Shown here one piece after another: positions 1-64,000 of a DNA stretch of 64,000 bases. The notes beneath the pieces are model-generated. The model was not told where the DNA came from and did no database searches. It was given only the letters and a program-made list of their open reading frames with translations. Source of the stretch: Haplodiscus bocki (Eukaryota); contig OZ296650.1 in the NCBI GenBank assembly GCA_965655095.1, positions 14,694,001-14,758,000 on the forward strand, in the 5' to 3' direction. Position 1 is the first letter of the stretch. Each line of letters starts with the position of its first letter. A program made the position numbers and the translations under genes.

Positions 1-3000
1 ATTGAAGGTGTTACTCAGTTATTCCTGTAATGCTTTCCTAATCTGCACTATCTGATACTCTTACAAAAACTTGAGAATTATAGATCAGCTGGTTAGTGTC
101 TGATTGAGTGAACTCGTTGCAACGCTTTCGGGTCATTCGAATGTTGAAGTTGATTCTTGAACATCTCTGATTTTGCTTTAGAACCTCATTCTATTTACTT
201 GTGTCGTTTTCAGCAGAAAATGAACTTTATCGGCAATTGTCTGGTTTGTGACTAACTCCAGCAGAAGAAAAAGTGCAATTTTGGCACCCGTTATCTATTC
301 AAAACTTTTTCGATAACTTTTGAGCGGTTTTGAGATTGATAAGCATGAAACTCATAAGGATCAAATGTTTGTGTTCTGTTCCATTCGCCCATTGAAAAAG
401 TGAAAAATGTTCAAAAAACTTCAATGTCCTTAAAACACAATGCCTGTCACGGTGTTAAAAAGTTAAATCCAACTTCAATTTCCAAATGTACAGTCTTCGT
501 TCCTAGCTACTGTTGCTCACGGACCAGATGTAAGGCATCGAGTTAAACGATACGCCAGAGAAAGCCAAAAAAACATTAATTTGCAATAATAAAAGCAACG
601 AGTTTCTAAAATAATAAAATGTCGAAATCAAGGTAAGCCACTGAGACACTTTAATTTCATCACTTTTTAACTTCATGGACCATCACCAAAAAATCGTCTG
701 ACTTTTTTAAAGATTTTGAGGTATTGTATGAGGCAATCAAAGTTTTGTCCGTGGTTTCCTTTTTTTACGAGCCACGTACTTCGTTCTGCTAGTTATGTTG
801 GTCACTCATCAGACCAAAAGCTTTTGCAGTGAATAGGTTTGTTCGCAACAAAACAGCAAGACACCACCTCACTTAACAAAAAAGAGGTCGTCAGTAAAAA
901 TCCGTCTAGCGCAAGCCATCAAACTCACGCTTTCATACTATTCTGGAAATTTCCAGATTTTACGGTCATTATTAAAGCCACCTGACTGCGCTAATTGATG
1001 GTGAAGAACATCATTTTTCCCCGAGTAAACCTTGAAAAATAGATGCACGTATTCCTGTCGGCACTTTAGAAGAATAGACGAACGAGATCGGTAACCATAC
1101 CAAGAAAAGCAAATAGTTTGCATAATGCATGTGGGTTGAAATAGCAATAACGAACAAAAAGACAGTAGCCTCGGGAGACAATTTCTAGGGTGCATTGGAA
1201 AAATTTTCCAGATTGCCTATTCCTATTCTAGCATCTATGAACAATTGGAAAGCATTAGAAGCCTATGATTTTCCTTAGGTACAATGAAAAGGTCTTTCCA
1301 ACACGTTTCATTTGAGAAAACTTATGAACGTCGTAAAGTAGCGAAAACTCGCTGCCATAATCATCTTGCGTAAAATGATTGCTTTAAGTTTGAATGAAAG
1401 TCATCGGACGCAAAATTTTCGGCAGGATTTTGCGAAAGAGTGGCGTTCACATCCTGCTTAGTTCAAAAACATCATTTTCTGCAAACCGGTAATTAGTCTT
1501 TGCTGTAAAAACTCCATCTTGTCATCTGTTGTGGCCACAAATGTCCAACAATGGACACATTTGAGCAACAAAAATTGGGTGGTTTCACCCATGCTGCAAA
1601 GTTTTTGGTTTCTGCTTTTGTTAAAAACGCAGCTTTCAGATGTATATAGGCGTCGTACGTAAAAAAAACTCCAAGTCAAGCACAGTGCAAACAAGAAAAA
1701 TCAGAGCAAAAGCTTTTTTTGGGTTTCTTTTCGAAGGCAATAAAATTTCATATGAATCAGTTTCTCAGAATTCTTGAAGCGTTCGGTTTTTGATCGATGC
1801 TTTTCATAGAGGTCGGTTACAACCGGATGGTGTCAAGGTTTTACACAGTTACTCCAAAAATGTATCCTCAATCAGCACTGTGTGAAACTGATTCAATAAA
1901 GTTTGAAAAAAAAAACAGATCATCGACTTAATGTCTGATTGAGTGAAAGCGTTACCACGCCTTCGGGTGATTTCAGTGTTGATGTGGAGCCTTGAAAATC
2001 TCTGTTTTTGCTTCAGATCCTCACCCCACTTAAGTGTCTCGTTTTCAGCAGAAACTGAACAATTTTTTGGCAGTTGTCTGGTTTGTAACTGGCCCAATTA
2101 GAAAATGAAGAGTGCAGTTTTGATATTTGGCCTCTTTCTAGAACTTTTTTCATTTTTTCCAGCGGATTTGAGATTGTAAAGTCTGAAACTCAAAGAGCTC
2201 AAAAGTTTGTGTCATGTTCCCCTCAATCAACGAGAGTGAATAATGTACCAAAAACTTCAATGGGTTAAAAACACAATGCCTGTCACGGTGGTACAAAACT
2301 TAAGAGACGCCCTCAAGTTCCAAATCTACAGTGTTCGTTCTCTGCCAGGGTTTGTCACCAACCAGATGCAAAGCCTCTTGTTAAGCATTAAGCCAGAAAT
2401 TGCCAAACAAACACATTGATTTGCTACAAAGGAAAAAACGAGTTTCGAAAAAAGATTGTATAGGTCAACGTAAGCCAATTAGGCACTTTATTTTATGTTA
2501 TGATTTCCTAGTGGATCCACCACGGAAAGACTTTTGATGTTTTTAGATTTTTGAGTTGTTTTTGTGATGCAACCAAAGCTTCGTCCATGGTTCGCGCTTT
2601 TTAACTGCCAGTTTCTCTGGTCTGTTAGCTATGATGGTTCTCTCAGTAGACCAGAAGCTTCTGCAGTGAATGGGTTTGTTGGCAGAAGACAGCCAGACAC
2701 TACCTCACGTGACAAACAAAATTCGTCAATTACCATCCGTCTGGTGCAAGCCATCAAACCCAAGCTTTGACACTACTTCGGGACTTTCAAGATTTGATTG
2801 TCATTATGAAAGCCACCCTACTCCTAAGCCTAATTGTAAAGTACTTCATCTTTTTTGAGCAACCCATGAAGTGTCCATGTACGTATTCTTGTTGGGGCTT
2901 CATATGAATGAACAATCAAGATCGGCCTTCTTCCTAAGCTAAGCAAATGAAGTGGAAAACGGAAGTGAAGTGAAACCGCAACTGCTAATCAAAAAAAGTA

Positions 3001-6000
3001 GCCTTAGGTGATGAGATCCGAAGCAAAAAAAAACAAAAGTTTTCAGAGAATGTGTAATCATTGGCTTACATCAATAGAAACATGGCAAGCAACAGAAGCC
3101 CATTAATATCCATGGCTTCAAACTAAAAGTTACTCAAACGCAGTTTATGTGTGCAACTTCACGTTTCTCCTTATATAACGAAAAGTCGCTCCCTGTTCTG
3201 TTTCAGGCAAAATGGTTCCGTTAAGTTGGCATAAAGTTCGTTGAACATAAAAATAGCTGCCGCAAATAACGGAATTCCGTTGAATATTTAACGAGTTATT
3301 AAACATGATTAGTAGCGAGCCACTGAGATGTCTCTAGTGGGAAAACTTGTTTCTCTTGCTTTGTTATGTCGCCATGTAAGTTCTCCAGAAATGGACACAT
3401 TTGGTTACAACGGCTTGACTGCTGCTTTCACTCATGCAATGTAGTTGCTTTCTGTTTTTGTTACAAAGGAAGCTTTCGTATGCCTTCAAGCGTGGTACGT
3501 AGAAACGATTCCAACTAAATTCAGTAGAGAAACAAAACGTTAAAGCAGAAAAAAACATCTGGTTTCCAATCAGGTTTGCTAATCCAATTGTCAGTTCAGT
3601 CAGTTTTGTTGTAAACATCCTAAAGCGTTTACGTTTCTATGGTTACCTTTCATGGAGACGGGTTCCAGATAAATAGTTTCAGAGCGTCCCTAGAGTACAC
3701 CAGAAATGTAACTTTTGTCGAACTTTTAAGGTTTTGATTCAAAAATCAGGAAAAATTAGATGGTTTGTTCAATTGATGAAAAATATTGCTATTTGTTGAG
3801 GTGATTTCAACCATGAATTTGGTTTTTCAGAACTCCCTGATTTATCTTTAGCATATCACTCTACCTAGTCACGTTGTTTTTAGCTGGAAAAGTTAATTGT
3901 TGTCACATGTTTTGTCCTTGACAAGCTCTAGCAGAAACAGGAGTCAATTTTTGACATTTGCTTTGTTTCCAGAGTGTTTGTCATATTTTGAAAGGAACAT
4001 CAGGTTGTCAAGATTGACACTCAAAACGCTCGAACAATTGTGTTCTTTTCAATTTTTTGAAAGAAGTTAGTGAACAAAATTCTTAGGATTTCAAGGCCTT
4101 GAAAAAAACCATTCGCGTCAGGCTCTGATTTAGCAAAAAAGAACGGACTTCAGATTCCAAACCAACAGTTTTTGCTCATTGTAACTATTGGTCACGAACC
4201 AGATAAAGGTCATCCAGTTTAGCATTCTGCCAGAAATGGCCAATAAACTCTATGGATTTGCGACACAGAAAACAGTTCTTGTAAAAACATAAAACTTATA
4301 TTGCAATCAGCTGCAGGTTATGCCACTGAGTAAATTTAGGTTTTGTCATGCTTCTGCATTGATCATCAGGAGAAAACATTTGTATGAGTGTATCAGGTAA
4401 TCAAAACTTTTTTCATGCAGTGCATTTTTCTACAACTTTTATTCTAATGTCTGCCGGAGGCTTTGGCGTGATCATTTGACAGATTGCTGTTGTAGTCAAA
4501 ACATCTTTGGCAGCAAACAACTGTACGTTAAATTAAGCAAAAATAATTTAGAGCTTTCCATTCAACTTAACAAACCCAATCAAGTCATGCGTCAACTAGA
4601 TTTTGGTCTTCCAGAAAAATTCGTCAATATGAAAACAATCTTTTTTTCTACATTCGAAAAGAAATTACATCATCCACTCACTGGTTAAACCGCTGACGTG
4701 TACAAATTTGGGTTCTTGTTGAAATTTCAAGTGAAAAAAGAACAAAAAATATAAAAATTTGCCTAACCTAAGCAAACAAACTAATCAACAGAAGAGACTT
4801 GAAACTGCTGAAACAGCACAAAAAAAAAAGAAAGTGTTTTTGGGAGATGAATTTTAGGGCTGGATAGAAATGTTATTCAAAGAACTTGTATTCATCGGCT
4901 CACACAAAAAAAAACAACTGAAAAGCTACAAAAAACATCAATTTCCAGAGTTACAATGTGCTGGTTACTCAAACACAATTAAAATGAGTATTTTTGCGTT
5001 TTTGTAATCTCGGGAAAAATCAATGAATTGTTTAGTTTTTGCAGACCGATTGCATTAGTTTTGCGTAAAGTTCATCGGAAAAGAAACTCCCAACCAGATA
5101 TGGCGAGATTTGCGTTCATAATTTGACGAGTTAAATTGCAAAGATTAGCGAACCGGTAGGAATTTTCCGGTGGTAAGAACTACATCTCCCTCTCCATGTG
5201 TTTTGTGACCACAAAAGTTTTCCGATAGTGGACATTAGTGAACACAATCAGTTGAGTAGTTTCACTCTTTTCGCAATGTACATGTCTTGTGCGCTTGGTA
5301 CAAACGCAGCTGCGGGGTCGCTGTCGGCGTGGTACATTGTGTTGAATCCATCTAACTTCAGTGCAAACAGAGGTGATTAAGGTAAAAAGTGCTTAGTTTC
5401 CAATTCTAACTTCCAAAAAATTTCAGTCCAATCAATGTTGTTTTGAAAAACCATCAAGCGTTTGCGTCCTATTTGACACTTCAAGGACGCTATCTTCAGT
5501 TAGATGTTATCAAATTTTTCTTCAGTTGCCCCAGAAATGTTACTCTTGTTTATAACAACTGGCTCCTATTTGAAAGGCAGAATACAGGTCAATCGTCTAC
5601 TATCTGACGGGAGAAAAGTGTCTCTTTTCTTTAGGGTCATCTCACAAAATAAATTAACTTTTGCATTTCTGAGCTCTGTATTTTGCAAATCATTTCAGCT
5701 AATTAGGTCAATTTTGGCGAAAATTGAATTTTGTTGACATATGTCAAGTTGCTGATTAGTTCCAGCAGAAATTGCAGACTGCATTTTTGGCGTTTAGCTT
5801 TTGTTCTTAGTATATTGTCTTTTTTATTGAACAAAACTGGTGTTTTAGCTCTGATAGTCAAAGTGCTCAAAAGTTTGTGTCAAATTCATTTCACTCAATG
5901 AAAGTAGTGAACAAGCTTATTTGGTTTTCAATCTCTTAAACGCATAATTCTCTTTTTAGCGTTGAAACAAACAAAATGGAGCACACTTAAAGTTCTGGAA

Positions 6001-6920
6001 GTAAAGTCTCCGTTCTCTGTCATGGTTTGTCACCCACTAGATGTAAGTCATCCACTTTACATTAATGCCAGAAACGGCCAAATAATCGTATTGATTGGCT
6101 ACACAGAAAAACAATATGTAAATCAAACATTGTCGAAATCAACCAAAGCGCTCGGGACAATTTTAATTCTGCGATATTTCTTTTGGATCGTCACAAAAAG
6201 TGCGTTTTCAACAACTGTTCTTCTGATGTCTGCCGGTGAAACTGGCTTGATCAGTTGAACGAACGCTTTTGCAGTCGGAATTTTTTTGGCAGGGAACTAC
6301 CAGATACTAACCCCTAAGCTAGAAAATAATTCAATAAGTTCCATGCCACTGGTGGAACCCATTCAATTCGTGCTACAAATAGATTTTGGTCTTTTCCCAG
6401 AAAGTTTGATCTATAAGAAGCCCACCCTCTTTCTAAATCCGAAAAAAATTACATCACTCCTTCACCGAGTAAACCGTGGAAGTGTACACGTTCGTCTTCT
6501 CCCTAGCATTTCACGTGAAAAAACAGAAAGATCAGAATTCACCCAACCTAAGCAGACAGACTAAACAAGAGAAGGGACATCAAAGTGCAACCGAATCAAG
6601 TAAGACAGTGTTCTTGGGAGAAGAATTTTGGAGCTGATTGGAGATGTTAATCAAAGAAGTTGTATTCATCGGATCAAACCTATAAAGAATTGAAAAGCTA
6701 CATAAAACCTAGCAATTTTGTTAGCTACATTGTGAAGGATACTCACACACGATTCAAATGAGCACTTGCACATATTTTGTAGTCTACTGTGAAAAATCAG
6801 TGCCGTATTTAGTTCATGCAGAACGATTGCGCTAGGCTTGCGTAGAGTTTACGGAAAAGAAAACAACCGCCAGATATATCGAGCGATTTGCGTTCTCAAT
6901 GTGACCAGGTAAAGACACGA
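1..6920. repeat. Diverged tandem array of ~1.84-kb units (~3.8 copies in view, may extend left of the window)
   Basis: Anchor motifs recur at constant spacing: ACCAGAT/ACTAGAT at 523, 2361, 4198, 6036; TGGACA at 1552, 3392, 5229; TGTCTGATTGAGTGAA at 97 and 1932; AAAACACAATGCCTGTCACGGTG at ~432 and ~2268. Copies are heavily diverged. Confidence 0.85.
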
Positions 6921-9900
6921 ATACGTCCGATGACCAGAAATGCGTGTTAGCATCAGCCATTTGACCACTTGAGTCTGCCAACAATCGACATCCTTTAACT
7001 ATATCGGTTGATTAGCTGTACTCACTGCATAAAACCTGTTATCTGTTAATTTTACATACGCGCCTGCCAAGTTTCTGTATGCATGGTCGATAATACGGAC
7101 TCCATATAAACAAGTCATCACAAACAGAAAAGACTCGAGTTTTCTTTTACTTTTTGTTAGTTTTCTCCGTAACAAAACTCAGGTGCAAAAGTACACCTGC
7201 TCCATTTACAAGAAAGTGTTGAAGAACGATACTGCTTTAAACTGAAATTAGCAAAACTCTAACGGTTATTATACTGAAGTTGAAGCCAAAGAGAACTTAA
7301 ACTCCGGAACTGGTAGGAAACCAGATCAACAGCACTCATGGCCCAAATAAGGCAACAGCTGTCCGATGCGACAGAAGGAAGTGAAAGTCTCACGCAGATT
7401 TTTCCTATCGAAACAAACTTAGCCACTAGTTCACGCTCTGATTTTTTTCAGCCAGGAAATCGTCCGACTGTCGGTCAATTATAAAAACTTCAGCTGAAAA
7501 CAACCTGTTTTATGCGCTAAGTCTGTTCAAACTAAGAGTTCAGAGCAAGCGAAATTAGTTAAACTTGCGAAACGTGAAGGCTTTTCTGAGGGATTGTACA
7601 TCTGCCCAAACTTTTTTGTTGGAAACTGAAAGTCGTTTAAAAACTAGCTCAGTACTTAAAGAGAATAATACTTCACGAAAAAGTACTATCTTGAATAACG
7701 AAACTAAACTAGCTGTCATCGAAAACGACGACCATAAAAATTGAATTCAGAAAAAATGTTACATGCTACAAGCAGTTTTTGATATTTTCAGAGCTCCAAA
7801 GGATTGATCAATCATAGGATATAAGGAACAAAGATTTTCTTGAAGCAGAACGCTGTCGGTAGATGGAGAAGCAGTTAATTTTGACAAAACTTGAGTAAGA
7901 AAATCTCAAGTGAACCGTGACGGAAGCTTTGGAAAACCCTAACCTAAGCCAGTTCGACTGCAGTTAGAAAATCCGACTGCGGGAATACAATTGAACAAGC
8001 AAACTTTAATCTGGAGATTCAGTTCTTGTTGAAACAAACCAAGTTTTTTGCAGAGAACTGAAATGCAAATTTTACAAAAATCAATACTTCTCGCACTTTT
8101 AGCCTAGCAGTGTACTATGGTGTTTTGTAACAGCTTAGTGTGTCTACGCAAATGTCATCACAGAAACATCTGCTGTTTGATCAAGGTTTGATGGGACGGA
8201 TCGAGCGATTAGTAATCGATAGTTTTTTGTTAACTGGAAAGAAAATCAGATCTTCAAAATAGCACTTTTTGAAAATTTTGCCTTCAAAAATTCAGCTTCA
8301 TAAAAAATTCGTTTCAAAAGTGCAAAACTTTTTCCGCTGTCGAAGCTGCTGATGAAATACCTGATAGAAGATTGCTGCAAAAACAGAACGAGCTCTGAAT
8401 AAAAATCAGAAAAAATTGATATTAGAGCAATTTTTGTGACTTCTTTTGCCTGTCAAAATTTCTACGCAAAGATGAAAAACGAAGAGCTTCGTGGTGTTGA
8501 AGACCTTTCTGCCAGTTTGAAGCTGTGGTTTAAGACATTGGTTATGGTCTAACCAGTAGTTATGGTCTGAAAAGTAGTGAGCTTGAGAAGGGAGAAAAGT
8601 AGTTACTACGGTAATTTTGGAAATTTTCGGTCCGAGAATTCCAATTCGAAGACTAAAATCCTTAAAATTAGGGTTGAGTGTCCTTTTATAAGTTGAGAGC
8701 CAAAATATTAAGCAAGTTTTGGCATCTTCAGAATCCCATAGACCTCGCATAATCTGCAAGTTGACTGCTGAACCTCCTTATAAAATTTCGAAAATAATGA
8801 TCAGATTGATAGAGCAGGCAAAGCCATGTTTTTGGAAAAGCTGATCTTGAAAAACGAAAAGTGAGTTGATTGCAACTTTTAGCTTGTTGGTGAAATCAAG
8901 ACTCCATCCAGGTGATCAAAACTAGACATTGTTTTTGATTGCCCGTTTAAAAGTGGAAAATTTTCAATGCAGCCCGTGAAGAAAGAATATAGCCGGCAGT
9001 TCCGCGGAATGTCAGCCTGAAAGCTCAAAAAAATTAGATACTGACGACAAATTTTGCCGTTGTTTGGCGTACCAAGATTTAGATAAATTGTTCCAAGCCA
9101 GGGACTTTTGTTTACAAAGCTTACCAACAAAATGAACCCTGTCTGTTGAGACTGAAGGAAATCAGTAATTTTGAGAAATGTGTGTCCAAAAATGGAGGAG
9201 AGTCAAAATTGGACAATACTTGGAAATTTCAGCCTATCAGCATTCCGATGTAGTGAACAAAATCCAAGTTCCAACTGTTGATTGCTCTTTTACGAGTTGA
9301 AAACTGTCGGCCATTGATAAAAAATGCCGTTAATGTTTTCGCAGGAAATTTAGTTTGATCAACGAGACAAAAATTAAAGTTTACTCGCTGTTTTGCAATT
9401 TATTCGTATCAGGCAAAAAAATGTTCCGGCCAAAACGTTCATTTTTTAAACCCAGAAAAGACCATATAAGGGTTGAGAAATATAATTGTTTTTTGAACGT
9501 TTGTACCAATAACTTGAACCGCTCAATTATTTCAACCATTTTTATTACTCCAATTATAAAGTTTTAACCATTCGGCTCTTCCTAATGTTTTTGGTATTTT
9601 TTGAAACTCCTATCAGAATATTCCACATTCGGTGAAACTTTCAAGTTTGTAAAGGTTCTGAACAAACAAGCAAATAAACACTCAATAGAAGATTCTAGTC
9701 TTTTCAAACTTACTTTTTTGACAGTAGAATTTGCTGAAAACGCAAAGCACGTGGAAGTCACTTACTAGTGGCGATCGAACTCGGACCGTCGTTTGACGCT
9801 CGTCTATTGTGATTACACTAAAAAAATTCGGTAAGACGTGAGTTGGATTGACGCAGGGAGAGTTGGCAAACGAGCGGAGAAAAAAGTGTACATTTTGAAT

Positions 9901-12897
9901 TGATAATTTTCCTTTCATTAGATATTGCGACAAAAAAAAATAAATAGCTATTTGCGCGCACATAGTCGGTGCATTTAATCTGCTTCCCTGGATGAACTGA
10001 AAAACAGCCAAAAGTTTACCATTGCTGTAACATCAGGTACACATCGGGGTAATGTAATTGATGATTTCGGTTTGTCCATCTTTATTAAAGATGAGATTTT
10101 TTTCAGTTTTTGGGATATGAATTCCAACAAAAAATCAGACTTAATCTTTTACATGGTTGAGTTTACGTTAAAATGAAGATTTCATATCAAGTGTTGTCGA
10201 ACCTAAGGGAGCGGCAGTTTTTTCACTGTTGCTTTAACCACTGGGCCATTGTAACTTTACATGACCATTAAATTGCTAAGTTATGTAGGGAAAGTTATCA
10301 GCAGCGTTGATATTAATATCTCATGCACAGATTGCATTGATGCAAAATGAATCGAAGATCCAGGGCTAATTTAAGTCTGTTCTATCATTGAAAGTTACTT
10401 ACTTTCCCATGAGCTATTAACGTTCATGTAAGCTGCGGAGACAATGCTTCAATTAACTTACATGAAATTTACATGAAACTGAGCAAGAGTCATCATGTAT
10501 TCGATCCAAACTGAGAAATTAACTTCAGATTCCAGAACCCTGTTGATGAAGTAGGCTTCTCAGTAAATTGATGAGGGGTATGAAAGAAAGGCAATTTCCT
10601 ACAAAGTTCAAAAGTTCATTAAAATCGAGTCCATCCTAAACATGTTAAAAGTGAGAAAAAACGGCAGACTGGTGAGATCCCGAGCCAAATCGACCTAATC
10701 CTTCAATTCTGTCCGCTTACAAGCCAATCCAGAAGTTACTTAGTTCCATCATTGAGCTTCAGCAAATACCGGATCACAGGGCGATTACTGAAGTGTTAGT
10801 TAGTGTTTGGCCAAGGAAAAGCTGAAGAAACCCAAAAAAATGTCGCATTAAGGCCTTCGACTGGATCAACGCAATCAGAAACTTTTTTGATCTTATTTTA
10901 TTGGGAATAGACCTACATTGACACCAAATTCCACAATTAAAGTGGTGCAGAGTTCAAAATCAGAAATAACCGTGTCGGAAATGAAAGCCAACCTAGATTT
11001 TTTCACTATGAAAAAATCCCATTGAGTGAATACAGGCCGATAACTGCTCTGCCATGAAAGCTAGTCCTAATGTTCAAAGACCAGACTGATGATATCAAAG
11101 TCATTTTGAAGTGGCGAAAATTGTTTTGTCGAGGGCCAAGATACGGAACAAAGCAACATTTTCATCTTTTGCAGGATGCGGTGCACATAGACTGAACAAC
11201 AGCGTATGCAATGCAGTCAATCGTTTGATTCATTTGCAACAACGGCCCAAAATTCCCTTAAACTGTTTGGTATGGTCATCTGAGGCAATTCGAATTCGCT
11301 CGAAAAAGGTTAAAAACCTCAAGGAAGTCAGATCAACGTCTATAAGAACATTTTCTCTTCTGGATCCCTCATTTATCAATCAAATGAGCTTTCTATTTTA
11401 AAATACGAGCTTTTGAAAGGACTTTAGAATCGGAAGACCCACTGGCTGATATTGAGGTCAGAAAATTGGAATCAGTTCATGCTAAATTTGGCAATTATGA
11501 CAACAGAATCACGCATTGTTGCAGACTTCTCAAAGCAATGAATAAAATTCGAAGATTCGACAAATTCCTTGACAATTGAAACCGCGAAAAGAACAACCGC
11601 ATCTTTTGACAAATGACGAAAACGATCCTGGATTTTTTTCTCTCAGACAATTACAGAATAGAATTGAACATTAGTGTTGTTTCAGTTCCACAGCTCATTC
11701 CAAGTGAAACCGGAAATCGCATCGCTCGATAGTACTTCTCACGAAAATTCGGGATTGACAATGAAAATTTCTGAGGTCCAAACTTGACACTTAATGACCA
11801 AACGTTCAAATTCCAGCTGATTGTGGTTTGACTATTTTCAGTATAGATTTAGTTCAAGAAAATGGAAGCACGAAAGATTTATCCCAAACTTCGTTTAGCA
11901 ACCCGATTAGTATAGTTTGCTGCCATCGGCAACTAATGCAAAAAAAGAGCTTTTTTGCTAGCTCAGTTCCTGACTCAAAAAGGGAAAAATCGATTATCAA
12001 GGAATTCTGTGAAATTTCGCCCGTAATGTGGTTACTGATTCTGTTTGTTCCATTAATATAGTTATTTGACGCCATAAAAATTGAAGGACTTCTTGAAAAA
12101 AATCCTATAAATCGAAAAACGGTTTTCAAATATAAAAATTTAGGGATCTTTGTAATAATTTTCAGTCTGTTATTTGAACCAATCCGTTAAAAACTTGTGT
12201 CAATAAGGGTAGGGATTTTTTCTAGAAGTTATGGTAGAAGCCAACCCAAAGCTATTGAGGAACTTAGTTTAAGTTTAGCTCTAGCTATCGAATCGTGCCG
12301 TTGATACACGACTTTGTTGAGAGTATACACCCATATATGCTGGGTTAATAACTTTTGAGTACACGCAGTAATACCTACGTGATACACGGTTAAATGCGTT
12401 AATTGCTTTTACCATCACTATCGAATGTTCAGTGTTGAAACACGTTGAAAGCGATAGTTCGGAAAAATCGGATTTAAAAAGTCAACAACTCTGCTTCACA
12501 AGACTTCGAACTTGAGGCTGTCCATCCAGGTTTTCTAAGTTTCTAAATGCAAGCTCCAAAACTCCCGTTTCCCAACACAAAACAGTTTTTAAAAATGTTT
12601 TTATTTCACTACAAAAGTCTGATTGTGAAAATAAAAAGAAAATGAGGAGGGCTACTATTGGCAGTAGCCGCTGATTGAAGAAACATAATGCCAACATCCA
12701 ACAAACGAAAAAGTAAATAACAACAAATAGGGATTGGACAGGTCGAAATAAAACACCATAGAGCCGTTGGTGAATAGTTAAGAAGAACAAAAGAAATGAA
12801 TGGTGGCGGGATTGGCGGGTGTTCATGTCAACTAGGATCAGGTCAAATCACACCTGATCAAATGGCTGGCATGTAAATGACGCAACAATTTTGGCAA

Positions 12898-13272
12898 TCA
12901 TAATCGTTTTAACAGCCGCTTTTTATCCTTTTGAGCTTTCAATCGTGCTTTCTCGTTCGGGTTCGTACCATTGCTCAAGGTTGACTTGTGTTGTTTAGCA
13001 GCACTGGGACCTGCGTTTTTGTCAATACAAGACGTAGTTTCTCCCAGTGGGTGATTCTCATTGCTGTGCCGACCCTCGCTGTGGTTTTTGTCAGTGTTTG
13101 CCATTAAATTAGGAAAAAACAATTGCTTCATTTTTGCTTCAGGAAAAGCATGGACCTCTGTCATCATTTTAGCACGGGAAAAGTATTGGTCGTAATTCTC
13201 CAAAAGAAGTTTCCCTGCGTCTGTGTTCAAGGCAGATTCAGGATTGGGGTGTATTAGAAGACATCTTATTGT
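12898..13272 (-). CDS. UBE2S: UBE2S coding exon 3
   Basis: TTAG acceptor; reads [42 protein letters not shown]...[10 protein letters not shown]-stop. The basic C-terminal tail is characteristic of UBE2S (APC/C-binding). Spliced CDS is 151+194+375=720 nt, 239 aa. Confidence 0.95.
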
Positions 13273-13508
13273 CTAAACGATATAACGAAGCTTTGTACAA
13301 ACTTATCACCGTTCAACTGGAAATAATAGCATTCCTCTTTACGTTCGGGAGTGCTTACGGAGCAAGCGTATACGAATGGTATTCAATAGATGTTGCCAAT
13401 TAAGAATTACTATTCTTTGAAATCGAATCAGTGTCGTCCACATAGGTCATAACAATATAGCCTCCACTGCAAAAAATTCAAGAACTAGAAAAACCTGTGA
13501 ATACCAAC

Positions 13509-13702
13509 CAGTAAAATATGTTTGAGGCCAAGGTTTGGAGTCCAGTCTTTCTTCAAGGTGTTGACGCAAATTTCTCCGGAATCTGGATTCACATTCGGGT
13601 GGAACACTTTAGTCATAAAATGTCCTTTAGGGGGAAGAGATGGATACTCTTTAGATATGGAAAGTTTTATTTTGAATATTCCACCTTCAAATGGAGTATC
13701 AT
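13509..13702 (-). CDS. UBE2S: UBE2S coding exon 2 (catalytic core)
   Basis: TTTTTCAG acceptor; reads (D)[64 protein letters not shown] with the HPN motif and catalytic Cys (GEICVN); GT donor at 13508. Confidence 0.95.
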
Positions 13703-13898
13703 CTGAAAAAAAATATCAAGGTTCTCAGAACTGCACCATCAAATCGGTCAGTTCAATGAATAACTGCAAGAACTTACCATGACTAAAAAAACTTCCTCGA
13801 CCAAGCGAAATTGTCCAAATTTTCAATCGATGATGTACTGTACTTTTAGCGGATGGAGGACATCGACAATTAGTGAAAAGAGCAAATTGATTACTTAC

Positions 13899-14049
13899 CG
13901 GGTCCCTCAACAATTGCAGTAATTTCAGTCAAATTTGAATCGTCATATTGAACTCTTATACCATGAATATCCTCTCGAATAAGCGAGTGCAGTTCACGGG
14001 CTACTGCTTTTAAGACATTCGATGGTAGATTTTCTTGTTGATAACTCAT
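13899..14049 (-). CDS. UBE2S: Ubiquitin-conjugating enzyme E2 S, coding exon 1
   Basis: ATG at 14049 reads MSYQQENLPSNVLKAVARELHSLIREDIHGIRVQYDDSNLTEITAIVEGP, resembling the UBE2S N-terminus (ENLP...IEGP). Followed by a GTAAGT donor at 13898 (phase 1). Confidence 0.93.
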
Positions 14050-15096
14050 CTCACCGAATGAGTGGCCAAGAATTTTCTTGAACCAACTTTAGGAATCTGA
14101 AAATCCAAATTCACATGCAGTATACCTAATAGCCACTACCTAAAACCTCACAACTATTCAATAAAAGATAAACATTAAATACTCAAATTACTACAGAAAA
14201 ACTTAACCGAACATATTCTTCTGTAATTAACTCACTAATTTCATAAAAACTGGTCTGACTGTCATGTCAGAAATGCGAATTGAAACACACTATACAAAGC
14301 AATTGCAGATTTGAGCTGGAAAATGTCTGAAACCGATAAAACATAGTACCACTTTGAAATTCCGGTGCCTCACGAACCCTTCTCAGCTGAAACAGCCCAA
14401 AACCCAAATTCCCAACCCCAATGTTTTTTTGTCAGCTGACTCAAAAGTTCTCCGAATAACATCATTTTGTCAGGTATCCAATTGATGGGTGAATTTCAGC
14501 TGAGAAGCATAGGCCTTTTTTCGAATTAAGGACAGATACAAGAAGTAAAAGTGAAGTTGAGTTATAGCGCATTTGGACGATCCCAATGATGACATCCGAC
14601 TAACGCTATAATCTTTCATGCTTAGAGGTCGGCCTACAGGTGATTCGGAGCTGTTGTCAATCCACTAATAGCTCCATTTGTAGCAGTATATTAGCTGTAG
14701 CGACTTCACTTGAACATAAAAGGCTGGAGCCATCTTGTAGGCTATCAATTCATGTTATCACTTCCTTCAGCAATAACTGCAGAATGCTTTCAAGACTGCT
14801 TGCTGCAACTTAAGAAAAAAGCAGCCGACCGGAGTAAAAAAAATTATCCGTTTATTAGACTACGACCGTGAATTTTGACCTCAGAGCAATTGAGTGAGCT
14901 TGTAAATCTGGTGTGCAATAAAACAATTACCACCTAAAAACATTTTTCCCAACAACTTTTTTTCTCATTACGCCAATGGGCCATCTCATCTGCCATACAC
15001 TGAGCGTTTTTGACCCGCTTGGAGTAATTTTTGTTTATATGTAACTTTATGCTTGTAACTTAAGCTGAATAGCCACTACCTAAAACCTCACAACTA

Positions 15097-17942
15097 ATAG
15101 CACAAGTTCACGGAGAGTTTTTCACCTGACGGTTCGGGAGATCGCCGCTCGCGCAAACCTCGGGATCAGAGGAGTCCCTCCAGCTGCCATCCTGAGCGGC
15201 TGGTTCCGATGAAAAATTTGAGTCAGAATCGAATGGCCCAGACCGGGACAAACTTGTGCACCGCGACAAATCCAAAATAGAGTACAAGAATGACCAAAAC
15301 AGGCTGGCCCGAACTGACTAGAGATTGCACTCCACCGCGCCAAACCAGGGAAACGCCGCCTCAACAAACCAGGTGACTCCCGCTTAGGAGATAGTGTACC
15401 GTCAAAGAGTGGTCAAAAATCAGGATAAACCTGAAAAGAATAATATCCGTGTAACGAATTTCATTGAAAAGAAAATGGGTAGGACAAGGACTGCAACAAC
15501 CTAGCAGCGCCATTGGTCTTTGGAAAAAGGTTCGAGCAATAAATGGATAGCAGCACCTGGATAGCAAAGTACGCGAGGTCTTCAACCATCTAGGAATCGA
15601 AACCAACATCTCGTTCATTGAAGGCATCGGAAAACCCAGGCGAGCTCCGAAAAGTGAACAACCTAGTCCTCAAAGACCGAGAACTGCCGTAGTGACGGTA
15701 TCAACAAGCTGGGATACGAAGCGCATCCTTGATCGCGCACACCTACTGAAGGATTTCAAATCAAGGGTCTATATCACCGCCGCCCTCACCAAGCAAGAAA
15801 AAGAAATAGAAAACGAACTCCTAAAGAAAAGAAGAGAACTGATTAATAACGGTGAGAAGAAAGATAACATCCGCATTCGTAACCTCAAACTGTTTGTAAA
15901 CGATACAGAAATCAAACTCCATTCACCTACTGAAAAAATCCAAGAGGCCAAACTGGCCGACAGTTGACTAATAGTCAACCAAAGTCTTCACATCAGCTGC
16001 TTCAATGTCAGAAGCCTTATATCGAAAAAACGAAGAAATACACTATCAAAAGCAGCGCTTCTTTCAAATAGCGAGATATTAGCCCTCACGGAAAATTGGC
16101 TACCACAAGACATAGCTAGCAGCGAGATCGGCCTGACAGAATACCAGATATACCGATCAGATAGAAAATACACCACAAAAAGCAGACACGGAGGCGTGCT
16201 ACTGGCGATAAAAGAAAACATGCCACATAAACTCTACGAAAAAATAAACAATATCGAAGACGCCGTTTGCTGCACCATCGACGACACTCTCCTAGTTGTA
16301 TGCGTCTACAACCCGCCCGAAAACAGTCCCTACCGTTGGCCAATTTCAAAATGGGAAAATTTGGTAGAGGCTGCAGGAACTCCAATATCCCCAAACTCGT
16401 CATAACAGGTGACGTCAACATGCCAAAAACAAACTGGGAATCCTTCATCTCTGAAAACCAATACGAAACGGAAGTGCTTCAAGTACAGGAAAAGTTACAC
16501 GTGTCACAAGAAATCAGAATCCCCACGTTCGCCCAAGCAACCCTGGACGTCCTTCTATGCAACGACGATTTTGTTGTACGGGCCAACTACGACGCTATCC
16601 TCAACGCGAAATACTCGATTGATGGACGTGCGGCTTCCGACCACCACGCAATCCAGGTGGAAATACACTACGAACACCACGCTGTGCACCGGCCCTCAAT
16701 AATGCAGTACAGCTTCTGCAATGCAGACTACGACGAACTAGACAGAAGCATTGCCACAGACCCCTTTAAAGGGATCTCTTGGTCTAACCCCAACGTCATC
16801 CTCTCCCAATGGCAAAACTGGCTAGACGAAAAACTAAAAGCCACCGCGCCAGCCAGAACCAAGCACCGAAAGTCACTTCCACCATGGGTGTCTCAAGAAG
16901 GTTCTCGTCTCCTGAAACGAGTGCAGTCCCTCCAGCGAACTGGAAACCGAGACAAAACAGAAGCGATTGAAGCATGCGACAGACAACTGAAAACGGACCA
17001 ACAACAAAACGAAACGCTACTAGCCGTCAGTAGAGACGGAAACAAGCTCTTCAAATACTACAGGACTATCAAAAAGCCACCAGTCGTGCTACTATCCATG
17101 TTTTGGAACGGCACGATAGCAACGACCGACAGAGAAATTGCAAACCTTTTCAACATGTTTTTCCAATCTGTGTTCTCACAAAAAGAAAAAAACCAAGAAC
17201 GTCAGAACGAAGCCAGCACTGGCCCAACCCTGGTAAACTACGACGTCTCGGAAAACAAAGTGCTATCAATCATCTCATATTTGGATGAAAACAAATCTTG
17301 TGGGCACGACAAACTTCCAGCCTCTCTCTTCAAGAAAACGCCGGCCCTCTCCAAGTCCATCTCCCACCTCTTCAAAGCTATCAAAGACAGATGCAAGTTC
17401 CCGGACGCCTGGAAAACGGGAAAAATTAAGCCGATCTACAAAAAGGTGACAAATCACTCTGTAATAACTACAGACCAATCACCCTCCTATGTATACTCTC
17501 GAAGATCCTGGAGAAATGCATATTCGATTCTTTGTTCCCCTACGTGGCAAATCTGATCCACCAGTCCCAACACGGTTTCCAAGAGAGAAAATCAACTATC
17601 TCTCAGCTACTTGTGTACCTCGGCATAATCTACTCCAACAAAACTGCTGACACCAACATCGAAGCTGTGTACTTGGATTTTGCCAAAGCCTTCGATAAAA
17701 TTGACCACTCGATCCTCATTAACAAACTGAAACACATCGGTGTCGGAGGGAAACTGCTGAGTATTATGGAAGACTACCTCTCAAATCACAAACAATACGT
17801 CGAAATAAACAGCACAGCATCTGATCTCCTCCTGGTACTCAGCGGAGTGCCCCAGGGATCACTACTGGGCCCGCTTCTCTTTTTGCTATACATCTACGAC
17901 ATGCCACAAAACCTAAACTGCGCTTTCTTCAGTTTTGCTGAC
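15097..17942 (+). mobile_element. CR1/L2-type LINE, frameshifted, truncated at the RT FAD(D) motif
   Basis: ORF1 C-terminal part 15692-15967 (LTKQEKEIENELLKKRRELINNG...IRIRNLKLFVN). ORF2 APE endonuclease from ~15970 (CFNVRSL, LTENWL, RHGGVLLA, VYNPP, ITGDVN, SDHHAI) and RT (GHDKLP, NYRPI, QHGF, YLDFAKAFDKIDH, GVPQGSLLGPLLF, FAD). The 5' boundary is approximate. Confidence 0.9.
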
Positions 17943-18948
17943 TTTTACATTGCCCGACGTCCATGCTTTCAGCTGCCCAAGACTCCACAATAAAACGCAA
18001 GATTTGTCGAATGTGTTGACACTTGCCGCATGATGGGTGATGCTTCTGGTCCGCCGTACCGTGAAATGTTCACCACGATTTATTTCTTCGACTAGCTTCT
18101 CGCCGTCAAAGTTTCACCTCTGCTTCTGGACACACGATCTGTAATTCTGCCACCTGCCAATTACGCCTCCGTGATCCTTGCTATTAATATCATCGCAGTT
18201 CATCAACGGCATGTTACCTCGAAAGTATACCATCCTCCAATTGTCACTCCTTGCGGATTCATCCCTAGTTTTAAGGTTCATTGTTATGGTGGTTTTGAGT
18301 ACGCTACACTTTGTCGCAGTTCGGTTCATCAAACCTGCTTGTTGAAAAAAAATCAGTCTGCAACCATTCATTCGACGTCTGTTTTTGCCTGGTTGAGCCG
18401 GACTACTCAGAAATTTGCAAAAATGATACATTGCGGTTTCATTTCTGACAGAAAAGCGTCTTAGATAGGTTGACGCACACACACGATTATACACGCATCA
18501 CTACTTTGGCGGAGCGTGGATTACTAGGCGTATCCTGCTTTACAATGTTTATTACTCTTCGTTTGAAAGAATAACGTATTTATCCGTCAGCAGATGACGA
18601 ATTCCTTGTACAGTGACCTTGCGGTCTTTTGCAATAGGCTTTCTCCTTTACGGGAGTACCATTTTAGCGGCGACTATCAGGAACAAATCTCAAAAACTGA
18701 TGTAGGAAACGGAATTGCGTCGTCACATACCCCAGTCTGATGAGGCAACTGTTCGATGGATGCAAAAAACGTGGACTTATAGAACAAACAAACGCCACCT
18801 AAAAAAAGAACACATTAATCCGGGAACCTGTGTTCTGGTAACATCTTTTATCGGCAAGGCCTTCCTTGTCGTGAAAACCCTATATCAGCCTGTCAGATAA
18901 AACATTTCGCGAAGCTTAGCACCTGGAACATCAGTCAGCCCATGCCTA

Positions 18949-19674
18949 CACTGTAAAACTGGCGCGTGCAAAATTGCCTGCAAACGCAGGTAACTTTGCA
19001 TGCAGTTCGCAGGTAAAAAGGTCCCTCGCGCGTTTTACCTGCGTTACATGCGGTTTACCTGTAATTACAGGTAAATTTACCTGCTTCGAGGCGGCAAGCA
19101 CCTCGCGCGGAACACACGCGCATTGCCTGCGGGCGCATGTAAATTTACCTGAATACCACAGGTATTTTACAGGTAGTTTTACATGCAGAACTCATGCAAA
19201 TTTGCCCGCAACTAGCATGCAAAATTGCCTGCTTCTACAGGCAAAAATACATGCAACTTACAGGCAAAACACTGGAATCGCAGGTAAAAATACCCGCCAA
19301 ACGCAGGCAAAAATAACTGCAAACGCAGGAAAAAATACCCGCACAATCGCAGGCAAAAAAACCTGCAATTCCACGCAGAATTATCTGCAATTGCAGGCAA
19401 TCTGCCATCACACCGCGGGTAAATTCACCTGCAAATTGCTGGTAAGTTAGCCTGCATCATGCAGGTGAAGTTACCTCCAACTTGCGTGCTTTATTAACTG
19501 CTATCGCGTGTATTCTGCGTGAGGTGCTTGCCGCCTCGTAGCAGGTAAATTTACCTATATTTACAGGTAAACTGCATGTAACGCAGGTAAAACGCGCGAG
19601 GGACCTTTTTACCTGCGAACTGCATGTAAAGTCACCTGCGAACTGCATGTAAAGTTACCTGCGTCGCAGGTAAT
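18949..19674. mobile_element. Foldback/MITE-like non-autonomous DNA transposon with long inverted arms
   Basis: ~18973-19130 is the reverse complement of ~19505-19674 (e.g. AAAAAGGTCCCTCGCGCGTTTTACCTGCGTTACATGC / GCATGTAACGCAGGTAAAACGCGCGAGGGACCTTTTT). The interior is built of GCAGGT/ACCTGC subrepeats. The left end is TA-CACTGTAAAA. Confidence 0.8.
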
Positions 19675-22129
19675 GCAATCTTGTCGAAAACCTATCATTA
19701 TTTGCGGGAAAGCTGGAAGGGAAGATTCTTCCATTTCTAAAGAACGGACCAGAATACCCCTCAAACTGAATATCGAAAAAATTTGATGTCGTCAAAAAAG
19801 AAGAAAAATTGAGCATTTCTTGCAGATTTCACTCCACACAGATATGAAGTCAACGAAGGAAGCCATTTTCCAACAAAAACCCCCAAAATCAATCCATTCG
19901 TGGTCAAATCACTTTTGGAATCCAATTGCAAACGTTTCCGTAAAAGTGCAATACGAGAAAACTTCAAACTAAAACCTGAAACACAGCTGAGAAAAAACTC
20001 ATTCCTATAACGGAGGTAACTATACCCATCAATACAATGAATTAAAAGAGAAGCTGTAACCAGTTTGCTTCATTTGTGTCTGAACCATATTTGAGCACCA
20101 GGTCAAAGACATGTATGCATCTCAAAAAGTTCAAGGTTTTTTCTAGTCTTCACAGGCCAAAAACACATTTCAGGCACGCGCAGGGCCACCAACGAGCAGG
20201 CGCATTAACAGGCTCCATTAACATCTTTCAAAGCACAATTATTACAGTATACGAAGTAGAACATCAAAAGACAGTTAACACAAAACTTGGAAAACAGACT
20301 ATTTGATTTTCGTATACGTATACGAACAGTTTTGACACCAATTATCACTTTTGAAGAGCATGGCCTTTCAGTACGCCTCTGACTACCAGACCTTCGCATG
20401 TGGAACACCAATTATGATCGTTTTGCAACGTGGCCAGAAGTTACATGAATTTTTCACATTTCATTGCTTAACTGCTTCCAGCACAAACAACTTCTCTACC
20501 ATAGGAAAACGACACAATTGAATATGGCAGAACATAGACGTCTCTTAGCGAACAAGCAACCACGCCTGTAACCGTTGCTTTGAAGCACAACAAATGATCC
20601 AAAGTTAGAGCAGGCCCTGATGGTTGAGAGCCTGATCAAAGACTTCTTAGGCAGTACAGATTCATAAAGGACTGTTTTTGAACAGTTTTCGGAATTTGAA
20701 AAAAAACAACTGTCTATTCCCGTCGAAATCCTATCTGCAAGATCTTTTATCCCCAAACGCCACCATTTAGATCCTATCTCTGATCAAAGTCCAAGTCTCT
20801 TCTGCTTGAAACTGGAGAAAATCCACTCAGAAGATTTCGACTCTACTTTGGAAATTCAAAACTTGTTCAGACTTATAACCATCAAAGTTATACTTATACA
20901 GATGGTAGTGTCTGATCAAAGTCTAAATAATCACCTGAACATTTTAGACAAACTCGTCACGTGACATTTAGAAGGAATCAATTCAGAGTGTAATCAATCC
21001 AAGGTGATTGAGATAAAAGAGCATACTAATCAAATATGCGTTACCAAAATCGATGTTCTTTTTGTTGATATCCGGAGTTAATTATTAACGAAAGCTGATA
21101 AACTATAATCTGGTTCTTGTCGAGTTCAAATCAAGCACCTCTTATCACCTTCGAAAACCAACAAATAGAAAGTGTTATGTCCAAATACAAAATCGAGATT
21201 AAAATATTAAATACGTGAAATTTCAAGTAGATTCTTCATCAATTTCAAGCTTCACGTGTCCTTGGAGCAAACTAACTGCACCTAACGTTGCAGAGAAAAA
21301 ATTGGAAAAATTGTTTTTTTTAGAAGTGACATCTATATTCGTGATAAAATGTCGTTTATGTTCAGTAATCTGAAGAAACATTTTTAAAAAAACAAACTTC
21401 CTAATGTCGATGAAATCAAATAAATAAAACAAATCCTTCAAAAGGAGATTCAAGAAAAAAAACCTCCAATCAGATTATGTAACACCAATCACTAGCAGCA
21501 TGGAGCAAAATTGCGCTGCCAGCATGTATGTTGCTCTTCAAAGCGATTTTTCCCTGAACGTAAAATTTTCGACTTCAGAATCTTTCGTAACTTCTGTCAT
21601 TCAAATAGCTCCAAGAAAAGTTGTTAGAGGCGAAGTTCAAAAAAAGCCCACGATACAATTGTGCCCAACAACAATCTAGCGTGCATGGAACAACATGGTA
21701 TTGACGTCATGTAGACGATCCACATTTGGCTGATGTAGTTTATAACAAACTCACCAGACAACTTAGATAAATTAAAGTCTAACTGGGGAAAAAATGAGAG
21801 AAACAATAATCGCTCACAAGGTGTTCCTGCAAAGTAATTGAGAACTGTAGTTAAGAATTGGTTCCCTTTGCTAACACTTAACTTTGAAAAAAGTGGTACA
21901 AAGAAAGATTGTCAAAATAACAGTTTTTCGACGTTTGACCAAGTCTTGGAGAAAATTGAAGTGTTCTGAAGTTATTCGAGGCATCTCAAATTCAAGACTC
22001 ACAGGAGTGTAGGGAACTGCAGTAGGTTCATTTTCATCACCAAATGAGATTCGAATTGTCAATCAAAAATTCACGAATAAAGTCTTAAGGTTGAATTTTA
22101 TGTGGTGGCACCAACAACCCCGAAAATGT

Positions 22130-22576
22130 TGGTAAAACTCCTTGGTTTTAGCCTGGGTTCTGAGATCCTCCTGTTCTAGTTTTATTCAGAACGGGGCAAG
22201 AGGAAGAGTTTACAGAAAAGAATTTCTTGTCGATCGTTTTCAGTCAGCTATTCAAAAAAAGCCCAAAATTTTCTTCTCGCCAAATTATCGTCATCAATAT
22301 TTAAATTTTTATACTTTTTGTGTTTCCTGTCAAGCGGAAATTTTCCGATAAATTTCTTGAATTAAAAAAATGCTCATGTGTGTTTTTAAGGGGTCGGTCA
22401 TAAATTATTTTTTTTTGCTTTTTTATTGCTCTGGAAGTTACTATTTGCGTTCTGGGGTGAGTTTTTTTGTAAGAATAATTACTCGGTGCTCCAAGTTAGG
22501 GTTAAATTGTTTAGTGAGGGTTTAAATTGATTAGCTCCAATTAAATTAATACTTTTTAAAATTCGAAAGTTTTACA
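22130..22576 (-). repeat. 3' LTR
   Basis: Direct repeat of 34471-34912, with 13 mismatches in the first 100 aligned nt by eye. Begins TGTAAA on the minus strand and contains AATAAA (22422-22427). Preceded by a purine-rich GGAGTTGGGTAGTG PPT-like tract (~22580-22593). Confidence 0.9.
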
Positions 22577-22737
22577 TTACACTACCCAACTCCAATTATT
22601 TAACTCGCCGGTTTAAAATGTTCATCGGTATGTCTATCAAGTGATTATTTTTATTTTCTTGCAAACTTGCCCTTTTCGTAGTTGTCTATTGAGTTGCGAG
22701 TTTATTGAAGCATCGGGTTCTGGGTTTCTTGTTTCTC

Positions 22738-24868
22738 CTAATTGAGATTCGGGATCAGCAAATTTTGGTTTCTCCACGGAAATTCCTCATCGTTCTCTAG
22801 TCCTTTCAGACGTTGATTTTCCAACATCCTGATCGGTTTCAATGGCATCTTCTGTTTGTCCAGTTTATGGTAGAACGGTAGAGTTTTATGGAAGCTTTTG
22901 TATCTATCTAAAGCATAAATAACACCCAAGTGTAGTGTTTTACTAACAAGGAACACTACTAAGGCAATTGCAAGGTGAATTTTAAAGGACAGATAGTTGT
23001 TGAACTGTTTCTTCACTGACGGCGTCAGTGCTCTAAACTTTTGTGCAATTGGTTGTGCAATATAGTTCAAATCTGAACGGTATGAGTGATCCGGTTGGGA
23101 CTGTAGTTCCAGTTTCAAGGAGTTCAGCAGTTGAATATCCGCATCCACGCGTGTGTTGTAGTGAGGAAGCTGGTCCACTGTTGAGATGAGGCTGACTAGT
23201 CGAGCCATTGGTTCCGTTAGTGTTACATTTAGTTTCAGTGGTGGAACGTTCATACAGGTGCTTAGATCAGATCTCATTCTAACGTTGGGACCGATTAATT
23301 GTTTGCCACAGCTTAGGCTAACCAGGCATATCTGACAACCATCGATCATTGTGGATCCTGCTGTCGTTGTTGCATTCATGTAGGATTCTCGAAATTTACA
23401 ATTGGGTGAGGTTGGGGTTATGAGACGTATTCCATAACCGAGGTTCGTTGATTTTTCCTTTAGAGGGAGTGTCACAGCTTCGGTGTCGCAAACTTCAATT
23501 GCGTCCATAATGTTTGCAAAATGGAGTACTGCCAAGCATGCTGCATCTGATGTCTCGGTCGCCATCGATTCGTGACAAATCTTGTATTTGTTGGAGCCGA
23601 CATCTTTTCCCAATTGATCACGTGTGACCAATGCTGCTTCTCTGAGATCTTCAGATTTTGCGATGTACTCCGTTTCTACAGTCCACTGGATTGCATACTC
23701 TTTTTCCAATCGTGGCATGGGGACTACTATTGTTTTGTAGACCGTGAAAACTGTTTGGCGGGATGCTAGTGGAATTGACAACGTCATCAGCAAGCCCCTG
23801 TCCAATGTTGGGACGTCTAAGAGTATTCTCGCTTCATAATACGCCGGAAGCTCGTCCAGAGGAATTGCCAATTTGTTAATCTATCAAGTGATTGTAGCTG
23901 TTCTGTGGCCACCTGCTGCAGGATTATTTCCAGCGATTCTCTCGGTAACAAAGACATCGGCACATATTGGGTCAGTAAGGAGGGTATGGCGTTCATGATG
24001 TTCATTTGGAATGCATACAGTGCTGCTCTGTAGGACATGACGTTACTGCAAATCAAGGATAAGAATGATGAGATGGTATCAAAGTTGAAGTTCACTTGTT
24101 GTCTTGTATAGAATAATTGATCACAGTCTCTCATCTCCTGGATGTTTTGTTGAAAATTGTTGAACTGTTTCTCTTTTGTTCTCCAGTTCTCATTTTGGGT
24201 CTCTACGATTTGTCTTTGAAGGCCATGTAACATCTGTAATTCCTTTGATACTCGGAAAAACTTGGCATTCATTGCCTTTGCCAGCTGTTCAATATTTTGA
24301 TCCAAAGATATCGCGAACTCTCCCGGTTTTTCAATATTCTGTGCATTCTGTTTTGCCTTTTCCAGACATGATCCAAAAATACCCATAATACCGCATTTTC
24401 CAGAGCAAAAACTGATGCCACCTCCGAATAAACCGATTGCGCCTACCGCTGCGGCTGCTAACAGAAATGCTCGTTTTTTCCGGGTCTTTCTTTTCGCTTG
24501 CGTACATTTTAGGAATGATGCCACGTCACTCTTGATTTTCAGCTCGTCAGCTTGTGCGAAGGATTTTTCCTCCTTTGTTTCTTTGAGGAGCCTGTCCATT
24601 TTAAAAAATCTACTTCACTTGTATTTGTGAAGTTGAGATAGCAGAAGTAAGTTGAGGTTTGCCACATACTTTGGAGTGACTGTGCAATTTGGTCAACTTT
24701 CGAAATAAGAGTCATTTCAAAGCGTGGGAAGGTGGCGAAAACTTGGACATTGATAAATTTTTCTGCTAGGAGGCTTTCTGTTTCTTCATTGAAGAAAATG
24801 CCTTTGTTCAAGCTGCCTTGGCGGCTATTAGCCTGAGCTATGTGAATGAAAAAAATTATTGAAAGCAT
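22738..24868 (-). pseudogene. env: env: class I (F-type, baculovirus-F/errantivirus-like) fusion glycoprotein, two frameshifts
   Basis: Signal peptide MLSIIFFIHIAQA; furin site RKTRKKR (24471-24491) followed by fusion peptide AFLLAAAAVGAIGLFGGG; heptad repeat region; LSIPL...FTVYKTIVVPMP; Cys-rich region; C-terminal TM IHLAIALVVFLVSKTLHLGVIYAL. Confidence 0.88.
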
Positions 24869-24899
24869 TTTGTGCAGAATTCTGGGATTGTGAAACGTA

Positions 24900-26310
24900 G
24901 ATTTCCTGTACTAACAATATTAGAATAGCTCAATCTCCATGTTGGCCAAGAAGTCAATACGTTTGGCTTTCAGTTGTTGTTGCCCTTTCATTGTGTTGAC
25001 CAGTGTTTAGAGTGAGTAGAAGAAGTCCACAACTTCGGGTGTTGCCTCGTCAATGTCCATGATACCGAAGGTGCTATCGTTTTCAGTTGTGGCCTTAAAA
25101 AAGGGATGCACAACAGCCACATTGTTGTGTTTGAATTGATTGGATGAAGATGGGTTGCAGTTTTTGTAGTGGAATCAATTTGAAGTGTTGTGGGAAAGTG
25201 ACTTTTGTTGGAACTAACGTAACTTTCACCATGAGGCCGTTTGATGCAGACATTTTGAGTTAATTACTCTGAGTTAGAATTGTCGTTTCAAACATGTGAG
25301 GTGAGACGCTCTGGAAGTTGCGTAGTGTTTTGAAATAACGATTGGTATCATGATGAAGAAAAACTGTTTCCTTCGTTAGAGTTGGAAAAGAACTACCAGT
25401 TGTGCCAATCGAAAGTTATTGGTTAGATTTGTTCCATGTGAATTCTGGGCAAAAGTTTAGGCTAATTTCTGCGACCAGCTGAATTTCAATAAAAAATTAG
25501 CATGAAGGGGTTGTTGGTGCCCAATGTAGGTTTAATAATTTCTGGGCAGTCTTCGGGGGGTCTTGGTGGTTTGATTGCGCTGAAGCGGATATTGACAGTT
25601 ACTAAATTGAAGCAAGTAATTTCCGCAGCAACTGGAGCATTTTATTACAGATCAGTTTTTTTTACTTGTCAATTTGCGACCGGGATTCTAATAATCTGAC
25701 ATCATTAGAGTGTACTCGCGCGGAAAATTCTAATTTCCAGATTAATATAATTGTTTTGTTCCCAGAATCGTGAGTGACTTCTTTTTGTTTACTTTTGTCT
25801 CATTGACAAAATATCTGTCGCCATTTCTACGTCATTATCTGAGTGACCTAAAATGTTCAAATCTCACAGACTTCAAGGTTGTTTCGAGCCTTTTCAGATC
25901 ATGATTTTTGACCGTTTTGTTTTGGCTGAAAGCTATGAAATGGAGTGTTGCTCTCATGAGGCCACTATTTTTTGCAATTCCGTGCCTATTAGTTTTTCAC
26001 CAAATCAGGATGCACGGTGTCCCCCAGTGTCAACAGCAGCAACTGTAGAGGTTGAAGATGTTGACCCTGATGTCAATGTGTTTTCTGTGGTGGAACTGGT
26101 GGGGATAGTACTGGTTCCTCTAACCAGCGTTATTATCTGTTTTGTAGAGCAGAGACGAGTCGCAACCGAGTGAAGTGGGCGTGTTTTAGGTCTTTACAAA
26201 CAGTTTTAGCGCTGTTAGTATGTTGTTTATTATTTTCAGTACAATTTTTTGTGGGGGAAATTTAGGTTACTGTAGTTTTTTGTAACTTTATTCTGAGCCT
26301 ACGGTTTCAT
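24900..26310 (-). pseudogene. Degenerate accessory ORF upstream of env (possible membrane-anchored Thr/Ser-rich glycoprotein)
   Basis: Fragments read KIVLKIINNILTALKLFV (hydrophobic), GTSTIPTSSTTENTLTSGSTSSTSTVAA (mucin-like) and AEITCFNLVTVN...PPRPPEDCPE. Many stops. Confidence 0.35.
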
Positions 26311-26351
26311 TATCTAAATAATTTTGGGTTTCATGCCTTTTTTACATCATA

Positions 26352-27156
26352 ATGTATCGGTCTATTTTGCTCCTGAACTTGTGACGCTTGCATTGTAGGG
26401 AACTAATCCGTACTACCGTTGCACAGGCGTCCCTTTTCAAAGACGTAGCCATCGTAAGAGGTGTGTCTTCCGAGTTGTCATCTACAAGATCTAGCCCTTA
26501 ACTGTACAGACAACTCCAAAATGTTGCGGCATTTCACTAATTGGGGAACCGAGGAGTGTAATTGCAGTTTTCTTGGTACTACTGTGTCGTCTGCTCTAAA
26601 GCCCACCGAAGGAGTTGATCAAGTTGCTACCTGGTTTCACAGTGCTATTACTGATATTGATGTCGTGTCAGATCTTGTCCTTTTGGTAGCTACGGGTACG
26701 TCCTACACTGGATGGCATGTGGATAATGGCCCACCTTTTGAGGTAGTGGCCTCCTTATTACGTGGAAAAAAGTTGTGGATGTTTGCATCTCGTGGGTCCG
26801 GTGCTGCCTCTACTCTCGTGAAGAAGCATGAAGATGTTCATCTCAAAACCTTCATCGAAGACTTGGTGTACGGAAGATATAAGTATTTATCCTATTGTTT
26901 CCAAGATGTGGGGGACTCTGTTTGTTTTCTCGCCAGGGCCGCTCACTTCGTGTTTTCAGCAACACCTACTGATCAGTGAAATGTGTTACTGTCGCACAAC
27001 ATTCTCCATTCTGATGAAGCAGCTACGCAACTAAAGCAAAAGGCCTTCAATCGTTGTTGCGAACAACGGAACCGGGTGGTTCTGGGCCAAACGACAAAGA
27101 GGTTTGGTGTGACACGAAAGCGATTCACAGTTCGGAGAAGGTCGAATACTTCCTAG
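26352..27156 (+). pseudogene. JmjC-domain 2OG/Fe(II) dioxygenase, antisense within the LTR element
   Basis: SYTGWHVD (H 26716, D 26722), LLRGKKLWMF, QDVGDSVCFLARAAHFVFS (distal H 26944), then one TGA (26977) and in-frame NVLLSHNIL to TAG at 27154-27156. The N-terminus is frameshifted, so the start is approximate. Confidence 0.85.
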
Positions 27157-28088
27157 TAGTTAATCGTACTTTTATATGATTTCCTTTTGTAGGCTTCTTG
27201 TTTTTCGAGATTGTGTGGGGCACGGTATACTCCGTAGAAACTTTTGGGGGTATTTTGGTTAGTTAGTGTTTTTTTCTTGTCCGTTTGCAGTGTCAAAACC
27301 CTAATGTTGTTGCTGGGTAGGGAATGGGAAAAGTTAGTTTTGGATTTTATCAAAAGTAAAAGGCATTTCATTTATACCCTATGATGTAGTACACAGACAA
27401 GGCTTTTTGTGGAAGGGCTGAAGTTGCAGTCACCTATTTTGGTCTTAGAACTCGCAGTGTCAGAATTCGAAATTTCGTGCCACCAAAATTTGACTAATTT
27501 TGCTTGTCGAAACGTTTTCTTCATTAACGAAGCTCAAATTGGTTTCTAAAGTACTCTATTGTGTAGGGCTTGTTCTGGACTGTCTGTAGCAGGTCATATA
27601 TCAATTTCGTCTATCATCATCTTGGCACTCGCAATGGCAAAAGTTGAAAAATTGCGGCTGTAGAAATCCAATATCTGCACATTGTGATCAATTTCCTCAT
27701 CTAGGGCAGCTCGTATGGGTGTAGAAAATACCATATCATGGTGATCGTGTTCTTTTCTGTTCCTTGGGTTATTCTGGGTTTCTCTGTTTTTGGGACTTTG
27801 TTCATTCGCAGCGGCATAATATGTCAATTTGTGGATCTTTTTCGTGAGATAGTCAAATTGTGGTTTCTCATTTCATCTGTACACTATCTGAAAGCCTGTT
27901 TTTGATCTTCATTTGTGGAAAATTCTCTTTCGATGGGTTTTCCGGTGTGTTTTTTGTCTAGAGGTGTTAAAAGTGTTATGAAATTTTCAGTCAAAATGTT
28001 CAAATTTTTTCAGTTTTTTTGAGCCTGTTTTTCTGATTAGGTTTTGCGGATGCTTCAGTATTTGATTTCAGATATTGGAGCAACTAGT

Positions 28089-28512
28089 TTAGGGGAAGCA
28101 TATTGTTATATTCACAGTCGGACCTTGGAATTTTTCTGGCAAGTTTTTGTGCACTACTTGCCATTGGAGTTTGTCAAGTCCACTTCCAAGTTTTGCGAGA
28201 CGAATGTGGTAGACTCTGTTGCATTCGGAGTGATTTCGCATCAAAATGAGTCTGATTCTTAGCGATTTTTTGAACTGTTTATTGGAAAACTTGATTTTTG
28301 TCATTAAATTGTAAAACCACCGTCTCCAATACTTGTCATTGTAGGCAAAAACTGATCCTGGAATTAGACTTTTTGATGCCTTTGGTTTAATTTGTGGGTA
28401 AAGCTGGTTAAACTTTGCTGCCATTCCTGCTCCCATGTGGAAGTCTGAAGAAACGCAGCGTTCCATGCTGCAATTTCTACTAAAGAAGTTTTCTGTGACA
28501 TTTCTGACCTTC
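28089..28512 (-). pseudogene. TARG1/OARD1(C6orf130)-like macrodomain at the C-terminal end of pol
   Basis: CVSSDFHMGAGMAAKF...YNLMTK...SLRIRLILMRNH...IRLAKLGSGLDKLQWQVV...F....ITIC parallels TARG1 HCISEDCRMGAGIAVLF...YYLITK...MPRIGCGLDRLQWENV...ITVY. The catalytic-equivalent Lys and Asp are retained. Confidence 0.9.
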
Positions 28513-29090
28513 CGCCGTGTGTCATCTTCTATTGCATTATTATCAGGGCGTTGTTTCTTTATGTCGGATCCACGTTTTTGTGCGCCTGTTCATTGTACAA
28601 ATTGCATCTGCTGGCGTTCCTCGCGGCGGATATTGAGGAGGTCAACAAAATTACGAGTTTCTTTCCTTTCACCTCGGGATGGTCGTTTACTTGGTTGCGT
28701 TTTCCATAATTGTTGTCCCGCTGCTTCGAAAAACTTGAAGTTCTGGCATCTGTTTTGGTTCTGATATTGAAATCTCTCTGAGCGTCATAACGGTGCAATT
28801 GGTTCGATGGACTGCTCTGATTCTTCCGACAAGTCTGGAATTTGCGATGTAAGGAGTTCTGGTGGTGTTAGAACTCGTCTGGGCGCTACTGTTGGGTTGC
28901 TTCCTGGGTTGTTTGATGGTACTGCTGCTGGTGCTGCTATAGCCGGCGCTTGTGCTATTGTCAGTGGTTGTACAGTTGTTCCAAACGAGATAGAAACTCT
29001 ATTTGGGCTATCAAAGTTTGTAGTAGTGGGTGGCAGTACTTAGTCTTCTTCGTTTCCCAATAATGTTGGAAGGCCTTTGTTAAAATAGTA

Positions 29091-32000
29091 TTATTCGCCT
29101 CGGTATCTTCCTAACTCTGAATGTGTTGCAAATTTCTTCGGATCAATGTTTGCAAAATTGTCAATGGGGTATTGTGGAGTGATTGGTCTAATTCTGATTC
29201 TGTGAAGGATTTGTAAGTAACTCGTTCCCACAGTGGAGGAAAGTAGTTGGAGTCTGTTACTAGTTTCTCGATACGGTTTAATGCTAACCACTTTTGGGTG
29301 AGTTTCGGACTGAAATCAGATTGTTTAGTCAGTTTGGGATTCAAAAAAGGCAATATGTTTGTTCTTTTAATGGGTTTGCTCTTGCTTCTTGGTCATAATA
29401 TCTTCTGTATCGAGCAAAAGGTTTTAATAGGCTTTCTTTTGCGTTCGAGAACTTTTTTAGCATTTCATCCCTAAGCCATTCAACAAACTCATAGTTAAAT
29501 GCCGATTATTGGATAAAGTTGCTGTAGAATCTGGTTTCATTGGTTCTTTACCATAAAACAGAACTGTAGGTGAGCATCCAAATGATGTGTCGTAAGACGT
29601 TTTATGGATGAAAGCTGCCAATGGTACGTATTTACGCCAATTCGTGAAGGCTTGAATGTTATTCAAATTCAAGATACGGGCCACAGCTGCATATGATCTT
29701 CCTACTACCCTTATTGTTTGTGGGTGTTTAAAAGAAGCAGGACAATTTTTAATCTCCAGTAGTTTTGTAAGTTCGTGTAGAAATTCTGAGACAAATTGGG
29801 TTCCCAAATCCGACATTACTTCTTTTGGGCTATAGCTGTGGTTGAACATTAGGGAAACTAACGCTGAGACTACTGTTGCAGCACTAACCGTCATCAACGG
29901 TACTGCAAACAAGTATTTTGAGAAGACATCAATCGCTGTCAAGATATATTTGTAAGGTGTCGTAGAATATGCTGCCATAATGTCTGTTTGAAGTATGTCT
30001 CTTGGAAAAGATGTTGCTGTGGTGATCTCTTGTAATCGGGGTTTCAGTGTAGAAGGCTGGATTTCTTTAATTTGAAGGCACAAGGAACAGTTTCTGATAC
30101 GGTCCGCAATCTTCTCAATGTAATTTGGGCAGTAGAACCGTTTTCTAAATTCTGCAATTGTCCTGGTTATTCCCAAATGTCCGCCTGTTAGTGAATTATG
30201 GATTCGATACAGTATCTCTCTCAGCATTTGTTTAGGTAAACATAATTGGTTACAGAGGGTGGTACTGTTGTGGTTATAGTAGTAGGTTTCAAGATTCCAT
30301 TATCACTCAGCAGTCTTGGCCTTTGTTTGAGGTATTTTTGCTGAACTCCTATCGATTATATAATTTTGGTGGGTATGTTCCCATCCGTTATCCACTTTCT
30401 CACCTTCGTCAACCATTGATCGATCGTTCTTTCTGTTAATTCTGTAATTTGGCCATCGTCGTTTCAAGTTCTGGATAGGTGTCCATTGGTTTTGGCAATT
30501 GGATCACAATAATTGTTTTGTTGGTCGTGCATTGAATCAATTCAATATCTGTGTTTTACCTTTGAGTTGTTGTGAACTTTGCTTATAGTTTCCAGACTGT
30601 TTCAGTGTTATTAGTGTGGTAATGTCAATCACTTGTAGCAGTTCGTCCGGGTAGTCATCTGCAAAGAGTTCATTTATTGTGTTGCCACGAATTTTTGCAC
30701 GAACGTCTATTTTGACCTCTCTGATAGGTATGCGGTCCGTAAGTTTCAGTTTAATTGTTCCGATGGGGTCAGATTGAAGACGAGATAAGAAATCTGCTGC
30801 TGCATTTGCTTTTCCGGGAATATGAGCTACAACCATGTTGAAAGCTGTTACTCTGTCGACGTTGTTCCAAAGTGATGGTGGTATCGTCATTGCTTGGAAC
30901 AATCGAGTTGGGTTTTTGTTATCCGTTAGTACTAGTATTGGGTTATCACTACCACAAATGAAGTGTGAAAACGTTTCCAAAGCAAAGTAAAGTGATAAGA
31001 ATTTTTTACAATATATTGACATTTTCAGTTGTGCTGTGTTAAAGACTTTTTAGCTGAATGAGACCGGTGCGTATCATTTGACAGATTCGCCTTTGTCGTT
31101 TTTTACATAATTTTCCATCATTAGCACAAACCCACTTGATGGATAACTTGCGTCACAAAAGATTGCATACTGTAGACCTGAGTTGGCTAGTCGAAGAGTT
31201 TGGGTTGCTGTCGTTTGTAGTTTTTCTTTGAGGGTTTCGAACGCTTCCAGTTTTTCGTCCGCAAGTTCAAATGGAACAGTTTTTCTGAGGAGTTTGTAGA
31301 ATGGTATCAGGTGTTTGCTTAGGTTCGGATTGAAATTTCTAATGAATTGAAGGAAGTCAGTAAGTCTCTTCACTTGTTTTACTGATTTTGGTATTTCCAG
31401 TGCTCGTAGGAATCTTTCAATCTTTTTTTTTGCGTTTTAGGCCATCTTTTGTAATAGCATTACTAGAGAAACAAACTTGTTCAGATCCAAAAACGCATTT
31501 CTCTGGTGACAATCTGAGTTTTGATCTTTCGGAGGCATTGGAAAATTTGTCTTACGTAGGGAAGAAGTTGTTCTCGGGAATCCACTCCACATCCAAGGTC
31601 GTCCATGAACTGGGTGCAAATATTAGCAGAAAGGCATGTTTCTAGGTAGTTGCGTACAAATGCTCTGAATCCTGCTACTGCTCTATTTAGTCCTTCAGCT
31701 AACCTTTGGTAGGCCATGGTCCTTGAAGCGAAATTGAAAGCCAATAATTGTACTGAAAATGGGTCTGCCATTTGTACACAGTGGTATGCTTGTGAACAAT
31801 CAAGTTTGCAGAATAGTGACTTCCTTGCCAAGTGAGCTGTCGTGTCGGCCATTGTCGATATAGGAAAGTTGTAATTATGCTAGTCATGGAGGAGCAAATG
31901 ATTTATTAGGAGTAAATCAACTAAAATTCTGAGTTCTCCGTTAGTTTTAAGATGGGCAAAGATTGGACTACTATACTTCGATTGGCTGAGGCTGGTTATT

Positions 32001-33420
32001 ATTCCAAATTGTTGAAGTAAACAAATTCAACTTGTAGTTCTTCACGTAGATGAATAGGTGTTGGGGGACTCTGTGTATAGACCGGCTGGTCATGTTCAGG
32101 TGTGAGTTTCATCCTAATTTCGGAGTTGTAGCCAACATCGAATCTATGTTGTGCGGAAACATCTGAAAATTCAACCAAAAATTCTTCAATTTTTTGTTTT
32201 TGTGCGCCATTAAATACTGAGTCTTTCCATTTGAATCTTTGTGGAAATTTTGTTTCATAACTTTGGTTAGTTTGCTATTCAATTTGGTCCAATTCTTAGA
32301 GTATTGATAACTCGTCATAAATTCGTTTCTCAACTCCCTGCAGTCGTTCTGTATGTTTACAGGTTTCCGGCGTTGGGAGCCAGAGTTTTTTGTAGTTTGG
32401 TTTGGGTCTAGGTGGTTGAGAGTCTGAGTTGAATTCTTCATCAATAATTAACTGGTTTATTTCCTTCACAAAGTCGTCTGGGTTTATGAATTTTCTAAAG
32501 TTAGTAGTTGGGGGTCAATTGGACTCAATGTTTCTGCTTGTTAAGCTGAAAGGAATATGAAAGAACGCAATATCCGAATTTCGTGGTATTGTAATATCAA
32601 TATTTTGTAGCTTCAAAGCGGAAAGGTGCAAGTACCCATTTGAGTCTATTCTAGATAAGGACGATGTGATGCACAATCCTGTCGTGTCCTCAAAACTCAG
32701 TTTTGGTTCCACTATTCCACAGACGTCAGGGAATATCTTTTTTGATAATAGACCACCTTTAAGCGTTGTCTGTTGGTTTGAGACAATCGTTAATTTTTCC
32801 AATGTTCTCACTGTATATTGCGGCTTGGCTTCTCTTTCTGTGGGATGCGGCTGTACTTCGTTTAATTGAAGTGTGATGACTGGGAGTTTCGTGAGGTTTT
32901 TTTAGGTTACAGTTGAATGGAGTTTTTTTCGAAAAAAGAATTTCCCTGTATAATACCTTTCGTATTTGGCAAAACTGGAAAGTTTTCGTCGAACGAGTGT
33001 TTTGCTATAGAAAATGTCAATTCAATTTGGCCATGCACAAGTATAAGTTGTCTTGAAGCTAATTTGACTTTTTTTACCTCTAAATGTGGTAAATGTTGAG
33101 TTGCAAATGGTTTCAATTCCTGGTAGTCCTTATCGCTAATTGCATTTGCGCAAGCACCGATGTCTATTAGTGTTCTTCTCTGTTGACTTGGTGAGAATGT
33201 CAAGGGCACATATGAAAGAAGATCTCCTTCAGGTGAGATACATGCAGTTATTCCATTTTCTTGAGTCGTTTGTGCTTCCTGTGGTGCGTCATCATACTGG
33301 CGTGGCTCCATTCGTTTTTTGGTGCTGTTTGGTAAGGGATTTGTTGATTTCGGTTTGCTGGTTTTCTCTGATTGCAGTCCCTCACATAATGATTTGGGTA
33401 TCCGCAAATTTAGCAACTTT
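29091..33420 (-). pseudogene. pol: pol: protease, RT, RNase H, integrase (multiple frameshifts and stops)
   Basis: PR LIDIGACANAI (~33170); RT KLDCSQAYH, RLAEGL, FMDD (31481-31852); RH IFCDAS, VLTDNK, HIPGKANAAADFLSR; IN HNSLTGGHLG...CSLC, LQTDIM, MSDLGTQF; C-terminal IEKLVTDSNY...ILHRIRIRP. Confidence 0.93.
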
Positions 33421-33429
33421 GTTTTGAGT

Positions 33430-34431
33430 AAGTTGTCTATGCAATATATCCGTTATTCGAAGTTTCTTGTTTTCGTGGGTTGCCGAACCTGTTGTAGTTT
33501 AAGCCTCTGTTAATATTGAATCTATCGCGTCCTCTGTTATTAAAATTTCCACGTCCTCTATTTTCTCGTGGGTTGTTCAATCTGTTGTTTCCTCGGTAGC
33601 TCTGTTGTTGGTTATTTCTGGTGTAGTTCTGGATTGTTGTCTGGTTGTCGTTCAACAAACTGATTCTGTTCGAGAGGTCATTCTGTTGTTATTTCATTTC
33701 TTCTTGCTGTTGTGTGAGCTTTGTTAGTGCTCCGACCAAATTTTCTGAAAGTGACGAGCTCACTTCATTGAATGCATCTCTCGACCAGTCGTCACTTGGG
33801 CATAGTTCGAAGAGTACCATCTGTCGTCTAGCCACTGTACATAAGTCCTGTACTGTCGCTGCTTCATTCTGGTCCAACAGTTTTCTAATAATAATTCTAA
33901 GTTTGGCATTGCGTTTGTGAACATTTCCTTTATTCGTCTATACTTTTCATTCACAGTGTTATCCAGAATGATTTGGTTAGCTGTCTGGGCGCTGCAACTC
34001 TGTCTATTTCTCTTTTGTCATTTGGTAGTTTTGCTGGTGGTATAGGAGCAAAAACTGGGACAGGGTAGGCTTGTGCTGCTTTGATTTGTGTTTGAACCAA
34101 GAATTCCTCTGAGCTGCCGGTTTTGTGGTCAAATTTTAGATTTTTGGAGTTGTAGTTCGTGCAATTCTCTGAGGTTTGGGTTACAATAATGGTTTCGGAG
34201 GGCTGTAATGGATAGATCGAAGTTATCTCTTGTTGCTTGCGGTAGAGTTCTGAAGAACTGTAATGCTTGATCTGGTAAATGAAGTTGGAGGAATTGTGGT
34301 TGGTTTGCTGCTGCAAAGTTTCCAACATTGATTAATCTTCTGACTAAGCTTTCAAAGTTTGGCCAGTTTTCATCTGCTTTGCCGCGGAACGGGTTGAGTG
34401 TGATGTGTGGTTGAGGGATGGCAGCTGCCAT
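33430..34431 (-). pseudogene. gag: gag (frameshifted)
   Basis: MAAAIPQPHITLNPFRGKADENWPNFE...FLQLHLPDQALQFFRTL...ALRNHY resembles a retrotransposon capsid. It is followed by a coiled-coil segment and an N/R/G-rich basic C-terminus (NRGRGNFNNRGRDRF). Confidence 0.85.
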
Positions 34432-34452
34432 TTCGATTGAGGAGTTGTCCTC

Positions 34453-34470
34453 ACTTCCTTCCTGTCACCA
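34453..34470 (-). promoter_or_regulatory. Primer-binding site, tRNA-Leu-like
   Basis: Minus-strand TGGTGACAGGAAGG abuts the 5' LTR and resembles the tRNA-Leu PBS TGGTGTCAGGAG (1 mismatch in the first 11 nt). Confidence 0.65.
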
Positions 34471-34912
34471 GGTATAATTCCTTGGTTTTAGCCTTGGTTC
34501 TGAGATCCTCCTGGTGTAGCTTTCTTCAGAGCGGGGCGTGAGGAAGACTTTACAGAAAAGATTTTTTTGTCGATTTTTTTCAGTCAGCTATTCAATAAAA
34601 GCCCAAATTTTTCTTCTCGCCAAATTATCGTCATCAATATTTAATTTTTTTCACTTCTTTTGTTTCCTGTCATGCGGAAATTTTCCAATATGTTTTTCTA
34701 TTGAAAAACTGCTCATGCGTGTGTTTAAGGGGTCGGTCATAATTTATTTTTATTGTTTTTTATTGTTCCGGAAATTACTATTTGCGTTCCGGGGTGGGTT
34801 TTTTTGTAAAATTAAATATTTTTAGCTCCAATTTAGGGTTAAATTGTTTAGTGAGGGTTTATATTGATTAGCTCCAATAAGTTCATACATTTTAATATTC
34901 GAAAATGTTTCA
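34471..34912 (-). repeat. 5' LTR
   Basis: Direct repeat of 22130-22576; begins TGAAAC on the minus strand; immediately followed by the PBS. Confidence 0.9.
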
Positions 34913-36749
34913 ACGTGAAAAGTAACTTTCCAACACCACAACAAATCGATCAAAGACAGCGACCTTTATTCATCCTGAATCGGTGATAACCTGGAACGGA
35001 ACATTTTCACAAAAACCAAATGCCCCCCCGTCAGACAGCTAGACGCATGGCTGGCCAGCAAATGGTTTTATTCAGGCCGTCGAGCGGCCATTTTTAGTCT
35101 AGTCTAGAGCCGTCAGTGCTTCTTCATCCAACTCTGTTTAACCTATTTTTTTGAACGTGAGTTTTCTTCGTTTTCATTGATCAGGAAACCTTTTAGTGGA
35201 CGCAATCTCTATCTTTGGATGTTGGATCTAGGCTATTGAACATTCTACACCCATTTGATCCGAATCTTTTTCTGGAATGCGTTTAACGGATTGTCTCAGA
35301 ACACCGAAACACCCCTTTTCTCTGAAATTCCCGCATTTATTTCCAATACTGTCTAAGGTCTTCCTTCTAATATCAATTTACAACGCCGAGAACATCGAAT
35401 GAGTACGCCACTTCGTCAGAGTAGTTGATATTCCTGTTAGGCAGGTGACCGCGTCTCTCCGATTGACCTCGAGCAGAAGAGTTGAAATTACAAAATTACA
35501 TGTTGAATCTGTTCAGTGAGATGGCTACTTATTTATTCAACGGCTCTTCAAGAAACAGAGCCAGGATTGTGTCACACAGATTCCGGACAGTCAATCAACG
35601 ACTGAACCCTTGCAGCTGTAGATCTACGCTGCTGTGGCAGCTTCGGTGTGAAAAGAAAGATGGAACCCTATTGTACTACAAAGTCATTTGTCGGATGCAG
35701 CACCATGCCAGCCTACACTAGCAGTTTCGGTAAACACGGATCCTTACATCAAAATCATAAGACAATCCGAATGGCTATCCGAAACAACCGCTTGAACTGC
35801 CTATCTTTTCCGAAGTTTGGACGACTGCTGATAGCGTGGCCCCTTTGCATAAATTCTGTCGAACTCTACTTCCCAAAAGCCGACTGCGTTCGGTTGTGTC
35901 CTTCAATTCATGGTGCTCCAACGACTACGTAGCGAATCTTGAAGGTCACAAGAAAGTCTAGGAATTCAAGAACCTAGCAAAACTGAAAGTAGACCAAAAC
36001 CTTTCAGTCAAGCAATTACCAGTGAGCGAGCACATGTAAATTGTACTCCACGGAAATCAGAGTTTGGGTTTAAGATTTTAACCAGCCTAAAACCGTAGAC
36101 CAATTGGGACATTCGTAGTTTTCAAACAGAAAAATGATTTCCGTCCCGTTCCTAGGGCATCAATTACTTCAACTGACCCCTTCTTTTTGTGTCACTACAA
36201 AACTTGATCACCGAGTGGCCGAAAAATTCATTCCCCCAAGTGCGGAAAAAGTACGGAACGAAAAAGACCCAGAGGATAAAAACCAGAGGGGCGTGCCAGT
36301 TTGAAGCTTTTGAATTCTGAGCCACCAATTGCAGGAAAATTTACACAATCTAAAGAGGAGCTGCAGACAAGTATTCCCAAAAAAACAAGGTCATCATTGA
36401 ACATTATGTCGCACGTGGTAGGGGTTTTGCAAATCTATTATTTACTCAGTTGTGCTGGCGTTTGACTCAGTCAGCACTACCATGCTAAAGCGACGGTTAT
36501 TATTTATAAGTCTCATTAGGGTGCCTTGCTTAACGTGCAAACAAAGGGATTGCGTGAATTCAAGCAAGGACTTGTGAGCTATAAAGGAGACTACAAAAGA
36601 ATATTAAATTATAAACAGTGACAATTAAATATGTTGAACCGTGGAGCAAATATGACTGCGCGTACGGGAAAGGGGAATTACTCATATGGTCTTTTACGTT
36701 AGAATCTGGCATTGGTCGTGTTGATGTTGGCTGTTGTTAATTACTGTTT

Positions 36750-36822
36750 ATTGCTGATGGTTGCTACTGGTTGCAGCTAGTTGCTGCTGGTTGCTGGATG
36801 ATTGCTGCTGGTTGCTGAAGTG
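36750..36822. repeat. Degenerate 10-bp tandem repeat (TTGCTGCTGG)
   Basis: TTGCTGATGG TTGCTACTGG TTGCAGCTAG TTGCTGCTGG ... Confidence 0.75.
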
Positions 36823-36825
36823 CTG

Positions 36826-37215
36826 CTTGCAGGCGAAAAAGTCTTTCAATATTTTCGGGATATTGATGATTTGCGGCTAAGACATCTTTGCAGGCGAAAA
36901 AGTCTTTGAAAAATTCCAGGATGTTGATGATTTGAGGCTAAGACAATTCTGCAGGCAAAAAAGTCTTTGAATATTTCCAGGATGTTGATGTTTTGCGGCT
37001 AAGACAATTCTGCAGGAGATAAAGTCTTTGAATATTTCCAGGATTTTGATGATTTGCGGCTAAGACAATTCTGCAGGCGAAAAAGTCTTTGAATATTTTC
37101 GGGTGCTGATGATTTTCCGCTAAGACAAGTTTGCAGGCGAAAAAGTCTTTGAACATTTCGAAGAGGCGATGACGAATTTTGGCGAAGACAAGTTTTGAAA
37201 TTGTTTCAGAATATT
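36826..37215. repeat. Minisatellite, ~61-bp unit x ~6
   Basis: Unit GCAGGCGAAAAAGTCTTTGAATATTTCCAGGATGTTGATGATTTGCGGCTAAGACAATTCT starts at ~36829, 36890, 36950, 37012, 37073, 37133. Confidence 0.9.
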
Positions 37216-37335
37216 TTTGGAGCAAGAATTAAGCTCTAGAAATATGATGAGAGGAAAGTGGAAGAGAGTTTCGCCTCGGGGAATTAGGCCAGCTGACGGC
37301 AGGAAAGCGAATGAAAAAAGTGAGAGAGTAAGGAG

Positions 37336-37376
37336 TATTTATACCCTATTATGACGTAATCGAGTAATCGACCAAT
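37336..37376 (-). promoter_or_regulatory. Putative Pol II core promoter cluster (CCAAT, CRE-like, TATA) directed leftward
   Basis: CCAAT at 37372-37376, TGACGTAA at 37352-37359 and TATAAATA on the minus strand at 37336-37343, followed by pyrimidine-rich Inr-like sequence. No downstream ORF identified. Confidence 0.35.
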
Positions 37377-37578
37377 AGGAAAGCGTTGCGAATAGCGAAG
37401 TTAGTAAAGGTCATTTAGTCGGTAGGAATAGTTTGAATTTCACAAAAAGGGACGGGTTCTGCATACTTGATCCGTATCTCGGAATTTAGAATGAATTCTA
37501 AATCCCACGAACACAGACGAGGTGAGATTTGATCTATTAGTAACGACAATTCTCTTTCCTAGCAACCTCGTGGGGGTC

Positions 37579-37793
37579 GTGCAGTTTAAGATCCACTCAT
37601 GCTTCAGAACCGGAGCTCGTCAGCGGAATCCGCACACGCTAATACCGAAGCTAGCGTTAGTGGACACTGTTTAGACTCCAGCGGCAAGAGTTGTGCAAAT
37701 TAAGATCCAGTCTTGTTTCAGAACCGAAGTTTCTCCACGGAATCAGCACACGGTAATACCGAAGCTAGCGTTAGTGGACAGCGTTTATACTCC
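37579..37793. repeat. Two-copy ~115-bp tandem duplication
   Basis: GTGCA..TTAAGATCCA...TTCAGAACCG...TAATACCGAAGCTAGCGTTAGTGGACA...ACTCC at ~37579 and ~37694. Confidence 0.85.
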
Positions 37794-37839
37794 GATGGCA
37801 AGAATATGGAATGAATAAGTAACTAGAAAGAAACTTGAC

Positions 37840-38285
37840 AAAGACATAATTTGCAATTGTCTCAGAACAATTTCGATGAGATGCGATTGGAATTTGGCTA
37901 AGACATGCAATTGGAGTTTGGCTAAGACACAATTTGAAATTGTCTTAGAATATTTTCGATAAGATGCGATTGGAATTTGGCTAACACACAATTTAAAAAT
38001 GTCTTACAATATTTTCGATGAGATGCGATTGGAATTTGGTCAGAATTTTTTCGATGAGATGCTATTGGAATTTGGCTAAAACACAATTGGGAATTGTCTT
38101 AGAATAATTTCGATGAGATGCGATTGGAAATTGGCTAAGACACAATTTAAAAATGTCTTAGAATATTTTCGATGAGATGCGATTGGAATTTGGCTCAGAC
38201 ACAATTTAAAAATGTCTTAGAATGTTTTCGATGCGAGGCATGTAATTTGGCAAAGACATTATTCGATAATGTCGTAGAATATTTT
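37840..38285. repeat. Minisatellite, ~59-60-bp unit x ~7
   Basis: Unit AATATTTTCGATGAGATGCGATTGGAATTTGGCTAAGACACAATTTAAAAATGTCTTAG, with some partial copies. Confidence 0.9.
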
Positions 38286-38344
38286 CTTCCGAAGGAAGAG
38301 GGAAAAGAATGTAGGTTAATTTTATCCCCATAAAAGGGAAGAGA

Positions 38345-38440
38345 TTAGTAAAGTAAGGAAAAGCAAGAAACGAGTAAAGTAAGAGAGTAAGGTAAGGTAA
38401 GAGAAGTAAGCGTAAGCCGTCCGGTAAGCGAGTAAGAAAA
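38345..38440. repeat. Purine-rich low-complexity tract (AGTAAG-like)
   Basis: AGTAAAGTAAGG...GAGTAAGGTAAGGTAAGAGAAGTAAGCGTAAGC. Confidence 0.6.
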
Positions 38441-41400
38441 TAATGTTCGAGCCGCTTTCCCGTACCAGTTACAAAATGAAGCTACCGTGTGCGTGTCTTT
38501 ATTTGAGTATTGAGCCAGTCGCGTTGAACCGCGTTCCAACGCTTTTAGAATTTTTTTTCCTTCCTTTGTGCAATTCCATTCCTTCAGTTTTCTTTTATAC
38601 TGCGCGTTATTTCATTCCTCCAGTAGCTCCCAGGTTAGTCAATACCGTCTGCAGTTCTCTTGTTAAACATTAGTCATTTCCTGTTTAATAGCTTACTGCA
38701 CGTATTTAAGAATTATAACACATTTGTTTAAGCGTTAGCTATAACGCGACAATTAGAAGTAATGATGCTATGCCAGAAGATAGGTTACATACAGAAACGA
38801 AATTTGGCGAGCTCTTTTTTCCAGTATCAACTCAGAGTAAGATCATCGCAACGCAGGAACTTTTTCCCGTACCCTAATGTAGATGGAGACATAGTCGTAA
38901 AACAAGGCAATCCGTGCATGCAGGTCTTGGACTTCCTATCACGAGAAGATCCAACGGACTATGCGATTCCGCCACATGTTCATTTCCTGATTACTTTCTC
39001 TGAGATTGCTTGGCTCCAATAAGATTCTTCCCTTCAAGCCTTCTTTGCCTCTGAGTGTGGTGCACTTTTTGTTTTGAGTATCTTAAACCCAGAACGCAGA
39101 GCCTGAGTGTGAAAAAAGTTCAGACAGACTGATTCAGCCGTCAGCTATAAGAACCAGCGTCCCGTAATAGCAAAGAGACTATTCTAATTTTCACAAATTT
39201 AAGGTTAATGTTTTTTCAGCGCCCAACACCTTCGCTATTCCTTGTTCTTGAGCTCAATTATAGAGAACACTCGCACGCACATGTAAAACGCGCCTATGAA
39301 TTACAAACAACATGTACAAAAACTGATCGACATCTTTGCACTCACTGTGGTGAGGCTCGTATGAGTCAACAGAAGGAAGTTTGCAAAAACTGCGAACACT
39401 CATCAGTATAACATGTTAAATAAGAATTCCGATCGATGGACAACGCATGAGAATTGCATTTTTTGTATCATTGTTGCTTGAAAACGTGGAAATTGACAAT
39501 CCAAAGCAATAAATAAAGTAAACCTAACAGAAATGTTCAAAAATAGGCAACGAGCATCCCATATTCCTTCAATCAGTTTTTGTGCTGATGTTATTTCCGA
39601 AGTTGGATAAAACGAAAACAAAACGCAACTCATTTCACGACGGAGGCTATGGGCGGACTGACAAACTCAAGGCGCTACTCTGGCTTTCAGTAGCGCTAAT
39701 ACTAGAGGTCCTGTAGTTTACCTTGTTGTAACAAAATATGTCTTCTACCACTCTACGACTGGAAAAGACCGCACACGATTAGCGTTGATGATAATTTTCA
39801 TCACCCACTTTCTCCGAACGCAGTCTAGCTTCCACAAACTAAAATCATAAAACGTGAGCCTGTCAAGCCTTCTGTAAAAACTACATTCAATCATGACTGA
39901 AATGTCGCGTATCGCCGTGATATTGAGTTCTGATGCAAAATGGATCCATTTGACAAGAAATCTCAGAACACAAAACCTCCCGAACACAATAATTTTCTCA
40001 AACACCAACTGAATTCATAAAGAAGTTTTTGTTACCTTTTTTGACAAGTGCACATACAAAACTGATAAGCGAACACGCCTCACATTGCAGAATGCAAGCG
40101 TACATTGTCGACTTTTACCACCTAGAACACTGTCAAGGCATGGAATACGGCAAACGTTGGAAAGGGGAACAAAAGATGGTTCAACCAAGCCCAGAAAAAA
40201 AAAACAAAGTTTTTTCAGAAAAACCCCATTCCCAGTTCTCTGTCCTACCGATAATTAAAATTATCCTCATACATTGTTTCATCGATGCGTATCTCAAAAC
40301 AATTCATCGGGCATCCTGGTACGCCAGTATCTCTCCACTGCTCCTTTTTTATGCAGATTAAAGGCCTGGCCCAGTTGAGTGGAACACTATTAACGTGGAC
40401 CGATCTTTCACCAAACAATTTATAGTGACCACACACCGCCCGAACACCCCGACGATCGAACAGGGCCAACCTCTCCGATTTTCAAAGACCGTAACCCAAC
40501 CGTTGCTGCTGAGCTGAAAAATCAAAACTCAATTTCAGTCAAGCCATAGTGGTCCCTATATCGATGTTCTTGCTGCGCGAGCCGTATCTTGAATCCACTA
40601 GAACGGACCAAAACAAACCCTTGGCACATCATTGAACTCTTAACCACAGGAAAAACTTTTTTTAATACACACCGATTGGACTTGGTACCACCCATTAAGG
40701 GCTTCACAACCTTGTTTTGTTCCATAACAGCTTGCTTTCAACTGGTGAAAAGATCAACTTTTCACGGTTACACCGGTGCAACTTTCTTGAAACTTTCTTC
40801 AAGCGTTTCCAAGAGCCTGTATCACTACAGACCGAACTGTTTCGCCAAGTGTACAAGACGGAAATTGGAGACTTCATGCTACTGCTCCTTCAGCAATCCG
40901 GCGCACTTGATGCAATGCCATTCGAGATCGCAGCCGATAACTGTGGATTGGACAATTCAATTGACACCATTAGACATAATGAAAAGAAGCTCCGTCATGT
41001 TGCGTTCGATACCACATACTACTGGCCATGGTCACAGGCTGAAAAAGATGTTGATTGTCTCATTGATTGCCTCAGGACTCTTTATACCTGAAGATTCATG
41101 GATGCAAGAAATGAAACCTCTCGAAAACTGGGAGCGATGACACTGATGATAGTAAAAACCAAAAACGTAAACTTCCTTCTGTCGGGTAAGCTGGCCATAA
41201 GGCGATCGAAAAATTTAGTTCTACTCAAAGAAACTTTATTGGGCTAGAAAGTATGTCTTTATCATTAGATTTGCGGTAAAAGAACGGTTTTCGTTTACAT
41301 AAAATTGGAAGTATTCATGATCAAAAAGCTTGAAAGGAATTGAATAGCGCTGAGGCTCAGAGAAGACGTCTGAACGATCCGTTCTAAAAAGATGTTTTAC

Positions 41401-42059
41401 TTCCTTTTCATACCACCACTGTTACTATCTGAACGGATAATATAGAATTTCAGTTCCCCTGATTGGTACATGAAGTTGTTTTGATGAAAAACAAGGCTGC
41501 GCAACAAAATGATCGTTCCCCGAATGTTCCAAGATGCTGAAGTTGATGGTCCAAATTGTGCTGAATTTTTTTATTGAGTCCATGGACGCTCAAAACAGTT
41601 CCATGTTGCTTCTCATTCCCAGGTCCACGATGACGAAATTGTTCAACACGCACTAAGAGTTTCTTTTAGAGATCAATAGAAGTTGCCAGTGGACCCCAGA
41701 GAACAACTTTTTTCCCTTCAACATCAATCCAGAGCAACCAAAATTCGTTCAATCCACCAATTGTTTTACAAATTGTAGCGAGTAACAAACAGACTGGAAT
41801 TATTGAAAATTTTCGTTGAAAAAGGACGCTGCGCTCACTCGGAAGGTAACGCTTGCTCGATACCAAAACCGACTTTTACTCTACTTTACAGATTGGCAAT
41901 CTCCGAATGATAGTGACTTTTTCCTTGATTAACAACTGACGCTTCGGGACAAAAACTCATTTTTGTCATCAAAACGTAGCGATACCGCAGAAAAACCTCA
42001 AAAAATATTGTTTTTCGCTAAAAACAGACGTTTCAGCATCTTTCTCGAACTAAGAAAAC

Positions 42060-45000
42060 ATTGTTGCTGTTGCTGCTGATTTGCAGTCAAGCTCTGGGGA
42101 TCTCTCCCTTACATCTGTACAGGACACTGCCCATTTCTCGCTGGATTTTTAACATTTGCAACACAACTGCCGAGAAGACAAATTTTCAGGTGAGTACTTC
42201 TCTCTCGCCGACTTCCACATGAAGTTTAGGACTTGGTTTTTTTAAGCCCTTTAGATTTCTCGAAGTTGATACATTTGTTCTGTTTACATCCTTCATGTGA
42301 GGTGAATAAACGTGCCCTGAGTTTTTTTCTGAACTTAGTTATGGCAACTTGAAGAACGCCATATTTGGGTTTCGAATTACTATAGAATCTGTTAGCTCAA
42401 TGTTGTGATGTTCCTTTTCTTGATAGAACTTCCATTGAAAACAGATGTCATTCAAATGTAAGAGAAGAGGAAGGACAATTAGTAGCCACGGCTGTTCGTT
42501 GAGGTTTAGATCTTTAACTGGAGTCCGACAGACCCTTTTCGATGACTTCTGTTAGAGAACTCCAAGCTCTCCGATGCTCCTTCTTGTCGGGTGTGCATAT
42601 GTTAGGCGATAAATGGCGGGATTGTGTAGATATACATACCCGGTTCGACGACTGTTTTTACGCGATACATATCTCTTCATTTTGAACAGTATAACGTTTT
42701 GTTCGCTTTCTAAAGGCGTTCCTTGATGAGGCTAGACCATGAAATATTGCCACCTACACTGGTTCCAATATTGTTCTGGGTGCCTGTTCAATCAGGATCT
42801 TTCGTTCTGATTCAGTTTTGGAAAAAAACTGCGCGCATTTGAGAACGACTAGTTCCATTTGTTGTTAAAGATCGCGTTTCGCTTTTTCAAGCTGTCATGA
42901 AGGAACGTTGGATTGAATCATCTTTTTGAAAAATTTACGAGTCGTCGGCCAATATACATCAATGACTGAATCTCATGATCTCGGGTAAATAGTTCATAAA
43001 GATATATAATAGAAGAAGCCCTAAATTAAAGATCCTTGGGGTATACAACTGGACACTGGCAGCTCATATGAGCACTGGTTTTCCATCTGATCAAACTCCT
43101 TGCGCATTCCAGGTTGTGAAAGTGAATATCGAGTAGGCCACGGCAAAATGCGGTTTCTTCAGGTTTCCGCACAAACACTTCATGGAGTACACGGTCGAAA
43201 ACCTTTGAGAAGTCCGCAAAAAATGCTACTATTGATTCTTTTGAGTTGTTGTCTAGTACTGTGTAGATATTCTGCAAAAAATGTAGCATGTTACCAAGCA
43301 TAGGTTGTTTCCTAACAAAACCCTGTTGATTTCTTGTCTCATGGATTGCAAAATCTTCATAGAGTGAACCATTAACGAATAACTCAATGATTTTGGTTTC
43401 AAAAATAAGTAATTAAACTACCGATTACTAGTCATGTTTGTTTATTCCCTTTTCTGTGTATACGCGTGACAACTGTTTTGTTCCGTAATTTAGAAAGCGT
43501 CTCTGTTCTCGTTATTGCCTTGAAAAGTACGTTGCGCTCGTCAGAAGTTTTAATTCGCGTTTTGAAAAACAAAGCAGGCGCGATTCCATCTGGGCCTTTG
43601 CTATGGGTGATGTCAACTTCTGTGAGAATATCAGGAAGACTCGTTTTGGATAGGCTAAAACTCGACGGCAGAGCGTGTTTGTTTACTTTAAAGACTTCCA
43701 TTTCATATGTCTCTCTTGAGGAAAAAATTGATTTAGGAAGCTGTTGAACAGCTTAGCTTCACCTATAGATGTGGACTCTACTACCAAGAGTCACAGTGAA
43801 CGGCAAATTGAATTTTTGTTGAGCGTCGAAAAGAATTTGTCTATCCGGTCTTTGTGTCGCGGTCAATCAAATAATTCTGTTCATATTTTTTATCCTCCTG
43901 CTGACGCAGGCTACCGTGTTTTCAATTTGCATCAATTTTGACTGACCGTAGTTGGCAAGTTTGCTCTATGGTAAGAGTGCTCCCGTTGCTTGCCTTTCCA
44001 TCTTTTGTGAAGTCGAAGGTCTGATCCAAGGTGCAGTGCTCATCGAAGAGTTGTTCTTCACTCAGTTACCTGTGGTGGACATCGAGCTCGGTATGCGGAT
44101 TATGGGTTTTTGTTTAACAAATAGTCTCAAGCGGTTCTTGATTCATACATTGAAAGATTTTGTCAAGAATTGAAGAATTGCAGAATTCATACATTGAAGA
44201 AATGAATCAAAGCCAGTCGATTTGCTAATTTAAGTTGTAGAGGACTGGTTGAGTGAGATACAGATCTCGTTTTTCAAGTTGTTTTGAAGTTTGCTGCTTG
44301 CTTGAATATTTGGTTTGCAAACGACCTCAGTATGTTTTGTTTTTATTCGACATTTCTGTTCCACGTGTCCCAACAGTTAGATCAAAGATTGGGGTTTCAG
44401 CATGGTATGGCTTTTGTGGTCTGTGGTAACAATTTCACAGCAATTTGAATCTTTTCAACATCACATCTACAGGGCCGTTTTTCGGTGGGCTGTAGAGAAA
44501 ACAAACATAGAAGAAAGATCCTTTGATCATGTCTCCTCAAGTTAGAAACCCATCTTTTCCACTTTTGATTTTATGGCAGCAAGTTATGTTTTCGATCACA
44601 ATCAATTCTCCAGCGTGTTTTTTCTCACCTTCTGCTGGCCCATTTCTCCTTTGGATGGGGTAGTCTTCCAAATGGAGTTCATTGTCAATAATGTTTTCGC
44701 TAAGTCATGTATGTCTGATAAACACTAGGTTGTAGTCTCAAATCTTGACTGCATTTGCTAGTTTGAGACGACCTTCAAAGTTGACGAGCATCTGCAGCCT
44801 TTCCTGCAAGATGTTCGAGTAGCCTGGTCAAATTGAATTGGTGGTTATGTAAGGGCACCTACTGTGATCTCCTAATCGAAGCCGATGCCGTCGTTTTGGT
44901 GTCTCCAATTGATTTCGAAGGTTTTTTTATTTTACTTCCCTCTTTCTAATCTCGTCTTTTTCTGCTCGTTGTCTCTCTTCTAGATTCTTCAAAAAGACGA

Positions 45001-45880
45001 AAGTTGTGTTTAAGAAAAAACAGAACTTCGTTTGTTTTAGTTTCTTCTTGGTTTTTAATACTCCAACATTTGTCATCGCCTTCAAGGTTTTACTTAGGCA
45101 AGGTTTTATTCATTGTAAGTGCTTTGTTGTTTTCCCTCGCGACACGTAGAAATATTCCTGCGCCAACTTTTTTTAAGAAACTTCTAGCCAAAACTAAACG
45201 TGCCTCGTGTTCGTTAGCAACGGCTACCAGTAAGTTTTTTGTATATCGGTCTTTTTTTGTTTTTCCCAATAACCCAATTTCTACGACTTGTGTCTCGGCG
45301 CCTGAAGTTTTCATTACTTCTATCACTTCGGCATTGATTGGGACGATACTTTTGTCATTAATTTTTGAATGATCCGCTGGGCTACCCCTTGAACATATCT
45401 CTTTTTCCCAATGCCATGAATCACTCTGTTCGACTCATTTTGCTCCCCTTGCGCAGGGTATTTGGTAGTTTTTGAGGTAGCAACGATAAATGCATAACTC
45501 GCATCAACTTTCAAACGTGTCCCATTGAAAGTGTTTTTTGATCTCTCTGTAAACCATTGAGGCTAGATTTGCTTCTATGCTAAGCAGTTGTTTTTCCAGA
45601 CACCGTTCACCTCAGTTTTTTCGTGTGCTCTTAATTGTTTGTTTTCGAAAGAAGGCGTCTCGCTCGTTGTTTTCATCGCAAATGTTGCAAATTAGCGTTG
45701 CGTTTTCTCCCAACTCCTTGACTCCTGAAATTTTGGCTAGTGACACGGCAATGCAAACGTTTGTTGGGTGTATGTGACAAGCCCACGCTACAGAAAGAGA
45801 AGTGAGTTCACCTCCCTTGGCAATTCCTTCGAGGGTTCTACAGATCTTCGACATTTTGGAAGTAACTTTCACTTGCGTCA
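42060..45880 (-). mobile_element. Near full-length degenerate CR1-type LINE (family B)
   Basis: ORF1 with a Cys/His (PHD-like) N-terminus (ACHIHPTNVC...ICNICD) and RRM-like LLVAVANEHEARLVL. ORF2 relics: APE (NELHLEDYPI), RT (KGPDGI, QQGFVRK, FADFSKVFDRV, IPQGS, LADD). 3' tail GGGAGAGATCCCC..GCTTGACTGCAAATC(AGC/AAC)n at 42060-42108. Confidence 0.85.
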
Positions 45881-47479
45881 ACGTACACAGAGTACACTAA
45901 CGAAAGTTGATTGGCGTGAGGACCTTAAATAAGGATTTGTTTTTCGTCAAATCTTTTCCTTCTTGCTGCTTTTCTGATAGCTGCAAGTTTCATCCGTTTC
46001 TTGGGGTTCCTTATTTTTGATTTTGCTTCGAAAACTTGACAATTTTTGCTGTGTCTTCTTACAGTTTCCCAGATATGGATCTCTCGATGCCTCTGGACCT
46101 GAAACTGGCCTAAGTTTCTTGTCCAGAGGCGTTTCTTCTGCTCCTTTTTTGATGAGAAAAATCCGTGATGACTCTAACCACGGTGGCATGGTCATTCAAT
46201 TTTTTCTCAGTTTTTTTAAACTGTTTGGAACATCTTTGCGACTTGCAAGCACAACAGTAACCTGGTTCGGAATTCGTTGGAAGAGTTTTAAAAGATTATC
46301 CGTTACAATTTCAGATGTGGACATTTCGGTTGAGCGGTTACAAGGTTGTTGAGGACGCTTTGCCAAAAAGTTTCCGCAGTTTTTCGGGTGATAAAGTTGA
46401 GTTAACTTAAAACTATCTTCAAACATTTCAATTCGAGATGCAGACTCAACAGTAAGATGGTTCTGATTTGATTTGGGAGTCTCTTGTGAATGTTTTTCGG
46501 CTTTTTTTGGTTAGGGCCCGTTGATTGAATCTGGTTCCAATAATGACAACGATCAACTACAAAGTGGGGACCACCATGATGCTGCATTTGCATCTCTAAA
46601 CTGAACTTTTTAAATAGATTTATAACCGCCTGTTTGCAGGTTAATCATTATGTGTCTTACTCATATCTGTTGTCAGTTTTGTCCCCTATTGTGGTTTTGT
46701 CTTGGAATCTTTTCACAGGTATCGTCAGTTGCCATAAATTTGCTGGCCGGGTGATTTTCCTAAAGAGATGTCACAGCATCTCTCTCTTTACAAATCGTTA
46801 CTGGAACATCAATAACTCAGTTCAACTTGTTCATATTGTATTGTCCCAGAACATCAACGGACTTGGGGTGGAATGCTTGTACACCACCGACTTTCCCGTA
46901 GGGAGCTATGCAGAATAGATATTCTTCTGAAAATTTACCAGATGCCGGTCATCTATAGCTTGCTCGGTGACGGTCAATTTTCCCGTATTTTTCAACAGCC
47001 TTAAACATTGGCAGGGGGCTGTACCATTAGTGAAGGACTCTGCAACCTTATTGTAGATTTACACTTTGCAGTACTTTTTGTCAAAAATTACCCTAATTTG
47101 AATTTCACCCGTTCATCAAATTTTTCAGCTACGCATATTTGGAGTTTGGCCAACCCGAAGCATTTCAATGAGTTTGAGCACACGGCTTGGAAACTGGCTG
47201 CGACACAAAATCCGGAAAAAAGTCTACGATTGGTTCAAAAGTAACGAATAAGATGAATGTTGCTAGTTTTCGTCACCCAGCCCCAACCTTGTGTGAATGG
47301 AGTGACATAAGTCACAAAAAAAATTTGCATTCTAGGCTAATTATGAGTTATGGGTTCTCGATAAGTTATACAAACTACAAGCCGGGAATCCTCTGCATTT
47401 CTTCACTGCTTGTGATAATTCAAAATGGAATTTTTGAACTTCCCTCCAAAACATGTATATTATGAGAAAGGTACCGGTA

Positions 47480-50200
47480 GAAAACAACGGCGTGATGAAC
47501 AACAACTGGCTTGAACATATGAATGTTCGGTCAATGAAAAAAAAAGATCGACGATTTGAAAAGGCTTGGTAATACAATTGGTAACGAACTGCCTGGTATA
47601 TGTTTAGGGGAAACATGGATGAAGATTGACATTCCACTCGATATGATCCGTATCCCTAACTATCAAGAAATATTATCCTTCCCTAGTTTCTTGGACAACG
47701 GTAGAGTTGCGTTTTGTTTTCGATTTGAGCTTCTAAATCATTGAGTGAAACAACGCTCGCCTTTGACCGTGGCGGTATTCAAATACGAAACAAAAAAAAG
47801 ATCAACTGAAAGTTTTCCGTCCCTATAACTCTCCATCTAATGGTTAAACTACATTCCTGGTGGAGATGGATCTGTTACTCAAGGAAAAGAATAAGATTGG
47901 AGAGCTTTTTTTTCATTTTAGGTGACATGCACTTTGTCAATTCGAAACGTTTTTCAGTTAGTATGAACTATCTAAACATGAAAAATCAAAACGGTTTCTA
48001 CCAAATATTATTGACCTCAACGAAAGTCACGCAATTTTCATCCATCAGAATTGATCTTGTGATTCACAGCGGTTTTTTTTCGCACAATTGATGCTGGTGT
48101 CATCAGATCGACCATAACCGGTTGTTATTGTACAAATGGTGAGTTTCTATTCCTCGGAGAGAATACCATTGAAAATGGAAGGTCACGGAATAAAATTAGA
48201 GAAACGGAAAAAGATAATTTTCAATTCCTTGAGTGTTTTCAAACTGACTGAGACAAGAAAAAGATCTACACGTATTATTTAAATGACGCTGTTTGATCTT
48301 TGCTCGAACCTAATCAATCGAAATGAGAATCATTTACAACAGTCAAGAAATAAAGAAATAAAATTAGGCAGGACAAATTCCCCAAAAAGGAAAAGGAAAA
48401 AGTTACAAGAAGTGCTCAGCAAGTTTTCAACTAATAAAAACAAAACTGCATTTGAAAAATTCCCTAACCAAGTTGCATCAGAGATTGGGAATGAAGAAGG
48501 GGAGCATCTAAAAAGACAATTCGAAAAATTTATGATCTATAAAGAGCAATTCATCAAAAACCTAAAAATTGCTACCAGTAAACGTGTTCAACACGCGCTC
48601 ATTCATCCCTGACGTTATGTTCGCACAGGCATGCAGTCACCGAATGACTTCCTCGTAAACATTACAAAAAATTTGGCAAATAACAATAGTGTAGATTTGG
48701 CAACAGCACCATGCTTCTAAACGAACTATTGTTCTGTGTTTCTAGAATACGTCAGTGCAAGCGAAATCAAACAAGTAGGTACAAGAATTCCCTGTAGAAG
48801 GCTACAAGAATTGAAAATATCTCCGCTGCAACACGTAAGCGTGCTTCCTCTGTGCTTGTTGCATCAAATACTAATTTTATTTTTTTTTTGGTTCCCGATC
48901 AGGTTTTTTCCTGATTGTCTTAGGTTGGCTGGCGTAAGACCTGTTTTCAGTCCTACACGACTAATTTCAAGTAAGAAGTTATGGATTTGTCTCAGTTCTC
49001 CCTTCCTTGAGTAAAAGTTTTGAAGGAGCTTGTGGTGGAGAATTCTATAAGTTTTTGTGCTAAAACTAATTTTCTTGCCATGAATCAAAATAAGTTTAAA
49101 CTAAAGCCATAAACCGTAGAAAAATTGGCTGGAAAAAAAAGAGAAACATGGATATTCAAGTCAGGAAATGGAGCAATATTCTGCATTTTCACATTTGAAA
49201 AAACCCTTTGGCAAAATAAATCACCAACGCTTGCTTGAGAATTGGATCTCTATGGCGTCAGAAGAACTGTACTAACATGGGCAAAAGCATTCACAATCGA
49301 CATCAGGGTCTTAATGTTGATGGTGTTAAGTTCACACACAGAAAAAGTAGTCGTGGTGCTCCACAGGGCTCCATTCTAAGACAACTGCTGTTAATCATCT
49401 CTAACATTGACCGCAAAGACTGTGTCGTGTTTTCGAAACAATTCTGTTTACTAATGACACTCAAACGATGTTACAGAAACCAGAAAAGGATGGGTTCTGG
49501 ATTAATAAATCTTGAGTTGAAAAGACTGTCTTTTTGGTTGAATGTCAACAGACTGAAGCTCAGTTTTGAGAAATTGCAATTTCTTTGTTTTAAAGATACA
49601 GGGAATGCGTTCCTCAAAATCATGGGCCAAATTATTTTGACATGTGAGTCCTCTAAAAATGTGGGAATACAACTGCATGCAAAGTTCCATTTAACAACCA
49701 CTTAAATTCTGTGGCGAAACGATTGTCGAAGTACATCTCCGTTATTGCTATTTTCCATCAAAATGTGTCAAACAATATACTACTTAAAAACTACGCTATG
49801 AAACCTATTGTTCCTTAAGGAAGATTGATTTACAGTGAACCAGCAGAAATCACAATTCTACCTTTTTTTAGAGATCAAAAAACCTCCACGCTTCATCTAT
49901 TCCCAGAACAAAACGTTAACCATCGCTAGTTTGTTCCAACTCAGTGTATTGTTCATATTAATTGAGCTTTATGCATTCGAATTCTGCAAATTTCCACTGG
50001 CGTCAACTCGAAGCGAACAAGTTTCTGCTTTTTGTCAAAATCTCTCCTCCAAAAAAAACGCGAAGAGTTGCCTCAGGAAACTTCAAGGTGCTAACAGTGA
50101 CCGATGCTCAGATAAAGACTTCACCAAGTACACTTGGTGTTCGATTGCTCCATTTTTTGATCTCTATTCAAGAATCAGGAACCCACTGTTAAAGTCCGTA
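47480..50200 (+). mobile_element. Highly degenerate CR1/L2-type LINE ORF2
   Basis: HMNVRSM, ICLGETW, ILGDM, TKVTQFSSIRIDLV (APE); FPDCLRLAGVRPVF, GAPQGSIL, LSFWLNVNRLKLSFEK (RT). Confidence 0.75.
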
Positions 50201-51002
50201 CTATGCCACCTCTAAACTTTCAAAGCTTTTTTGGAGGACTGATAAACAAGTTCCCGTGTTAACAAAATGCCAAAAAAAATTCTTTTAAGGTACTCCTTAT
50301 CTAATGACTTGTTTAACTGTAATCTTCCAACAAACCAATTTGAGCTCTTGGAGGGTCACCCTAATGTGTTTTTTATAATGGAAAATTCTTTGTCTTGCTG
50401 TTTGAAACAAGGAATTTTGGTGAAGAAACATCTGCTTCTTCATCTTCTTTTTTTGTTCTTCTAGGCCTTTTTTCAAGTTTCTGCTGCTAGTCTATTACAC
50501 AGTCTGATCAGTCCTTTCCATATCGGTACCTTCATTTCCAAAACAACCAAAGAAATATGTTTTTTCGAGAAAACTTTGTGTATGCACTGGTATTCCAGAT
50601 GTCTTCAGTATAGTTCGCTAAAGAAGCTAAAAAACTGTAGTTCATTGTGGTGGTTTTGGTATTGATGAAGGATGGATTGATGTTTGTATATACACTTAAA
50701 TTCAAAAGTTTTGGCTATCAAGTGAAAACAAGCTTTTCGGGTTACTTTTCGTTGACCGTTGACGATATTACTTGTCTCCAACAGTTACTACACGATGATG
50801 ATTTTCGAAACAGCGCCTTCGAGGATGTACTCTGAAACAAAAACTGTGAAATAAAAGTCATTCGTAAAACACTCAACGCACCACTTCTCAGTCTCAGAAA
50901 AAAATTGAATGTCCAAACTAATCAGTAATTTAGACAAATTGAATCTTTTGTCCCAGTTGAGAAAAGTCCATGGGCGATGGTGCAAATATCACGGATAATG
51001 TA

Positions 51003-51075
51003 TGCTACGGTGTCGAATTCGAACCTCTTGTTCTACTGTTGCAGGGCAAACGCTCCTACAAGGTCATTCAAAAAT
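51003..51075 (-). other. tRNA-like relic or tRNA-derived SINE head
   Basis: The minus strand has a GGTTCGAATTC B-box downstream of GTAGGAGCG and a weak anticodon-like arm. The cloverleaf is not convincing. Confidence 0.25.
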
Positions 51076-52479
51076 TCAAAAAAGAAGAAGACGCTCGCTC
51101 GGACTTTAAAACAATTGGTGTGAAGCAATAACGTTTCAGTCGATGCTTTTTTGATGTCAAAAATTTTAATCCTTTAGCAAAAACATCAAAAACAATACCT
51201 CAGTCCTACAATTATCACCAAAATTGCAAAAAGAAGAAGTAAAAGCAATGCAATCTGGATCTCGAACAGAGCAGCTTCGTTCCACTAATCTTCTCATGAA
51301 CAACAGGCGCTGAGTCCACTGCCAAAAAAGTAAGGCAACGACTCGCGGAGAAGATATGGGAGAGAAGATCGGAATCCTAGGCCGAATACTTTTATCAAAT
51401 CCAAACCAAAGTAATCATTGCACACTTCGGTAGTCCAATTCTTTGTTTGAGGGGCTGCAGATCAGCAAAAATGAATGAGCCGGTAGAAGAGTCATTGAGA
51501 GCGATCATTGAAGAAGGAAGTCTGTAGTACCATGTGCAAATTTTTAATATAAAGCGTTTGGGATTAACCTAAGAAACCGTAAGTTATTGCCATCCTCTTG
51601 TTCTATATAATGAAGAAAACCGTGCAATGAGACCGTTTTTGAATAGTTTCAAATTGAAAGTGCAAATTATTGGACCTGTGTTGGCCACCAATTTCTAACT
51701 GATGGTTGTTAATATTAGAAACAGTTGCATTCATCGTGCTTTGAACAATGGAAAGTGGAAAGGCATTCAGAAAAGTCTTTCAAACCAAATCACAGCCTTT
51801 CCTGGGATGAGTCTCCATACGGAATCCAAGTAGTGGAAGACACTTTCAGCTCAACTTCGATTTATCCCTCAGAAGAACCCGTTGGTCTTGAGGAACGACG
51901 TCCTCAACAACACTTTGAGACCGCATACGAAGTACACCAGATCTGAAATTGGAACGGAGCAACTTGAAAAACTCTCAAAGCAAATACCGACGTTTGTTGG
52001 TATTTTGCATACAGTTTTCAAAGGTGAGCCAAAGTAATTCAACAGTTTGGAGAAGCACTCCAACGAACAGGCGCCCGTTTTGAGAGTCATCTTTGAATTA
52101 CTCTCAAAGAAGAAACAGAAAGGTCCTATCTGGACAAAAGCGTTCAGCGAGCTTCACGTCTAGAGTCACCGAGAGTTTCAAACCTGGAAAGCTATGAAAA
52201 GACAAAACAACAATCTTCGAGGCCTCCGAGCAGAATCAAAATTAGTGCATTCCAAACAACGGAAGAAATTTGCAGCCCTGGAGAAATCAGAGAGAGGCTA
52301 AAGGTAAACAAGTTTTTTCCTTACGGACCTCAGCTTAGTCTTGTGGCACTGGCTCACACAGTGTATTTTGAGATATGAAACTTGCATTCTCCCTCTCTTT
52401 TGATTGGTTATCGGCTCTAGTTCACTCAAGGTACCTTGAAATCCTTGAAAGATTTCCGAAAAAAATCCTAGACCTGTAG

Positions 52480-55400
52480 AACGTGTAGAAGATCTGTCAA
52501 CAAAATGAATCCATCTATCATTGTGTGGCTTGCACAAGTCACATACACTCAACAAACTCCGCCACTGGCTTGTCAGCAGATGAAAATTTGGGAGTTAAGG
52601 GATTGGGACAAAATCCAATACTACTTTTTAACATAAGTCTCGTTAAGAAGGAGCGTGGTGCCTTCATTCGTGATTGAAACTACAAGAAGACCGATGAATA
52701 ACTTGCAAAACTCGATGTTTCGAAAAACTGCAGAGAACTGAAGACAATCTAGCCTCAATGGTCGACAAAAAGATTGAACAAGACTTCAAGAAGGAATGTG
52801 AAAAAGTTTTTGAGAGTTACGCAAATGTCGTTGCTAGTTGAAAACCTACTGTGAACCCATCGCAAAGGAAGAAGAATTAGTCGAGCATTGTGAACCATGT
52901 CATCGGAAAAAGTATACGCTTACAAGGGATCCCTGAGGATCTTTCAAAAACTAAAGACGGGAATCTTGTCCCAACCAATGCGGAAAAGAATGAAGTAAAA
53001 AAAATTTGGTGTGGAGACACAAATAAAAAAAAGGCGACTGAGAGAGTTCACAAAAGAATGGAAGAAACCAGGCATCCTAATGGTCACCATTGCTATAGAA
53101 CACGAGGCACCTCTAGCGGTGGCTTAAAATGTTTTAAAAAAACGAAGCTAGTGCAAAAAAATCATCTATATGTCGCAAGCAATAACAAAACGAGAAACAG
53201 AAAGAAATCAAATGAAGACCAGGCGCAGATAAAGAAAAGAGTGAGCAGGAAATTGTTGAAAGAAAAAAACGAATTTTTTCAAGTTATTCGAAAACACTAA
53301 AATGATGGCGTCACTTTCGATTACGAGTTCGTGGAGTCGCGCCCTCACTAAACCACCTATTCAATTTGACTAGGCTACCCGAACATCCTGCAGAAAAGGG
53401 TTCAGATGCTCGTCAACTCTGAAGGTTGCTTCAAACTAATAAGTGCAGTCAAGGTTTGAAAATACAACATAGTATTTTTCAGAGATACATGATATAACGA
53501 AAACATTATTGAAAATGAACTCTATTTTGAAGATTACACCATCCACAGGAAGGATCAGCCAGCAAAATGTGAGAATAAACACGCTGTAGAATTGATTGGG
53601 ATCGAAAATATAATTTGCTGCCATAAAATCAAAATTTTAAATGATGGGTTTCTGTTTTGAGGAACCATCGTCAAAGGGTCTCTCGTCTATATTTGTTTTC
53701 TCTATAGCCCACCGAAAAACAGTCCCTATGGATACGATGTTGAAAAGTTTCAAATTGTTCTGAAATTGGTACCACATAAAAGAATATTTATACCTTGCTG
53801 AGACCCCAATCTTTGGTCCAAACGTTGCGACATGTGGAACAACAGTGACGAGTATGAAAATAATCCGAATCTTATTTTGATACCAATTTGTCCATCAAGC
53901 ATTGAATTTTTCAACAACATTAAAAACATGCTCGATGTTCCACCACATAAAAACTGTTTAGCATATCTTACCATTGAAAGTGACTTCCAGTCAAGTTATG
54001 ACTCTTCTGAACATTTTTGATTCGCAACCTCTTTAGAATTGGCTCACAACTATGCCCACAAAGTCCCTAAAAACCAAAGTTTTGGCTCGAGGAACTACAA
54101 CGGACCTTTGCACAATATGGAAAACGAACCATTTGATCAAATCTATTACACAAACATCACCGTTTTGTGAAACGAGCTTGGAAAAGACTTACCACAAAAA
54201 AATTGAATGAAAAGGAAGTACCTCTCAGAACAACTCTTGAACAAGCAAAACCACCCTTAAATCACATCGTCAAGTTTTCACATATGACAAAAAAAATTAG
54301 CAACGGAAACACTTTTGCTCCACAGCAGACCAACCAACTACAGGAAATAAAAATTGATTCAGCTTGAAAACACGGTAAAACCCCTTAGCGAAAAGGATAA
54401 AACTGATTAGCGGAACAAAATGTTTGGATGGTGAAACACGGACTTGATTCACAAACACCTCAACAAGCTCAACAAAGGCTGAATTCTCGCACTCATCGTG
54501 AATTATTATAGCATAATGGAATCCACATCTATAGGTGCAGCTAACTTTTTCAACAGTTTCTTTAATTCAGTTTTCTCCTCAAAAGAAACATATGAACTGG
54601 AAGACGTCAAAGTAATTAAACACGCTCAGCTGACGAATTTCAGCTTATCGAAAACGAGAATTCAGGAAAAGAATACGGATCCTGACGTTGCGAAGAGCGA
54701 AGGCTCCGAAGGAATCCCGCTGGGTTTCTTTCTTAATACGCGAAACAAAGTTCGTCACACTGTTAACATAAATTTAGGGTTTAAAAAAGAACGGAAAAAC
54801 TTCCTCACTTATAGAAAAAAGCTGTTTTCACACATTCGCAAAAACGGAACAAAAACAGGAAACGTGACAAACTGTCGTCGGGTATCACCAGTGAATTTCG
54901 ATAGCGATGTTTTTGATAAGTGCATTTATGATCCTTTTTATCAAGATTGTGCAACGCGGATGACAGATAATCAGCATGCTTTTGTTAGGAAACGATCTGT
55001 ACTCACTAACAAGCTACAGTTTTTGCAGGATACCCACAGAGCACTAGACAAGTCAAATGAATCAATAAAAGCATTTTTTGCAAAATTTTCTGAAGCTCCT
55101 GATCGCGTTACCTATAAACTTCCTCTACGGAATCACGACAAAATAGGAGACGATGACCTGTTTCTCGACATTATCTCAGACTACTTGGAAGGATGCAAGC
55201 ATTTTGTTTCTAAGAAAAGTCATTGCTCAGAATAATCTTCAGTTTGGATTGGCGTACCCCAAGGATCATTGGTGGGGTCGCTTTTCTTCTGTATCTCTAT
55301 CTTTATCAACTGTTTACGCGATATCATTGAATTCATTGAACCATTTATTTTTGCCGATGGCTTGAAATATTTTTTTAAAGCTAGCTAAATCTACAAGCTC

Positions 55401-56270
55401 CAATAGGACACATCATGAATTGAAAAATGGGCCAGTGGCAACAAAATGGACCTAGCCTCTGACAAATCCGCACAGTTAAATTTCGAAGGCAAATGAGAAC
55501 GAAAGATCTGAAACAATCACTAGCTCAGAACACTCGCAACGATATCAAATTTAGGTGTTCTCGTAAGTAGCAATCTATCCTGGTCTAGCTATATCAAAGA
55601 ACGCTTCTGCAGAGCTGACAAACTGCTCTACTGCTTATGGCTTACCGTTGCATATCGTCTGAAAACTGTCATTAAACTGGGTTTGTAGCAGTCCATAATC
55701 CTGCTATTTGTAGATAAAGGCCGGATTTGTGCACATTTGTCAAAAAGGAGCATCCGAGATCTTGAAGCTTTCCATAAAAAATCTTTGAAATGGGTTTGTG
55801 GCATTTCGCGCAAAGTTCCACAGTACAACGATTAGCTCTGGTTTCTAAATATCGTTCCGTTTCTTCTCTTTCTACAAAAAAATGACACGTTTCATCCATC
55901 AAAGTTGTATCAAGATAAGGAACATCACAAAATTGAGCTGCCAAATAATTTTTAGAAAATGACAATCGGAATACGACATTATTCAGGTTACAAACACAAA
56001 CAACAGGAAAAAGTAAGAGTGAGTTAATTCATCGCCCATGCAGGATTGTCAACAGAACGAATTGCTTCATCAACTACAAGGCATCCAATGGGCTTCAAAA
56101 CTGAGTTCTCAGTTTCCTGCGAAGGTTCATGAATGAGACGTACTTATCAAACAAATTGTGTTCTTGGCAGCTGTGCTGCGACTTTCAAAACTGCAGGGAT
56201 GAGTGGGCGATTTTCTAAGCAAATACAAGGGAGAGATCCCCGCAGCTTGACTGCAAATCAACAACAACAC
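52480..56270 (+). mobile_element. Near full-length degenerate CR1-type LINE (family B, second copy)
   Basis: ORF1 CVACTSHIH...SIRLQGIPED; ORF2 NELYFEDYTIHRKD, YSPPKNSPY, AANFFNSFFNSVFS, NQHAFVRKRS, GVPQGSLVGSLFF, FADG. Same 3' tail as the 42060 copy, at 56229-56270. Confidence 0.85.
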
Positions 56271-58152
56271 TGTTCACGAGGGATACACCATGCAACATAT
56301 CTAAGACTTGAACCCTTAAACACGCCCTGTGACATAGTTTTTTCTTTTTCGCATTTCCCGGACTTCTGCCCTCCCAACATTCTTAAACTTTGCAGCTTAG
56401 CGTACATCTCTGCAAATCGTCATATGTAAGTTGCTTGATATACCGGTATGCACGGTCCCCTTCAAAAGTTCTCTCGGTTGAAGAGAGATTAATGTTTTGG
56501 TTTTTGGACTCGAAAAACTGGTTGATTGCCATTATTCAGAGGAATCGATTGCCGAATTTCAAGTTTGTTCGAAAGAGCCGGAAAATTTGATTGAAAGGTT
56601 TCTTCAAACTTTGGACACTTCACGTTTTTCGTTCTTCAGTTACGACATGAATGCCCTTGGGCCTGAAAAAACCATTGGCTGTTTTTTTGGAGTCAGTAGT
56701 TAGCGGAACGGATGTTGACTGTTTGATATCAGAAACAATGCATTGAAACCCTTCTTCGAAACAAAATCAGTGAATTTTTTGTCTTTCAAAAGTACTTTCT
56801 TCACTTTTCAAACACGATTGAAATCTTTGCTCTAGAACACTTATGTTCTTTGATAACCACTGTGACCACCTTATATCCAATCTCAACATAGACAAGTCTA
56901 TCAGGGGCTTCACGGAGAGTGTAATATTTTGTCCTTGTTTTTGTCAGTTGAAGTATATAAGAGTAGGTATCGTTCAATTCTGAGACGTGTGGATTATGAA
57001 CATCCAATCAAAGTAAATGAAAATTAAGAATGCGGCAACGTTAGTTATTATTCATTTTTTCTTTGATGCATACAAATACAATATCCTTATGATTAATATG
57101 CGTAGGTCTGTCGTCAAAGTGTACCTTCGAAAACCATGGCGGCTTGTCTCTGAGCACCCTTAAAGCAAAAACGCTTGTGACAAAATTGTCGCCAATTCTT
57201 CATCAGCAGTAACAGAGATTTTCATAGTTTTTCTGAACACGTTTTATACAGTATGCTCTGTTAGTTTTTTGTAGCGTTGTGATAATGCACTTTGGTCTTA
57301 TGAAAAAATATGAAAAAAGTACTCACCGTTATGTCATGGAATATTTCTGCAGAATGTTTGTCAACTGAGTGTGTGTTGGTTCGCCTGAGGTTGTACACTG
57401 AGTAGCCAAACATAGATTTGAGATTCATTCCTGAAAAAAAGCTAGTTAGACGACTATTTGAATGCAACCCACAGTTAGATTTCCGAACAACTTGCAGAAT
57501 TTTTCGAACGCTATTTTCATAGACACTACGTACAGTATCTGTTGCAAAGAACAAATTGAAAAAACATTTCCGCCGAATGTTTTCTATAGATTAAAACTGG
57601 ATATAATTTGTTGTAGGAAATGCTTCAAAGAATTAATGTGCTTAAGATGTAATGGGCTTTGTATACGTTTTATAAAATAATCAAAAAAGCACATGTTATA
57701 TTTTGACGCATTGAGGAAATTATAACTATTTGTGGTAATATTTTTCCGACATTTTCCATGATATGGAAATCAACTTTCAAACTTTTGTGAAATTTCACAC
57801 ACAAACATATGACATATTCGTATTCCAGGAGTAAAACTCCGTACAAAATAACATTTTTACTACGAGATTTGAATGTATTGAATGTAACGAAATGTGTCTT
57901 GAAAGTTTAGAAGCAACTTGCTTCCATCAAACCACGAGCAAATATCAGTAAGTTCCTTATTCGGAAAGCAAAAGAATGATTATATTCGTACATTAACTTT
58001 GCATCATCTGGAAAATGGTAGGATGTGATGTGTAGACATTTGTATGGCAGATCTTTCATAAATAAAAGAAAAAACAATGGACCAAGTATTGAACTTTGTG
58101 GAACCCCGAATACAAAGCAGGTCAACGACAGGATGCAACCAGAATTTACACA
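54711..58152. repeat. Left arm of a large inverted duplication
   Basis: Reverse complement of 59900-63360. Mirrored ORFs share coordinate sum 118073 (55153+62920, 56133+61940, 56801+61272). Confidence 0.95.
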
Positions 58153-58199
58153 CCGGTTTGTCATGGAATCGCTCGGCAAATCCTTTGTCCGTTGGGTGT

Positions 58200-60700
58200 C
58201 TTGAAGTAGAGGCAATTTTCTCTGGCGTTTCTAGTAAAATGAATGGAGTTGCTATTTTTAACCATCAAAACATTCCATTCGCCAAATATTTGAACATGTG
58301 TATGACACATTCAATAATTTGACTATTCAATATTTTCACGCACAAAACATTCTAGCGAGTTGTGTACACAAGTCTCCTTGAAACTCAAACAGAAAACTGC
58401 TATTGAAATTCGATGAATAACTGGAATTTTTGCAAAAAAAACATTAGTGTTTGTAAAGTATTTGGAGATTTAAACATTGATCTGCTACAAAAACTTTAAT
58501 TCTTCAAAATTAAATGTGGAATAAAAAAAACCTTGTGTTAACAGAAAACGGAGGTGCACAGGTGCAAGACAAGCCAACTCGTGTAACTAATCCTTCAGAA
58601 ACTCCAATCGATCATATGAAACACAAAAAACTTCAAAACTTGAATTCGTCAAATTGAATTTGTTGACATCAACGAACATTGTGCTATACACGTCCCGTAC
58701 CGTTTCTCATTGTTGAAACCATCCAAATGAGCCAGAAAGACTTTTCCATTTCTGTAAAATCCCGCCGGAAAGAACAAATTTCCCGATTTCCTTTAACAAA
58801 AGTTGCCATTCTTCTTCCCGAGCGATTGTGTTAACGATGTTGTCAATCGTTTAGTAAAACCTTTCAAACAAAGAATTGATTAGTTTAAAAACTACCCGGG
58901 GGTCAAAAATAAACAAATAACTGTTCTGCGTTTGATATTTTCAGCAAAATGCTACTCAAAACGAGAAAAAGTTTTAATTTTGAATTAAACGCTTCTCCCA
59001 ATGAACTTGAATTGAATAAAAAACATAAAAGTGAGAGAAAGACGTAAATATAATATTCAATTTCGGAAAAGGGTGCGCTTTTCTGAAAAGTTGGCAAGTT
59101 TTCTTACAAACAATTGTTTGTTTTTGGAACGTTCATCAAAACTGAATTGACGAGAACCATCAAATGCCAGTCCAAAATTGAAAACTAAGACGGGTGGCTT
59201 AGATGAAAAAAAAAGAAGATTGTGTTTAACTCTATAATAAATTAACTCCTTCTACAGGTGTTCTGGAAAATGAAAATCTGTGAAATCAGTGTCTCATGGA
59301 ACATTTGCCAGCATACCTAATGATGGAAGATCAATTTTCTTGCACGACTGCACCGCTCTAGGAAAATCTAATCCAAAAAGGAAGCTTGATAGCGGAAAGG
59401 CAACTGGCATTGATGAAATTGAATTTGAAATTCTGGAAACGCGCGCACATATTTTAGCCCAACCCCTTTTGGTTAAAAAAACACTATTATTTTTCTAAGA
59501 TATTTTCCCGGCTCGCCTTAAAATCGCAACAAACGTACCATTACTTATACCTTGATCAAAGCAAATGTTCGAAAAGTTCAGGCGTGTCTCTGTTTTTCCA
59601 GTTTTGAGTGAAGTATCTGAGAGAAAAATGTTTAACCACATCCTAAGTTACATAGTTTGATCAAATAATTCATAAAAAAAGCATTTAAGATATCAAAGTA
59701 AAGTTTCAGCCGCTGATGCTGTCGTTGAAAGAACTTAAAAACTATATTTAGAGGAAATAAAGTGTGTTGTTGCATTCCTCTCGACATTAAAAAAGCATTT
59801 GATACCATAGACCACGAACGACTACTGATCAAACTAGAACAAAACGGCGTTATGGCTGTTGCCCTGGATTGGTTCCGCTCACATTTCTCAACCCCGTATC
59901 ACAGTGTAAAACTCGGGTATGCAATCTCTTTTTAGGCTGCTTTCGTATGCGGGGTTCCACAAGGGTCATTACTTGATCTTTTGTTATTTACTTTATATAT
60001 GAAAGATCTGCCATACAAATATCGACAAATCGCACCCTACCATTTTGCAGATGATGCTAACTTAGTGTACGATTTTAATCATTCCCCTTGCTTCCCGATT
60101 TAGGAAACAACAAAAATTAGCTCGTGGTTTGCTGAAAACAAGTTGTTTTTAGAAATGTTTCAGGACACAAATAGTTACGATCAAATGTCGTAGTAAAAAT
60201 TCTATTTTGCACGGAATTGTACTCCTGGAATACAAACATGTCAAATATCTAGAAGTGAATAATGGCAGAGATTTGAATGCTGATTTCCATATCATGGAAA
60301 TTGTCAGAAAAACTTGGCCACGAATAGATCTAATTTCCACAATGCGTCCAAATGTAACACGTGCTTTTTTGATTACTTTTTATAAAACGTATGCAAAGCC
60401 CATTATATCTTAAGCAATTTAATTCCTTGAAGCTTTTCCTACAACAAACTATATCCAGTTTTATTCTGTAGAAAACATTCTGTGGAAATGTTTCTTCAAA
60501 AATCAATTTGATAATCTGATTTGCTTTTTGCAACAGATACTTTACGTACTGTCTATGAAAATAATATTCGAACAATTCTGCAAGTTGTTCTAAAATCTGA
60601 CTGTGGGTTGCATTCAAACAGTCGTCTAACTATTTTTTTTCAGGAATGAACCTCAAATCTATGTTTGGCTTTTCAGTGTACAACCTCAGGCAAACTACCA
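58200..60700 (+). mobile_element. Degenerate L2/CR1-type LINE ORF2 (5'-truncated)
   Basis: VFGDLNIDLL, KPTRVTNPSETPIDH (APE); KATGIDEI, LDIKKAFDTIDHERLLIKLE, GVPQGSLL, HFADDA (RT). Boundaries approximate. Confidence 0.8.
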
Positions 60701-63360
60701 GACACTCAGTTGACAAACTTTCTGCAGAAATCTTCCAAGACATAACGGTGAGTACATTTTTCAAACTTTTCAATTAGATCAAGGTGCATTATCACAACGC
60801 AAAAAAAACTAACATAGCATACTGTAAAGGACGTGTTCAGAAAATCTATGAAAATCTCTGTCACTGTTGATGAAGAATTCGAGACATTTTTGATCCAAGC
60901 GTTTTAGCTTTTAGGGTGCTCAGAGACAAGCCGCTTTGATTTTCGAAGGTACACATTGACGTTGGGCCCCCGTATATTAATCATAAGGATATTGTATTTG
61001 TAAGCACCAGAGAAAAAGTGAATAATAACTAATGCTGCCGCATTAATCTTTTTCATTTACTTTGATTGGATGTTCTTAATCCACACCTCTCAGAATTGAA
61101 CGATACGTACTCTATTACACTTCCACTGACAAAAACAAGGACAAACTATTGCACTCTCCGTGAAACCCCTGATAGACTTGTCTGTCTTGAGGTTGGAAAT
61201 AATATGGTTACATTGGTTATCAAAGAACTTAAGTGTTCTGGAGCAAAGTTTTTAATCTTGTTTGAAAAGTGAAGGAGGTACTTTTGAAAGATGACAAATT
61301 CACTGATTTTGCTTCGAAGAAGTGTTTCAGTGCAATGTATCTGATATCAAACAGCCAACATCCGTTCCGCTAACTACTCCGACCAAAAAAATAGCCAAGG
61401 ATTTTTTCAGGTCCAAGGGCATTCAAGTCGGAACTGAAAAACGAAAAACGTGAAGTGTCCATATTTTGAAGAAACCTTTGAATCAAATTTTCCAGCTCCT
61501 TCGAACAAACTCGAAATTCGGCAATCGATTCATCTGAATAATGGCAATCAACCAGTTTTTCGAGTCCAAAAACCAAAACATCAATCTCTCTTCAACCGAG
61601 AGAACTTTTGAAGGGGACCGTGCATACCGGTATATCAAGCAACTTACATATGACGATTTGCAGAGATGTACGCTAAGCTGCAAAGTTTAAGAATGTTGGG
61701 AGGGCAGAAGTCCGGGAAATGCGAAAAAGAAAAAACTATGTCACAGGGCGTGTTTAAGGGTTCAAGTCTTAGATATGTTGCATGGTGTATCCCTCGTGAA
61801 CAGTGTTGTTGTTGATTTGCAGTCAAGCTGCGGGGATCTCTCCCTTGTATTTGCTTAGAAAATCGCCCACTCATCCCTGCAGTTTTGAAAGTCGCAGCAC
61901 AGCTGCCAAGAACACAATTTGTTTGATAAGTACGTCTCATTCATGAACCTTCGCAGGAAACTGAGAACTCAGTTTTGAAGCCCATTGGATGCCTTGTAGT
62001 TGATGAAGCAATTCGTTCTGTTGACAATCCTGCATGGGCGATGAATTAACTCACTCTTACTTTTTCCTGTTGTTTGTGTTTGTAACCTGAATAATGTCGT
62101 ATTCCGATTGTCATTTTCTAAAAATTATTTGGCAGCTCAATTTTGTGATGTTCCTTATCTTGATACAACTTTGATGGATGAAACGTGTCATTTTTTTGTA
62201 GAAAGAGAAGAAACGGAACGATATTTAGAAACCAGAGCTAATCGTTGTACTGTGGAACTTTGCGCGAAATGCCACAAACCCATTTCAAAGATTTTTTATG
62301 GAAAGCTTCAAGATCTCGGATGCTCCTTTTTGACAAATGTGCACAAATCCGGCCTTTATCTACAAATAGCAGGATTATGGAGTGCTACAAACCCAGTTTA
62401 ATGACAGTTTTCAGACGAAATGCAACGGTAAGCCGTAAGCAGTAGAGCAGTTTGTCAGCTCTGCAGAAGCGTTCTTTGATATAGCTAGACCAGGATAGAT
62501 TGCTACTTACGAGAACACCTAAATTTGATATCGTTGCGAGTGTTCTGAGCTAGTGATTGTTTAAGATCTTTCGTTCTCATTTGCCTTCGAAAATTAACTG
62601 TGCGGATTTGTCAGAGGCTAGGTCCATTTTGTTGCCACTGGCTCATTTTTCAATTCATGATGTGTCCTATTGGAGCTTGTAGATTTAGCTAGCTTTAAAA
62701 AAATATTTCAAGCCATCGGCAAAAATAAATGGTTCAATGAATTCAATGATATCGCGTAAACAGTTGATAAAGATAGAGATACAGAAGAAAAGCGACCCCA
62801 CCAATGATCCTTGGGGTACGCCAATCCAAACTGAAGATTATTCTGAGCAATGACTTTTCTTAGAAACAAAATGCTTGCATCCTTCCAAGTAGTCTGAGAT
62901 AATGTCGAGAAACAGGTCATCGTCTCCTATTTTGTCGTGATTCCGTAGAGGAAGTTTATAGGTAACGCGATCAGGAGCTTCAGAAAATTTTGCAAAAAAT
63001 GCTTTTATTGATTCATTTGACTTGTCTAGTGCTCTGTGGGTATCCTGCAAAAACTGTAGCTTGTTAGTGAGTACAGATCGTTTCCTAACAAAAGCATGCT
63101 GATTATCTGTCATCCGCGTTGCACAATCTTGATAAAAAGGATCATAAATGCACTTATCAAAAACATCGCTATCAAAATTCACTGGTGATACCCGCCGATA
63201 GTTTGTCACTTTTCCTATTTTCTCCTTTTTTTTGAAGGTGTGAAAGCAGCTTTTTTCTATATGTGAGGAAGTTTTTTCGTTCTTTTTTAAACCTTGAAAT
63301 TTATGTTAACTGTGTGACAAATTTCGTTCCGCGTATTGAAGAAGGACCAAGCGGGGTTCC
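59900..63360. repeat. Right arm of the large inverted duplication (includes an inverted 3' half of the family-B LINE at 61803-63360)
   Basis: Identical or near-identical mirrored ORF translations (e.g. 61644-61940 equals 56133-56429). Confidence 0.95.
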
Positions 63361-64000
63361 ATCCACAGAACATAACCGTAATAAAATGAACTTTGAAGAA
63401 TTCAGGCCACCAAGCTAAGAGCTGACTCCTCTTTCAGTTTATGTCTACTTATCACTAAATTCTGTCGGGTGAAACTAGCTGTTTTCTGTTTGGTTAATTA
63501 TTTCGTTCAACTCATCCGTGGAAACACGACGGTTAGCTGCTTAGTTGAATCATACTAACTATCGAAACCCGACAATAATTTTGCGAAAGCTGTCGAACTC
63601 GACAGCGCAGATTTGTGACATGTCACATAAGTATAGTTTTGGGGTCGATCGCAAACCAATCGTTTTAATTGAAGTTTTGAATATTTTCGCGAAATAAGTT
63701 TTTCAACTATTCTATAAAGTTCTCTTCAGAAAAAGAAATCAGCTTCATCGCAGCAAAACAAACAAACGAGAACGAAGCATGAGCCACCGAGAAAGTTTAT
63801 ACTCTGCTGACGCCAGAGTGAAAATAAAGTTCATTAGTCTATGCTTATTTTGAAGCTCAGAACATCGTCTGCAGCTTCGCATCCTGCGAGGTCATAAAGA
63901 TGGCGTAGGTCTTTTTCAGCAAGTTTTTGGTGAGCCCGTTCTAGCTGGAAAAACGCTTTCTGAATTACTCCCTTTTCTGGGTGACACAATAGGCTCAGCT

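Follow-up and report, generated by a model that had tools for sequence, protein, structure and literature searches.

The window, i.e., the whole stretch of 64,000 nucleotides that was analyzed, taken from a eukaryotic genome assembly of 1.5 Gb, contains an old and decayed copy of a large, env-bearing Ty3/Gypsy retrotransposon lineage. The layout of this lineage comprises a Gag-Pol polyprotein with a terminal TARG1-like macrodomain, two antisense genes (ORF-A and a JmjC gene), a short ORF on the sense strand and an Env of the F type [Table 1]. This architecture is real and lineage-wide, and we found no description of a JmjC gene as cargo of an env-bearing Ty3/Gypsy element. The ways in which retrotransposons counter host silencing are still poorly understood, and as far as our searches show, few element-encoded counter-measures are known in animals. 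Selection has maintained the JmjC gene while the whole lineage diversified, and the gene apparently recurs in a second LTR superfamily; its linkage to these elements hints at a candidate way of fighting host silencing.

Both LTRs that had been proposed as the ends of the element were located, and they are identical at 381 of 435 ungapped columns (87.6%), while LTR pairs of five younger copies are 92.7-98.1% alike. The 5-bp flanks of the window element match at only three of five bases, and its target-site duplication is thus unproven. Perfect 5-bp duplications flank four of the six younger copies examined, the remaining two being a tandem array and a copy without a readable flank. All parts of the window element are intronless and broken by stops or frameshifts, with ORF-A still open, and the minus-strand order gag-PR-RT-RH-IN is as the initial annotation had described it; its reading of the locus as one integrated unit is likewise borne out by the family-wide architecture. 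The paired LTRs, the primer-binding-site-like and polypurine-tract-like stretches, the short duplication (known here from related copies) and a pol order PR-RT-RH-IN with Gypsy-type reverse transcriptase, RNase H and H2C2 integrase identify a Ty3/Gypsy (Metaviridae-like) LTR element. The family forms a clade with SH-aLRT support of 100 in a reverse transcriptase tree built without named reference elements. A CCHC knuckle and an aspartyl protease are visible in copy L006. The spacer between protease and reverse transcriptase was suspected to be a degenerate dUTPase, but searches gave no support for this, and it has no match in a PDB sequence search.

The env gene follows pol and, as proposed, is of the F type: it has a furin site and a fusion peptide, and the env of a less decayed relative scores 0.95-0.96 in Atlas against clusters of paramyxovirus and baculovirus F glycoproteins. 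Pfam and PDB sequence searches with env gave no match.

Table 1. Features of the window element, listed in the direction of its sense (minus) strand
Feature	Positions	Strand	Remarks
5′ LTR	34471..34912	-	From LTR pair comparison
Primer-binding-site-like stretch	34453..34470	-	Begins TGG, directly after the 5′ LTR; same in younger copies; no tRNA assigned
gag and protease	32916..34431	-	Broken; a less decayed copy has gag, protease and pol in a single frame
Spacer domain, reverse transcriptase, RNase H	30800..32898	-	Broken; ends approximate
Integrase (H2C2, core, C-terminal part) and Pro-rich linker	28509..30300	-	Broken by stops; ends approximate
TARG1-like macrodomain	28089..28508	-	In-frame C-terminus of Pol; Lys and Asp aligned with the catalytic pair of TARG1 kept
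JmjC oxygenase	26352..27156	+ (antisense)	About 270 aa; basic tail; HxD..K..H kept
ORF-A	25901..26173	+ (antisense)	90 aa; Cys-Cys motif; C-terminal membrane helix; open; splice acceptor just upstream
ORF-Y	24915..25253	- (sense)	About 100 aa; CxCC motif; just before env; broken; end approximate
F-type env	22661..24868	-	Signal peptide, furin site, fusion peptide and membrane anchor present; disrupted by stops and frameshifts; approximate ends
Polypurine-tract-like stretch	22582..22593	-	
3′ LTR	22131..22581	-	From LTR pair comparison

That the macrodomain and JmjC gene might be insertions specific to this locus can be rejected, since the same architecture recurs in other copies across the family. 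A DNA search of the assembly gave 23 matches; six copies align as two blocks around a 2-kb gap that corresponds to a diverged JmjC gene. The JmjC protein search returned at least 144 matches (142 of 261 candidates scored). Among the 30 best of these, a macrodomain lies on the opposite strand within 1.5 kb in 27 and env is nearby in at least 18; the surroundings of divergent subfamilies and of sister families were judged from coordinates. Only six of these 30 loci have a complete, uninterrupted JmjC frame, which, like the JmjC-less derivatives and the younger sister families described below, counts against the gene being necessary. Pairwise dN/dS of the JmjC gene is about 0.5 for the closest copies and drops to 0.22 and 0.18 in comparisons between subfamilies; for the macrodomain it drops from 0.72 to 0.29 and 0.18. 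These pairs are non-independent and many are saturated. Judged from these comparisons, both enzymes are under purifying selection between subfamilies, with catalytic residues kept in most copies. JmjC and macrodomain distances correlate at 0.56, with visible recombination, and the window copy is itself a mosaic.

The macrodomain of the window matches human TARG1/C6orf130 (OARD1) with an E-value of 8e-14, and its annotation as TARG1-like was therefore correct. It had been listed as a segment of its own; its presence stands, its separateness does not. Integrase tail and macrodomain share a frame, both in the window and in open frames of other copies, and the macrodomain is thus part of Pol, the element encoding a Gag-Pol-Macro protein. 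The catalytic residues typical of TARG1/OARD1-type macrodomains, which we take to correspond to K84 and D125 of human TARG1, are kept at 24 (Lys) and 23 (Asp) of 27 loci. Many sister families carry the macrodomain with no JmjC match, and among 120 reverse transcriptase relatives it occurs in six of the 34 elements with long integrase tails, scattered over the tree. The macrodomain is thus an older, more widely shared feature than the JmjC gene, or a more widely swapped one. A weak search for longer macrodomain-bearing proteins was blank.

The initial annotation had viewed the two enzymes as a single kit. This does not hold: the younger sister families have macrodomain and env with no JmjC match, and JmjC-less derivatives also occur, which implies that the two domains were acquired and lost separately. 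A single capture of both enzymes is rejected on these grounds, together with the scatter of the macrodomain in the reverse transcriptase tree.

Between pol and env lie three ORFs, the antisense ORF-A and JmjC gene and the sense ORF-Y. ORF-A is present at 27 of 30 loci and ORF-Y, which was missing from the earlier layout, at 26 of 30; neither has a convincing Pfam, PHROG or PDB match. A Thr-rich ORF had been reported in this region, but the sole Thr-rich stretch found there, a sense frame of 46 codons, overlies the conserved ORF-A and probably represents its sense shadow, called on the wrong strand. After merging same-locus fragments by hand (105 of 144 JmjC and 77 of 84 ORF-Y rows entered), the antisense JmjC gene was found upstream of ORF-Y at 61 of 77 ORF-Y places, 16 being JmjC-less, and ORF-Y at 61 of 105 JmjC places. 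A YYYYAG splice acceptor lies no more than 18 nt from the start codon in 22 of 30 JmjC and 26 of 29 ORF-A copies, compared with none of 28 ORF-Y copies and with 116 of 1,634 windows taken as background; with one copy per subfamily, the counts for JmjC and ORF-A are 11/14 and 11/13. From these conserved acceptors we infer that the JmjC and ORF-A proteins are made from spliced antisense mRNAs. No conserved antisense splice donor was found in the 3′ LTR, so the route may be either cis-splicing, with the LTR supplying an exon, or trans-splicing of a spliced leader. Three runs of unspecified kind, searched as contigs, yielded no usable splice junction, a result that is neutral on expression. In the run from organism B, env and LTR are well covered and the JmjC region barely.

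The antisense JmjC gene is present as proposed, and in the window three lesions break it: stops near codon 11 and at 26,977, and a frameshift near position 26,470. By itself it scores 17 bits in Pfam, below the 24-bit cut-off, and its assignment consequently draws on relatives, fold and profile search. Single-sequence and shallow-profile searches against PDB were blank and a fold prediction from 26 sequences reached a pLDDT of 37; a later model, covering residues 1-242 and the JmjC fold only, has the double-stranded beta-helix, the JmjC flanking elements, the HxD/E..H motif and the Thr and Lys co-substrate ligands of the JmjC superfamily. Proteins that have diverged by about 50% still retain every metal and co-substrate ligand, as do distant homologues. 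The nearest solved relatives appear to be PHF8/KDM7A/KDM2, and since these are histone lysine demethylases, the most likely job of the protein is the removal of repressive methyl marks. Demethylases of this kind have an H3K9/H3K27-type substrate range. The element protein would thus be an active Fe(II)/2-oxoglutarate oxygenase, translated from a spliced antisense mRNA and carried by its basic tail into the nucleus, where it would take repressive marks of the H3K9/H3K27 type off proviral chromatin so that copies stay transcribable. Action in trans would explain the JmjC-less derivatives. By analogy with these relatives, we give a role as a histone demethylase that counters silencing of proviral chromatin an even chance of being right. 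The protein is a stand-alone ORF of 270 aa and lacks the joined reader domain (PHD or CXXC) of KDM7/PHF8 or KDM2; being small, with naturally open frames available, it makes the idea accessible to a simple enzyme assay.

The same small size and missing reader domain would suit an active oxygenase with a non-histone substrate, similar to JMJD5, JMJD6 or TYW5, serving replication or host manipulation; its target could be a protein of the host, a factor of splicing or translation, a tRNA or a protein of the element itself. In Foldseek, JMJD5, TYW5 and FIH come first, JMJD6 is the next profile match, and the Atlas neighbors (0.91-0.94) are unnamed fungal, haptophyte and bacterial JmjC clusters. 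We consider such a hydroxylase possible, if on the doubtful side. It is unlikely that the protein is non-catalytic, working either as a decoy or by binding methyl marks or the partners of host demethylases, or that the antisense transcript itself is the regulator. For a role of the protein without catalysis the comparison would be fission-yeast Epe1, and the top structural match is PHF2, which is known for weak activity. Antisense transcripts are also able to regulate elements as RNA, according to the consulted portion of PMC7264820. However, the conservation of the ligands and a dN/dS of about 0.2 on the JmjC protein frame speak against these readings.

Relatives of the JmjC protein also occur elsewhere. 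A profile search of 1.84 billion proteins gave 87 of them, including about 22 distant ones that stand alone, measure 140-300 aa and in some cases group into clusters of 5-10. None was found in viral contigs or prokaryote genomes, and a first metagenome scan was blank. A scan with eight distant relatives gave 14 contigs, all from one assembly (JAAUXW01). The JmjC genes on them have no introns, are decayed in part and are 32-55% alike to the query; in three pairs a pN of about 0.23 against a pS of about 0.75 shows selection. In 10 of the 14 contigs, a count that leaves out L063, whose match lies within the gene, the repeat ends about 20 nt beyond the JmjC stop codon at an opposite-strand TGTT (background 13%), and the sequence beyond this shared boundary is unrelated between contigs. 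A splice acceptor precedes the JmjC start in six of eight copies. Contig L055 has a BEL/Pao integrase, a purine-rich tract and then the boundary, a junction seen in this one contig of 14. We read these repeats as putative Pao LTRs with the JmjC gene antisense in U3, the link to Pao coming from that single contig and the far LTR end lying off the contigs. The Gypsy and JAAUXW01 JmjC groups are separate clades in the family tree, where deep support is weak. The gene of the window belongs to a family of small, intronless JmjC proteins with members in LTR-like repeats of this other assembly too, and JmjC cargo is possibly common to Ty3/Gypsy and BEL/Pao.

These data bear on whether the JmjC gene is a mere passenger, a host retrocopy captured once and of no benefit to the element. 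Its loss in some derivatives and absence from the younger sister families would fit this reading, but purifying selection at saturated dS already largely refutes it; the conserved splice acceptors and the selected relatives in what seems to be a second LTR superfamily also argue against it, and the six Pfam JmjC matches of the host genome are not among the places matched by the element protein. We consider it very improbable. The fuller proposal, in which a dedicated family of small JmjC enzymes is cargo of animal Ty3/Gypsy and BEL/Pao retrotransposons, is expressed by antisense splicing, acts as a histone demethylase that undoes heterochromatin silencing, and is paired here with a Pol-fused ADP-ribose eraser, we put forward tentatively, as somewhat short of an even chance.

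Since the macrodomain is fused to integrase, it may protect the complex that carries out replication or integration. TARG1 strips ADP-ribose off proteins as well as off the ends of DNA and RNA, as described in the available part of PMC11088682, and ADP-ribosylation of KAP1 by SIRT6 aids L1 silencing (PMC4695847, seen in part). In the element, the macrodomain would travel with integrase and most likely strip ADP-ribose from cDNA or RNA ends or from proteins of the replication or integration complex. The Pol-terminal macrodomain has thousands of candidate places, which points to ADP-ribosylation restricting retrotransposon replication in a host of invertebrate type. The host genome has 31 PARP-domain matches.

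In the literature, as far as the sources were accessible, we found neither a JmjC-encoding LTR retrotransposon nor a Pol-fused TARG1-type macrodomain in Gypsy; a macrodomain in Gypsy Pol may well already be recorded in Repbase, GyDB, Dfam or subscription papers. The accessible parts of PMC6338049, PMC6431247 and PMC5408684 report no JmjC cargo in a retroelement, and none was seen in those of PMC4402516 and PMC2938197, where 'Jmj' itself was not looked for. The closest elements in overall layout are the F-env Gypsy elements, or 'ancient errantiviruses', which are widespread (Chary and Hayashi, PMC13524379, consulted in part) and share gag-pol-env between LTRs, the Ty3/Gypsy order, a paramyxovirus-F-like Env, multiple copies and an invertebrate-type animal genome. 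Unlike them, the present lineage has a Pol ending in a macrodomain and three extra ORFs between pol and env, two of them antisense; the accessible text of that paper has no mention of macro, Jmj, ADP or antisense, its supplements none of jmj or cupin, and the occurrences of 'macro' viewed there (4 of 10) are species names. The fish epsilon-like endogenous retroviruses (Basta 2009, cited after the accessible part of the review PMC4977317) are also enveloped retroelements with a macrodomain, but belong to Retroviridae and are described as having it in extra ORFs, whereas here it is fused to the integrase tail of a Metaviridae-like element.

Antisense ORFs between pol and the 3′ LTR are known from plant Grande/Retand elements and HTLV (PMC7264820); the accessible part reports no JmjC or macrodomain in these, and the plant ones are without an assigned enzyme. 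Bdelloid retroelements draw on a shared pool of accessory ORFs (GDSL, DEDDy, TM ORFs; PMC5408684) and similarly swap them between unrelated retroelement types, with no JmjC or macrodomain in the portion consulted. Other selfish agents carry JmjC genes for which a role in altering the chromatin of the host has been proposed; they include giant viruses and LbFV, a DNA virus whose JmjC genes ORF11 and ORF13 were taken from a wasp gene (PMC5381508, available part). These are large DNA viruses with proteins of 345-780 aa, and the likeness to the present protein is at the level of the fold (10-16% identity). Human PHF8/KDM7A/KDM2A and TARG1 (OARD1) have the same folds and catalytic residues as the element enzymes, which are known from sequence; JmjC identity is 12-15%, and the element protein lacks reader domains. 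The closest functional precedent is provided by orchid Gypsy elements carrying an AlkB-like 2-ODD m6A RNA demethylase (PMC9289625, accessible part), in which an LTR retrotransposon likewise keeps a 2-oxoglutarate/Fe(II) oxygenase as an extra ORF. That enzyme is of the AlkB superfamily, acts on RNA and was captured recently in the plant Tat lineage, whereas the oxygenase described here is a JmjC protein, antisense, old and diversified, in an env-bearing lineage.

For JmjC, the closest relative of the window copy is L037, a related locus of the source genome, at 26% distance, and for the TARG1-like macro domain at the C-terminus of Pol it is the L024 group of copies (27% versus 43%). By these distances, the window copy is a mosaic. 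At another related locus, L027, an ORF-A of the window type is joined with a JmjC of the L024 type, and the antisense cassette formed by these two genes has been shuffled among subfamilies. Two separate copies lack JmjC, with deletion ends that are alike in both, and represent a JmjC-less sub-lineage. We also observed elements arranged head-to-tail with one LTR in common.

The macro search of the source assembly (G000) returned 6,006 candidates, of which 150 were scored. Young sister Gypsy families in this assembly have open Pol-macro frames of 1,600-2,000 aa, followed ~3.6 kb downstream by an F-type env. No JmjC match was found between Pol-macro and env of these families, and other cargo may be located in the ~3.6-kb gap.

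The same assembly contains extra decayed JmjC copies, which are nearer to the type of the second assembly (JAAUXW01) or belong to a third type, and for which the Gypsy JmjC query gave no match. Contigs L057, L063, L064 and L065 of the second assembly have in common, within their LTR-like repeat, a CCAAT-box-like motif that lies upstream of JmjC and is a candidate two-way promoter.

Locations of the features discussed (C, contigs of G000; L, related loci in the source genome)
Feature	Location	Remark
Mosaic-related places	window 25,250-27,900; L027, L037, L043	
JmjC-less copies	L009/L012, C2:101.00 Mb; L018/L022, C4:120.83 Mb	
Head-to-tail elements	L014/L020, C1:195.02 Mb; L019/L021, C4:42.67 Mb	
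Sister-family examples	C6:32,111,362-32,117,500; C5:96,465,704-96,471,853; C5:60,196,733-60,202,895	open Pol-macro frame
Extra JmjC copies, one set	C3:36,884,153; C5:37,173,854; C7:24,767,670	decayed
Extra JmjC copies, other set	C2:96,998,654; C6:3,623,150; C2:5,534,073; C4:4,786,565	decayed
Tandem unit	window 1-6,700	~1.84 kb
Endonuclease-RT fragments	window 16,231-17,993; 54,483-55,235 / 62,838-63,305	decayed; judged by eye
Minisatellite	window 18,960-19,660	22-23 bp; inverted arms
Arrays	window 36,750-38,290	59-61-bp and 114-bp units
Inverted duplication	window 54,852-57,270 / 60,803-63,221	2.4 kb; 96%

The window also contains tandem, minisatellite and inverted repeats, together with endonuclease-RT fragments that, on visual inspection of their sequence, look like CR1/L2-type non-LTR elements.
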